This document shows, piece after piece, positions 1-64,000 of a stretch of 64,000 bases of DNA; within the stretch, counting starts at the first letter, position 1, and every line of letters begins with the position of its first letter. Made by a program: the position numbers and the translations under genes. The DNA comes from Lingula anatina (taxonomy: Eukaryota; Animalia; Brachiopoda): positions 4,402,001-4,466,000 of the forward strand of contig CM120642.1 in the NCBI GenBank assembly GCA_051362555.1. Direction: 5' to 3'. The notes beneath the pieces are model-generated. The model had not been told where the DNA came from and did not search any database. It saw only the letters and a program-made list of their open reading frames with translations.

Positions 1-7
1 ACATGCG

Positions 8-180
8 CTGTCACATCCACCACAGTTAATACATTAGCTGTCACACCTAAGACACTGTCACACCTAACACACTGTCACAACTAACACAACTTGTCACAAC
101 ACACTGTCACAACTAACACACTGTCACAACACACTGTCACAACTAACACACTGTCACAACTAACACATCACAATGTGACA
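8..180. repeat. Degenerate ~17-bp minisatellite (ACTGTCACAACTAACAC) in VgR intron
   Basis: About 9 imperfect copies of ctgtcaca(a/c)ctaacac. Confidence 0.8.
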
Positions 181-194
181 CTCACCCTACCTAC

Positions 195-3100
195 CACATT
201 GTCCACCCTCATCTGATCCGTCTCTACAGTGCTGGGTGCCATCACACACCTGCTGGTAGACCAGACACTCTCCACTGCCACACTGGTACATGTCTGCACC
301 ACACACAGCAGCTGGAAATGCATTGTTTTACCTCAATAAATTAGACTACATAATTTCACTACACTACTAATTTCACTTGCTATTCAACTTCTAATGAGTT
401 TCATCAGTCTATAATCTTTTAATTTTTACTTTACCTGAAAGTATTAATACATGGTTCAATAATCATAGCTATTACAGCTGAGCTCAGAAATATTGAAAGT
501 TTACCAAAAGTCACAATTTCTAACAACTTCAATGGTTACGTTTTAAAAACGCCACCCTCCTTAATGAATGGCTTGTGTTACATGCACACTATGTATGTTT
601 GCTCACTGTGTTATTGTTGGACAATAGTTTGGTTACTCATTGCAGCTGGGGGTGTTTTCCCCAGAGGTGTCACCTCTAATACCCCATGATAATCACTGTT
701 AACAATAGAGTAACTCTTGGTAACATAAGGTATCAAACAGATAACAATCTGGAGTGTTTATGAGCTCAACTGTTTACCATATTATTATTATTATTATTAC
801 TACTAAATAAGTGCTATAGTGAGGGGTTCCATCTGAATAATGGTTTTAAACCACTGACAATATAAAATATTATTGTGGTAAATCACACTTAGGGTATAAC
901 ATGCTTTTATGGAAACAACAAAACAGAAATATATGTCAGTAAAAGTGACATCTAGGGTGCAAAGCCACAGTATGTTGTCAAAATTTCAGATAAAAAAAAA
1001 AGAGTCCAGAAAAAATAGGTTAAAATAATTAAGAGAAGCAAAACTAAAAGAACACTACCACTGTCTATATTTCCATTATTGTCTTTCTTCTGCACCATAT
1101 CTGTCCTGGGGCGGCTACACTCAAACTCGTCCACTCCGTCTTCGCAGTCTCGGAAACCGTCACACACCCAGTGACCGGGTATACATGTATCATTATCACC
1201 ACAGAGGAACTCAGAAATGTCACAAGTGACCAGACCTAGAAGATAAAAATCACTGGTTGTCACAAACTGCTGTGAGACAAACAGTGGGTAGAGTGTGTCA
1301 CTCCTGGTGACTGAGACCACAGGAGATCTCAAAATAGTCAAATATTAAAAGTACATGTAACTGGAAACTGAAAACCATGCAGAGTCGTGATGATACAAGC
1401 AATTCTGTGTCATTCTGTACAATAAATTATTTCATCAGCTAGAGAGGCCTTATTGTTTGGCAGAGTAAGATTAGGAATCCAATCATTGATTTTCACTCAT
1501 TTTACACCTAGTGTATTACCATAATGATATATCCTATACCACAGTCCACGTAGAAAACAACTGTCCAGATATAAAGTCTTTCACATCATGAATGTAATAT
1601 ATCTTTCACACTTGGTGTTTTCTTCTCAACACCATTGTGGTATATTGGACAACAAGGTGTAAATGAGTGAGTCCGAGTTATTAAGATACAAATTTGTTGA
1701 AAATATCGCTAATGCCAGGCACTGTGTTATCTGTTATGTGTTGGTTACATAATCTTTACCACAGTTTTTTTCATCCTCCCCCAGAGGGCACTGCTGGTGC
1801 TCATCACAGACCTGGTGCGGTGGCAGACAGGGGCCCATGGTACATTGAAACCAGGGGGGAGAACACTCAGATGCCACACCTGAAATAAAATGCGATATCT
1901 CAATGAGATGTCAGGAATACAGGGATGAGACTGCCAATTGGTGAAAAAGTCAGTAAATAGGGGGACATGGGGTCCAGTGGGCCACCTAGGCCAATGATAG
2001 TTTTGGCTCCCAAAAAGTCAAAAAATCTGTTGATAGTGGGAAAAATCTCATCCTTAGTAATAGATAACACTTTGTTGATTCTATGTGAAATATCTATAGT
2101 CTCCTGTGACAATCAAGTACATATCTCTGCATATTTGCAAAGGTTGTTGCTGTGATAACTCAAAACACCAAAAGAACAAGACCAATTAACATACAGGAAC
2201 ACCCCCAAAATCAGTAATTTGAATTTGATTGAAATTTATCCAAGTCAAATTGCATGTGCTGGGGCAAAATGGCACACACTCATGTTTGTATTCTGACAAA
2301 TAACAAACATGTTTTTAAATCTCAGTTAGTGACATTTTTATAGCTGGTTACCAAACAATCAAAATACAGTCATGCAACCACATTATAAAATAGAGTCATT
2401 TCAGCAAAGGTTTTCACATTACCACAGGTCACTTCATCTGAGTGGTCAGAACAGTCAGGTTTCCCGTCACACCTCAGAGACTTGGCTATACAGGCGTTGT
2501 TCCCACATCGCCACTCCTCTGCCTGGCAAGGAGCCAACAAGCCTGGAATTTAGCAAAATTAATTTACATCATTCAGTTTATGTTGGTAAATTCAAATTAA
2601 CTTTTACTGGGAGCTTCTTGTTGGACATAAAGGGATATGTTTAATAATGTAAAAACAGAATTATTAATAATTAAGTTAATTCAAAGCACCTGTCCTGATA
2701 ATTTATTACTAGCTAAGGAAAAAGTAAGGACGTTTAAGTAAAGGATTGAAATCTATGTATCCCCAAATCGAGCACTGCTTAAACTCCTGTCATTTAGTTT
2801 GGACATTTTTCTATTCACAAAAAAGAATGATTTATAATTAAGTCAATTCAAAGCAACTGTTCTGATAATTGATTACTAGGGAAACTTAAAGGTGTGACAC
2901 CTTCATGTCCCCAAATCAAGAACTGCTCAAAGTCTAGTTAATGATGAGAAAAACTTTACTATCCACAAAAGAGAATAATGAATAATTAAGTCAATAATTC
3001 AAAACACCATTTCTGATAATTGATCACTAGGAAAAATTAAGGATATTGATTCAGAAGTAAAAGGTGTGACACTAAATTACATGTCCCCAAATCAAGAACT

Positions 3101-5095
3101 GCTCAAAGTCCAGTTTATAATGAGAAAAACTTTACTATCCACAAAAGAGAATAATAAATAATTAAGTTGATAATTCAAAGCACCTGACCTGATAATTGAA
3201 TACTAGGAAAAATTAAGAATATTGATGTAAAGGTGTGATCCTAAATTACATGACCCCAAATCAAGAACAGTTGCTCAAAGTCCAGTTATTTATGATGGAA
3301 ACAGTGTATGCTGGTTTGTGATAGTGTTATTGTCTATGAGAGGAAACAGCTGAAAGCAAAAGTTGCTCCAGCAACTTCCACAGAGAACTTGCCATCATAG
3401 CAGCAGCAGTCATTTTTTGCTAAAACTGAACTTCAGCTTACCAAGACAATGTTTCTCTTGATGCTAAACAGCTTTGTTTGCAACCATTTTCCAAGGAAAA
3501 ATTAAGGATACTGAAGTAAAGGTGTGACACTGACATGTCCCCAAATCAAGAACTGCTCAAAGTCCAGTTTATTATGAGAAAAACATTTCTATCCACAAAA
3601 GAGAATAATTAATAATTAAGTCGATAATTCAAAGCACCATTTCTGATAATTGATCACTAGGAAAAATTAAGGATATTGATTCAGAAGTAAAAGGTGTGAC
3701 ACTAAATTACATGTCCCCAAATCAAGAACTGCTCAAAGTCCAGTTTATTATGAGAAAAACATTTCTATCCACAAAAGAGAATAATTAATAATTAAGTCGA
3801 TAATTCAAAGCACCATTTCTGATAATTGATCACTAGGAAAAATTAAGGATATTGATTCAGAAGTAAAAGGTGTGACACTAAATTACATGTCCCCAAATCA
3901 AGAACTGCTCAAAGTCCATTTATTTATGAGGGAGACTTTTCTGTCCACAAAAGAGAATAATTAATAAATAAGTCATTAATTCAAAGCACCTGTTCTGATA
4001 ATTGATTACTAAGGAAAATAAAAGATGTTAAAGTAAAGGTGTGACACTAAATTATATGTCCCCAAATCAAACACTGCTCAATGTCTAGCTATTTATAATG
4101 GAAACAGTCTATGCCAAATACTTTTTAAATGAACAGCCCTTTGGCTAAGCTGGGTTAAAAAATTCACTAACCCAAACCAAAAAACATTAGCCTGAATATA
4201 AATAATTCATTTAAACAGTTTAAGCAGATTTTGTAAAGAGTTGTACTATCAAGCTAAGTTTACATTAACCGTTTAAAAAATAACGGGTATCTAATTTTCC
4301 TGTCAGAAGACGGTCAAAAATGAACGGATCAACAAACTTTAAGATAATTTGGAAGACAGTCAGAAAATATCTCTGAATCCGCTCCTGTATAATTCCTGTT
4401 AAATCCATCCCAAATCTCTTACCACAATCTCGGACCTCATCCTCTCCCCCTTCGCAGTCTACAGCCCCATCACAGTACCAGGAAGTGGGAATACAGCGGC
4501 CATCTTGACACTGAAACTCCTCAATGGTGCATGTGCGGTTCCTGCAGGAACTTTCGTCGCTGTTATCTGGGCAGTCCTGGGTGCCGTCACACACCCAGTG
4601 CGCCTCTATGCATGGCATACCAGACACACACTGAAACTGTCCTGGCTTGCATGTCACTGCACCTAAAATACATATGTAAACAATATCAAAATATTATAAT
4701 ACATGTACATACACCGCGCAAGAATTTCTGTCCTCTTTACTTAACTTACATTGACTTGCATTCAAGTACCAGAAACTAAATTTACAAAAACTTGCATGGT
4801 CTTTTTCGTTTTCTGTTTTTCTTTTTTTCCAACTAAAATTTAGTAAAAACTCTGTTTCTGCCTTTCTGCCTAGAAAACAACTGTCAAGCACCAGGGGTAG
4901 TCCCTGTGGCTTGTCTATAGCATATAGTTTCATTGACCTACCACAGTCTGTCTCATCAGAGAAGTCTTCACAGTCCACATCCTGGTCACACTTCCATATA
5001 CTGTGTATACACTGACCATTGGTGCACTGGAACTCATACTCTCTACACTGGTGTCCTAGTGGAGAATATAGACACAGATAGGGTATGTTGATATA

Positions 5096-5145
<50 letters not shown>

Positions 5146-5197
5146 CCTGAAGATATTGCTGAAACTGGTTGGGATGCAAAAAGTCAATATTGTTATG

Positions 5198-5239
<42 letters not shown>

Positions 5240-8200
5240 AGTAATTAAGGCTGCAGATGCATGTGATGGTTATACGTCCAGACACAGTGTCTGTCCATAA
5301 AAAAAAACATAAATGCAACCAGATTTGACAAATTCCTTATCATCATTACTTTGAATTTATTACAGTACTAGTACATGATGTACCGTACATGAATATGACC
5401 AAACATTCAAATAAATTGATTGAGTAATCCATGTATCTTTTACAAATAGATATATACTAATTGTAATTATTCAATGAACATATACAGCATTTACTAGTAA
5501 TTTAATACTGCAGCAATAAGTGAATTATATTACAATATCAATAAACATTAGTTAGAAGTGTGTAACAACCTGTACAATCTTTCTCATCTCTGTTATCTTC
5601 ACAGTGTTTTTGTCCATCACACATCAGTTCCTTAGAGATACACTTTCCATCACACTCTATGTGGTCCTCTGGGCAACCCTGCACTGTAAATGTTACAGTA
5701 ATAACTTGATAATTAATAACAAGTGTAAGGTCTGGACATTATAGTTAAATGGCTAACACAAATACCACACAATGTACGACTTTCTCATTATCTGTAATAA
5801 AATGAACTGAACACACATGCACCTTTTGATCAACAACCCAGTCTTTTGTCACATATGCACAACCTTGGTCCTGCAGCCATATTGCTCTCAAAAGTTCATC
5901 TCTGGGAATTAAAAAAATTCCAATCTGATTTTCAAAATGTGTTTGCAGTGTGGTAAGCTTTCACTACTTTACCTCTGTACGTGTATTGCCGATGTACCAT
6001 GACAATCGGACTTCCCTAAAATCTGCCTCCCCAGTCAAATTTTCATAATGAAAATGTTACTCCCCCCATAAAGTTTTGACTCCCAATCCCCCCACAAAAC
6101 TTAATAAATCTTTTTTTATTTGAGTATATGACTTTTTTCTTAGTATGCATAATGGAGGATACATTGGCACTTTTTGTTAGTTTGCAGGTGAAAATTTTCA
6201 TGAGAAAATAAGAAAATTAAAAATGTGTATTTTACCACCATGATATTTGGTGATCATTTCAAGATCTTTCCTTTTAGTATACTTCATGAAGAATACATTG
6301 GAAATACTTGATAGTTTGATGGTAAAATATTGGGTCACCGTGACTTTTGCCAGCAATGCAATGTCAACAGTTCTTAGTAAAATTGACACCTTCCATGCTA
6401 AAATCAATTGCTTCCTGAAGAAGTTCTCTTTAAGGATGTAATTATTATGCTCATCCAGGTAAGCAAATGGGTTTTTGCAATCTACTGCCTTAAGATTCCT
6501 GATCACAGATAATGATCATCACTTAAATCCAATTTTATCTCTTATAAGCAGGTATGCCATGGCTATAATTACAAAGATCAGCAAAGGAAATCAACCAGGT
6601 AAATAGCTCATCCTCCCTGACACTTTATTTCATCCTCACTGACACAAGTTGTCAAGCATTGTGAAGTATGATACCATCAGAAAAAGTCTGACTACTTAAG
6701 CACAGAAGTCAATACAATCCCCCATGTTTTTTTTTTAGTTGTTTTACCCCATTTCTGTTGGACTTGCCAGTTGCTAAGACGTGTGATGTCAGCTTGACTG
6801 TTAGATCATTTTTCTTGTCTAGTCCAAAAAAAGAATCTTCACAAGTGAAACTCAAGAAGCTTGCATGAGCTAATCAACAGAGTATGTTAGAATTTGATCT
6901 CTGGCAAGAACACAGCAGCGAGTGGAGGTCCCATTTCCAGTCTCTGACAGCTTCAATTTAGCACACGCCTTCTAGCACACCATTATCTAACCATAATATG
7001 CTATTCTAATCCCTGTTGTCACCCCACTGCCAAAGTAATAGTGGGCAAGACATATGCCATACCCTGCAGTCAAGATGCATATATTCAGCAAAAATCTCAA
7101 CAAGTTGAGATTGCTGAAAATGCATGTGCTAAGTTAAGCTGTTACAACTTCAATGGAAATGCATCCCAAATAGAAGAATACAAAGGGCACACATGTATGG
7201 AGACACGCTCACAGCCTGGCATTTGATACTGAAAGCAGAGTACAAAATGCTTGGCATGACTTTTCAGACAAGAAAATAATGCTCAAGTAAAATTCAGGAA
7301 TGGATATAATATTAATTTTCAACCAGTGCATACATGACAAAGGAAAATGTGGTCCACAATATATGATTATTTAAGATTAAACATAACTTAGAGAATAAGC
7401 TAGCTGATGAGTTTATGTGGAATCTACTAGATGTGCTTCAATTCAATTCCATTGGTAACTCCAGGTTTATCAACATAAGCTTAATCCTGAGAACTTACAT
7501 GGTTCACAAGTTTTGTCCTTCACTGTCATCCCTTCTGGACAAGAACAGACAAAATGGCCGCCAGGTTTAGCAAAACAAAGATGACTACAACCTCCATTAT
7601 CTGCAGAACATGCATTGGTACCTGAAGGAACATAGCAGTATTACAGAGATGCCTACATGCAGCAATAAATATTAATAACAACAGTAAATTCAACAGAAAA
7701 TTAATGTCAATTTTTATATTGTTGTTTTTGTATTGCCAGGTTTATCAAAGTACAGTGTATATACTGTAATTATATCAGAGATGAAATTGCAATATATGGG
7801 AATCTAGAAAAAATTCATTAACCATTTATTGGTAATAGTAGCTGTAAATTTGCAGCAGGCCTGATATTTTGCCAACAATCAGACAAAGGGAGGTGAAAAT
7901 ATAACCTCCTTGGCTGAGGTAATATTATATATCTACAGTATATGTTATCCAATATGCAGGCAATTACACAGGGTTAATACAATTGTCAACACAGTGATGC
8001 TGATATTACGGAGAAATCACACAGAATACATCAGTTTCTAATTTTCTCAAAAACCTTCTTGCAAAAAATGCAAGGCGAAATGGTTTTCTTATATCACCTT
8101 GTTGTCGTGATGCTGCCATGGCAACAATTCCCATCATGCCCTCATAGTTGAGGAGTTGTCCCTGATGTCCGCCATCCCATTTGTTTGCGTAATGAAGATG

Positions 8201-11200
8201 TGTAGTGTCCCAGTCCGTCCAGTATATTCTTTGCTGTAGTACCGTAATCGAGAATGGATGGGGAACATTCCTGTAATACATAATACCTATACAATGCTCA
8301 ATATGAAAATGTCCTCATATGATGGCCTTCACATATGCCATAACACAGCCTCTTTATGGTTAAAACTTATGGGAAACGTACACCTTTTTACACTTCATTT
8401 TATAGCATAAAGTTATGAACATTATAAACATCCCAAACATATCATCATTTTCAGATATACAATTTTCTGATATACAAACAAAAATCATATTTTTCACCTA
8501 ATTTTTTTTTCCTTCTTAAATTATTTCTGTATCATCCATTTCAAGTTGTATGGACAAATCAAATTATAAATTGTGATATACTGAAAGTAATCCATAAAAA
8601 TTCAGTGTGTTGTTACTGTATCTTGAAGTTTCTGAATCAGTACGTAATTGCTAGGGCACAAAAGTAAGATTTGAAGTTTGTGGGATTTCACGAGATTTTT
8701 TTCACTTCTGGGGACGTAAGATATTGCAAAACAGTCTAAACAACAGTGACTACAGCTGTCTACATGGTTTTCTGCAGTTTTAATGGCAAGAGTCATAATC
8801 AATCTGACCCAAATGGTCATCTACTTTACTTTAAAATTATGTAATCATCCTTTAATCCTTAAATATCAGGGGCACGTGGGTCGTGCCTGTAAACTATTTA
8901 AGTCTTTTGCATTAGGTGATTATCAGATAGAGTAAAAAAAATTTAATATTGCTGGGATTAAGAAATCCAAAACTTTCATGTTTTTACCTACAGTATACAA
9001 GTATCTTTAATTATAATTATGGTAAAAAATGTACTTAAAATATCTATCAAAATATCACATCTTTTTTTGACCAATTGTGTTTTAAAAAAAATTAATTTGG
9101 TCAAAATAAATAGATAAATCTTTTAGGCAACTTTTTTATAATCAACAAAATCAACAAAAACTTCCATCACAGCAATGGTCTTAAAATTAAAGCCGCAGAG
9201 ATAGTGTATCTCTATCCTGGATTATGTAACCATTATGATGGTAATGGAAGAATCCTAATAACACTTCTATACTACATGTAGCTGATACCTGTTACATCAA
9301 TCATTAATGGAAAAAAAAAAAACTGGTCTGAGTGGGAATCAGACCCAGGTTTGGCAGCCAAGGACCTTACCACTCGGCCAGCAATTCTGCTATCTGATGT
9401 AGTGTTATTGACAATATATGATTCTTGTCACACATGCCAAAGCTTTACGAATATTGCTGAAAGCTAGAAAATGCCTTCAAAACATAATTATAACAGTTAT
9501 AATAAAATTCAAACTATGATCACTATATTCCCACTGCCCTGAGGTAATGCTAATACCTGTCAGTTGTCAACAGATCATTGCATGCAGGTTGGGAGAAAAA
9601 CATGAAAAGGAGACTTCTACTGATCTCCTATTACTAAATAGATTGGAAAAATAAAGAAAACACTGTCTTCATGTAACTTGATATAACCATTCAGCTAGAT
9701 ATGTGTTATGACTGACATTTAGCTGGCATGAGAATCATTCATTTTTGAGACAGGAAAATCAATATATACATATAATTGATATATATTAATATGTCTGCAC
9801 GTCCATGATACTGGGTAACAACAATGGGTTATCATCTTTGAAAGTCTGCCTAAAAATTCCTATGTGTTGGATTACAATTGGGGTGCTTTCAGGTGAAAGG
9901 GGTGGAGTAATCTAATAATAACAAATAAATTCGTGTTTCCAAACATCGCTGTGTATTTTACACTTTTAAATTCTTAGCCAAAAATGACACTCAAAGGGGC
10001 CATTCAGAATGAGAAGAGGCGAGTGCTAGCTGGTCCACGGCCTAAATATGGCCGACCAACATGAAATGAAGACCGCTTAATCCTGTAATGGTCTCTCTGC
10101 TTCTTTCAAGCCTCCCCACGCGTTGTCCCTTGAACATATTGCAAAATATGATGCATATTCTAAGCGAAAAGCGTCCTCACAAGATCGGTGCCATGTTGAA
10201 ATTTCGATGCCCTTGCCCCATTGTTGTTACCGACTATGGTGCATAGATAGAAAGATAGATAGATAGATGCTATAATTTGTGACAACAATCTTTAGGCTTA
10301 AAGAATTTGACTTGCCTTACAACCACCCTTCTCTCCTGTCCATCTAAGCCTGTCGACTCTATGTGGTCAAAGCGGGCATCGCACCAGTAGAGCCTGCTGT
10401 CTTCATAGTCTATGGTCAAACTGTTTGGCCATCCAAGGCGGTCAACCAGGACCTTCCTGTTCTTGCCATCCAGATCACTACGTTCTATTACAGGACTTAC
10501 TCCCCAGTCTGAGAAATACAGGTGTCTGTAATAATTGACAAATAAATATTTTGATACATTAACATGTCAGTCACTTATGCATGCGAAGCGAATTTTTGGC
10601 CACAAAAACCTACCAAACGCCAGCATATAGTTTCAAATAGTATAGCTAAGAGAATTACCAAAAGATATTGTTTAATAATACCCAAAAAATGATATCTGAA
10701 AGGACTTTTCTGCTATTTTTCTATGCTGTATATACATAGCGCTAAAAAGTAGATCAATGACATGTAAGTAGGTTTTTCTGACCAAAAAATTTAAAGAAAA
10801 GGCAGTCAAAAGCTCTTATATGGCTAATCGAGTGATTTATTCAGTTTATCCCTTGGCATGTTGACTTTATTTGAGTCGTATAAGAAACTAGTAGAAGTGG
10901 TTTACATGTGTTACTGGATACCCACGCTCTACCAATGCTCGATTCATATGTACCTTTAACTAAAGGACAGATGCACAAGTAAATAGACTAACAGACTCAA
11001 ACTGACAAACAAGTATAAGGTCGCATTCACATCGACTTGAGCCATATGGCTCTACAAAGCCACGACCTAAATATGGCAGACGTACATGAAAGGAAAACCG
11101 CCTAATCTTTTAATAGTCTCTCCGCCTCTCACACGCCTCCCCGTGTGTCGTCCCAATGGAGCAGTGTTTTAATGACTGTACCCCTGCAGGGACGACATAT

Positions 11201-14200
11201 GGGGAGGCTATTAAAAGATAAGGCGGTATTCCTTTCATGTACGTCCGCCATATTTAGGTCGTGGCTTTGTAGAGCCATGGCTCAACTCGATGTGAATGTG
11301 GCCTAATATGTATACGGATGGGTACTCTTTCTTGAAACAACTTTAAAATAATCGATATACCTACTACATGCTCACATTATACTTTATGCATTACATTCTA
11401 CCAGTTGCAGAATACCAAGGCTAACTAAGCTGAAATGTACCCTTTCCTCATTTTGCACAAAACTAGCACCATTATTATCCATCATATCTCAGGATAATAA
11501 CCTTAAAATAATCAATAATTTACGCTGCACAGACTGAGACAAGAGAATTACCAAAAAGGGAAAACATTTACATCTGGTCTTAAATGTGCCCCCCCTCCCC
11601 CCTCCCCCCATAAGAAAATTCAGAAAAAAATTTTCTATATACATATTCTTGATGCAATGTAGGCACTTGGGATCAACTGGGTGGTCAAAATTAATATCAT
11701 GAACAGTGGCGGATCCAGAGATATTTTCTGACAATCTTCCAAATGATATTTGTTGCGCCATTCCCCATTTTTGACCATCTTCCGACAGTAAAAATTAGAT
11801 ACCCGTCAACGTAAACTTGAAAATCTGGAAGACCCAGAAGACGGCCTAAATCTGCCGCTGATTAACAATACCAGGCTGAGCAACAAAGTCCAGCTCACTG
11901 AAACACTGTTTGATAGACACTGTAATTGTAATTACGACATTTACCCATTTAGAGGGTGCACTGCTAACCCTCGGGGGCGATCCAAATATTTGTAGAGTAA
12001 GGTTTTTCTTGAGCTGCCATTGAGTCTTGATACTTCTATTAATGCCTAGAAATGAAAATCATTGTAGTAGTATTTAACTGTTTGAGGCCGCATATTTAGG
12101 AACTGATTCACTGATTATCTTAAAAAACAATGAAATAATTAGAAGAAGAACCAATTTCATAAAAAGCCCCAATACACAATCATGAGACAGTATTGTAAAA
12201 CTAGTTTTAAATACAATGTATTTAAAATAGTTCACAGATAAAATAGACATAAATTAAAGCTAGCAAATATAAAAGCAAGAACAGCAAAAAACATTGCAAA
12301 AATATTTTCAAAAAGTTAATAAACTTTATGAAAATAATCCAACCCAAACAAAATCAAAAACAGGCATAAACATAAATAATACAATGGACAAAACACAGTA
12401 AAAATAAACAATTATTTGCTTTGATTTTGTCTGACATTAGTAAGGGTGGCATATTCTCATTGGCAAGATTTTTAACTACTGCATTTGCATTGCGAGAGGA
12501 GATAGTGAAATGAATTTAATTCACAGTGTTGATTAAGAACATGACTATCATAACGTTTACATTCTTTGAAAATTGTTAAAAAGAGGACTAGCTATTACGG
12601 ATATGTCATATTTATTCAGTGTACATCAAAGGTTTTATTACAAGTGGTAAAATTGTGGTGAAATTTTATATGTATTTTGGGTCGGAGGCCTTAAATTACG
12701 GAATAAACATCATCATCATCAATAAATCCTATCAAACCAAGTTTCAAATGTAACGTGCCTCATTAACATTCAAATCCACTCCGCAAATTTGCAGTAGAAC
12801 AAAAATCTGATTTCAATTAGCATTTATGGGGTTAATGTCACAAAAATACATGAAAAAATTCCAAAAAGCAGAGTTGCGTGAAATTTAATCTGATCATGCT
12901 CATTTTCAAAAGGAACTTTTTTTTTTCAAAGACGCAATAATCTATATTCCAACATAGACTGCATGACACTTTAAATTTCATGATGTGTGTAAACCTTTTA
13001 AGAAGATGTATTATTTATAAATCACTTAGAAAGACCTTGGTTACAAAAATGCACGTTTGGCCTACTCATTCTGACATAATAACCAGTAATAAATCAATCT
13101 TTTCAATGGGGAAAGATTATTCTAAATGGCCATAAAGCAGTATTTTCATGAGTCCTTTGGAGAAGATTCAGTCTCTCTCTTGCTCTCTCTCCCTCTCTCT
13201 CTCTCTCCCTCTGTGCTACATCCAAACAAAACATATTGTTTTCAGAGGTTCTTGTGCAATCATTCTTTTGACATCAAATCTTTATTTCTATCAGATACGG
13301 TAAAATCTTGAAATTTCTGCACTGAAAAAATTATTAACTTTCTCATAGGTGATAATCTGAATTTCTCAAAAATGTGCTTCCACTAGAAATTGATTATTTT
13401 TTCTTTCTTACATCTTGCAAGCTTCCTGTGAAATGTTTATCATTTTTTCAATGTCTTCTCATCTGGGTCTGGCCAGAAATACATTTTTTGCCAGTGTAAT
13501 ATATTGTGACTGTTAAACCCCAATATCTCATTTTTCATTGCAATAACTTCAAGTTATTGAACTTTGAAATTACATTTTATTGGAGCCACCTGATATTATA
13601 ACATTCATACAAGATGTATACAAATTCATAATTTCAAATTTAAATAAAACAATAAATAATAATTTAATTTCAAAAACAGAGGCCCAATGAGATCATTCAG
13701 CCTCATTAAGAGGTTCATCGATGTCACTGAAAGCTTAATTAACAACTGACAACAATGTTGAATATGTGCATAAACTTGAAAATCTGCTGAGTTGTGCAGG
13801 ACACCATGGACTCAAGAAAAAATTAGCCATGCAGATTCAAGAGTTTAACATTGTTTTAATGTTTGCCCATTGCCATCTGATCAGGTTTTGTTTCTTTGAA
13901 TCATTAAGTATGAGTAATATGGAAGAAAGCTAGCAGGTTAACTTCTCACCATCCGCCTCCTCAGAAGCTAGCAACCAAATGGGTAAACCATCATCTGCAT
14001 ATTGCAGGCAGCCGCTCAAAGGGACACATTATTTTTCCAATCAAGATTATTGGCAAGGTTCTCATGACTCAAGTTTCATCTCCCCAATTAAACAAAGTCA
14101 GACAACATAACTATGCACAAGACAAAATGTTCTTGAAATTTATTCCAGTCTATTTTGAGTTTTGATACATTTTTCAATATGAAAAAATTTTGACAGTGGA

Positions 14201-17200
14201 ATATGGCCTTTTGACAAAGTTTTCAAGGCCAACAAAATGCTTAAGTCTTTACTGTAGTTGTTCCATACAATCATCTTTTTACTTTGTCATCTAATACTCT
14301 ATGATATAAGTGTCTAAAGATAAAATATTAGGAAACATGGGTTCCCAAACAATGGTACAGTATTAATTTCAGCCCACCTAAGACATAAACATTCATACAA
14401 ATGTCAGGAAAAGGATCTTATTTCTAAGCACTGAGTGTTATATAGTCACCATAAGTGGGTGTCTTGTGGTATATATTACATGTATGTACGTCTCATGCTT
14501 TATTTTCTCCATGCTCATGCATCATTGGATGTTACAAATGCAAAGGCAGATTGAGGCCATCTTCTGGGTCTTCCGGAAAACAGTAAGATTTTCAAGTTAG
14601 CACTGACGAGTATCTAATTTTTTCTGTTGGAAGATGGTCAAAAATAGAGAATGGATCAACAAAGATAATTTGGAAGACTGTCAGAAAATATCTCAGGACC
14701 TGCGACATTTAATGTCTTAACTAGAAAGCCAATTTAATACAACCAATTGTTCTGTACAGTCTGTGGTTGTACAAGGTTGACTGCTCTCTTATGAAAAAGA
14801 AGCTCTTCGATTGGACAATTGAATATAGTGATGACAGACATTTAATTTATGAGGAGTGCTGAGATATTGCAGGGTGTTTAGTAACAACACCAAAAAGTAC
14901 AGCCTTACTTGATAGGGTGGTAATACCCATACAATTTCTGTAAATCAAAGAAATAGCAAGCCTAAAGATACCACAAGAGAAAATGATGCTAGATAACAAT
15001 AACAGGACGCATCTAGAATCCTTTAAAGATTTTTCTCTCATCAATGAGTCAGGATTTCAAAGAGAACTTCTACAGAATGGCACACAAACTTTGGCTATGG
15101 AAAGTGTCTCTGTTTCACTTCGTGTTCTTATTGTCTCACTGAAGGGAATCTTTGTAATTTTGGGAGCCATGGGCAACATGTCCATTGTGGCAGCCATATT
15201 GCAAATCCCAAAGTTCCACAAGTCTGCTCACTACATCCTCATCTGCAGTCTCACCTTCAATAATGCCATGGTATCCTTCCTGGAGACATTTCCACAATTT
15301 CTGGCATTTACCATTCCAGACTGGGACATAGGACAGAGACTCTGTACCTTTTCTTTCTACGTCAAGCTGCCCCTGCTCACGACGTCTGCTTTGCTATTGG
15401 CTCTTATTGGATTTCAGCGTTGTATCCTAATTTCTAGCAAACCAGGTAATGCAATGGTAAATAAATTGAAATCGTCAAGATACATTGGGGGACTTATTGC
15501 TTTGGCATGGTTGTTGCCCATGCTTTTCATAATTCAAACAACTTTTGTGTGCAGGGGAAAGATTATACGTTATAGCCCAGAGAGCCTATTATGTATGTAT
15601 GATATCAGAAAAAAGCACTGTGATTCAATGGCTTTCTTTATGGTCTTATATGTAGCAGCATCAGTCATCATGTTGGTTTGTGATGGCATAATTATCTTTA
15701 AGATGAAAAAATTAAAGGAAAAGGTTGCTCCAGCACAAAATGCTTCAACTTCCACAGACAGCTTGCCATCACAGCAGCAGCAACCGTCATTTCTTGCTAA
15801 AACTGAACTTCAGCTTACAAAGGCCATGTTTCTTTTGATGATGAACAGTTTCATTTGCAACCTCACTCCAAGTCTTGTGCTGAACCTCATATCCATTGGC
15901 CCAGAAGCGCATATTGTTGCATCTTTACTTTTTCAGCTCTCACGAACAATGGATGCCATCATACTGTATGGGAAAAATAGGTCGCTCAGAAAAGCAATCC
16001 AAACATTGTATAAATCTTGTTTCTGCAAAGCATGACTGTCTTAAAAAGAAGCCCAATAGGCTTTATAAAGACCACTGACAAATCTGAAACTTTGCCTGAT
16101 GAAATCAGTCTTATTATCAAGATGTGACTTACGTGTATCCTGGCCATACATTTCAAGTTCTGGAAAGATGAGGACCAATTAAGAGATCAAAATGTGCTGA
16201 CTGAATTAATTTTAATAATCATTACTCAGGGGGGATTTAGGCCATTTTCTAGGTCAGATTTTCAAGTTTACATTGACGGGTATCTTATTTTTTCTGTGGG
16301 AAGACAGTTAAAAATAGAGGATGGATCAACAAAGATAATTTGGAAGACTGTCAGAAAATGTCTCTGGATCCGCCCTTGTAACTGGTAGTATTCTTCTTAA
16401 TCAGTAACGCAGGTTTATTAATTCAGATCACACTAAGCCCAAAACACCTTCTTATATTTATCCACTGTTAATTTGTAATGCACTGTAATTTTGTCATTTA
16501 TTATGTAATTTCCATTAGGTTACATGCACTCACAGTATTATTGCCATTACCACTGTTATCAAATTCAATGAAGAGAGCCAACAAATGTGCACAATGTACA
16601 ATTGCTTTTGTCAAGTGTAGGATTATTATCATGATTAATATTACTTAAGTACCTGACAAAAAATGCAAGCAGTAGTGAACAATAGCAAATGAAATAATTA
16701 TATAATTCATATCCAAGTGATTAGATAAATGCCATAAAGTGGTCTTCAATGTCTAGATTCAGTGTGTCGTTCAATATTCATGTCAAACTTAATGTATACA
16801 TACTGTACTTTTCTATTGTAATGTTTTATTTGTTTACTAGGCTTTTTATAATATATTGTAAAATTAGTTCTTTACCTAGCCTGTAATCTTGCTGGATTTA
16901 GAAGCTGGGGATTTTGGACACAAAACATAGTGTTCAAATTCAGTTATATTATATATTTATATATTATATGCTTAAGGGTCACTCCAGGGCTCTGTAACTC
17001 TGTAACTCGAGAGCATCGCGAATTACAATAGCAATATCACCTTTTATTTCGAGGCTAATCGGGGCATCCCGAGTTATGGAATAGAGGTGCTTGTGCTCGG
17101 TCGCAATTCGCACTACTTTCAAGTTACGGAGCCCAGCAAATTTGCAGTGAATTTGAGAGAGAGTTTGCCACAGGCCTGATATTTTGCTAAGGGTACCCAA

Positions 17201-20200
17201 GGTACACAAACGAGGCTTCAAATAAACTTTTGTTTCAAAGGGTCTTTTTTTTAATTCTGAATTGGGAAATATAAGAATCATTACAAGACAAAAATATGAC
17301 TGTGGGAGATTTTCAAATGAGTGCAGGGAGAGGTGGAGAGGTACGTCCTTTAATTAACATACTTATTCAATAATTGTAGTTAATACTCAAAAAGATTCCC
17401 ATACATAACTGCTTCATAATACTATAGCTTATTTGCCCATTAAACACCTGGATTTTTTTTTTATAGACACCATACAGTGAGTCCAGTACGTATGTCTGAG
17501 TAGATTACCTATGGAACTAAAGGATTGAGCCACTGGCTCTTCAAATTCCGTCTTACTCTGATATTACCTTGATGAAAACCAATTTTAAATTCATCTAATT
17601 CAAATTCATTTGTTTGTTTATTATATGTTTTTTTAACTATCTGGAACTTTTTGAGCACGCACAACTACAAGCCCCCCCCCCCCCCCCACACACACACACA
17701 CACAAAGTCTAGTTAAAATTAACCACATTTCATCCACTACCTGACCATGAAGTGGAACTGCCTTTAATTTGCTACACACCCACAACTCCCAAAAAACAGT
17801 ACCTTATACACTTCAATGATGAAAAATATGTCAACATCTTGAACTTCACACCTCTCCTATCTACTGGTTAAATTATTTGCACTCTTTGCAATTGGTAAAG
17901 CTTAACCAAAACACAACTTTGCAGATTTTAAGTCTAGGGTCAAAGAAAATGGCGGCTATTCCTCAAATACAACGGGTTTCCTAATACCTATCCAGATGCC
18001 CGGGCCTTAAAATCAATTTCCACCCCTCACAAAAGATCTTATAATCCAATATCAATTAAAATTGGCACATATAGAAGTCCTCACCTTGTATCACTTCACT
18101 CAATTCAATGAGATTATCCAAAATTTAATAATAACAAAATTTTTTATTTTTTCACTGGGCATTTCCATGCTTATTTTTTAAAACTTAGGGAATTTTTAAC
18201 ACAGAAGCAACCAACAGATTTCCTATGAAAATTTATGGATGTGATGCTTGCTTTATTACCTATGTACAAAAAAATTGATACAAAAGTCCCCAAAATTGTG
18301 GCCCATTATCGACGGACAAAATTTAGCAGGACAAACTATATACTTGCAAAATCCCTTCACAAGTAATAAATAGTTCATCACCTAGGTAAAATGTAGAACA
18401 GACTAAGATTCCCTTTGGCTCAGATAGTATATAAGCTGGGCACTGTTTCACATTAAACTTGGACTCCCCAACAATGCCAACATATGTCTCAGCAGTCTTC
18501 ACCAAGATTGGTTTACTCTCAGGGATCCTCAATTTTGGCAGTCATCTCTCAGAGACCCTCGACAACAGCAGTATTGTAACCTTTCAACAACCCACAACAG
18601 CAGCAGTCATCTATCGGCAGCCTTTGGCATCAGCAGTCTTACCTCTCAAGGACCTTCTACACTAGGTAACCTTTCAGCAGACCTCGACAGCAGCAGTAAT
18701 CTCAGCAGATCTCAACAGCAGCAGTCTTACCTCTCAGTGACCCTCGACAGCAACAGTAATCTCAGCAGCCAGTGACAGCAGCAGTCTATCTCTCAGATAC
18801 ACCCTTCAGTCAATGTTTTTTTTTAAACTGATTGATTGTTATTTCTTGTTTAATTCAATTACACAAATTATTATATTTATTTGTTTATGTCTCCCTTGAT
18901 TTTTTTTTTTTTTTTGATACATGCACAACAGCAGTGTTTTATAGTCAAGTTGTGGTTTTTTTTGTGTTATAAAATTATTGAATGCATGTACTTCTACCTT
19001 TTTCTTCATGCTCATGTATCTTGGATGTTAACAATGTCTAAACTTAGAAACCAATTCAACACAAGCATACTTCTGCACTGCACGTAGTTGATCAAGATTG
19101 ACGCCTCTTGTATGAAAAAGAAAGTCTTCAATTGGTCAACTGAAAATACAATGTAGGTGACGACAGATATTCATTAGTGGAGCAGACGCCCTGCGGGGTA
19201 TTTAGTAGCAGCAACCAAAGGTGCAGCTTCACTTGATAGGGTGTGAACATCACTGCAGTTTCTGTAAATCAGAGAAATAGCAAGCCGGAAGATAGCACAA
19301 GAGAAAATGATGCTAGACAATTATAACAGGACGCATCTAGAATCCTTTGAAGACTTTTCTTTCATCAATGAGTCAGGAAATCAGACAGAAATTCTACAGA
19401 ATGGCACACAAACTTTGGCTATGGAAAGTGTCTCGGTTCCACTCCGTGTTGTAATCCTCATGCTGAAGGGAATCTTTGTAATTTTGGGAGCTGTGGGCAA
19501 TACATCGATTGTGGCAGCCATACTGCATATCCCAAAGTTTCACAAGTCTGCTCACTACATCCTCATCTGCAGTCTCACCATCAACAACTCCTTGGTATCC
19601 TTCCTGGAGACATTTCCACAATTTCTGGCATTTACCATTCCAGATTGGGACATAGGACAGAGACTCTGTACCTTTTCTTTCTACGTCAAGCTTCCCCTGC
19701 TCACGACGTCTGCTTTGCTATTGGCTCTTATTGGATTTCAGCGTTGTATTGTCATTTCCAGCAAACCAGGTAATGCAATGGCAAATAAATTGAAATCGTC
19801 AAGATACATAGGGGGACTAATTGCTTTGGCATGGTTGTTGCCTGTGCTTTTCATAATTCAAACAGCTTTTGTGTGCAGGCGCAAGCTTATACGTTACAAC
19901 CCAGAGAGCTTATTATGTATGTATGATAACAGAAAAAATCACTGTAATTCAATGGCCATCTTTATGGTCTTATATGTAGCAGCATCAGTCATCATGTTGG
20001 TTTGTGATGGCATAATTATCTATAAGATGAAAAAATTGAAGGAAATAGTTGCTCCAGTGCAGAATCCTACAAGTACTTCAACGGAGAACTTGCAGCCGCA
20101 GCAGCAGCAACCGTCATTTCTTGCTAAAACTGAACTTCAGCTTACCAAGACCATGTTTCTCTTGATGCTGAACAGTTTCATTTGCAACCTCACTCCAAGT

Positions 20201-23200
20201 CTTGTGCTGAACCTCATATCCATTGGCCCAGAAGCACATATTGTTACCTCGTTACTTTTTCAGCTCTCACGAACAATGGATGCCATCATATTGTATGGAA
20301 AAAACACGGCACTCAGAAAAGCAATTCAAACAATGTATAAATCTTGCTTCTGCAAAGCATGACTGTCTTAGAAAGAAAAAAGAAGCCCAACAGGTAAAAT
20401 AAGGGCCATTTATAAATCTCAAACTTTGCCTGATGAAATCAATCTTATTATCAAGATGTGACCAATGTGTATTATGATCCAACATTTAAAGTGCTGGAAA
20501 GGTGAGGTTCAATTATGAGATCAAATATGATTACATTTATTTTATCATTATGATAACTTACAGATAGTGTTCTTGTGTATTAGTTACTCTTTATCAACTT
20601 GAATTCAGATTACAAAACATCCAATAATACAAGTTACAATATAAATCTATTGTTAATGTGCAAATGTGCTGTTATTTTATCACTTATTATTTAATTTCTA
20701 TTAGATTATGATCAAAGTCTGGGTTGTCCTCTTATAGGTTCATGTGGCACAGTATTACCATTATCATTTTTATCAAATTCCACCACATTGCTCAATTTCT
20801 TTTAACTCTCAGATTATTAATATCATAAATTTCAAGGGCATGGTGATAAATTACAAGCACTATTTATTGATAACAATTGAAGTAGATGTAATTATCAACA
20901 TGAATATTGTGGCAAATACAAAAATTATATATGCGTCTCTACTAAAGAAATTAACATATATTGACTGGTGGAAGTATACAGAGCAGGTTCAGGGACCATA
21001 AGTCGGGCTGTTATGCAGCAATTTAAAAGCAACTTAAAACAAAATCCAATGGAAAAGCAGTGAAGTTGGTCTTCAATGTCTAGATTCAATATGTCATACA
21101 ATAGTCACCTCAAACTTAACATATGGCTATTGTACTACTTCTGTTGTAATGTTCAAGTGTTTACTAGCCTTTCTATAATTTATTGTAAAATAAGTTCTTG
21201 ACAAAGCCTGTAATCTTACTTTCAAATTGCAAATTTTTTTACCCTTATATCTGAAAAACTGGGAGAGATATGCTCATAGTTACTGTTGAACTTGAATGGG
21301 AAGTCTTAATTAGCAATCCTACTGTAACCTTGAATTTCACCTTTGACCTACTTTTCACCATGAACTGCACTTTGTAAATTTTCTGACACTTGTATCTCTA
21401 AAACTGACAGAGGTACATCCATTGTTACTGTTGAACTTGAATAGGAAGTCATATATGGGCAGGGTGTTACTGTAAGGTTTATATTGCTTTTTTTATTGTG
21501 CTTGAGGAGCTGGGTGATCCAACGCATCCGATGCACTTACATTTGTGTAAGTGATAACTATATTAGGTTTAGGGATATTCATATTAGTTTGGACATTTTA
21601 TTTCATTCAACCCAGTGTTTCTGTAGGATGAACACACAGTATATTCTTTTTGATCAGTCATTTTGGGTTTTGTTATTTAGAATTTATAGTTTAAGGAATG
21701 GCAGGAATGATGATTTTTTATACTGATTATTGATTACTAGTGATTATTGAAATTTATCAGTTTTTTAAGTAAATTTAAGCATGGTAAATCATGGGTAGTG
21801 AGTGAATTATTGTAATTTTTTCCTACTTTTTTAGTTTTAATGTGTCTTGTGAATTCTTGCCTGAAATAAAACTAAGATCCAGTGAGCCTCTTATGCCTTT
21901 CCTTGACTTGGCGTACCCTCACGTACTATGTTACTATGACCTTGAATTTGACCATTAACCTAGATACCCATATTTGCTACTGAACCTGAATAGGAAATCA
22001 TATATTGGTAAACTTTCTGTGATCCTGAATTTGACCTTTGACCTACTTTTCACCATGAACTGCACTTCACAAATTTTCAAGCTCTTATATTTATTATTGA
22101 ACTTAGATTTACACTCTTACTGTGACCTTGGATTCTACCTTTTACATTTTCCCACAATTTTGTTATAAATTGTAATTGTCTACAAAACCACTGGAGGTGG
22201 TGTCCCTTTTTTTTATTTGCCATACATGGGTTTACTCCAGCTGGTGATACTATACCCGGAGAGTAGCACCTCTACATGTAGTTTAGAATGGATTGGATGC
22301 GCCATCAAGCAATCGCCATATCGCTTAAAGTTGTAGGACAAGTTAAAATCATTCAATACACACATAAAATGCACAGTTTTAAATGTTCTCAATTTCAACT
22401 GCCAACAACAAAATTACATCATGTTATGTAATAAATATATTCAAAACAATAGGATATAAGAGCTCCAGGGAATCACTGACCATAATTAAACTACCTACAT
22501 GTAAATTTTTCCAATGTGGTTCAGTGACAACAAGAATGAAATGTGAATAGACTGATTAACAGTATCTTTTCTGATTTTAAATGTAAAATCAGTAGAAAAA
22601 AAGGGTCTTAAGAACTTAACAAATTTACCAGAGCTTAATTCAGTTCTGGTATTGGCCCTTACTGAGGTATGATTGAAGTACATGTAGCTGACTAAAAAGA
22701 AACTAAGCAGACATGGATAATGTCCTGTGGTTGAGGGTTCCGCCCCCTCTTGTGTAACATAAGCTATTTTCTGTTCATTTGTCAGGAAAAGGATCTTATT
22801 TCTGAGCAATGATGCTCATTGCAGACACGTGGCAGTGTTTTATAGTCATGATGTGGGTGTCCTGTGGTACATATTGCATGTATATGTTCTTCTTATACTT
22901 AATTTTCTCAATGCTCATGTATCATTGGATGTTACATATGTCTATACCTGGAAGCCAATTTAATCAAACCAATTGTTTTGTACAGTCTGTGGTTGTACAA
23001 GGTTGACTGTTCTCTTTTGCGAAAAAGAAGTTCTCTGATTGGACAATTGAATATAGTGATGACAGACATTGATGAGTTGTGCTGAGATCTTGCAGGGTAT
23101 TTAGATACACCACCAGAAGACACAGCCTCACTTGGCAGGCTGGTAATACCCATGCAACTTCTGTTAAAGATATTACAAGCCAGAAGATAGCACAAGAAAA

Positions 23201-26200
23201 AAATGATGCCAGATGATTTTAACGAGACATACCTAGAATTCTTTGAAGATTTTTCTCTCATCAATGAGTCAGGATTTCAGACAGAATTTCTACAGAATGG
23301 CACACAAACTTTGTCTATGGAAAGTGTCTCGGTTCCACTCCGTGTTGTAATCCTCACACTGAAGGGAATCTTTGTAATTTTGGGAGCTGTGGGCAACACT
23401 TCCGTTGTGGCGGCCATATTACATATCCCAAAGTTCCACAAGTCTGCTCATTACATCCTCATCTGCAGTCTCACCTTCAACAATGCCATGGTATCTTTCC
23501 TGGAGACATTTCCACAATTTCTGGCATTTACCATCCCAGACTGGGACATAGGACAGAGACTCTGTACCTTCTCCTTCTACGTCAAGCTGCCCCTGCTCAC
23601 AACATCTGCTTTGCTATTGGCTCTTATTGGATTTCAGCGTTGTATCGTCATTTCTAGCAAACCAGGTGATGCAATGGCAAATAAATTGAAATCATCAAAA
23701 TACATTGGGGGACTAATTTCTCTGGCATGGTTGTTACCCGTGCTTTTCATAATTCAAACAGCTTTTGTGTGCAGTGGAAAGGTTATACTTTATAGCCCAG
23801 AAAGCCTATTATGTATGTACGATATCAGAAAAAAGCACTGTGATTCAATGGCCATCTTTATGGTCTTATATGTAGCAGCATCAGTCATCATGTTGGTTTG
23901 TGATGGTGCCATCATCTATAAGATGAAAAAATTGAAGGAAATAGTTGCTCCAGCAACTTCCACAGAGAACTTGCCGCCACAGCAGCAGCAACCATCATTC
24001 CTTGCTAAAACTGAACTTCAGCTTACCAAGACCATGTTTCTCTTGATGCTGAACAGTTTCATTTGCAACCTCACTCCAAGTCTTGTGTCGAACCTCATAT
24101 CCATTGGCCCAGAAGCCTATATTGTTGCATCGTTACTTTTTCAGCTCTCATATACAATGGATGCCATCATATTGTATGGCAAAAACACGGCACTCAGAAA
24201 AGCAATTCATGCAATGTTTAAACCATGTTTCTGCAAAGCATGACTTCCTTAAAAATAAGCCTGACAGGTTATATAAAGACCATTGGCAAATCTGAAACTT
24301 TGCCTGATATAAACTTGAAGCTTAACCAAGATGTGACTAATGTGTATCATGATCCAACATTAGAAGTGCTGGAAAGGTGACAATCAATTAAGAGATCAAA
24401 TTATGATTACTTAATTTACTTTTATAATCATAGCTTATAGTGTTCAGTTACTCTTTATTTATTCAGATCACAATGCATCCAATACATTTTACAAAATTTA
24501 TCTATTGTTAACGTGCACATGAAGGTAATTATCACAATATGGGTTTTTCTCTTGTAGTTTCATGTGTCACATTTTACCATTTACCATTTTTATCAAATTT
24601 AACCAAGAGCCAGTAAGTGTGAACATTGTACAATTACTCTGGTTTACTGTCAGATCATTAATATAATGGTAACTATCAAGAGCCTGGGGATAAAATGCAA
24701 GCAGTAATCATTGATGGCAAATGAAGTAGATGTAATTACCAACATCAATACTGGGGCAAAATGCCATATATATAGCGTTCTTCTAAAGAACATGCTGATT
24801 ATACTGAGCAGGGTCAGTGACCATAAGTCAGGCAGTTTGCTGCAATTTAAAACAACATCCAATGGAAAAGCAGGGAGGTTGGTCTTCAATGTCTAGATCC
24901 AATGTGTCATGCGATCAATAGTCACGTCAAACTTTATGTATAGACTTTGTACTACTTCTCTATTGTAATGTTTTATTTGTTTATTAATCTTTTTAGAATA
25001 GTTTTGTTTACTAGTCTTTTTTAAAGATAGATGGTCATTTAGGGCTAAATGACCATCTATCTAGCTAGAGACATATCTGTGAATATCTGTAAAAAATCTA
25101 TCACTCTCCCTGGTAGAGGGTACATCTCTGCATTTGTTTATTATACCACAACTTTCAGGCCTGTAGCCAGGAATTGCAAAAAGGGGGTTGTTTTTCTGAA
25201 AATGTGGACCTTTTTTCATGAAACCTTAGTTTACATAGATCAAATTTAACCAGAGTGGACCTTTTCCCGGCAAAAAAAAAGGGGTGGGGTTCTTTTGAAA
25301 ATCTCTCCCCGAACCCACTCTGGCTATGGGCCTAACTTTTACCTTGGTAGATTCAGTCCAGTACACATTGTGTGCCATCCAGTCCACGGCCACGCCATCC
25401 ACAGTGACCAAACCCTCCTTTACAATGGGATGCCTAGGCAATGGAATACAATAGTCTAATTATTTACATTTTCTAAATTTCCAAAAACAACAACAACAAC
25501 AACATAAATTGGAAAACGACACTCATCATTTCTTCAAGAAATGATTATCAGATGGAGACATACAAAGCATGTGGCCAATTTCTCTTTTGCTTCCTTCCTT
25601 AGTGTTTTGAGGTATTAATATGTCAGCTCTTTAAAGAAAAAAGAGTTTGACTTACACAGGTCTACCCAGTCTATCATAACTTTTTAGCAGACAAAATTCT
25701 CTTTTGGTTTATTATGTGTCTGTCATGATTAAAACCTAATCAGTCACCCTTGAAAATAACATACACTTAAATGGAAGGAAAATAGAAACTATTATTTTTT
25801 GTCTGTAGTTACAATGTGTAGCATATGGAAGCACAAATGCTGTGACAGTCATGGTATAAACTTTTCAATTTTTGCACATAGTATGAAAGCTACTAAATAC
25901 CTCTGCATGTGTGTGTATTTAAATACACTGCTCATATATATATACATATTACAACATTCAAACTGTGTTGAAATGAAATAGGTTAAACTAAAACTAAGAT
26001 ATTTGTTTTGTTTGTTGATTAGTGTGCAGCACTTATCAGCAATTATGTAACAGCAAATCCAAATATCTCATTTAAACCTTATATATAGACAACAGCAAGG
26101 AATCATGAACGCTCCAGAATGTTATGGCCAGCAATTAATATGCTAGTGAATTTACAAGATCACACTGAACCTTAATGACACACAGTTAACACTAAAATAT

Positions 26201-29200
26201 TTGTTTCCATATGTTGATAAGTGCCCAATTTCTGTTTGAAAGTGCAGCAATCATCCACAATTCTGTGACAGCAACTCCAAATATCTCAATTAATCCTTGT
26301 TTATAATGGTAAGGTGTCAAGGACGCCCCATAAGAGCTTTGATCTATAAGCTCTTGTTATGGCCTGCAATATGCCAGTGATTTTACAAGATCACAGTGTA
26401 CTTTACTGACACACAATGAGAGGAAAACAGCAAAAAATCATTTTAGGGAACATTTTGGTGATAAAGTAAAACTTGCTTGAAATTACATGACTTTTTTCAA
26501 AATAAAGGTCTAATACTCATTAATATTGTACTTGCATGTATGTCTTTAAAACAAAATGGTAACAACACATTCTCACTTTGTCTTATACTTTTTTACTCTC
26601 ATTTTTTTTTCTTGTGTTAAAAGACATTATTTAGCATGGTTGTTTTCTGCAATGTAAGCAACAGGTTGCCAAGAGAGAGAAAATGTTTCACTGTACATCC
26701 CTTAAATTATCCGTCTGATCACTGCCCACAATTTGGAGAACAGGTATCAAGAAATAATGGGGAAAGCAGGTGAAATAACTGTGTACAAATTGATCAATCA
26801 TTGGATGTGGACTCCTGGAGAGAATTTGCAGAAAGATGTCTAGAAGCCTAGGAGAGCCATTGGAAGCACATGAAGATAGGTGCATATGAGGTTCATGACC
26901 CTAAGAAAGACATACTTGAGGAAGCGGCATAAATATCACTTGAAACAGGAGAGTGTTTTTGTACAGCAATAGAGGAAGAACTAAGGTGACAAGATTCATA
27001 CATCACCTGTGGTTTGGCTGTAGATTCCAAGAAATTCAAAAAACCTTCAAAGTACATGGAAAACTAGCTTCAAATTAATGTACAAATTAATTTCATCATG
27101 CACACTGGTCACAAGACTTCCTTCTATCAAAAAAACCCACACAGCTCTTAAAATGAATGAAAGACCCTGAGTTGAAGGGAGAATAATCCAGTGAATTCCA
27201 GCAATTATTGGAAAATAAAGAAAGTAAAGAATAACCCAGGGATACATAATCAACACTCTTGTTATCCACCCAACAATGAGTATGCTGTACTTTGAAACAG
27301 ATTCCCTTAACAGTATTTAAGGAAGAACTAGAAAAGAACTGAGAGAGTGCAGACCTCCACCAAGGCAGCTCAATTCTCATCATTATTAATTATTTTGAAT
27401 AAGTGAATAAGTTATTTATTTATTCAATTCTTAATTAAAACTCATTCTTCTAAAAAATTTATATACCTAAAGAGACTTACACATATCCTGTGGTCAGATC
27501 GCCTTGATAAATGGCATCTTGAGTCACATCGCTGTAAAACACCTTTTCATTTGACCAATCATAGTCTAAGGCAATGGCATTTTTCAGGTGCGGAAACATC
27601 ATTGGACTGAACTGGTTATGGCCTACAAAATCTGGGTAAACTTTCAAAATGGATGTCCTTGCTGCTATCAACATAGACGATGTGGTTGGCAAATCTAAAA
27701 TTTAAAAGAAATATTACAATTTTTATTTATTTTTGTAGCTTTAAGTAAGGATAAAGTCTCAAGAGACTTTATCCAATCAAATCAAAGAACTAATTGAAAA
27801 TATTTGCCCTTAGAGGTTTGACATACTATATGAAACTTGTCTATTTGCCAATTTTCATTTTTTGAACTAAAAATTGCAGGTTGCACACTGTGTTTTTATG
27901 AAGTATCACCTCAGAATTATCCAACTATTTAACACAGGAAACTATAGAAACTCAAATGGACACAGTTTTTTTTTCATAATAAATTATTTTTAAGTAAAGG
28001 TTGGGGTTCACTGCATATGAACAATTAATTGACCGAAGATAATAACATAATTTATACAACTGACATACACAATAAAGTCTGACTATGTTCTTATTTATAA
28101 AATATTATTATTGAATTGTTGATTAGAAATAAGTAAAATAAAGTCCTTCAATACCTTGTATAATCATTTTTATCTACTGCAGATTTGATACATCAAAAGA
28201 ATTCAATGTCATCAGTGATTTTTTTTCAATCTAATGTCACATATGAGGATAAGTGTTAAGTTATTTGGAAAAGATTTTTTAAAACTTGTACTTCAGAGCA
28301 ATTCCTTTTTCACTTACATGATACGCACCTTTGCATGAAAATTTGTCAGCTGCCAGGTAGCGCCCCTTTGGACATATGCAAGACACTCTATGGTCAGCCA
28401 TCTCACCACTCCAGACACACAGACCATCACACAGATGACCGGAGCAAGGATTAATACCTGACATCAATAAAAAAAACCAGTGGTATTTTTCCTCAGGTAA
28501 TTCATACATAACGTATCTTTGATGTTATCTAAACCATCAAAAAGATGACCAATCATTATATCTTGATACTTAACTATTTAGAAAAATCATAAATTTTTTG
28601 AAGCACTCACTTCTCAAACATTGATTTTAAAATATTTTAAAGGTCACTATGAGACCAAATTAACAAACAGACAGATGGACAGACAAACAGACAGACAGAC
28701 AAATTCTTTTTTTCTGATTAAATCACACTTTCTGAGCAAAGATAGACTTTTTTTTTTCAATACAGAATATTATATATACTATAACAGCAATATCCAACTA
28801 TATTAACAAAATATTAATATCAATCAGCCAAAAAATTCACCACACAGTCATGTTGGAATAAGAAATATGTATAAAAATTAAACAAATTCTGTAACACGTT
28901 TGCCACTCCTGGCTGTGATGTTTTGACCAGAAAGAAAGCTGTCAGTTTGAGTGTCACGTTGCAAACAAAACCAGAGTTCACGTGTGGCCACATAATTACC
29001 AGCAGGCTGGAGGGCAGTGTTCTTCACTACGAGTTGTTGTATCATATACCGAGGTTTGAGCACCGTCTTCCTGTCTTTGCCAGTCCTTTTGTTGACTGAG
29101 TGAATGCTGGAGAGGTAGTGATCAGCCCAGTAGATTACATCTTCAAATACAACCATGCTGGGAGGATCATACATCTTGATTTCAAAGGCAACCTAGAAAA

Positions 29201-32200
29201 AACAGCTTATTTGTTCAGTCATGTATTTATTTATTTCAACATGTCAATCTTTTAGTCTCTTTGCTTATTTATTCATTCATATCCATTGAGCATTAATCTG
29301 TTTACATACACCAGCTCTCTAGACTTTCTTTCAATGTAATGAAATGAATTAATAACATAAAAAAGCAATTATTTCTTTTTTTGCTAGTTGAACTTGATCT
29401 TTACATTCTGGTTATTACAGATAATATTCAAAACAGCTATAATATTGGTAATGATAACAATTCAGTGAGAAACACTCTCACACTTTCCCCCTTTGCAAGG
29501 ACCTGCAAACTGTACTGTACCAGGTACCAGGTATCTACAAAACATTACACAAACTTGGACCTCAAACAATTGATGAAAAATTTACTATCATTATGAAATT
29601 CCAAGAGGAAGAAACCTTCACTGCATTAGCTAAATATCTCTCCTTTGCCTTTGCTTGGAGGGATCTAGAAGGCACTGCTGCACTTTTTAGTAATTGAGTA
29701 GTAGTAATAGTAACTTGGCTTAAACAATTTTCATCAGTGTGTTAGTAGTAGTCATACCTCTAATAATTGTTTAACTTCATACTCGTTCAAAATTGCATTT
29801 ATATTGTCATTGCATACGTTGCTATGTATAAACTGTAAACTGCTATAAACTTTAAGTCTTGCCCATACCCTATTTGTTCCAGTCTTAAGGTCAATCTTAT
29901 TAACAAGTCCATCTTGATGCTGGACCCAGTATAACTGACCAGTGGGCAGGTCTAGGGCCAGTGGTGACGGGTGACCAGAACTGACCGACACCAAGTGGTG
30001 AAGCTCCATGCCATCCATGGAAAGACTGTCAATGTTGGCATGGGTACCGTTCCATATGGAAAGGTACAAGACTCTGGGAATAAAAGCAGAAAATTATAAC
30101 AATCTGGAAATGCAAAAAATTATAACACTCTGGAAAAGCAGAAATCAAGGTACATGTATGACATCTCCCCACACAAACGCACACACACACAAAAAAAAAG
30201 TAGAAATAAATTTATTGCCTCTGGAAAAGTAGAAATCATGGTATAAAACTTCGGAAAAAATAAAAGGGCATGATACTCTTGAAGAGATTTGTGCAAGGAA
30301 AAAGGGCTTATACCCAAGTTTATTCCATCTTCTTCTCATATTCATGCTTTTAAACTTCATTTTAACTAAGTCATTTAATCACATTTATCCTCAATATGTA
30401 GCACGTGTGCTGTAGTGTGCTTTGTGAATGCATTTTTTTTTTTTTTTTTTTTTAGATGTGCATTTTAAAAAATTCAGCACATCAACATAACTGCAAATTA
30501 AGCTAGCATGACTGGCATGCAGAAAAACTGAGAACAAGGAGAAATCTTGGAGCTCTTTTAAATATGTAAGCTGTGTAAGCAAATGCTCTATATATAGACC
30601 ACAGTAAACAGTACGTGACTTCCACTGACCACAACTGAACAATTACACTACCTTTCATGACAGTGTTCCCACAGGAATTCCAATAACAAATTCAAGGACT
30701 TTTAAGGACTGTTTAGTAAATTTTACTGGGTTTTTAAATTAAAGTGTTTTAATGTTCTTTAACATAAAAAGAATAAAATCAAATATTGTCCAAAAAGGGT
30801 ATTCTCCCCTGCTGCCAATTATTGTCTACATTGATGTGGAAATGACACAATTTGAAATATTTGACAAATTGCGTAGTGATCAAATTCAAGTACTTTTAAG
30901 GGAAAAACAATGATGGAATACAAGACCTTTTCAGAGCTAATTACAATTTCAAACATTTCCAAAGGCGACCAACTGAATCCAAGGTCCAGGGCTAAAGTCA
31001 GGCACTTTTCAAGGCTGTTTGAACCCTGCATGATTCCAGGCAGCATAACAAGGGATGGTGCATGTCATTTCCCAATCATTTCATGAATGCCAACATATAA
31101 TTACCTTGATCATAAATTTAGGATTTGCCAGAACTGCATGACCTTTATTTGACTACATGAAACACTATAAGTACCTACACACATGAAAAACAAAGGAAAT
31201 TGACAGTTCTCAGTAAGTAGATTAAACGCAATGCGAGACCTCAACAAACATGTAAGTTAATACCTGTGAACAGCGTCTACCACAATGTCTCTCCAAGTGT
31301 ATTTGCTGCTGCTGTTGAAGATGGCAGCACACCTGGTGCCATCTAGTGCGCAGACCAGTAACTGATGATGGATTGTGTCCTCCATGTATAACAACCTGCC
31401 TATCCAGTCCACTGCTATGCAGCCTATCTCATGAACGCCTGAAAATTTTGATGATACAATTACCTCAAATTTAAATATTGGAAATTTGTATAGCTGAAAG
31501 AAATTAATTTCTCTTAAATGGTAAACAAAGAAAAATATACAATCGCCCCGAAAACTGAACATTTTAATTCCTTATTTTTACCCTTACAAGTGAAATTTAT
31601 TCATAATTATTATATATACAAAATATTATATAAATATTATTATAATATATAAAAGTATTATACAAATATTATTACAATATATAATAATATATTATATATA
31701 TTCATAATATTACATATAATAATATATAATTGCCTTCAGTGAGGGACTTTGCTCATTTGAACCAAATGTACCTAAATTATCAAAGGTAACGTAAGTGTTG
31801 TGTGTTCAATTTGTGTTGCTTATTCAAAATTCTGCCTTAATATTAAATTGAGACAATGTATTACGATATGCTATTTCAGGAGTGTGCAGATGATCTGGAA
31901 GCAGAATGACTACTGATGGGATGATGGGCTGTCTGAACAAGAGGTGGCAAGAAATCTTGAAAGATTTTTAAAAGAGTACAATGCAAGACCTTAAAATGTG
32001 ATCTGGATTTCATGAACTGCTGTGTCTGGGATTATAAAACAAACTCTTGAAAATCTTACATTTTGTTCGCATTTGTAACAGGAGGCTATATTTTTTTTTC
32101 AAAATTGGGTTTTATGCTAGTGAATTTTGGTTTGGGCTTGTATAGTAGATTATCAGTCCCCATGGGGGCCAAATGGCCTGAAGTTGAAAAAGTATTTGGC

Positions 32201-35200
32201 ACGGACCATGGTAATAATAATAATAATAATAATTATAATAATAATTATAATAATTGTAACCTTTAACAGTTGATAACAAGTAAATTGCTTTAAAATTCTC
32301 ACATGGAAAAATCAATGGCTTCAGCCACTTAGATTACTATTCTGAAGCATGTGTCCATGAGCTATAACTTTCTTACCATTGGTCACCACAGGCTGGACAT
32401 CAGTACCATCCAGTCTGCTGGACATCACCCTGCCCTGCCTAATGACTGACCAATACAGCCTACTGTCCACACTATCATATCCTACCAATATAATAATTAT
32501 CATCATTATATAATTCTTATTAGGTGCATTCCATAATTATCAATGCTCCTTACATAAATAATTAAATTTTTTTATCACTGAATAAAATCAACCACAAAAT
32601 TCAAATTTAAAACAATCATTTATGATACTAAGTTCATGAAAAAATGAAATTATTATACCATAATAAAAGTTACTTTAATTTTATAATGTTTTTTCAATTA
32701 AGTTTTAAGACATTTACATTTTTTTTGCCTCTCTAATAGTCAAATATGGCAGTTACCTCCAAAATTTTGGGACATATTATTCAAAGTCAAATATGGCAGT
32801 TACCTCCAAAATTTTGGGACATATTATTCAAAAGTCAAGTTCCCATAATAATTATTTGCCATTCTTTTTGTGACTGAATACTACACTTTAAAATGAAATT
32901 GTTCAAAGACACTTCTTCCATATCTCTCACTTATTTTAAGTATGCCTTGCAATTATAACATTCCTAAAAAGGTAAAAGTATACAGAAATTGAAAATGTTA
33001 CATGACAGAATTTTATGCCCAGAATTTTATGCATTTTATGCTCATGCAAATTCCACATCTAATAAATGATCATGGTTCCCCCTCTTCAAAATCACTTTAC
33101 ATGCTCACCTATATTTCTGATATGATGCAGCCTGGACTGCCTTGCTACAACACCATGGCTGCTGTTAGCGTCCAATGTCACAGTGTGAAGACTTCCCTGA
33201 GACACATACAATAACGAGGCATCAGGATCCACAGCCCTGCACTCCTGTCCATACGATTGGTATCTGGAACAAAAAATTTTCATTTGTGAAATTTACGACT
33301 TGAATCTCATTTATCTTCATCTTCTTTAATTAATTGATAAAATGAAAGCAAAAGCATTGATTAATATTTCTTTTAAAACGGTTCTCTGGAGTAGATAAAT
33401 GACAAAGCAAAAAAAAAAAAACTTCCATCAAAATAATTTGGTGATAACAGTGAAATTTTTAAAATCATAAATTGTTTCAGTGTTCTGTTTCAGTTCCCTT
33501 CTAGTCATTACAAAACATTGTAATCATGCAGGGTCTTCAAAACACAACAGTTAACCTGAAAATGTTGACATATTACAGATAAAAAATAATAGATGTAAAA
33601 TATAAGTGATTTATTAAGTCATAGATTTCACTGTTTCCTGTTCAAACTACAGTTGCATAAGGATTCCACGTTTTTAATGGGGAATTTGAAAAGATGGTGA
33701 GTTTTACTGCATTAGTTGTAATTTTTTTATGTCATAAATTCTTAAAATTAAAACATTCCTAATGAGCAGAAGCAACAACACGCATAAACAGGCTAATAGT
33801 TCTATTCTATACAGAAAAAGAACCAAAAATGATAGGGAAAACTAGTACCTCTAAAATTATGTATAGGGAATATTGACATTTTCCTCCATTGAAAAGACTG
33901 AGTCATCTTCATACTATAAAGAAGAACAAATATATATCAATTAATCCAACATATCACTTCGACAGTGTCTAACAGCATGAGGTACCTACCCTTTTACACA
34001 AGCACAGTGGTAAGTTCCAGGTGTATTATAGCAGAGCTGACTACATGGAGATACTGGAAGTGTCCTACATTCATCAATATCTCCACATGTTCTGCCATCC
34101 TCCTGTATGACATAACCCTTGGGACACGTACACACAAATCCAGTTGGTAGACTCTGGCAATTGTGACTACATTGTTTGTTTATGCATCCTTGACCTGAAT
34201 GTATGTTATTTATGATTAGTAAGTGACACACACATTTCTAAATGCACTGTACAATATTTGGGACAGGCTGGAACATACAATTCTAGTTGGTAGTATAGGC
34301 TCATGCTGTTGTGACTACATCTTCTGACATCCTTGACCGTCATGTATGTCATTAAAAAGTGATACACACATTTCTATTGCAAAATTGTATACCATTTGGG
34401 TCATGTACACACAAATCCAATAGGAAAACTCTCACAACTGACCTATACCACTACACATATAGTTTATAGAATAATGATACAAAAAAACAGTAAAAAGATT
34501 TCTTTTGCATGTCTTTTCCATTTAAATTCAACCTGCATGGAAAAGAGCTAATTATTTTTTTCTTCAGTCAAATCTATACAGTTTAATAGATGATCAAAGT
34601 AAATGTTTGCTTTAGTCCTTTTTGATGAAAGGAAAATAAAGCCAAATTACATACAAACTGATAATTTAAAATATATAATGGATTATTTCCTTTGGTTAAC
34701 GAAAATAATGTTAAATACACAATCAACCTGATTTCAGGATAATACACTCATTGCAACAACCACATAATATGATAATTATGAACATAAAGTGAATCTAAGA
34801 TCACCACATGAGAAAAAGTCCCTATATATTCACTGGGAAACCACTCACCACATCGCTGACCCTCGTCAGAGGAATCCCCACACTGGGCCACCCTGTCACA
34901 CACTAACTGCAGATCAATACACTGAGAATTCCCACACAAATATTTGCCATGGCTAGCATTGCACTCTGCAGGGGACAAACCTGGGAAAAAAATTTAAAAA
35001 CTTGAAGCATGTAATCTATAATTGTGAAATAAGTCTAGTTTTACACCAGTGCATGTTATTATGGTTAAATTAAAATTGTATTTACATGTCTGAGAAACCC
35101 AAAAACTGTAAAAAAATAAATTGAACATTACTGAATATTGAAATATAAACTTGAAAAAGACCTATACACTCCCAATCACTAATTTACTATAGCCAGTTCA

Positions 35201-36170
35201 TCATAATGATCTGGTTGGTCTTGCTACCTTTTAAACGAGTCTCACCACAATGTGATCAGTGCATTTCGATGTACTGTCACACTTAACACACTCACCTCAA
35301 TGCTGTCTGTTGGAATGGTCTGCACTTCCTGTTTCATTGTCACACATAACAGATTCACCAGTATGCTATTCATTTGTGGTCTGAACATTCTGCTCTACTT
35401 TCACATCTAACGCACTCAACCTATCACACCTAGCACACTCACCACAATGCATCTTAGAATACGACTTCCAATGCTGACCACCTCCTTGGTCAGTAATATC
35501 TGTTCTACTGTCACATCTAACACACTCACCACAATGCTGACCACCTCCTTAGTCAGTGCTATCTGTTCTACTGTCACATCTAACACACTCACCACAATGC
35601 TGCTCATCCGAGTGGTCTGCACAATCTGGCGTGTTGTCGCAGTGCCAGGAAGCTGGGATGCACTTCTCTCTGGACTGGCAAAGAAACTCATGAGAACTGC
35701 AGTTCAGGATTGCTGAAAAGGTTAATGAAAAAGTTCATGAATTAATCAGACACAATGTCTGCATTCTTCAGCTAAATTTAAGTAGGAGAGCATTAAGAAT
35801 GCATTTCGAATACATTCATAAGGAGATTCTACAAAGAAATGTAGAACCATATTAATATGCTCAATTACCAATCATTTTCACCCACTTTATGTTTTTAACT
35901 AGTGTACATGTGTTAAAATCTTAACATCAAAATATGATCAAACCAGTTGTCAGAAAAAAAGTAGGAGGAAATGGATCAGTCAGTAGCTATAGCCTTAAGC
36001 CATGTCTAGGGACAGCCACAAAAATCTGATTTTCCATTTTAATTTTGAAAAAACACTGTATTATAAGACTGAAATAAGAAATCAATTCCACATTATTAAG
36101 AGACTTGGTCTAGACAGCTTGTGTCCAAGGACACTATTTCACAATATCAACCTACTGCTTTGAACATGAT

Positions 36171-36266
<96 letters not shown>

Positions 36267-36978
36267 AGTATGTGCCAAAAACATAAATAAGATGAAAATG
36301 TCTCTCACCATGATCACAGATTTTAGCAACCTCATCTGAACCATCAAAGCAATCTGCCTCTCCGTCACATAGCCAACCCTTGGGAATACACCGCAAGTTG
36401 TCATGGCAACCATGCTCATGCAGTCCACATCGTATACCCAAGTGAGCTTGGGGCTCTGAAAAATCAAAAAGAAGTAAATAAATATTGTTTTAACATTTAA
36501 TTAAAATTTGAAATAGTACTGATGAAAGACATACAGGCTAGAAGATTTGTGGCATTCAGGTAGACATAATTCCATGCCTTCAGTGGGTAAAACCAGATTA
36601 TTTCACAAGAAATTTAGTAAATCAAATTTTAAGTAATTATCACTTTATATGTCAGAATTGTTGCAAAGGCAATCTGAGGAGTTTACTATCAGCACTGACC
36701 CTAGGCCAAATGCGGTTACATTGAAGTCATTGTTTCTGCCTTAAGCCTCACAGACCCTTAGACCCTGCATGGTGGCTTGAATGGCCAGTAAGACAAGTTT
36801 TTGGCACAGTCAGAATCAATGTCTATTACCATGTCAAGGAGACTTAACAGTTCAAGGTGAATGCAATAACAATATAAACAACACACAGATGTGATACTGA
36901 GTGTAAGTTAAAAAAACAAAATTGCACATATGACTAAGGCATGTAATACACTACTAAATAACAAACCTTGAACACTTT

Positions 36979-37036
<58 letters not shown>

Positions 37037-38138
37037 ACAGAAATCATGTATGCTTGCATGTGGTCAGGCAATGCTGTGCTAGGATATATGCATGGTAAAT
37101 AAATATGAAATTTGTCAATGGGAGGAAGACTAAGACAAAGAGCTGGAATGCAGCTATAGTGGCCCTGGAGATAGTGGGTCCTGGTTAACAGCATTTACTC
37201 CCACTGGTAGTCAGTGCTAATTAAGTGACAGCCACATCGTATCTTTGCTGAACATTCAGAACATTGTTTCAGAGTTTGTGCCAGACCAGATGAGAAGCAA
37301 AGACTAGGCACTTTTTACACGTTTTAAAGTAGATAGCAAGACAATTGCATGAGTATGGGAGAGTTTACCTTAATTACCTCAATCACAAAGAAATATTTAC
37401 ATGGCATTTCAGTACTGTGAAACTGATAGAGGCGGACAAAAAGACTTCCACCCCTAAGATGTGTCAACGCGTCATTATTATTTTCATTTTATATTTCAGA
37501 TCTTATAAAGCAGTGATAACAAAAGTAAATACTGGAGAGCTCGAGTCTCGAGCAGAGTAGAAACAAAAATTGCCTACCGGTTCATTTTTAAACAAAACTA
37601 CACATTTAAAAAACAACATATGCACCACTGCTACCATTTAGATATTCTTTGCGATGCTCTTTCAAAAAGGGGTTGAATAAAATGCTGCTTTTACTGTAGC
37701 CGATTAACTATATCAATTGTTTTTTAAAACCTCTACGTCTTCTCTCCTCCACAACCAGCCTCGAGGCTTTTCATTCCTTCATCTAATGAAGAGTAAAGTC
37801 CGCGAAAGACGTCTTTTGAGCTTTGGCACGTGTGCAACAACCAACCGGCCACGAGAAATCTACCTACTTTCCGGAAATAAATCCTTCGAGTCTGTGGTCA
37901 GCAATTTTAAAGGAGTTTATCTGTCTGAAAAGGTGGACCCTTTTCACCAGGAAACCCACGCGTGTCCAGAGAACTTAGATCAAATTTCAATTTAGAGCGA
38001 ACCTTTTCAGGCTTAGGGCCTACAGGGTGTAGTTTTTTTCCCTAACTCCCAGAATCACCCTACCTACGGAACTAACCTACCTTGTTTTGTGCACTCAATC
38101 CCATAAAGAAACAATGCTAACCAACCCAACACCAGCAT
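195..38138 (-). CDS. VgR: Vitellogenin receptor / yolkless-like LDL-receptor-related protein, multi-exon, 3' end beyond the left edge of the window
   Basis: Manually spliced exons (5'->3'): 38138-38081 (signal peptide [16 protein letters not shown]), 36455-36309, 35712-35593, 34980-34849 (3 LDLa), 34194-33990 (2 EGF), 33263-33109, 32481-32377, 31438-31264, 30073-29869, 29192-29000 (YWTD propeller 1), 28457-28329 (EGF), 27694-27481, 25433-25343, 12045-11945, 10525-10316, 8270-8098 (propeller 2: VFYSD, VYWTE, LYFSDWG, LYWCD, IYWTDW), 7621-7499 (EGF), 5683-5570, 5055-4942, 4662-4423, 2542-2423, 1879-1760, 1235-~1059, 311-195 (8 LDLa). Intron phases are consistent throughout; introns are GT-AG except one probable GC-AG. 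Domain order matches the insect/tick VgR plan; orthology is inferred, not tested. Confidence 0.9.
1493..1670. mobile_element. Possible small inverted-repeat element (MITE remnant)
   Basis: tcactcattttacacct (~1493) is inverted relative to aggtgtaaatgagtga (~1655); no clear TSD. Confidence 0.3.
2650..4110. repeat. 176-bp tandem satellite array (~7 units) in VgR intron
   Basis: ATCAAGAACTGCTCAAAGTCCA recurs at 3545, 3721 and 3897 (period 176); AATTCAAAGCACC recurs throughout; interrupted by a GPCR fragment. Confidence 0.9.
3308..3485 (+). pseudogene. Fragment (TM5 end-ICL3-TM6) of the nested GPCR family, with in-frame stop
   Basis: gttgctccagcaacttccacagagaacttgcc...gctaaaactgaacttcagcttaccaagacaatgtttctcttgatgct...tttgcaacc matches ~23889-24070; CAG->TAG at ~3398. 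Confidence 0.9.
4276..4387 (+). mobile_element. Truncated copy of MITE family A (GGCGGAT termini)
   Basis: gataatttggaagacagtcagaaaatatctctgaatccgctcctg matches the 3' half of 49438-49605. Confidence 0.75.
5105..5236. repeat. Facing (AC)n and (TG)n microsatellites
   Basis: (AC)~18 at 5105-5140 and (TG)~19 at 5199-5236. Confidence 0.85.
9311..9383 (-). pseudogene. tRNA-derived Pol III-type head (SINE or tRNA pseudogene)
   Basis: Minus strand reads TGGCCGAGTGG (A box), GGTCTGATTCCC (degenerate B box), then a T12 run; no full cloverleaf seen. Confidence 0.4.
9795..10245. mobile_element. Degenerate inverted-repeat element containing a partial copy of the 11019-11303 MITE
   Basis: ggtaacaacaatggg (~9813) vs cccattgttgttacc (~10217); 9995-10135 resembles the left arm of 11019-11303 (ccacggcctaaatatggc...catgaaa). 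Confidence 0.45.
11019..11303. mobile_element. PIF/Harbinger-type MITE (long hairpin, TAA TSD)
   Basis: GGTCGCATTCACATCG...CGATGTGAATGTGGCC with ~100-bp inverted arms; TAA at 11016-11018 and 11304-11306. Confidence 0.8.
11704..11860 (-). mobile_element. MITE family A copy
   Basis: CAGTGGCGGAT...ATCTGCCGCTG termini; reverse complement of 49438-49605. Confidence 0.8.
14543..14703 (+). mobile_element. MITE family A copy upstream of GPCR 1
   Basis: gccatcttctgggtcttccggaa...gataatttggaagactgtcagaaaatatctc; absent from the homologous flank of GPCR 3. Confidence 0.75.
14983..16035 (+). CDS. Intronless rhodopsin-class (class A) orphan GPCR, copy 1, 350 aa, nested antisense in VgR intron 13
   Basis: N-terminal NxS/T sites, seven hydrophobic segments, TM1 GN, ECL1 W and TM3 Cys (DWDIGQRLC), DRY position FQRC, TM4 W, ECL2 Cys, helix-8 LRKAI and terminal Cys. 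Confidence 0.92.
   Translation: MMLDNNNRTHLESFKDFSLINESGFQRELLQNGTQTLAMESVSVSLRVLIVSLKGIFVILGAMGNMSIVAAILQIPKFHKSAHYILICSLTFNNAMVSFLETFPQFLAFTIPDWDIGQRLCTFSFYVKLPLLTTSALLLALIGFQRCILISSKPGNAMVNKLKSSRYIGGLIALAWLLPMLFIIQTTFVCRGKIIRYSPESLLCMYDIRKKHCDSMAFFMVLYVAASVIMLVCDGIIIFKMKKLKEKVAPAQNASTSTDSLPSQQQQPSFLAKTELQLTKAMFLLMMNSFICNLTPSLVLNLISIGPEAHIVASLLFQLSRTMDAIILYGKNRSLRKAIQTLYKSCFCKA
16227..16378 (+). mobile_element. MITE family A copy downstream of GPCR 1
   Basis: CAGGGGGGATTTAGGCC...CTGGATCCGCCCTTG; absent from the flanks of copies 2 and 3. Confidence 0.8.
18530..18795. repeat. ~30-bp degenerate minisatellite (CAGCAGCAGTCATCTCTCAGAGACCCTCGA)
   Basis: About 8-9 imperfect units between GPCR 1 and GPCR 2. 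Confidence 0.75.
19307..20362 (+). CDS. Intronless class-A orphan GPCR, copy 2, 351 aa
   Basis: Close paralog of copy 1; same motifs, intact ORF. Confidence 0.92.
   Translation: MMLDNYNRTHLESFEDFSFINESGNQTEILQNGTQTLAMESVSVPLRVVILMLKGIFVILGAVGNTSIVAAILHIPKFHKSAHYILICSLTINNSLVSFLETFPQFLAFTIPDWDIGQRLCTFSFYVKLPLLTTSALLLALIGFQRCIVISSKPGNAMANKLKSSRYIGGLIALAWLLPVLFIIQTAFVCRRKLIRYNPESLLCMYDNRKNHCNSMAIFMVLYVAASVIMLVCDGIIIYKMKKLKEIVAPVQNPTSTSTENLQPQQQQPSFLAKTELQLTKTMFLLMLNSFICNLTPSLVLNLISIGPEAHIVTSLLFQLSRTMDAIILYGKNTALRKAIQTMYKSCFCKA
21270..22145. repeat. Degenerate repeat with GACCTTGA/CCTTTGACC cores (Helentron-satellite-like remnant)
   Basis: ccttgaattt..cctttgacctacttttcaccatgaactgcactt at ~21328 and ~22023; gttactgttgaacttgaat repeated. 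Confidence 0.5.
23203..24243 (+). CDS. Intronless class-A orphan GPCR, copy 3, 346 aa
   Basis: Close paralog with a shorter ICL3; intact ORF. Confidence 0.92.
   Translation: MMPDDFNETYLEFFEDFSLINESGFQTEFLQNGTQTLSMESVSVPLRVVILTLKGIFVILGAVGNTSVVAAILHIPKFHKSAHYILICSLTFNNAMVSFLETFPQFLAFTIPDWDIGQRLCTFSFYVKLPLLTTSALLLALIGFQRCIVISSKPGDAMANKLKSSKYIGGLISLAWLLPVLFIIQTAFVCSGKVILYSPESLLCMYDIRKKHCDSMAIFMVLYVAASVIMLVCDGAIIYKMKKLKEIVAPATSTENLPPQQQQPSFLAKTELQLTKTMFLLMLNSFICNLTPSLVSNLISIGPEAYIVASLLFQLSYTMDAIILYGKNTALRKAIHAMFKPCFCKA
25025..25122. mobile_element. Truncated copy of the palindromic element at 41853-42091
   Basis: atctatctagctagagacatatctgtgaatatc...ccctggtagagggta shared; contains the hairpin centre agatggtcatttag..ctaaatgaccatct. 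Confidence 0.8.
25156..25334 (+). mobile_element. MITE family B copy with 5-bp TSD ACTTT
   Basis: CAGGCCTGTAGCCAG...CTGGCTATGGGCCTA; ACTTT on both sides; 8 bp from the donor at 25342. Confidence 0.8.
26020..26415. repeat. Diverged ~220-bp tandem duplication
   Basis: gtgcagca...cagcaa.tccaaatatctca...tttacaagatcaca.tg occurs twice. Confidence 0.6.
30661..31028. mobile_element. MITE family C with 5-bp TSD CATGA
   Basis: CAGTGTTC...GAACCCTG termini, internal ttcaagg(t)act repeats, CATGA at 30656-30660 and 31029-31033. Confidence 0.75.
32738..32830. repeat. ~46-bp perfect tandem duplication
   Basis: agtcaaatatggcagttacctccaaaattttgggacatattattca x2. Confidence 0.8.
34258..34443 (-). repeat. 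Degenerate tandem copies of the acceptor end of VgR exon 5
   Basis: ttgtgactacat...catccttgacc...gtatgt...cacacatttcta and gtacacacaaatcca repeat the 34119-34257 segment. Confidence 0.7.
35240..35592 (-). repeat. ~63-bp degenerate tandem copies of the donor end of VgR exon 3
   Basis: cacactcaccacaatgc recurs at ~35435, 35521 and 35584, with variants at 35241, 35288 and 35352. Confidence 0.8.
36176..36261. repeat. (AT)n microsatellite
   Basis: Pure dinucleotide run. Confidence 0.95.
36983..37034. repeat. (GT)n microsatellite
   Basis: Pure dinucleotide run. Confidence 0.95.
37890..38072 (+). mobile_element. Old degenerate MITE family B copy next to the VgR exon-1 donor
   Basis: cagcaattttaaagg...ctgaaaaggtggaccctttt...tagatcaaattt shared with 55019-55186. 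Confidence 0.5.
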
Positions 38139-38199
38139 GTCTACACAAGTAGCTGCCAGACCTGCGTGGAACAGCGAAAGATTGTAACAACCGATGGAG

Positions 38200-38345
38200 A
38201 GATGGCGACCTAGCGCTCGTTCGACAGTCCACACGGGTGGATGAATGATTGAATGAATGGAGCAGGTCGTTCTGCTCGAGTGAACCTTGAAACGGTGGAA
38301 GCAGGTGATTGGATGAAAAAGGATGTTATTATGACGTCAAATGGG
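38200..38345 (-). promoter_or_regulatory. Putative VgR proximal promoter
   Basis: CpG-enriched segment upstream of the ATG with CCAAT (GATTGG ~38307) and a CRE palindrome TGACGTCA (~38332). Confidence 0.35.
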
Positions 38346-39525
38346 CAGAGATGATTTGGGCATTGTATGTAATTTCAGATGGAAATGGGGGGCATGTTGA
38401 CTTGCTTACTCTCACACCACCTTTTCGGTCTATTGGAGTAACGGGGGGAGGTGAATTCCATTTCGGAACAGGTTTTACATATACTTTTGTCCCATGTTCT
38501 ACTTACCTTTGCCAATTCAGACATTTAAAAAAATTAAAAAAAATCTTATAATAGTGCGGGGTACCTGATGTCGATATTTCCTTTTTCGGCCATATTTAAT
38601 CCGCGGATCATCTGGCTAATAATGATATGACAGTGTGTAGTAAAACTAGTGTGTTGTGCTGCGCTTCACATACTGCAGGGCAAAATGAGAGAGTGAGGGA
38701 GAGAGAGAGAATAGGGGCAAATAATTGGTGTAAAAAAATAACTGTAAACTGGTCGCTTTTTCCTTAACTCCATTTTAGCCTTAAATTTCACATTAATCAT
38801 TTCCACAAAAAAAAGCTTCCAGATCATTTCTTGAAGTTGTGCAGCCCCAGCAGTGCTACATTACTATATACATGTATCAACAAAATAGATTTAAAAAAAG
38901 AAATCCCCGCTTGCAAATAAATGGACAAAACACCCTAAGTTTCAGGTGCCAATGGGAACTTCTCTCTCCAGACACACTCGACAGAGGCATGGTGATAGAA
39001 AACAGGATGAGTGTCCATTGTTCTCTGAAAGGGTGATATATAAGAAGACCGACAAAATCAAGGTTTGTCTGGAGAAATACATGGGACAATAGATCAATGC
39101 AAATTAACTCATGACACACAGGGGGGGAAATCAAACTTTTGTTATAAATAAAAACGCCATTCAAGGTTAAATATTAAAAGAGACTAAACAAATCATCATA
39201 AGAAAACAGACGTTCGACTGTGTATCTACAGGATATAGGAAGCATACACAAGTGCCCAGTACTATCGCACCAAAATATTACCCATCCAGGTGGTGGCTTA
39301 TTTAGTTGACCGCTACAATAACGGACCGGGGTTATTGGCAGAGCGCGTCATGCCCCATCCTTGCCCCCTCCCCCCCCCCCCCCCCCTCAAAATATCAATA
39401 CAGCAAAACGAGATAGTACACATTACTTATTACTGTAGAGGCCATCTGAGTGATAAAATTAGTTCCATGCAAAAAAAGTATTTAAAATTGTCATAAACAT
39501 TAGTTGCCGACGCAGCAATGTGTAC

Positions 39526-39591
<66 letters not shown>

Positions 39592-39596
<5 letters not shown>

Positions 39597-41252
39597 TTGA
39601 CATTTAATATGGAATATTTCAGTTTCGAAGGTATGCCTAGGTAAAAATGCGTTCTTTTTTCAAAAAACTCCGGTCTCATATAAGACATGTGAATGGAGAA
39701 GTGTGTAGTTAGGTGTGTAGCTACCAACTAACTAAATACCAGGTTTGTTGCACTGCTGCATTATGTAATATTCAGTGATTTAATTGGGTAGTGCTTATTT
39801 GGGCAGGTCAAAGCTTGGCTTTGGCAAAGCATGGTTCTGTCAAAAAAGTATCCATATGTCGGCAATTACTGTATCGAAGAATTTGAAATTTTGCATGCAA
39901 GTGGCCAGCTTTGCAGTGTGTAAAATGAGCTATGCAGTGCTTTACAAATTTGTTAATCTGTGGCATAATGGCGCGAAAAAGACAGACATAACCAGACAGA
40001 TAATTGCGCCAAATGAAACGGTCCGCACAGTTTTATAGAGTAATGCCTAGTCTGATGTACCTACACAGAGGCCACACCCAATGTATTGAAATCTTACCAC
40101 CAGGGTACAGAATCCACTGTCTTTCGGGATATGCTGTTGCAACTAAACAAAAACCACCCAGTCCGTTCAGAATGAGGGGTAAATTGCCACCAAAACGCAT
40201 TTTTCAAGGCCCGTAGCGAACACCAAACTGTTTTTAGCAGGTTAGAATACCAGACGACCTCCGAGGAACCCACTGTAAACAGCAAAAAAATCGTTGTACG
40301 TTTCTCTAATGAACTGGAGACCTTGACCGTTTCTGGATTGAACACTGAATCCTCGTGGCTTTCTTTATTGAGGTCAGATTTCACCTGTACCGCTCAACTA
40401 GTCAAAAAAGATTTTACGGACATCCATAACAGGCCAACGACGAAGCGTGTGCCTCGTCTAAAGTGACTAAGGTCATTAACAGCGTCACTATTTGGCGTGG
40501 ATACCACATTGGTGCCAAAACAACAATGGAAGTCATCGACGAAAACCTGAACCAGATCAAATAAAGGAATAATCTGGGAACCACTTGACTATCATTTGAT
40601 AAGGGGGAACTTAGGAACAATTTTAGGTTGCACGGTGAGATTGCCGGTTCACACAGGGTACTTTTAATAGCAGATTAGTTACAGAACCAAGGGAATGAGC
40701 AGCTGCCTTGGTCATCAAAATCGCCATATTTGAACCACATGGACAATATGTAGGTAGGCCATTACTCGCCGAATCAATGGCCTACATGTCCTACAACAAA
40801 ACTGAACCAAATTGGACAGGTTTTGACCGATGCCAGGAATGTTATTCCAGATTGAACTCTAAAAACCTATCCCAAGGAGTGCCTTGCCACTTGAGAGCGC
40901 TGATAGCAGCCAGAAGAGGTCAGGCATAACAGCGACCGTTACTATGACTGGACACTGACATGAGGGTCTTTTGTGGAGTATGTAACTCTTTTACAGACAA
41001 TGATTTGGAAAATATGGAGATCCAAAATATCTCTTTTAATGGTTGTCGTATGACATAAAATAGGCAGTGTGTTTTTGTTTGCTTCTCTGGCGAATTCCAT
41101 TAATGAACTGATGTCACAAAGACATCAAAGAGATAATTAAAAGCTATTAAAACACGATTTCAGTCCTTATTTCCATTTTGCAGTCACCAAAATAGGAAAA
41201 AACTGATGAAAAATGATTTGGAAAAAATATTCCATATTAAATGTCAAGTCTG
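39592..41252 (+). mobile_element. Decayed Tc1/mariner DNA transposon (~1.66 kb) inside a (TA)n tract
   Basis: ~28-bp TIRs (C/T)AGACTTGACATTTAATATGGAATATTT; TA flanks; relic LPWSSKSPYLNHMDNM* (~40703) resembles Tc1 WPSxSPDLNPIE; IAARRG resembles the Tc1 C-terminus; many stops. Confidence 0.85.
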
Positions 41253-41323
<71 letters not shown>

Positions 41324-41852
41324 GGTATGTTTTTTTTTTGTTTTTGTTTTTGTTTTTTTTTTTTTTTTTTTTTTGTTTGTTTGTTTGTTTTTTTTAATGA
41401 ATTTGGAGATAGAGAGAGATGTAAAAATACACTTTAGGATGCTCATTTAATTTGACGAATTTTCTATTTAAATCACTGCACGACAAAGGGTGCATATATA
41501 GACATTATTTAAAAAAACGATAAATCATTGCTTGACGTACCCGTACCTGGATTCCATCTTCAATACAATATTTAATTAAATAATTGAGTTTAAAAATATA
41601 TATTTTTCAAGCGAGTAGAGCATACATTTAAATAACAGCTGAAATGTATTGTTTGGGATGTGATTGTGAAAAGAGGACGTTTTGGGGGAAGTATTTGTAT
41701 TGTGCAACCTCTCCAAAACCATATATAGGCCAATCTTTTTGCAGGCTATCTTGAGCCATTGAATCAACAGCAAAATCATACTCACAAAAATCCCGATTGT
41801 CAATATTGACAAGGAGTAGAATTCTCTTGGTATTCTTATGACAGAGTAGGTC

Positions 41853-42091
41853 TACCCTCTACCAGGGCGACTGATAGATTTTTACGGATATTCACAGATA
41901 TGTCTCTAGCTAGATAGATTGTCATTTTAACTCTAAGTGATAGATTTTTACGGATATTCACAGATATGTCTCTAGCTAGATAGATTGTCATTTTAACTCT
42001 AAGTCACTTAGAGTTAAAATGACAATCTATCTAGCTAGAGACATATCTGTGAATATCCGTAAAAATCTATCAGTCGCCCTGGTAGAGGGTA
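41853..42091. mobile_element. Near-perfect palindromic MITE (TACCCTC termini) with an internal 66-bp duplication
   Basis: TACCCTCTACCAGGGCGACTGATAG...CTATCAGTCGCCCTGGTAGAGGGTA; GGTC duplicated on both sides (or TAGGTCTA if the TA is host sequence). Confidence 0.85.
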
Positions 42092-42109
42092 GGTCTATAT
42101 ACTCACTTC

Positions 42110-42169
<60 letters not shown>

Positions 42170-43064
42170 TGAAATGACCTCACCTGGATAGTTATTTTCG
42201 GACAAACACTAGAATCAGTTTGAGACTTTTCTGTTTCCTGAACACAAGTGAAGTTCACATCAATTATTCACTAATGATGACAAGAATAAACAAGTGAACA
42301 AGGTCATTAACAAACTGCTTAATCACAGAATGAACAGTTAAACAAATGAACAAATACAATGTATGGGGGCGTTTTATGTATATATCATACAAAAATTTTC
42401 AGAGTCAAATGTCAAATGTCTAAAAGATTATGTATAAAACTTGTCTACTATTCCGTTACACTTTCAATGTTTATAGAAATAGTGCCGTCATATTTCGCGC
42501 GCGCACTCGCTCTCACAAACACGCGATTACACATGCCTGAATTTGTTCGTGCTTTCACGGTCTAATATTTCCTTGGCGTCTCAATCTATAATCTCCTATT
42601 TCATAGAAAAGGCCTGCTGAATGATGATGAATTACTTCCATGAAAAAGCCTTGCTGGACAGACCATAACTGCTGATATCTAGTAAAAAAACAATCTGTGG
42701 CACTAATTGAGGGAAGTAATCTCCATCTATCACAATATAGAATCGCCTTTGCATTGTATCATCAGCGTACCGTGCAGCTGGTCAGAAAACGGAGTGTAAC
42801 CGAGGTCCTTTCCTGAAACGACCGTTAATTGAAAGTTAAAATTCAACTTGAAAAGTTCCATAACAAATGCGTATTTTCCCCATCAGATTTCTCTGGCTCC
42901 CTTATTACACATATTCTTATTCGCAGAATCCTGACGCAGAGTCCTTTATATATAACCCTTAATTTGTCTGAACTTCAAAAACGGTTGCTATACAGGTCGC
43001 AAGCCTTGACATGTGAAAGTACCTTCAGTTTTCCAGGTAGGAGATGACTCCACACGTTACACCG

Positions 43065-43186
43065 TGACGTCATATAATTCGCATCAAGGTGACGTCACAT
43101 ATACTTCAAGACACCACCACACTTACGTTAAAAATGGCATCACATGAACAAAACGTCAGCGCCTTCAGAATCGATTTCAGGTGAGT
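43065..43186 (+). promoter_or_regulatory. Double CRE + TATA followed by a short ATG-containing exon and strong donor (candidate alternative first exon)
   Basis: TGACGTCA 43065-43072, TATAA 43073-43077, GTGACGTCAC 43089-43098, aaaATGG 43134, AG|GTGAGT at 43180/43181. Confidence 0.4.
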
Positions 43187-43225
43187 GTTTGTGAAACCCC
43201 TCCCAGCAAAAATGGGGGGGGGGAT

Positions 43226-43640
43226 TTAGGATTTTCAGGGGGTTTAGAATGTTTGGGGATCTCAGGAAGTTTAGGAGGTTCAGAATGTTCAAGGGTCTCA
43301 GGAAGTTTAGGAGGTTCAGTAGGTTCAAGGGTCTCAGGAAGTTCAGGGGTCTCAGGATGTTCAAGGGTATCAGGAAGTGCAGGAGGTTCAGAATGTTCAA
43401 GGGTCTCAGGAAGTTCAGGAGGTTCAAAATGTTCAAGGGTCTCAGGAAGTTCAGGGGTCTCAGGATGTTCAAGAGTCTCAGGAAGTTTAGGAGGTTCAGT
43501 AGGTTCAAGGGTCTCGGGAAGTTCAGGGGTCTCAGGATGTTCAAGGGTCCCAGGAAGTGCAGGATGTTCAGAATGCCCAAGTGTTTCAGGAGGTTCAGAA
43601 TGTTTAGAGGCCTCAGGAAGTTCGGGAGGTTCTTGATGCT
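43226..43640. repeat. 9-bp-based higher-order minisatellite (TCAGGAAGT/TCAGGAGGT/TCAAGGGTC variants)
   Basis: 9-bp subunits grouped into 36/45-bp blocks; produces stop-free ORFs in four frames. Confidence 0.85.
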
Positions 43641-44513
43641 CAGGGCATCCAAGAGATTGCGATGCGCCCTCCTTGGCTCCTAAAACGATTCTGGCTCCTT
43701 TTTTCACATTAAGAATAAATTGTTTCGCCTGAAAAGGACAAATGTAATTGCAATTTAGATATTTTTTAAACATATTTTATTTATTTATTTATTTGTTTTT
43801 TTTGGGGGGAGGGGAGTTTGACAGGAATGGCAGTTTGCTAGAACCGCAGAACGTTATCTGTGTACGTGTCTGCGTCTGCGGGGGGGGGGGGGTATAGGAA
43901 GTGAGTTAGTAAGTTCCTTGTGAACCTATACTAGCTAGCCTACCTTTCTTTTCCAAAGTTGCTGTTTGTGATAATGAATTTGTAACACCACACATTCGCT
44001 CGTTCCCTTATCCACATCGTCAACCTGAATTGTGAAGTTAAAACGCTGTTTACTGCCCATTTTTGCGTAAATCTACTGTTGTCCAAGTGGCTGTAGTACG
44101 TGTACCAATGCGAGTCCGCACGCAGACATAACTCACTTTGTTAGTTGGTTTGTTTTGCCTTTGCTTGTTTTGACGTGGTGTAAGATAAAGAAAAAAAGAG
44201 GACAAGGAGCCGTGTCAACACTGATCACGTACTATCTATTGTATCAAGTGGGCCCATGAGGACACTCAACCGGGATTTTAATTCTAAAATGGTGTTTACG
44301 AACACTAGATAATATTATATAAGGTACATGTATAAAAGCATTTTGTTGAGACAGAGGGGAGAAGGTGTTATTGGGGGAAGAGAGGGGCAAGTCTATGTGT
44401 GTGAGGTTTTTCTGTGTTTAATATAACCAAGATTGTATCTAACGTTGCATAAGATAATTTCGTTATTGGAATGATGGCAGATAAAGCGGTATGCTACATG
44501 TACTAGTAAGTCA

Positions 44514-44983
44514 ATTCAATTCAATTCAATTTATTTCTGTACTGGTACATAGATTGTCATGACCTTGTACAATATGATATACAAATGACGATACATTACA
44601 GTTAGTGCATTACCATCTTTATATAATGAAGATAAGTACTAGTAAAATTACTCATAAAATATTCTGTCTAAGCAATGAGATAAACCTTGGTGTGATTATA
44701 AATTTACCATAAACATACTATAAACATGTTACACAAAAAAAAATGTTTTTAAAGAACTTAAAACCACTGTTACATAGCTGTTTACATGGCTGTTTGATGA
44801 CATTGATAATTACGATTAATGACAATTACATAAGACAGATAAGTAAATAAGTTACACAGATATAAATATTGTGCCATGTTCAGTCCCACTGCCGAGTCAC
44901 TTCTCACAACAGTGGGACCATACACTGACATTTTAAGGGATATGCTAAGAGTTACCAAGCAGAGCAACCACTTCACTTCTTTT
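44514..44983 (-). mobile_element. 5'-truncated non-LTR retroposon (SINE or LINE 3' end) with 11-bp TSD
   Basis: TSD CTAGTAAGTCA at 44503-44513 and 44984-44994; minus strand ends AATAAA+(TTGAA)n. Confidence 0.75.
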
Positions 44984-45275
44984 CTAGTAAGTCATGTTAA
45001 GTAATCTATTGATGAATTGTTTATTAACCTGTCCTCTGGCGCTAAAGTTCATCGCTGCGTTTACATCTTTCAAGGTTGACAAAACACGTTAACTAATCAG
45101 TTTCAAGTACATCCTCCTATCTTATCAACCGATCGCTACAAAAATTTGTACGTAAATGTTTCTAAGTTATTGTCTTTTGAACTGGACAGTCCTTTGTAAT
45201 ATGGAGTAATTGAAAGCCCATAAAATCAGAAGGAACTCTTCATTCATAAAAGAGAAATTTGAGATATCCTTCTGT

Positions 45276-45450
45276 CAGGCCCGCAGCCGGGGGGGGGGGG
45301 GGGGGGGGGGGGTTCGAAAGAACCGCCCCTTTTGCTGGGAAAAGGTCCACTCTGGGTAAAATTTGATCTAGGTACATGAAGTATTTATGGAAAAAGGTCC
45401 ACTTTTTCATAAAAAGAACCCCCCTTTTGAAATTGCTGGCTACAGGCCTG
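45276..45450 (-). mobile_element. MITE family B copy with TTCTGT flanking duplication
   Basis: CAGGCCCGCAGCC...GGCTACAGGCCTG; reverse orientation relative to 55019-55186. Confidence 0.85.
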
Positions 45451-46264
45451 TTCTGTAGTGCTTTCATCCAGCTTCATTCTTCGTTTAGTTATCTTGATAA
45501 CTGTCTTGGTGCTACAGAGAATTCCAAAACCGAAACCAAAAATAAATGAAGATATAGGGTCAACTTTGGAAACTGCGCTTAAGCTCAACATTTAATTGGA
45601 CTTTTAGGAAGTATATTTAATTTCTGTAATGAAAAAAACTATTGCATTATTTTCACGATTGTATTCATTTCCCCCTTCCCCCTTAAGGAAGATATGCAAT
45701 AGTGGGTACAGGGTGGGGCACACAGTTGGTCACGTGCTCCCCACTACTACCCCTGTTAGCCTAGGAACTCCCTCCCCTTCCCCCCTACAAAAAAGGTATA
45801 ATAAAAACAAATGAGACAACACCAATCAATCCATCCATCCCTGTGCCTTGCATATTACAGTAAAATTTTCCACGTCTAATATTTTCCAGGGTATAATTGC
45901 CGAACGAAGCGAGGAAACCATCCCTTTCACGTGCATGTCTCATAACCAATGGTATATGCTTTTCTTAGATATTTAATTTAACTATTCGTCAGATCTGTTG
46001 GAGCTTATACCACAGCTTAAGATTTTTGCTCATGCGACTTATGTAGACTAGTAAAGGCTAATGGTACAATGTAGGCCGACACAAAAGAAACTAGAGTAAA
46101 AATCTTCCAAATGAAAGCCAAGAAACGCCCACACCCAATATATAGAGGTGCAAATGAGTTCACAGACGTGCTCTTTAAAATATTTAGTACACAGATTGCA
46201 AACTATGTTTGATTATTTTAGGGTCCCACATAAAGAAGGTTGTATCAAAGTTTCACCCGGGCCA

Positions 46265-46455
46265 CGAATAATTTTGGTATTTTAGAGTGCGAACGGTGCC
46301 ATTTGGTACGATCTAGAACTATAATTCAGCTAGTTAAAATTCTAATTTCAAGAGGGAACCATTGGTGTGATTTTTTTCAGAAATCGAAGGAGGGTCAGGA
46401 CTCCCCCCCCCCCTCCCCCCCCTCCCCCCCCCCCCCCCCCCCAAGTCCACCACTG
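46265..46455 (+). mobile_element. Partial MITE family D copy
   Basis: attttagag...catttggtac...tagaactat...atttcaagaggga...ggtcaggac shared with 49625-49770. Confidence 0.6.
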
Positions 46456-48096
46456 CGTTACTGTCACAAATGCAAAACGTCCAGCTGTGGGAACGTTTTA
46501 TTCACTTTGAAAAACCAATCATCACTGGTTCTGTTTTTTATTTATTCCTGCAAGTATAAAGTTGTAAAAATTATGAAAATTTCTTGTATAGAGCAGTTAA
46601 TTGTTTTTTGAGCGACTTTAGTTTGCTTGTCATTGAATATTAAAAAACGGGGAAAATACACCCTACCGACAGTAAAATAAGCATTAAATTAACCATTTTT
46701 CCACTCGTTATCCAAATATTATATCAGAAATGTCAATCTATTTTCGGTCAGCAACAGAAAACAGTGTAAAGTGTTTGTTAAAAGTAAAATGTATCACGTT
46801 TGTTAAACGTAACTGCGAAAAAAAAAATATATATATAGCGAAACTAATACATTTAGTGGTCTAAAGCAGCCACATTAATACAATAATATTACAAATAAAA
46901 AGAGATGAAGACTAACAAAGAGAATAAAAATACGGGTAACTGCTTGTGACTTTGCTTTTGAATAATTCAATTCATAATGATAAGGCATGACAAGTTTTTT
47001 AACTAAAATTCAGAGGTCAGAAAACTGGATCAAGGATACTGCAGTTAGGGGGTTTGGGGTGAGGTTTTCCTCAATATACTTCCTCGAACTTATTATTTAA
47101 CGCAATAAAAGAAGATATTATATAACACAATAAAAGAAGCTAATAGGCCTGCATTTCGGACCGAATTTTCGTATCAAAATTTAACAAGTTCTGTGGTTGA
47201 TAATCGAGTTCATATGACTCAATTAAGCTTTTTCGAAGAAAAAATTAAATGTTCAGTAAACCTACTATTGTGAAAATATCGAGCTTACACACGACGCTAA
47301 CAAAAGCAAAAAATCCTGCTTGAAGACATTTACAAAAAAAATAAATAATAATAATAAATAGAATAATAACAAAAAAAAAATGAAAACAAAACAAAACAAA
47401 CACACAAAAATGTAATCAGTGATGTGGAATATGCACTGAATGCAGTATATCGAATGAATGAACCTGGACAATGTGGGACATTTACAAGTAATCCCCTAAT
47501 GTTAAGGGTATTGAAAATGTTATCGAACCGATCAAAAGCTACAGGCCCCTATATCCCAGAATATTTAATGCCAGTTTGCTTTTTATACATTACGAAAGGG
47601 GTGCAAATTGAGACCCATGAAAACGCTGCCTTTTTTTAGGTCTGTTTTCTGTAGAAGACAAGGCCTGAGCATCCCACATTTCTCTGATTTTCTTTAACAC
47701 TAACTGTTGACCCACCGTTATGTGACCTACAGGGGTACGGTGTGACAGTTTTTCTAGAAATCCATAACCTGGTTTAGGAATAACAGAAACATTGTCATTG
47801 ACTTCAATAGCACTCTTTGGAGGGTTTGTAAGCATCCATAATATAATACTTAAGATTCCTGAAAAGTGTCTGAAAAGGGAAAACCCGATTGTAATTTTAG
47901 GATTGTTTTCGAGACTGCGTATGCCCTGCTTGGTTTCTTGAGTTCCCTACCCCCCCCCCCCCCTTCCCCCCGCCCCCCGCGGTCATATCTAAGGTTGCAC
48001 TTGCGCAGTGGGATTATAATTATCAAGGACAGACACGTTCACCGTGGCGTTACACTTTCAGCTCGTACTTCAAGCAGCGGACGTCGCACATCAACC

Positions 48097-51043
48097 ATGG
48101 TGAACCTTGGAGACGTATTCCCCAACTTTGACGCAAAAACCACTCATGGAGACTTCAAATTCCATGACTGGATTGGTGACTCGTAAGTTTGGAGCAGTTT
48201 TTGAGGGTTGTCATGCTTTTTTTTAATGCTTAGAAGGCCAGTAAGTTAGTCCGTAGACAAAGAGGGGTGTCAGAAATGAAGAAAACTAGGTCAGCGTTGT
48301 TTGTAAACGGTTATCTAACTTTAAGTCTGAGTGTTGCTTGTCTCGCACACGTGGCCTAAAACGAGTTGCGTCTGCCACAAATATCGAGCTAAAAGGCGCT
48401 ACATTGTCACTTGTGTTAATGTACATGTATATGTACACTTCAGTATAATTGTCGTCCCAAAGTTTTTAAGTACCCCGGCCGCCCCCTCCGAGCGCATAAC
48501 CTTTCTCAGCAATGCCTTCGCAGGAGCCGTAAACTAATCCCCAGGCTGTGGTCACTGGTGTTGTTCCTGACAGGACAGGTGTAGTTCGAACTCCAAGCCG
48601 AAAGTTCGGGCATGAGTGAATTCTCAGGATGAGGAATTTAGATAGCTCTCGCGTGGGACGCGCGCATTAAGTCCATCTGGTGCCTCCAGGTCGGCAGTTT
48701 TCCTTTGAAGTAGTGTCTAATATTTTAGCGTTGGCACTGTTGCAAATTCAGCAAATAGCACATATTTTACTTCTTTGATTTTGAGTCCTGGCTACCTGTG
48801 CACATTACTGTGCACATGGTGACAAAGGAGTAGTAGGGGCACAAGTTTAATTTAAATGTTTAACTCCAAAGGAATTAATAATAATAAAACATCAAAACCC
48901 AGCTGTGTTACCCACACTGATCCACTCAATATATAGTGAATTAAGAGCTACCCAATTAAGTGTGTTTAGTCTGAATTTGTACCCAGGGAACACTGGACAA
49001 GGGTCAGTAAGCTTTCTCACCAAAGTGGAGGGAAAGGAATTCTAGGTCAGAGCACGGCATCAGATAACAGTTATCTAATTCATTGGTCAGAGGCATTCCA
49101 TAATGCTTTGAATAACAAATGGACAGATGAAGGGTAGTAGTCTTTCAATCCACAATACATCTTCTCAGATGTCTTTTATGTAGGCTAGTACGTGTGAAAA
49201 GATGAAGAGAGACAGGCCTGCAGCATAGCCAGAGGGTTCAGAACAAAAGGTGGAGGGGAGGTCCTTTTCTGAAAAAGAGGACCTTCATTTTACCACCCTT
49301 TGTTGAGTGAACTTAAGAAGTGGCATAGAACCTGGTCAAAATGTGATTCAGAACAGACATTTCAGGGGGATCAAGGATTAGATGCAAAGCAGACCCTTCT
49401 CTCTCCCCCTTGGTGTGGGGTTTCGGGCCCGCTGAAGCAGGGGCGGATTTAGGCTGTCTTCTGGGTCTTCCGGAAGACGGTCAGATTTTTAAGTTTACAT
49501 TGACGGGTAACTAATAATTTCTGTCGGAAGACGGTCAGAAATTGAGGACGAATTAACAGAGATAATTTGGAAGACTGTCAGAAAATATCTCTGGATCCGC
49601 CCCTGTGAAGGGCCCCCAAACTTTGTGTAATTTTAGAGGGGGAACAGTGTCATTTGGTACAGTTTAGAACTATGTAAAAATTCTTATTTCAAGAGGGATC
49701 GTTGCTGTGATTTTTTGCAGAAATTGAACAGAGGTCAGGACCCCCTGACACACCCCTAAATCTGTCACTGTGTTTTATTGGTTGATTAGGCTGTTCTCTT
49801 ACACCCCAGAACTTCTCTGCCTATATACAGGCCTGTAGAATAAACTTCCACATGGCACAAGCTTTAAAGGCAAAAGTCTTAAACACATAAAAATACTTTT
49901 CTTGGGGCATTTTCAACATTAGCTCATCTCCATGCCTTTGAATAACATTTAGTCCAAAAAATTGATAAGTATAGGATAAAGCCAGAGCAGGGTAGATAAA
50001 TGAGTATTATAGTAATACATATAAAAAAATGCCTGAATCTCGCACTGAACTGCACTGAATCTTGAAAAAGGGAAAATTATATTTGTATTTTTGGTTTTGT
50101 ATACTAGTATACCACAGACAATATATCATGAGTATGTCTATCCATGCATTTCATGCATCTTTTTAATTTGTTTTTTTCTCAGGTGGGCAATCTTGTTCTC
50201 CCATCCAGCTGACTACACCCCTGTTTGCACCACTGAGTTAGGGCGTGTCACCCAGTTGGTCCCAGAATTCAACAAGCGTGGTGTCAAGTTGATTGCACTG
50301 TCCTGTGACAATGTGGAGAGCCACAAAGGCTGGATTGAGGTCAGTTTGATCCCCATCCAAATATATTTATTTAATAAATAGATAAATATAATAAAGACAG
50401 ATACAGCTGTATGAATGAATTGTCTCCTACTTGACAGTGTAAAAATATCACCAAACACTGAAATCAATTTAAAATTGGGTGAAATAAATGAGCAATATTT
50501 TGTAGCATTTTCAACATTTATGTTATTTTACATTTTCCTTGGTCATATCAAAATATGGTTAGCTAAACTTTGTTAGATGAAGTCAAGAGAATTACATGTC
50601 TTAACATCCTAAAGCCTTGACTGTTATTTGCAGGATATTAAGAGCTACATGAAGGACCAAGGGGATTTCCCTTATCCCATTATCTCTGACTCTGACCGCT
50701 CCCTGGCTGTATCCCTGGGGATGGTTGACCCTGCTGAGAAGGATGCTGCTGGTTTGCCTCTAACCTGCAGAGCTGTAAGTAAAGCATACAAGTATGTGTA
50801 CTCTTGGATATTGTAATAAGTCATTTTGTCCATGGTGGACTGCAGTTATATGTAACAGTGTGGCCAAGGGTGTGTTCCTTTATAGCAACAGATTTGTACT
50901 GACAGTATTGGTAGGGAGGGGGGGGTCTTCTAGTAGTTTTGTCCTTTTCAACTATGAATTCGCAAGTGTGATTCGAGGATTATTTATCTTGTTTGGAAAT
51001 AAGCATGAAAGTCCATCTATTTTTTAAAATCTGTTTCATTGAT

Positions 51044-51081
<38 letters not shown>

Positions 51082-54000
51082 AAAGAGCATCCATCAATAT
51101 TGTAACTATGCAATATTTTCTGATAGTACACATGTACATTAACACAACCACTTCTACAGGTGTTCATCATTAGCCCAGACAAGAAACTGAAGTTGTCTAT
51201 GTTGTATCCTGCCACCACAGGGAGGAATTTTACGTAAGTGACTCTTTCAATAAGTGTGTTCATGTGTATATTTGCACTTGTGTGTATGGAGCTTAAACTG
51301 TGTTTAAAGATACTTTTTAGACATCAGCTTTATAGCGGACCCTAAATTGATACGTTCTTGATGTGAGAATTTTAATCAATGTAAACAAATAAACATAAAT
51401 ATATAAATAAAATATATAGATATAAATAAGATACAAATAAAGGTCACCTTTTCATGTGATTTTAGTGAAATCCTGAGAGTGGTGGACTCTCTCCAGCTCA
51501 CTGTCAACCAAAAAGTAGCAACGCCAGCAGACTGGGTGGTAAGAAAGTATTTCACCATTGTCAGTTACACCTACCATTAGTTTTAATGGGGACAATTTTT
51601 TTTTATGTACAGACACAGATGTGTCTGTACATATTGCCATCACCTGCGTCTGTCGTCGCCGATGGCGATGGCGATGCCGATGCCGATGCCGATGCCGATG
51701 CCGGCGCCGTGCACTTTCCTTGTAAACACGATAAGTGGAGGGCAGTTTTACTTTTTGGCTTTATATTTACAGAGCTGATGAATATTCATAAAACGCAGGT
51801 CAAGTTTGAAAATCAGCATGATCGGGCCATTATTGTAGAAGTTATGCTGTTTTTTCACTTTTCAGCATATTTTTCACATTTCCTCAGATTCAATTCTTAG
51901 GCATGTTAACAGTCTCATTATTAAACTAATAAGATACGTAAAAGTGTTTGTTTGACATTTCCTGCATCTTTACAACATTGTTAGTTGATTTTGTAAAAAT
52001 GATGGTAAACTTGTTATCGTGTATTGTGTAATAAAGTTTCAAAAATGGAAATAAACTCATATCATTGCAGTTTGTCAGATTGAATTATTCACTATGTTCA
52101 GAATCTCAGAATGGAAGAAATTGGACATTTAACACTGCTCTGTTGATATTTTTCCCATCTCATCAATTTTCTTAGTTGATAATATAAAAATGGCAGTAAA
52201 CTGTTAATTTTGTTTTATGTTAAAAATTGTTAAAAATGAAAAAAAAAAACATTTCAGAACAGTGCTGTCTTGTTTACATTTTGGCATTTTCAAGTTGTGA
52301 CTTTGAAGTTCCATGGGCCTGAAGACCTTTGCTAGTCACATTTTCTGAATATCCATGATACTTATATTTTATTATTAAATATTGATGGTCATCATGCTGT
52401 TAAACATTATGTAATATTGCATCAAAATTTGAAAAAAACCTATTTTGGGCACTGCTCCCATGATGACCATTTAAGAAAAACCATGTCACTTACTGTTCTC
52501 AAACAGTACAGTAAATATATATAGATGTGTCTGTACATATTGCCATCACCTGCGTCTGTCGTCGCCGTCGCCGTCGGCGCCGTGCACTTTCCTTGTAAAC
52601 ACGATAAGTCATCATCATTGCTCTTCGTCCCGCGTGGGACATAAGGCCACAGTCACTTCTTTCCACTTGGCCCTGTCTCTGGCTACGTGCTGGGCCTGTC
52701 CCCATGTAAGGTCCCCCTCCCTCAGCTCTGCCATCATTGTTCGGCGCCAGGTGGTCTTGGGCCTTCCTCTCTTTCTTTTTCCGGGTGGTGTCCATCTCAG
52801 AGCTACCTTTGGTACTCTGTTCTCGTCCATCCTAAGTACATGGCCGAGCCATTTAAAGCGCCGTCGCTTGATCTGCCCTACAATACTCTGGCTCCCTGTC
52901 AGTATGTACAGGTCATGATTGGAGATCTTATTTGGCCAGAATATGCGGCAGATCCTGCGGAGACACCTGTTATGGAAGGACTCTACTTTGCTCATGTCAG
53001 ACTTTGTAACTCTCCAACAAAACACGATAAGTGGAAGGCAGTTTTACTTTTTGGCTTTATATTTACAGAGCTGATGAATATTCATAAAATGCAGGTCAAG
53101 TTCGAAAATCAGCATGATCGGGCCATTATTGTAGAAGTTATGCTGTTTTTTCACTTTTCAGCATATATGCAACACTGTAAACACATTTCAACGAAAACCG
53201 ATAGGCCTGTTGTCATGAAACTCACAGGAAAAATTGATCTTACTAAAACGCAGGTCAAGTTCGAAAATTGGCATGATCGGGCCACTATTTTAGTAGTTGT
53301 GCTTTTTTTTCTTTTTTCAGCATATATGCAACACTGTAAACACAATATAAGAAAAACAGATAGGCCAATTGTCATTAAACTCACAGGAGTGGTCAATCCT
53401 GCTAAAACGCAAGTCAAGTTCAAAAATCAGCATAATCAGGCCATTATTTTAGAAGTTATGCTGTTTTTTACATTTCCTTAGATTCAATTCTTAGGCATGT
53501 TAACAGTTTCATTATTTAATTAATAAGATATGTAAAAGTGTTTTTTTGACATTTCCTGCATCTTTACTACATTGTTAGTTGATTTTGTAAAAATGATGTT
53601 AAACTTGTTATTGTGTATTGTGTAATAAAGTTTCAAAAATGGAAATAAACTCATATCATTGCAGTTTGTCAGATTGAATCATTCACTATGTTCAGAATCT
53701 CAGAATGGAGGAAATTGGACATTTGACACTATTCTATTGATATTTTTCCCATCTCATCAATTTTCTTAGTTGATCATATAAAAATGGCAGTTAACTGTTA
53801 ATTTTGTTTTATGTTAAAAATTGTTAAAAATGGAAATAAACCCATTTCAGAACAGTGCTGTCTTGTTTACATTTTGGCATTTTCAAGTTGTGGCTTTGAA
53901 GTTCCATGGGCCTAAAGACCTTTGCTAGTCACATTTTCTGAATATCCATGATACTAATATTTTATTATTAAAAATTGATGGTCATTATGCTGTTAAACAT

Positions 54001-55517
54001 TATGTAATATTGCATCAAAATTTGAAAAAAAACTATTTTGGGCACTGCTCCCATGATGACCATTTAAGAAAAACCATGTCACTTACTGTTCTCAAACAGT
54101 ACAGTAAATATGTACAGATGTGTCTGTACATATTGCCATCACCTGCGTCTGTCGTCGCCGTCATCGCTGTTGCCGGCACCTTGCACTTTCATTGTAAACA
54201 CGATAAATGGAAGGCAGTTTTACTTTTGGGCTTTATATTTAAAGAGCTGATGAATATTCATAAAACGCAGGTCAAGTTCGAAAATCAGGATGATCGGGCC
54301 ATTATTGTAGAAGTTATGCTTTTTTCTTTCACTTTTCAACATATATGCAACACTGTAAACACATTTCAAGGAAAACCGATAGGCCTGTTGTCGTGAAACT
54401 CTCAGGAGTAATCGATCTTACTAAAACGGAGGTCAAGTTCGAAAATTGGCATGCAGCCTGAGTTGGAAAAGCAGTCTAATTGGCTTCTTTTTCTGGAAGT
54501 TATACATTTTCAAAGTGTGAACTTGAACTCTCATGGGCCTGAAGCCTTATGCTTGTTACACATTTTACTTTCATTGGTATTACCTGTTGAGCATAATTTA
54601 AATTTGATGTTGAATTTACAGTTAAACATAATGTACTTTTGCATCAGAATAAACAGTAGCCTATTTTGTGCATAGTTATTTCCTGCTTTTTGTCTGTACA
54701 TTTGACAGCTTTGCTGCCTTGTTTATTTCCATATTCCTGTGATCTGTCAAAACTGGAAGAAAGTGCATGGAGCGTTTTGCTGTGAATAAACTACAATTAA
54801 TCTGATTTAGTTCTGTGATATAGTCCTATGCATTTTTACTGTACAGACTATCACTCTCTTGTGTTCCAATCTCCTCATGTTCCCAAGGTACAATGCTTGT
54901 AACAAAAGTCTCTCAGTTCATTATGGGCCCATACTTTAATTTGAAAAACAAACCGGAATTCAAGAACTGCTCTCCACTTATTTCTTTATGTGAAGATAAG
55001 TAAATTCAGAACTGTAGCCAGGCCCGTAGCCAGCAATTTCAAAGGGGGGGTTCTTTTTCTGAAAAAGTGGACCTTTTACCATATAATCCCCATGTACCTA
55101 GGTCAAATTTTACCCAGAGTGGACCTTTTTCCAGCAAAAAGGGGGGTTCTTTCGAACCCCCCGAACCCCCCCTGGCTACAGGCCTGGTAGCACAGTTGTG
55201 TCAAATAAAGGTTGTTTACCTAATTTTTTGACTGTGCCTTTAAGTAGATTGTGGTAGTCTGGACATTCTGGAAATGGATTTTATCTATAAGTGGTGCACA
55301 TTTAGGTATGTCAACTACATTTATTTTCAGTCAATCTTAAAATACCATTCATCTATATAATTGAGTTTTCCTTTCTTATTTTGTCCAGAATGGGGGTGAC
55401 TGCATGGTACTTCCCACTATCAAAGAAGACGAAGCTGCCAAGCTTTTTCCAAACCACAAAACAATTCCTGTGCCTTCCAAAAAGCCATATCTCCGAATTA
55501 CCCCACAGCCCAAGTAA
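48097..55517 (+). CDS. PRDX6: Peroxiredoxin-6 (1-Cys Prx), 6 exons, 219 aa
   Basis: Exons 48097-48182, 50183-50339, 50634-50774, 51160-51233, 51466-51538, 55389-55517 (660 nt, all GT-AG); [14 protein letters not shown] active site, [26 protein letters not shown]-terminal YLRITPQPK. Confidence 0.97.
49363..49770 (+). mobile_element. MITE family D copy hosting a nested family A MITE
   Basis: CAGGGGGAT...AAATCTGTCACTG; the part after the insert matches 46265-46455. Confidence 0.55.
49438..49605 (+). mobile_element. MITE family A, best-preserved copy, 5-bp TSD TGAAG
   Basis: TIR CAGGGGCGGAT/ATCCGCCCCTG; TGAAG at 49433-49437 and 49606-49610. Confidence 0.9.
51600..54723 (+). mobile_element. Non-autonomous Helentron-type (HINE/DINE-1-like) element, three head-to-tail segments, in PRDX6 intron 5
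   Basis: 5' T-run + hairpin TATGTACAGACAC-agat-GTGTCTGTACATA, (GCCGAT)n/(GTCGCC)n microsatellite, internal 159-bp repeats with GGTCAAGTTCGAAAAT, 3' TGTCTGTACAT + CAGC-ttt-GCTG hairpin + CTTGTT; heads repeated at ~52520 and ~54111. Confidence 0.75.
52610..53019 (-). mobile_element. 5'-truncated RTE-clade LINE with 13-bp TSD and (ATG)n tail
   Basis: ORF end [17 protein letters not shown]...[13 protein letters not shown]...[15 protein letters not shown] is typical of RTE; TSD AAACACGATAAGT at 52597-52609 and 53020-53032. Confidence 0.92.
55019..55186 (+). mobile_element. MITE family B, best-preserved copy, 5-bp TSD GTAGC
   Basis: TIR CAGGCCCGTAGCCAG/CTGGCTACAGGCCTG; GTAGC at 55014-55018 and 55187-55191. 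Confidence 0.9.
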
Positions 55518-57919
55518 AATAAACAACAGCCTTGGATAAATCATTGGGTCAGCAGCCTTGGATGTTTTGGAGATGAACATTTCATGTCGTCCTGATTAAA
55601 CTTTCACTCACAAATTATTTACATGATTTTCATTCATAGAGCATTTAGCACTTCATAAAGCAATTAGTGAAAAAAAATTCATTATTAATGTTATAAATAC
55701 ACCTGTAGTGCATTAGGCAGCTCACGTAGATGAAAAATGTTATTACATAAAAAAATGGTTTGCATTACTAGTTCAATAGTCTCTGGTTAAGATAATTATC
55801 CGTTTTTGTATAACGTAGTAGGCAGGTGATTTGTTTGTATGTTTTGCTTATTTCAACGAATGTATTTTGGTATAAAGATGATATAATTACCTGATCAGAT
55901 TTTACATTTTCTTGATTAAATTGACTAATTGGTGTTTTTGCCATATATTATTCAGATTATATATATATCTATATAGTATAAAAGCTTAAGGAGTGATATT
56001 ACAGAGGTAGTGTAGACATAACAATTTAAGGAAAACAACATAATATTAAATACCCAAGAAACCACGCACATAATTAAGTAAAAGAAAGAAATCTTGCATA
56101 ATTTTTCTTAATTATCATCAAAAAGGGGTAACCTTCTTTCTATGTTGAGCTATGGCCCATTCAGCTCGAGGCTGTAAGAAATATGCAACTGACAGAAGTA
56201 TTTTTATGGTAATATGTCAATAAAATTCCATCCTTGTTCTTTGTACTATTTGGTGCAAAAGAAGTAAAAAAAAGCATTATTTTAAGCATTTGATGTCATG
56301 TTATTGAATTCTTGATATTATTGAATAAATCTGCTGTTGTATGTTGTGAATGATTTTGTGATACTATTTACCATTTATTACTTCAGTGGTGGTAGAGACT
56401 TTCTTAATGTGACAAACGAGGTAATGGTGGTTCACTTGCCATTTTTTTTTCTCAAAAGTAACAAATTTCGGTGAACCCAATTTTCAAAATTTGTATCATA
56501 GTATTGTAAATTTGCAGCATTGTTTTCCCCTCAAGTTAAATGTTATTCAATACATTTCACTTAAAATTGGTGATATATGCCTGTTCTTTAGTAAATGTAC
56601 ATCATTTTGAAATATTAGCATCCACGTAATTTTGCCATGCATTGCCAAATATTGAAAAATCCGATTCGAGTATTGATCCATATTTTTGTGTTTCATATTA
56701 AATTTACAGGAGTGTACATCGGGCATAGAATAAAGTTACCAATGAAAAGGAAGTAGTTTTTGATTCCTGACTGCAAAAAGTTATTGACAAGTTTTGATAA
56801 TATTTTTCAGGAAAGGTCAGAAATGGGCTCAAAGAGCAGATTTTGGTGATGATCCTTTAATTATTAATTAATGGTTAATTGGTTATTATTAGTTAATTAT
56901 TTGTTCCGATGGAGGTCTGCACTCTGAGTGCTTTTCTAGTTTATTATGGATTTTCTATGGGGGAGAGGGTAAAATGAAAAGTATTCATTACAGCAATCAA
57001 TTCTTTATCTCGGAGCAAATTATTTATTAACAGAGTCACACATGACACCATTATTACAGACTTTTACATGCAAACAAAAATTTGTATAAAAGGGAATGCA
57101 AAGCAGAGTAAAAGTTCTACCATGTTCTCAATAATTTATCTACAACTTATAACAGTTTTTGTCTAAAATTGCTAACATTTCATCCTGGAATTCTATTCAG
57201 ATGCAACTGATCCCACATACATGTTCCATCAAACAATGATCCAGGATCCTGTATTTAAAAATACAACAAAGCATTGGGAGCACGAGACATATATTTAAAA
57301 AGTAATATAATCACAGAGACAAGAAGTATTTCACAGCATTTGATAAATAGGTCAATTTCAAATTTGTGCACAACATTTTCCCTTGTCATACCGCATGGGA
57401 TGTTGAGAACAAAATACCCAGATACAGTGTATCTAGCTCTTCTACCACAGTAGATGTTGATAGCAAAGATCATGCAGTGGTGGATCTCACATACTGGGTC
57501 TTTAGCTCCTCATATCCAGACTAGTAAAAGTAAGATACTGTACTCATCAGCAAAGGTGGACATGATGACCACTCATAATGCACATGAGTGTATCACAGGC
57601 AGTGTTGACTCCCATCTCTTCAATGGGGGGAAATTATCAATTTTTTCATAAACATCATTTTTTCATTTGTGGTACTTTTTCTGTATGAAATTGAAAGTAC
57701 GTATACTAACACAAGGAAGCTTGATTTTCAGTTTCCTTGCAACCACACAATAGGAATGTTCTTATATTATAAGAATTGATGACTTGAAAAAATTTAGTAC
57801 ATGTAAAATTCACAATTATTCACATTGAAAGGACTAAGTCAATACAGAACACCTTGCCTGTATCTAATACATTATATAAACAACAATAATACATTATATA
57901 AATATCATATGGCCCACTA

Positions 57920-59131
57920 TCATATCAGACCCAAATACTGCTGTATCCCATGAACAATGTTCCCTGCTCTACTCTCTTCAATCCATAAAACTGAGTGCAG
58001 GATGACATACTGAGATAATCCCATGATAAACCCGCTAATAACATCTGATACATGATGGCGTCCTAGCATCACTCGAGATAGCGACACACACACACTCCAC
58101 ATGATAAGCCCAAGTTTGACAAAACTTGGCAATACTAACTGGTCCAGGAAAAAGTACAAGAGCATGGCAGCTCGGGTGGAGTGACCTGAGGGGAATGAGA
58201 AATGATCCACTGAGACCGTGAAAAACATGTCCATTTCATTGTGTTGTGGTCTTGGTCTCTTAGCAGCTGTTTTCACCACACCTACCATTATTAGGTCAAA
58301 TATCAAAGCTAGAATGAAAAAAAAAAATTAAGAAAATGTTTTAGATACCAAATTGTATATTGTTATAACTAGTGATACAACAAAAAGCATTATTACATAA
58401 AATATCAACAGATTTTCATTCCAGTACAATACAAATGCATTTGTATGCTAATCTAAAAAATGCCTGTATCTTATCTTCTGGGAGGTAAACAGAAGCCACT
58501 ATTCACACCCACAATCTGTGACCTACATTTATGATCTAAAGCCCTTGAGCAGTACAAAGGTGGCAGAAATAACACCCCTTTTTGTCACAGATAGCCATTC
58601 TGAGCAAAGTCGACTAAGGCGAGAATCAGAAAATCGTACGATACATGCATTTTGTTCTTTAAAATTCAAATAACGCTGCTGCATTGGCGCATGGTAAATT
58701 GTTACTGAAAAATAAATCTACCCAAGAGGATACAAGATGCATGCAAGGACATAAATGAAGAGATACTGAAGAACACCAGTCTCACCTAACATTAAATTTA
58801 GTGCCAGTGTCTGATTCTTCACATCCCGCGAGTTAAGAATTGCCCAGGCGGCAAGCAAGAGCCATGGAATGCCATGACAACTGTTCTCTAGTGCCTTCAT
58901 CAGTGGCCTCAGCCATCCATACGAAGAGTTTCTAGAAGCACAAATTGCTAGGCATTTTGTGTACTGTTTGTCCATCTGTAGAAGAATACTTTCGCTCTCT
59001 CCTGTGGCCAAAGCTTCGGCAGTGTTTGGGGTGGCATCTCCGGTTGGCTGTACATTTTCAGCCGCTGTATGTTCTTGTTTAGAAGATTTGAATCTTGAGC
59101 GTGTTTCCGGTAACCCTGACATGGTGCTCAT
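57920..59131 (-). CDS. PLPP6: Polyisoprenoid diphosphate/phosphate phosphatase PLPP6-like (PAP2 family), 2 exons, 244 aa
   Basis: Exons 59131-58786 and 58308-57920 (phase 1, GT-AG); PAP2 motifs KTAAKRPRP, SFPSGH, SRVMLGRHHVSDV, plus CHGIPW typical of PLPP6/7. Confidence 0.9.
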
Positions 59132-59706
59132 TTTCCTTGGGTTTTGATTGTTACTATTTAAAAGGTATAAATCATTTATTTCTGAGACCTCTTGTTCGCC
59201 GGTCCAAATTTTATTGGCGCTGCCATTTTGGAGAACAGAGTACTGTGGACGGATCTGACGTCATAACGCGGAAGTAAACAATCTCCTCACGTGCATTTAT
59301 TTCTGAGAACAGTTTTTGTTTGTGTTATATGAATTTCCAGCAGCAATAAATTAAGGTAAACGGTGACGCATGTATAGCAGGCATCAGGTTACTGAAATAA
59401 AAACTGGTGTCTTACAAATAATGTGACTTGAGCACTGAGAATTTGATGAAATCGAGATCCCATTGTTACGCATAATATTGAACCCATAGTAACCAGTGAC
59501 CCGCGCCAGATAAGGCTCATTTCTCTTCTAGCTGGTGGTTGAAAGCCCACTAGGTCACATTCACTTCCGCAATTCGCCTTTTTGACTTAACGCAACAGCA
59601 GAAAGGATGTCCTGTAAAAGATGTCCAGAACTGGGAAATTTGACACCCAATGGAAAGGACTCATAGGGTATCTTACAGTGTACATGTAGAGAGCAACATA
59701 AGTAAC
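59132..59706. promoter_or_regulatory. Bidirectional promoter between PLPP6-like and FAM78
   Basis: 575 bp between divergent ATGs; ATTGG ~59213, YY1-like GCCATTTT 59222, CRE TGACGTCA 59256-59263, ETS GCGGAAGT 59268-59275 and CACTTCCG 59562-59569. Confidence 0.6.
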
Positions 59707-59900
59707 ATGGGTGGATGCGTGTCGACCCTTGAGAGGAGTAATTCGCCGCCAGTGATTGTTATGAGAGATTCTTCTCTCTCCTGTTTATCCGCGTCGAACA
59801 AACCAAATTTTATTGTTGAAGCAATAGACACCTCTATTGACGATGCACTTACCGAAGTGGACGAAACATCGTGTTTGAAATACAGGACTCCCCACTTTAG
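59707..59900 (+). CDS. FAM78: FAM78A/B-family protein, first coding exon (gene continues beyond the window)
   Basis: MGGCVS...IDTSIDDALTEVDETSCLKYRTPHFR resembles the recalled FAM78 N-terminus (MGCIQS...ASIDPVPTSIDESSSVVLRYRTPHFR); donor AG|GTACGT at 59900. Confidence 0.8.
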
Positions 59901-60386
59901 GTACGTATCAGTTTTCTTAGATAAAATATCAGTTCATGGTAAATATGTGTACTCATCCTGGTTATTCACGTGATGTTGGATTTCTTCTGACATTCACATC
60001 TATGATTTAAAATAATATTTTAGCATTTCTTCTTACATTCTCAGGTTTAAGACTAAAATAATTTTAAAGGGAACGTATTTTTAAAATAATAGACTAATAT
60101 ATATTTTTATCTTACAAGTTAAATAGTGTAACAAATATGATTGATTTTTAAGAAACCAAGTCCCAGTTCCCGCCCAACTTCTGTGTCCTGTTGTGTAAGA
60201 TGCTTAAATTTTATTAAAGTGCTTTTGCACTCTACATTGTGGCTGCCACAAAATCCATCCCATAATGACGATAATTTGAGTATCCGTGAGTGAAGTTTGA
60301 TTTATACTTAAAAACGTTACTATCTATATAATACGTGAATATTGCGACTTTTTTCCTGTTAGGTTAGTCATCTTCTTGTAGTGTTT

Positions 60387-61017
60387 AAGGACACTGACAG
60401 GATTTGAGACCAACAAAATACCTAAAATGAGGTTTTTTCGTGTATCTGTTTATTCAGTTATGCATCTATCATTTTGCTGATTAAAAAAATCCCTTTGAAA
60501 AAATAAAATGCTGGTCTTAAAATTTCTAGTTGCTAAGCATAAGCATAAGGACCTCGGAGCATTTATCGCCAACTAAACAGCTTTCAGTATTGAGGTGAAA
60601 TAAGAATCGGTATGGAGCGTAACTTCATCGTTGTCAAGAACTTATCACGAAAATTGGCATAGGTGACGACACGTGTATGGGTTTCAATCCCTTGCCGTCA
60701 TGTTGGATTAAATTTATTTGTCAAGGAGTAATGCATCATTGAACCAAGGCATTATTCTGCTTATTAACAATATGATCTGAACTAAGACTTTTAAGAAAAT
60801 GTCGCTGGCAGGGTTTTTAAGTACTCAATGAGGTCATTAAATTAGCATTGAAATATGTTCGTAGGTGTTCAGGAGAAATTTGAGAAACGGATTTTGCAAG
60901 TTTTACCCCAAAATGGCAATTATGACGTCATCGGTAAATTGACACTTATGTAAATGCAAAGGATTTTACTTCAAGATAGTGATTTAGGAGCTTTTGTCTA
61001 GCCCTGACGGTAACCTT
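60387..61017. mobile_element. Possible Kolobok-like non-autonomous element (TTAA flanks)
   Basis: ttaaGGACACTGACAGG vs reverse complement ttaaaAGGTTACCGTCAGG (10/14 match); weak. Confidence 0.3.
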
Positions 61018-61594
61018 TTAAATTTCATTTGAGTTATTTGCATTGTACATTGCAGCTGTCACAAAATCCTTCCCTTAACATGGTAATTACGAGAATTACA
61101 TCGGATTATCATTTTGATCTATACCTAAAAACGTTACTCTCTATATAATAGCTAATATAACTTGTTTCATTTTGCAGGCGTGTGGGGATTATTTCACACT
61201 TTTTTCACGCACACCACTCGCTGTCAATGTGACATGCTATAAACCTATGTCATAAGTTCAGCGGCGGGAGAAAGGTCCCCAAAAATTTAACGAAACTGTG
61301 GGTGATACAGTTACCCTCCCCTCCCCCCCTCCACTCCTGATAAACTTCCAGTTAACATTTCCCTTAAAATGAATATCTTTGTTATCGTTGGTCAGGCGCC
61401 AGAAATCACGAGGTCTAGATGAGATAATCATTTTACTATTAGTTCCATGTAAAATGTGTTGATCCAATTACAAGACGCGTGTCATATTTTGGAATTTTAT
61501 AAGTAGACAGAGTAGATAACTGGTATTTTGAATTGTTATAAGGATGTAAATCTGACCTCAATTAATTATTGTATCAGAACTTGTCATTTTCTTT

Positions 61595-64000
61595 TAATAA
61601 TAATAATAATAATTTATTCAGCTTTGAATGTTACAATTTAACATTGTTTGCTGTCTAGTCTACTACAGAATCTACCATATTGTACTTACATAAAAAGAGA
61701 GAAAGTGATATTTCATCGTGTTGCTAACTGTATATACTGTGATAATGCTTTTAGTGATTTCTGATCTTGAGGGTTGAGGAGGATGAATAGTTTCTGATCA
61801 CTGCCTGCTAATTCATAATTTTGTCTCACAGTGTTTGGGAGGGAACTGAGCATATTTTGTCGCTCTATTTGGTATTTACTACATGTGAGGAAGAAATGTT
61901 TCTCATCCTCTATTTCCGTTTTACAGCTTGTGCAGGTTCTTTGTTCCAGGGTGATTTTCATGTGCCTGCCTTTCTCTATCGCTAGCTCGTGGTCACTAAT
62001 TCTCATTTTGGCTAAGTATTTTTTGTCTGAGCTTGTGGCGTTCATTTTTAAGTAATTTTCAAGATCGTATGAGTTTTTTATTTTTCGATATGTACGCAGT
62101 TTATTGTGGTTCTCCTTGTTCAATTCTTTCCAAAAAAGGTCTTCGATTTTTAGATTAATTTCTTTTTCTAGGTCTGATGTTTCATCCCAATGTTGAATTC
62201 CCCAATTCTGTCTAAATGCCGCCACTGTTTTAGTCCAATTATCTATTTTCAGGAGTTTTTCTTCGCTAAATGTTTGTTTCAGTATTCTTGTATTCGGGAG
62301 ATTTTTAAGTCTGGTGTGGTATTTTTGCATGGATTTAATTATATCTGTAAGGATTGGGTATCTACCCAATTCTGCTCTGCAGGCATTATTACTGGCAGTT
62401 TTTCTCACTCCTAATACCCATTTGCACATTTTTAGGTGAATTTGCTCGAAGGACGTGTTATTGATTTTATCTAGGCTTAGTGATTTTTCTTTGAGAATTT
62501 CCTGACCCCATACCTCGCTACCATATAGTAAAATTGGTTTTACAGTTTTATCAAATAGTTTCATTTGTAATAGTGGATTAGATATGTTTTGGGAGGATAA
62601 AGTGCTTTTAAGCGCAAACATGGCCTTCATTGCTTTTTGTTTTAGATTGTGTATTGCTTTCTTGAGGTTACCTGTATTGGTGAAGGTGATACCTAGATAA
62701 GTATATTCTGTAACGTTTTCCAGGATATTTTCATTTATTGTGAATTTTAGGTGCTGTTCTGTTTTTCCAGCTTTGTTGAAAATTAATATTTTGCACTTTT
62801 TCTCGTTTACCTGGAGCTGCCATTTTTTGCAGTATTTTTCAAGGCGTGACAATGATTTTTGCAGGCCATCACTTGTTTCTGAGAGTAGTACCAGGTCATC
62901 AGCATACAGTATATGAAATAGTCTTTCATCGCCATTTGGGTTTAGGGCAGTTTTCACATCATCAATAAAAATGTTAAAAAGGACTGGACTTAGATTGTCG
63001 CCTTGCTTAATTCCCAATTTAGAATAAAATGGTTCTGTGTATCCTTCCCCAACCGATATCCCTAGTTTTGTTTGACTGTACATTGCTTTGATTAATTTGT
63101 AAAATTTTCCCCCAATACCCAGTTTTAGTAGTTTGTACATTAGACCTTTGTGCCAAACAGTGTCAAAAGCCTTTTTAAAGTCAATAAAACATGCATAAAG
63201 ACGCTTGTTTTGGTTTACGTATCTATTAACTAAAGATTTTAAGGTAAAAATGTGGTCTGTTGTGCGGTATCCTGGCCTAAAACCAGCTTGCTCTTCACTG
63301 AGTAGATGTTCATTCTGCAAATAGTCAGTCAGTCTCTTACAGAGTATTGAGTTAAACAGTTTCCCCAGACAACTGGTGATGCACAGTCCTCGATAATTTG
63401 ATGGATTCATATGTTCACCACTTTTATGGATAGGTATGATGATGCCAAGGTTCCAAGTGTCGGGAATTTCAGTGGTATTGAGGATAAGATTAAAGATCTT
63501 TGTGATAACAATTGCTAGGTACTGGGTTCCTACTTTAAGCATTTCATTCTTAATTGCATCTTCCCCAGCTGCTTTCCCACTTTTAAGCTTTTTCAGGGCA
63601 TTTTTCACTTCATGACATGTTATTGCACTGTCTAGTATTGGAATACCCTCTTGTCTTTCCATCTCTTTTAACGGGGCATCGATTATGTTGTTTTCTTTTG
63701 GGGCAATCCCACAAAGCTGGTGAAAGTGTTTAAGCCAAATGTCTGGACTAATTAAGTTGTGCCTGGTTTCTTTTTCTTTCAGGTTTTTAAAAACTTCCCA
63801 GAATTCTTTAGGGTTTTTCTCTTCGTTTTCGAGTAATCTTTTAAGTAGAAAATCTTTGTGCTCCCGTTTTTTACGCTTAATTAGTTGCTTATATTTTCTA
63901 GAGGCTTCATGGTAGGTGTGGGCAACAAAGTTGTTTCCTGGGTTGTTCTGTAGCAATTTCCCAAGGTGCTTTATATTGCGCCTGATTTCGGCACATGTGC
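61595..64000 (-). mobile_element. Non-LTR retrotransposon (LINE, probably RTEX/L2-CR1 group) in the FAM78 intron; 5' part beyond the window
   Basis: Uninterrupted RT ORF, short 3' UTR, AATAAA (tttatt 61613-61618) and (ATT)n tail ending in a T-rich target. Confidence 0.9.
61713..63956 (-). CDS. LINE ORF2: reverse transcriptase and C-terminal CCHC zinc knuckle (partial)
   Basis: YRGLCITS, QAGFRPG, FIDFKKAFDTV, GIKQGDNLSPVLF, LYADDLVL, YTYLG, CTSC-x7-H-x4-C. Confidence 0.93.
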   Translation of the reverse strand: MLQNNPGNNFVAHTYHEASRKYKQLIKRKKREHKDFLLKRLLENEEKNPKEFWEVFKNLKEKETRHNLISPDIWLKHFHQLCGIAPKENNIIDAPLKEMERQEGIPILDSAITCHEVKNALKKLKSGKAAGEDAIKNEMLKVGTQYLAIVITKIFNLILNTTEIPDTWNLGIIIPIHKSGEHMNPSNYRGLCITSCLGKLFNSILCKRLTDYLQNEHLLSEEQAGFRPGYRTTDHIFTLKSLVNRYVNQNKRLYACFIDFKKAFDTVWHKGLMYKLLKLGIGGKFYKLIKAMYSQTKLGISVGEGYTEPFYSKLGIKQGDNLSPVLFNIFIDDVKTALNPNGDERLFHILYADDLVLLSETSDGLQKSLSRLEKYCKKWQLQVNEKKCKILIFNKAGKTEQHLKFTINENILENVTEYTYLGITFTNTGNLKKAIHNLKQKAMKAMFALKSTLSSQNISNPLLQMKLFDKTVKPILLYGSEVWGQEILKEKSLSLDKINNTSFEQIHLKMCKWVLGVRKTASNNACRAELGRYPILTDIIKSMQKYHTRLKNLPNTRILKQTFSEEKLLKIDNWTKTVAAFRQNWGIQHWDETSDLEKEINLKIEDLFWKELNKENHNKLRTYRKIKNSYDLENYLKMNATSSDKKYLAKMRISDHELAIEKGRHMKITLEQRTCTSCKTEIEDEKHFFLTCSKYQIERQNMLSSLPNTVRQNYELAGSDQKLFILLNPQDQKSLKALSQYIQLATR

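What the first reader, a model, noticed from the sequence alone, without database searches (positions are those of the whole stretch)
12046..25342. Tandem cluster of three intact orphan GPCR genes nested antisense in a vitellogenin-receptor intron
Seen: the 13.3-kb intron that splits the second YWTD propeller holds three intronless 346-351 aa 7TM ORFs on the opposite strand. Each lies in a ~2.3-2.6-kb duplicated unit whose flanks are also homologous (approx. 14400-16890, 18930-21220, 22780-24990). All three ORFs are intact while the flanks carry indels and MITE insertions, which points to purifying selection. Known: VgR/yolkless genes are oocyte-expressed, and intronless clustered class-A GPCRs are often chemosensory. 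Inference: this is either a young chemoreceptor expansion using a host silent in soma, or a gonad-linked receptor module regulated together with (or exclusively of) yolk uptake.
Basis: partly seen in the sequence, partly recalled or inferred. Interest (0 to 1): 0.8.

Follow-up and report, generated by a model that had tools for sequence, protein, structure and literature searches.

The report
Receptor trio inside lipoprotein-receptor intron
Three intact, duplicated orphan receptor genes sit backwards inside one long, spliced intron of a lipoprotein-receptor gene (likely a yolk receptor) in an invertebrate; the arrangement is real and under selection, but it is most likely an ordinary small receptor expansion that happens to lie in an intron.

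Summary
Confirmed. Three single-exon class-A GPCR ORFs (350, 351, 346 aa; 86-89% identical) lie on the + strand inside intron 12046-25342 of a - strand LDLR-family gene. RNA reads join its flanking exons (3 reads each in 2 of 4 runs). dN/dS is 0.24-0.40 (all upper limits below 0.6) and the flanks decay, so the copies were kept by selection. A decayed fourth fragment lies in another host intron. The closest relative found is a Lingula orphan (29%). The receptors lack the usual D2.50, DRY and NPxxY motifs (QRC, DAIILY). Placement near Tre1/moody/melatonin-like receptors is suggested but unresolved. Copy B is faintly transcribed (about 6 read pairs) in the same three runs that express the host; five other runs show neither, and tissues are unknown. 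The host has arthropod-VgR-like architecture with 3 rather than 4-5 first repeats; VgR orthology was not testable. Nested antisense intronless genes and tandem GPCR expansions are both well known, and this scan noted a similar cluster in another genome. Best reading: an ordinary lineage-specific orphan-receptor expansion using an intron as a landing site. A gonad-linked module is not excluded.

The parts
14983..16035 (+). GPCR copy A, 350 aa, single coding exon
   Evidence: about 0.4 sense reads in the repeat-free bins of the unit, so expression is not shown
19307..20362 (+). GPCR copy B, 351 aa, single coding exon
   Evidence: about 12 sense reads (6 pairs) over its unit in X1, X2, X3
23203..24243 (+). 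GPCR copy C, 346 aa, single coding exon
   Evidence: about 7 sense reads in the bin 24228-24824 just downstream, in X1 and X3
14402..16893 (+). Duplicated unit A with flanks, including two MITE insertions
18931..21220 (+). Duplicated unit B with flanks
22780..25000 (+). Duplicated unit C with flanks
12046..25342 (-). Host intron, 13,297 bp, GT-AG; the next longest host intron in the model is 2,047 bp
25343..25433 (-). Host exon upstream of the intron (second YWTD propeller)
11945..12045 (-). Host exon downstream of the intron (Ldl_recept_b)
192..38138 (-). Host LDLR-family gene, 24 modelled coding exons: predicted signal peptide, 3 LA, 2 EGF, YWTD, EGF, YWTD, EGF, 8 LA; runs off the window. 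One donor (exon starting at 1235) is unresolved
   Evidence: (open frame of 1183 aa); four junctions have RNA support, three as joints and one as loose ends
3308..3488 (+). Decayed GPCR fragment (TM5-TM6, in-frame stop), closest to copy C, set in a 176-bp tandem array in another host intron
14545..14710 (.). MITE-like insertion upstream of copy A
16228..16379 (.). MITE-like insertion downstream of copy A

Best explanation
Three intact class-A receptor genes, kept by purifying selection, lie antisense in a spliced intron of an LDLR-family gene, and they are likely a small lineage-specific orphan-receptor expansion for which the intron is a landing site rather than a functional partner. Inferred steps: one single-exon receptor gene was inserted antisense into the intron. 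A 2.2-2.5-kb unit holding the gene and its flanks was then copied in tandem twice within a short time (all pairwise dS about 0.2). Each copy is likely transcribed at a low level from its own promoter, while the host spliceosome removes the whole block. The predicted proteins keep the 7TM fold, the TM3-ECL2 cysteine pair and R3.50, and vary most in the loops and termini, including ECL2. That pattern would fit tuning to related small-molecule cues, most likely chemosensory.
For: Intact ORFs and 7TM fold. dN/dS 0.24-0.40, upper 95% limits 0.35-0.59. A neutrally evolving copy stays intact in 0-1 of 2000 simulations with flank-like indels, and in 4-6% with substitutions only. Splice across the block shown by RNA. 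No close relatives (0 of 5365 word candidates; best profile hit 29% identical). A decayed fourth fragment points to birth-and-death turnover. ECL2 has 8 of 25 variable residues against 26 of 215 in the helices (p=0.013). Nested genes are typically short, intronless young duplicates, 74-78% of them antisense in mammals (PMC8467205, passages). Tandem lineage-specific class-A GPCR expansions average hundreds of genes in molluscs and annelids (PMC11886862, abstract, passages and section 5).
Against: All sense reads come from the 3 runs that also express the host, and none from the 5 that do not. A link to the host's tissue would predict exactly this. No positive selection was seen (extracellular pN/pS 0.53), so 'chemosensory' rests on analogy. 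The family is small and has a probable Lingula relative, which also fits an endogenous-ligand receptor. The genome was not available, so family size elsewhere is unknown.
Confidence: 0.66

Rival explanations
1. Gonad-linked module: the receptors, possibly derived from Tre1-like germ-cell receptors, are expressed in oocytes or follicle cells because the host intron is open there, and they sense a lipid or hormonal cue tied to yolk uptake.
For: Copy B and the host are seen in the same 3 of 8 runs. The host has VgR-like architecture (PMC7243368 passages). Many named hits are labelled Tre1-, moody- or melatonin-receptor-like, and Tre1 guides germ cells in Drosophila (PMC5584160 passages). An enhancer inside a crab VtgR intron is on record (PMC12009396 passages).
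Against: Tissues are unknown and may be whole animals. The host is at only about 2-7 FPKM and copy B at about 0.2. The three runs belong to one study, so library type may explain co-detection. The copies lack the NRY and NPIIY motifs that Tre1 needs, and the trees do not place them inside the Tre1/moody clade. Nested pairs tend to diverge in expression in Drosophila (PMC5174743 abstract).
Confidence: 0.16
2. An endogenous-ligand or ligand-independent orphan receptor family of lophotrochozoans, with non-canonical activation switches, that was locally amplified; unrelated to chemosensation and to the host.
For: Loss of the TM2 aspartate and of NPxxY is shared with the Lingula protein and partly with two unnamed proteins (SATHS/LQRY/DVIIIL in Lingula; SLTINN/FQRC/DAIILY in copy B). 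The clade of the three copies with Lingula and P0023 has support 98/83. A 48-residue TM2-TM3 block is invariant.
Against: Long branches, and the sequences were chosen by likeness to the query. Motif decay also occurs in fast-evolving chemoreceptors (recalled). No ligand data.
Confidence: 0.14
3. Recently dead or silent copies: selection acted in the past, and one or more copies (A above all) are no longer used.
For: Copy A has no clear sense reads and carries two MITEs in its flanks, one about 270 bp upstream of the ATG. No AATAAA or ATTAAA was found within 1.1 kb downstream of any copy.
Against: All three frames are intact and all three pairwise ratios are low. B and the C flank have sense reads.
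Confidence: 0.04

Closest known systems
Lingula anatina XP_013395934.1 (automatic name '5-hydroxytryptamine receptor 1B-like')
   Same: Best hit (E 1e-28, 117 bits); 29% identical; groups with the three copies (98/83); shares QR at the end of TM3, YxPxxxxC in ECL2 and a D-xII TM7 without NPxxY
   Different: Distant; its genomic setting could not be seen; the name is an automatic label, not a tested function
Lineage-specific class-A GPCR expansions of Lophotrochozoa (PMC11886862)
   Same: Tandem paralogues without close orthologues, with full-length and pseudogene members
   Different: Only three intact copies seen; no positive selection detected; phylum of the window not established; a word search of the paper's main text did not cover nesting, and its supplements were not read
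Nested antisense single-exon GPCRs such as P2RY5/LPAR6 in RB1 intron 17 (PMC2361346, passages)
   Same: A single-coding-exon class-A GPCR in reverse orientation in the host's largest intron
   Different: A single vertebrate gene there, a young tandem trio here. Multi-gene cases (GPR18/GPR183 in UBAC2; the P2RY12-14/GPR87 cluster in MED12L) are recalled; the passages read show only co-location
Tre1/moody/melatonin-receptor-like invertebrate GPCRs
   Same: Frequent among the named hits; similar ECL2 spacing (Y-x-P-x4-C or close) in several
   Different: They keep NRY and NPxxY, the copies do not; only 18-23% identical; grouping neither supported nor rejected (p-AU 0.155)
Arthropod vitellogenin receptor (yolkless type; PMC7243368, passages)
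   Same: Two LA clusters separated by EGF/YWTD regions; 8 LA in the second cluster
   Different: 3 LA in the first cluster against 4-5; C-terminal half outside the window; LRP1 and LRP2 begin with the same domain order (recalled); no VgR sequence came back for comparison

Membership tests
Class-A (rhodopsin-like) GPCR | Pfam 7tm_1 above the curated cut-off | tested here: met
   58-62 bits against 30.5, 3 of 3 copies
Class-A (rhodopsin-like) GPCR | Seven-helix fold with helix 8 | tested here: met
   Model of copy B, pLDDT 74; top matches are all class-A receptors
Class-A (rhodopsin-like) GPCR | TM1 GN, TM3 and ECL2 cysteines, R3.50, TM6 proline | tested here: met
   G64, C121, R146, C204, P297 invariant and N65 nearly so in 13 sequences; generic numbering is recalled
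Class-A (rhodopsin-like) GPCR | Canonical D2.50, D/ERY, CWxP and NPxxY switches | tested here: not met
   SLT(I/F)NN, FQRC, FICNLTP, DAIILY in all three; divergent member, signalling not shown
Tre1/moody/melatonin-like receptors | NRY and NPIIY-type motifs | tested here: not met
Tre1/moody/melatonin-like receptors | Falls in the clade | tested here: inconclusive
   Weak sister position (77) in the 71-row quick tree; apart in the 38-row careful tree; p-AU 0.155
Aminergic (5-HT) receptors | DRY motif and amine-binding TM3 aspartate | tested here: not met
   In the alignment with 5-HT1A the aspartate of LDVLC faces lysine (VKLPL) and DRY faces QRC; the residue's role is recalled
Lineage-specific chemoreceptor expansion | Tandem paralogues without close orthologues | tested here: met
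   orthologues in near relatives could not be searched
Lineage-specific chemoreceptor expansion | Positive selection in ligand-binding regions | tested here: inconclusive
   ECL2 more variable than the helices (p=0.013) but extracellular pN/pS 0.53; only three sequences
Lineage-specific chemoreceptor expansion | Expression in sensory tissue | not testable with these tools
   Run tissues are not given
Nested gene | Lies in an intron that is spliced out of the host mRNA | tested here: met
   Junction reads, 3 in X1 and 3 in X3
Vitellogenin receptor (arthropod type) | LA cluster, EGF/YWTD region, 8-LA cluster | tested here: met
Vitellogenin receptor (arthropod type) | 4-5 LA repeats in the first cluster | tested here: not met
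   3 found between the predicted signal peptide and the first EGF (norm)
Vitellogenin receptor (arthropod type) | Orthology by phylogeny; single third propeller, TM and NPxY tail | not testable with these tools
   Gene runs off the window, no genome; searches returned mostly LRP4/5/6 and no VgR; the three best full hits are 31-33% identical
Vitellogenin receptor (arthropod type) | Ovary-specific expression | tested here: inconclusive
   Seen in 3 of 8 runs, all of one study; tissues unknown

The most novel reading that the evidence does not exclude
An oocyte- or follicle-expressed receptor module: a lophotrochozoan orphan GPCR subfamily that has lost the sodium-pocket and NPxxY switches was captured in the yolk-receptor intron, is switched on with the host in the ovary, and links a lipid or spawning cue to yolk uptake.
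Probability: 0.12. Interest if true: 0.62.

Novelty: new member of a known kind. Interest (0 to 1): 0.27.

Why it matters
As the best reading has it, this is one more tandem orphan-GPCR expansion plus one more nested-gene case, useful mainly for annotation. It does define a small divergent receptor subfamily, shared with Lingula, whose switch motifs are altered. If the receptors proved to be oocyte-expressed together with the host, they would be candidate sensors for control of vitellogenesis in a marine invertebrate and a test case of co-expressed antisense nesting.

Tried and rejected
No whole genome is held, so family size and the host's 3' half could not be checked. The word-based homologue search for copy B found 0 of 5365 candidates. 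The ESM Atlas gave no answer in four tries. The run search listed no RNA holder; the nine runs were additions by species label, and 8 of 9 were laid (X6 was not). The first fold, from 3 sequences, failed (pLDDT 35). The C-terminal half alone gave no significant match among solved structures (best E 0.33). Fold searches do not single out a subfamily (top Z values tied). '5-HT receptor' was rejected despite the top sequence hits, because the key residues are absent; a tree test did not reject grouping with four unnamed aminergic-looking proteins either (p-AU 0.077; the label is mine, from their motifs). The fragment at 3308-3488 was tried as a neutral control and failed: dN/dS against C is 0.18 on 59 codons, so it probably came from an older functional paralogue. 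Host orthology: two exon searches and two structure-sequence searches did not separate VgR from LRP1/2/4; the second-propeller exon scores higher on LRP2 propeller 1 (56 bits) than on propeller 2 (44 bits). One paper search for 'vitellogenin receptor + nested + intron + GPCR' returned one paper, irrelevant on reading the passages; searches for molluscan or annelid VgR descriptions found none usable. These searches cover the held library only, and no supplements were read.
Full report
Observation. They are 86-89% identical in protein and 90-91% in DNA. Self-comparison shows three homologous units reaching about 0.4-0.6 kb upstream and 0.75-0.85 kb downstream of the ORFs. Unit A alone carries two insertions of a MITE family that recurs elsewhere in the window and is abundant in RNA reads.

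Host gene. A model of 24 coding exons on the - strand, from ATG 38138 to the window's edge, gives an open frame of 1183 aa: predicted signal peptide, 3 LA repeats, two EGF, a YWTD propeller, EGF, a second propeller, EGF and 8 LA repeats. Pfam confirms LA, EGF or LDLR-B domains on 7 of 10 exons tested. One donor site near 1050-1119 is unresolved. Stranded reads join 27481 to 25433, 25343 to 12045 (3 reads in X1, 3 in X3) and 11945 to 10525, so the 13,297-bp intron is real; the next longest is 2,047 bp. This domain order matches arthropod VgRs, which have 4-5 plus 6-8 LA repeats (PMC7243368, passages). LRP1 and LRP2 start the same way (recalled), the 3' half is outside the window, and no VgR sequence was retrieved. 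The three best fetched proteins are 31-33% identical. The host is therefore VgR-like, not shown to be VgR.

Selection. Pairwise dS is 0.18-0.23 and dN 0.055-0.074; dN/dS is 0.24-0.40 over three transition weightings, with bootstrap upper limits of 0.35-0.59. Flanks differ by 0.17-0.37 with 9-20 gap events per pair; the coding regions have one in-frame gap per pair, in ICL3. A neutral copy at this divergence stayed intact in 0-1 of 2000 simulations when indels were allowed and in 4-6% without them. Changes are spread about equally over the three lineages (46, 38, 48), so the two duplications were close in time. ECL2, the termini, TM1 and ICL3 vary most and TM3 least; no region exceeds pN/pS of 1.

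Fourth copy. A 181-bp fragment (TM5-TM6) with an in-frame stop lies at 3308-3488 inside a 176-bp tandem array in another host intron. It shares the short ICL3 of copy C. Its low dN/dS against C (0.18, 59 codons) suggests it came from an older functional paralogue, so the family has had more members.

What the receptors are. The word-based search found nothing. The profile search over 1.84 billion representatives gave 78 hits at E up to 0.001; the best by far is a Lingula anatina protein (E 1e-28). I looked up names for 30 of the 78; many of the named ones are labelled Tre1-, moody- or melatonin-receptor-like, from echinoderms, hemichordates, arthropods and a priapulid. In a 71-row quick tree (10 hits dropped for length or repeats) the copies group with Lingula, an Owenia protein and two unnamed proteins (SH-aLRT 97), weakly next to Tre1/moody (77). 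In a 38-row careful tree (35 hits chosen by me) the group with Lingula and one unnamed protein has 98/83 and its wider place is open. Tests reject neither a Tre1/moody/melatonin-like nor an aminergic grouping (p 0.155 and 0.077). Branches are long and the set was chosen by likeness to the query. The organism is probably a lophotrochozoan; this is an inference from these hits only. The model from 13 sequences is a normal class-A bundle. The TM3-ECL2 cysteines, R3.50 and the TM6 proline are kept, but D2.50, DRY, CWxP and NPxxY read SLT(I/F)NN, QRC, FICNLTP and DAIILY (numbering recalled). Lingula shows similar losses in TM2, TM3 and TM7.

Expression. Eight of nine listed runs were laid, each read to 6-30% (likeness 95 and 92). 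Host exons are covered only in X1, X2 and X3, all of study P1, at roughly 7, 4 and 2 FPKM. In repeat-free bins of those runs, reads on the receptor strand come to about 12 in unit B, 7.5 in unit C (3' flank), 0.4 in unit A and 4 in the rest of the introns, against about 39 host-strand intronic reads. Ten of 12 estimated pairs fall in the units, which hold 53% of the bases (p=0.03); for B alone p=0.052. These counts are estimated from mean depths, and DNA carry-over cannot be excluded. X4, X5, X7, X8 and X9 show no reads on the receptor ORFs beyond repeat edges, and next to none on host exons. So B is likely transcribed at about 0.2 FPKM, C possibly, A not shown. Tissues are not given.

Mechanism. 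Shown: intact constrained ORFs, tandem units, splicing across the block, faint sense RNA for B. Inferred: insertion of one single-exon gene, two tandem duplications of gene plus flanks, own promoters, and tuning to small-molecule cues. The nesting is most simply incidental: nested genes are typically short, intronless young duplicates and about three quarters are antisense in mammals (PMC8467205, passages), and they accumulate in long introns (PMC5174743, abstract). A single-exon GPCR reversed in a host's largest intron is known for P2RY5 in RB1 (PMC2361346, passages). Tandem lineage-specific class-A expansions are widespread in lophotrochozoans (PMC11886862, abstract, passages, section 5). 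This scan recorded a similar cluster in a chloride-channel intron of another genome and called it ordinary (an unchecked note). The main result against my reading is the co-detection of B with the host; it keeps the gonad-linked reading alive at about 0.12-0.16.

Verdict. Real, functional-looking, and a new member of known kinds. Interest 0.27.

Noticed in passing
window 10315-10316 (- strand): The host intron after the exon 10525-10316 starts with GC (GCAAGT), a GC-AG intron. The frame closes only with this donor, and 18 reads in X1 have loose ends there that match the next exon.
   Followed up: yes
window 2904-4085: A 176-bp tandem array in a host intron, interrupted by the 181-bp decayed GPCR fragment; it looks like a templated patch copied from a paralogue.
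   Followed up: partly
window 4283-4389, 11708-11865, 14545-14710, 16228-16379, 49437-49606: A MITE family of about 165 bp with CAGGGGCGGAT-like inverted ends and apparent 5-bp target duplications in three copies; hAT-like by recall; very common in RNA reads.
   Followed up: partly
window 57920-59131 (- strand): Two ORFs that appear to be exons of one PAP2-family phosphatase gene, upstream of the host on the same strand; the second matches PAP2 at 65 bits.
   Followed up: partly
window 61713-63662 (- strand): A 649-aa LINE-type reverse transcriptase ORF (RVT_1, 147 bits).
   Followed up: no
window 43177-43773 (- strand): A 198-aa proline/glutamate repeat ORF (PELPETLEH units) behind a possible splice acceptor, with no Pfam match; a minisatellite or an exon of an unknown gene.
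   Followed up: no
window 21227-22078: An interspersed repeat between units B and C, found in many transcripts of all 8 runs laid.
   Followed up: no
window 35390-35600 (- strand): Several decayed copies of the end of an LA exon and its donor site follow the exon in the intron.
   Followed up: no
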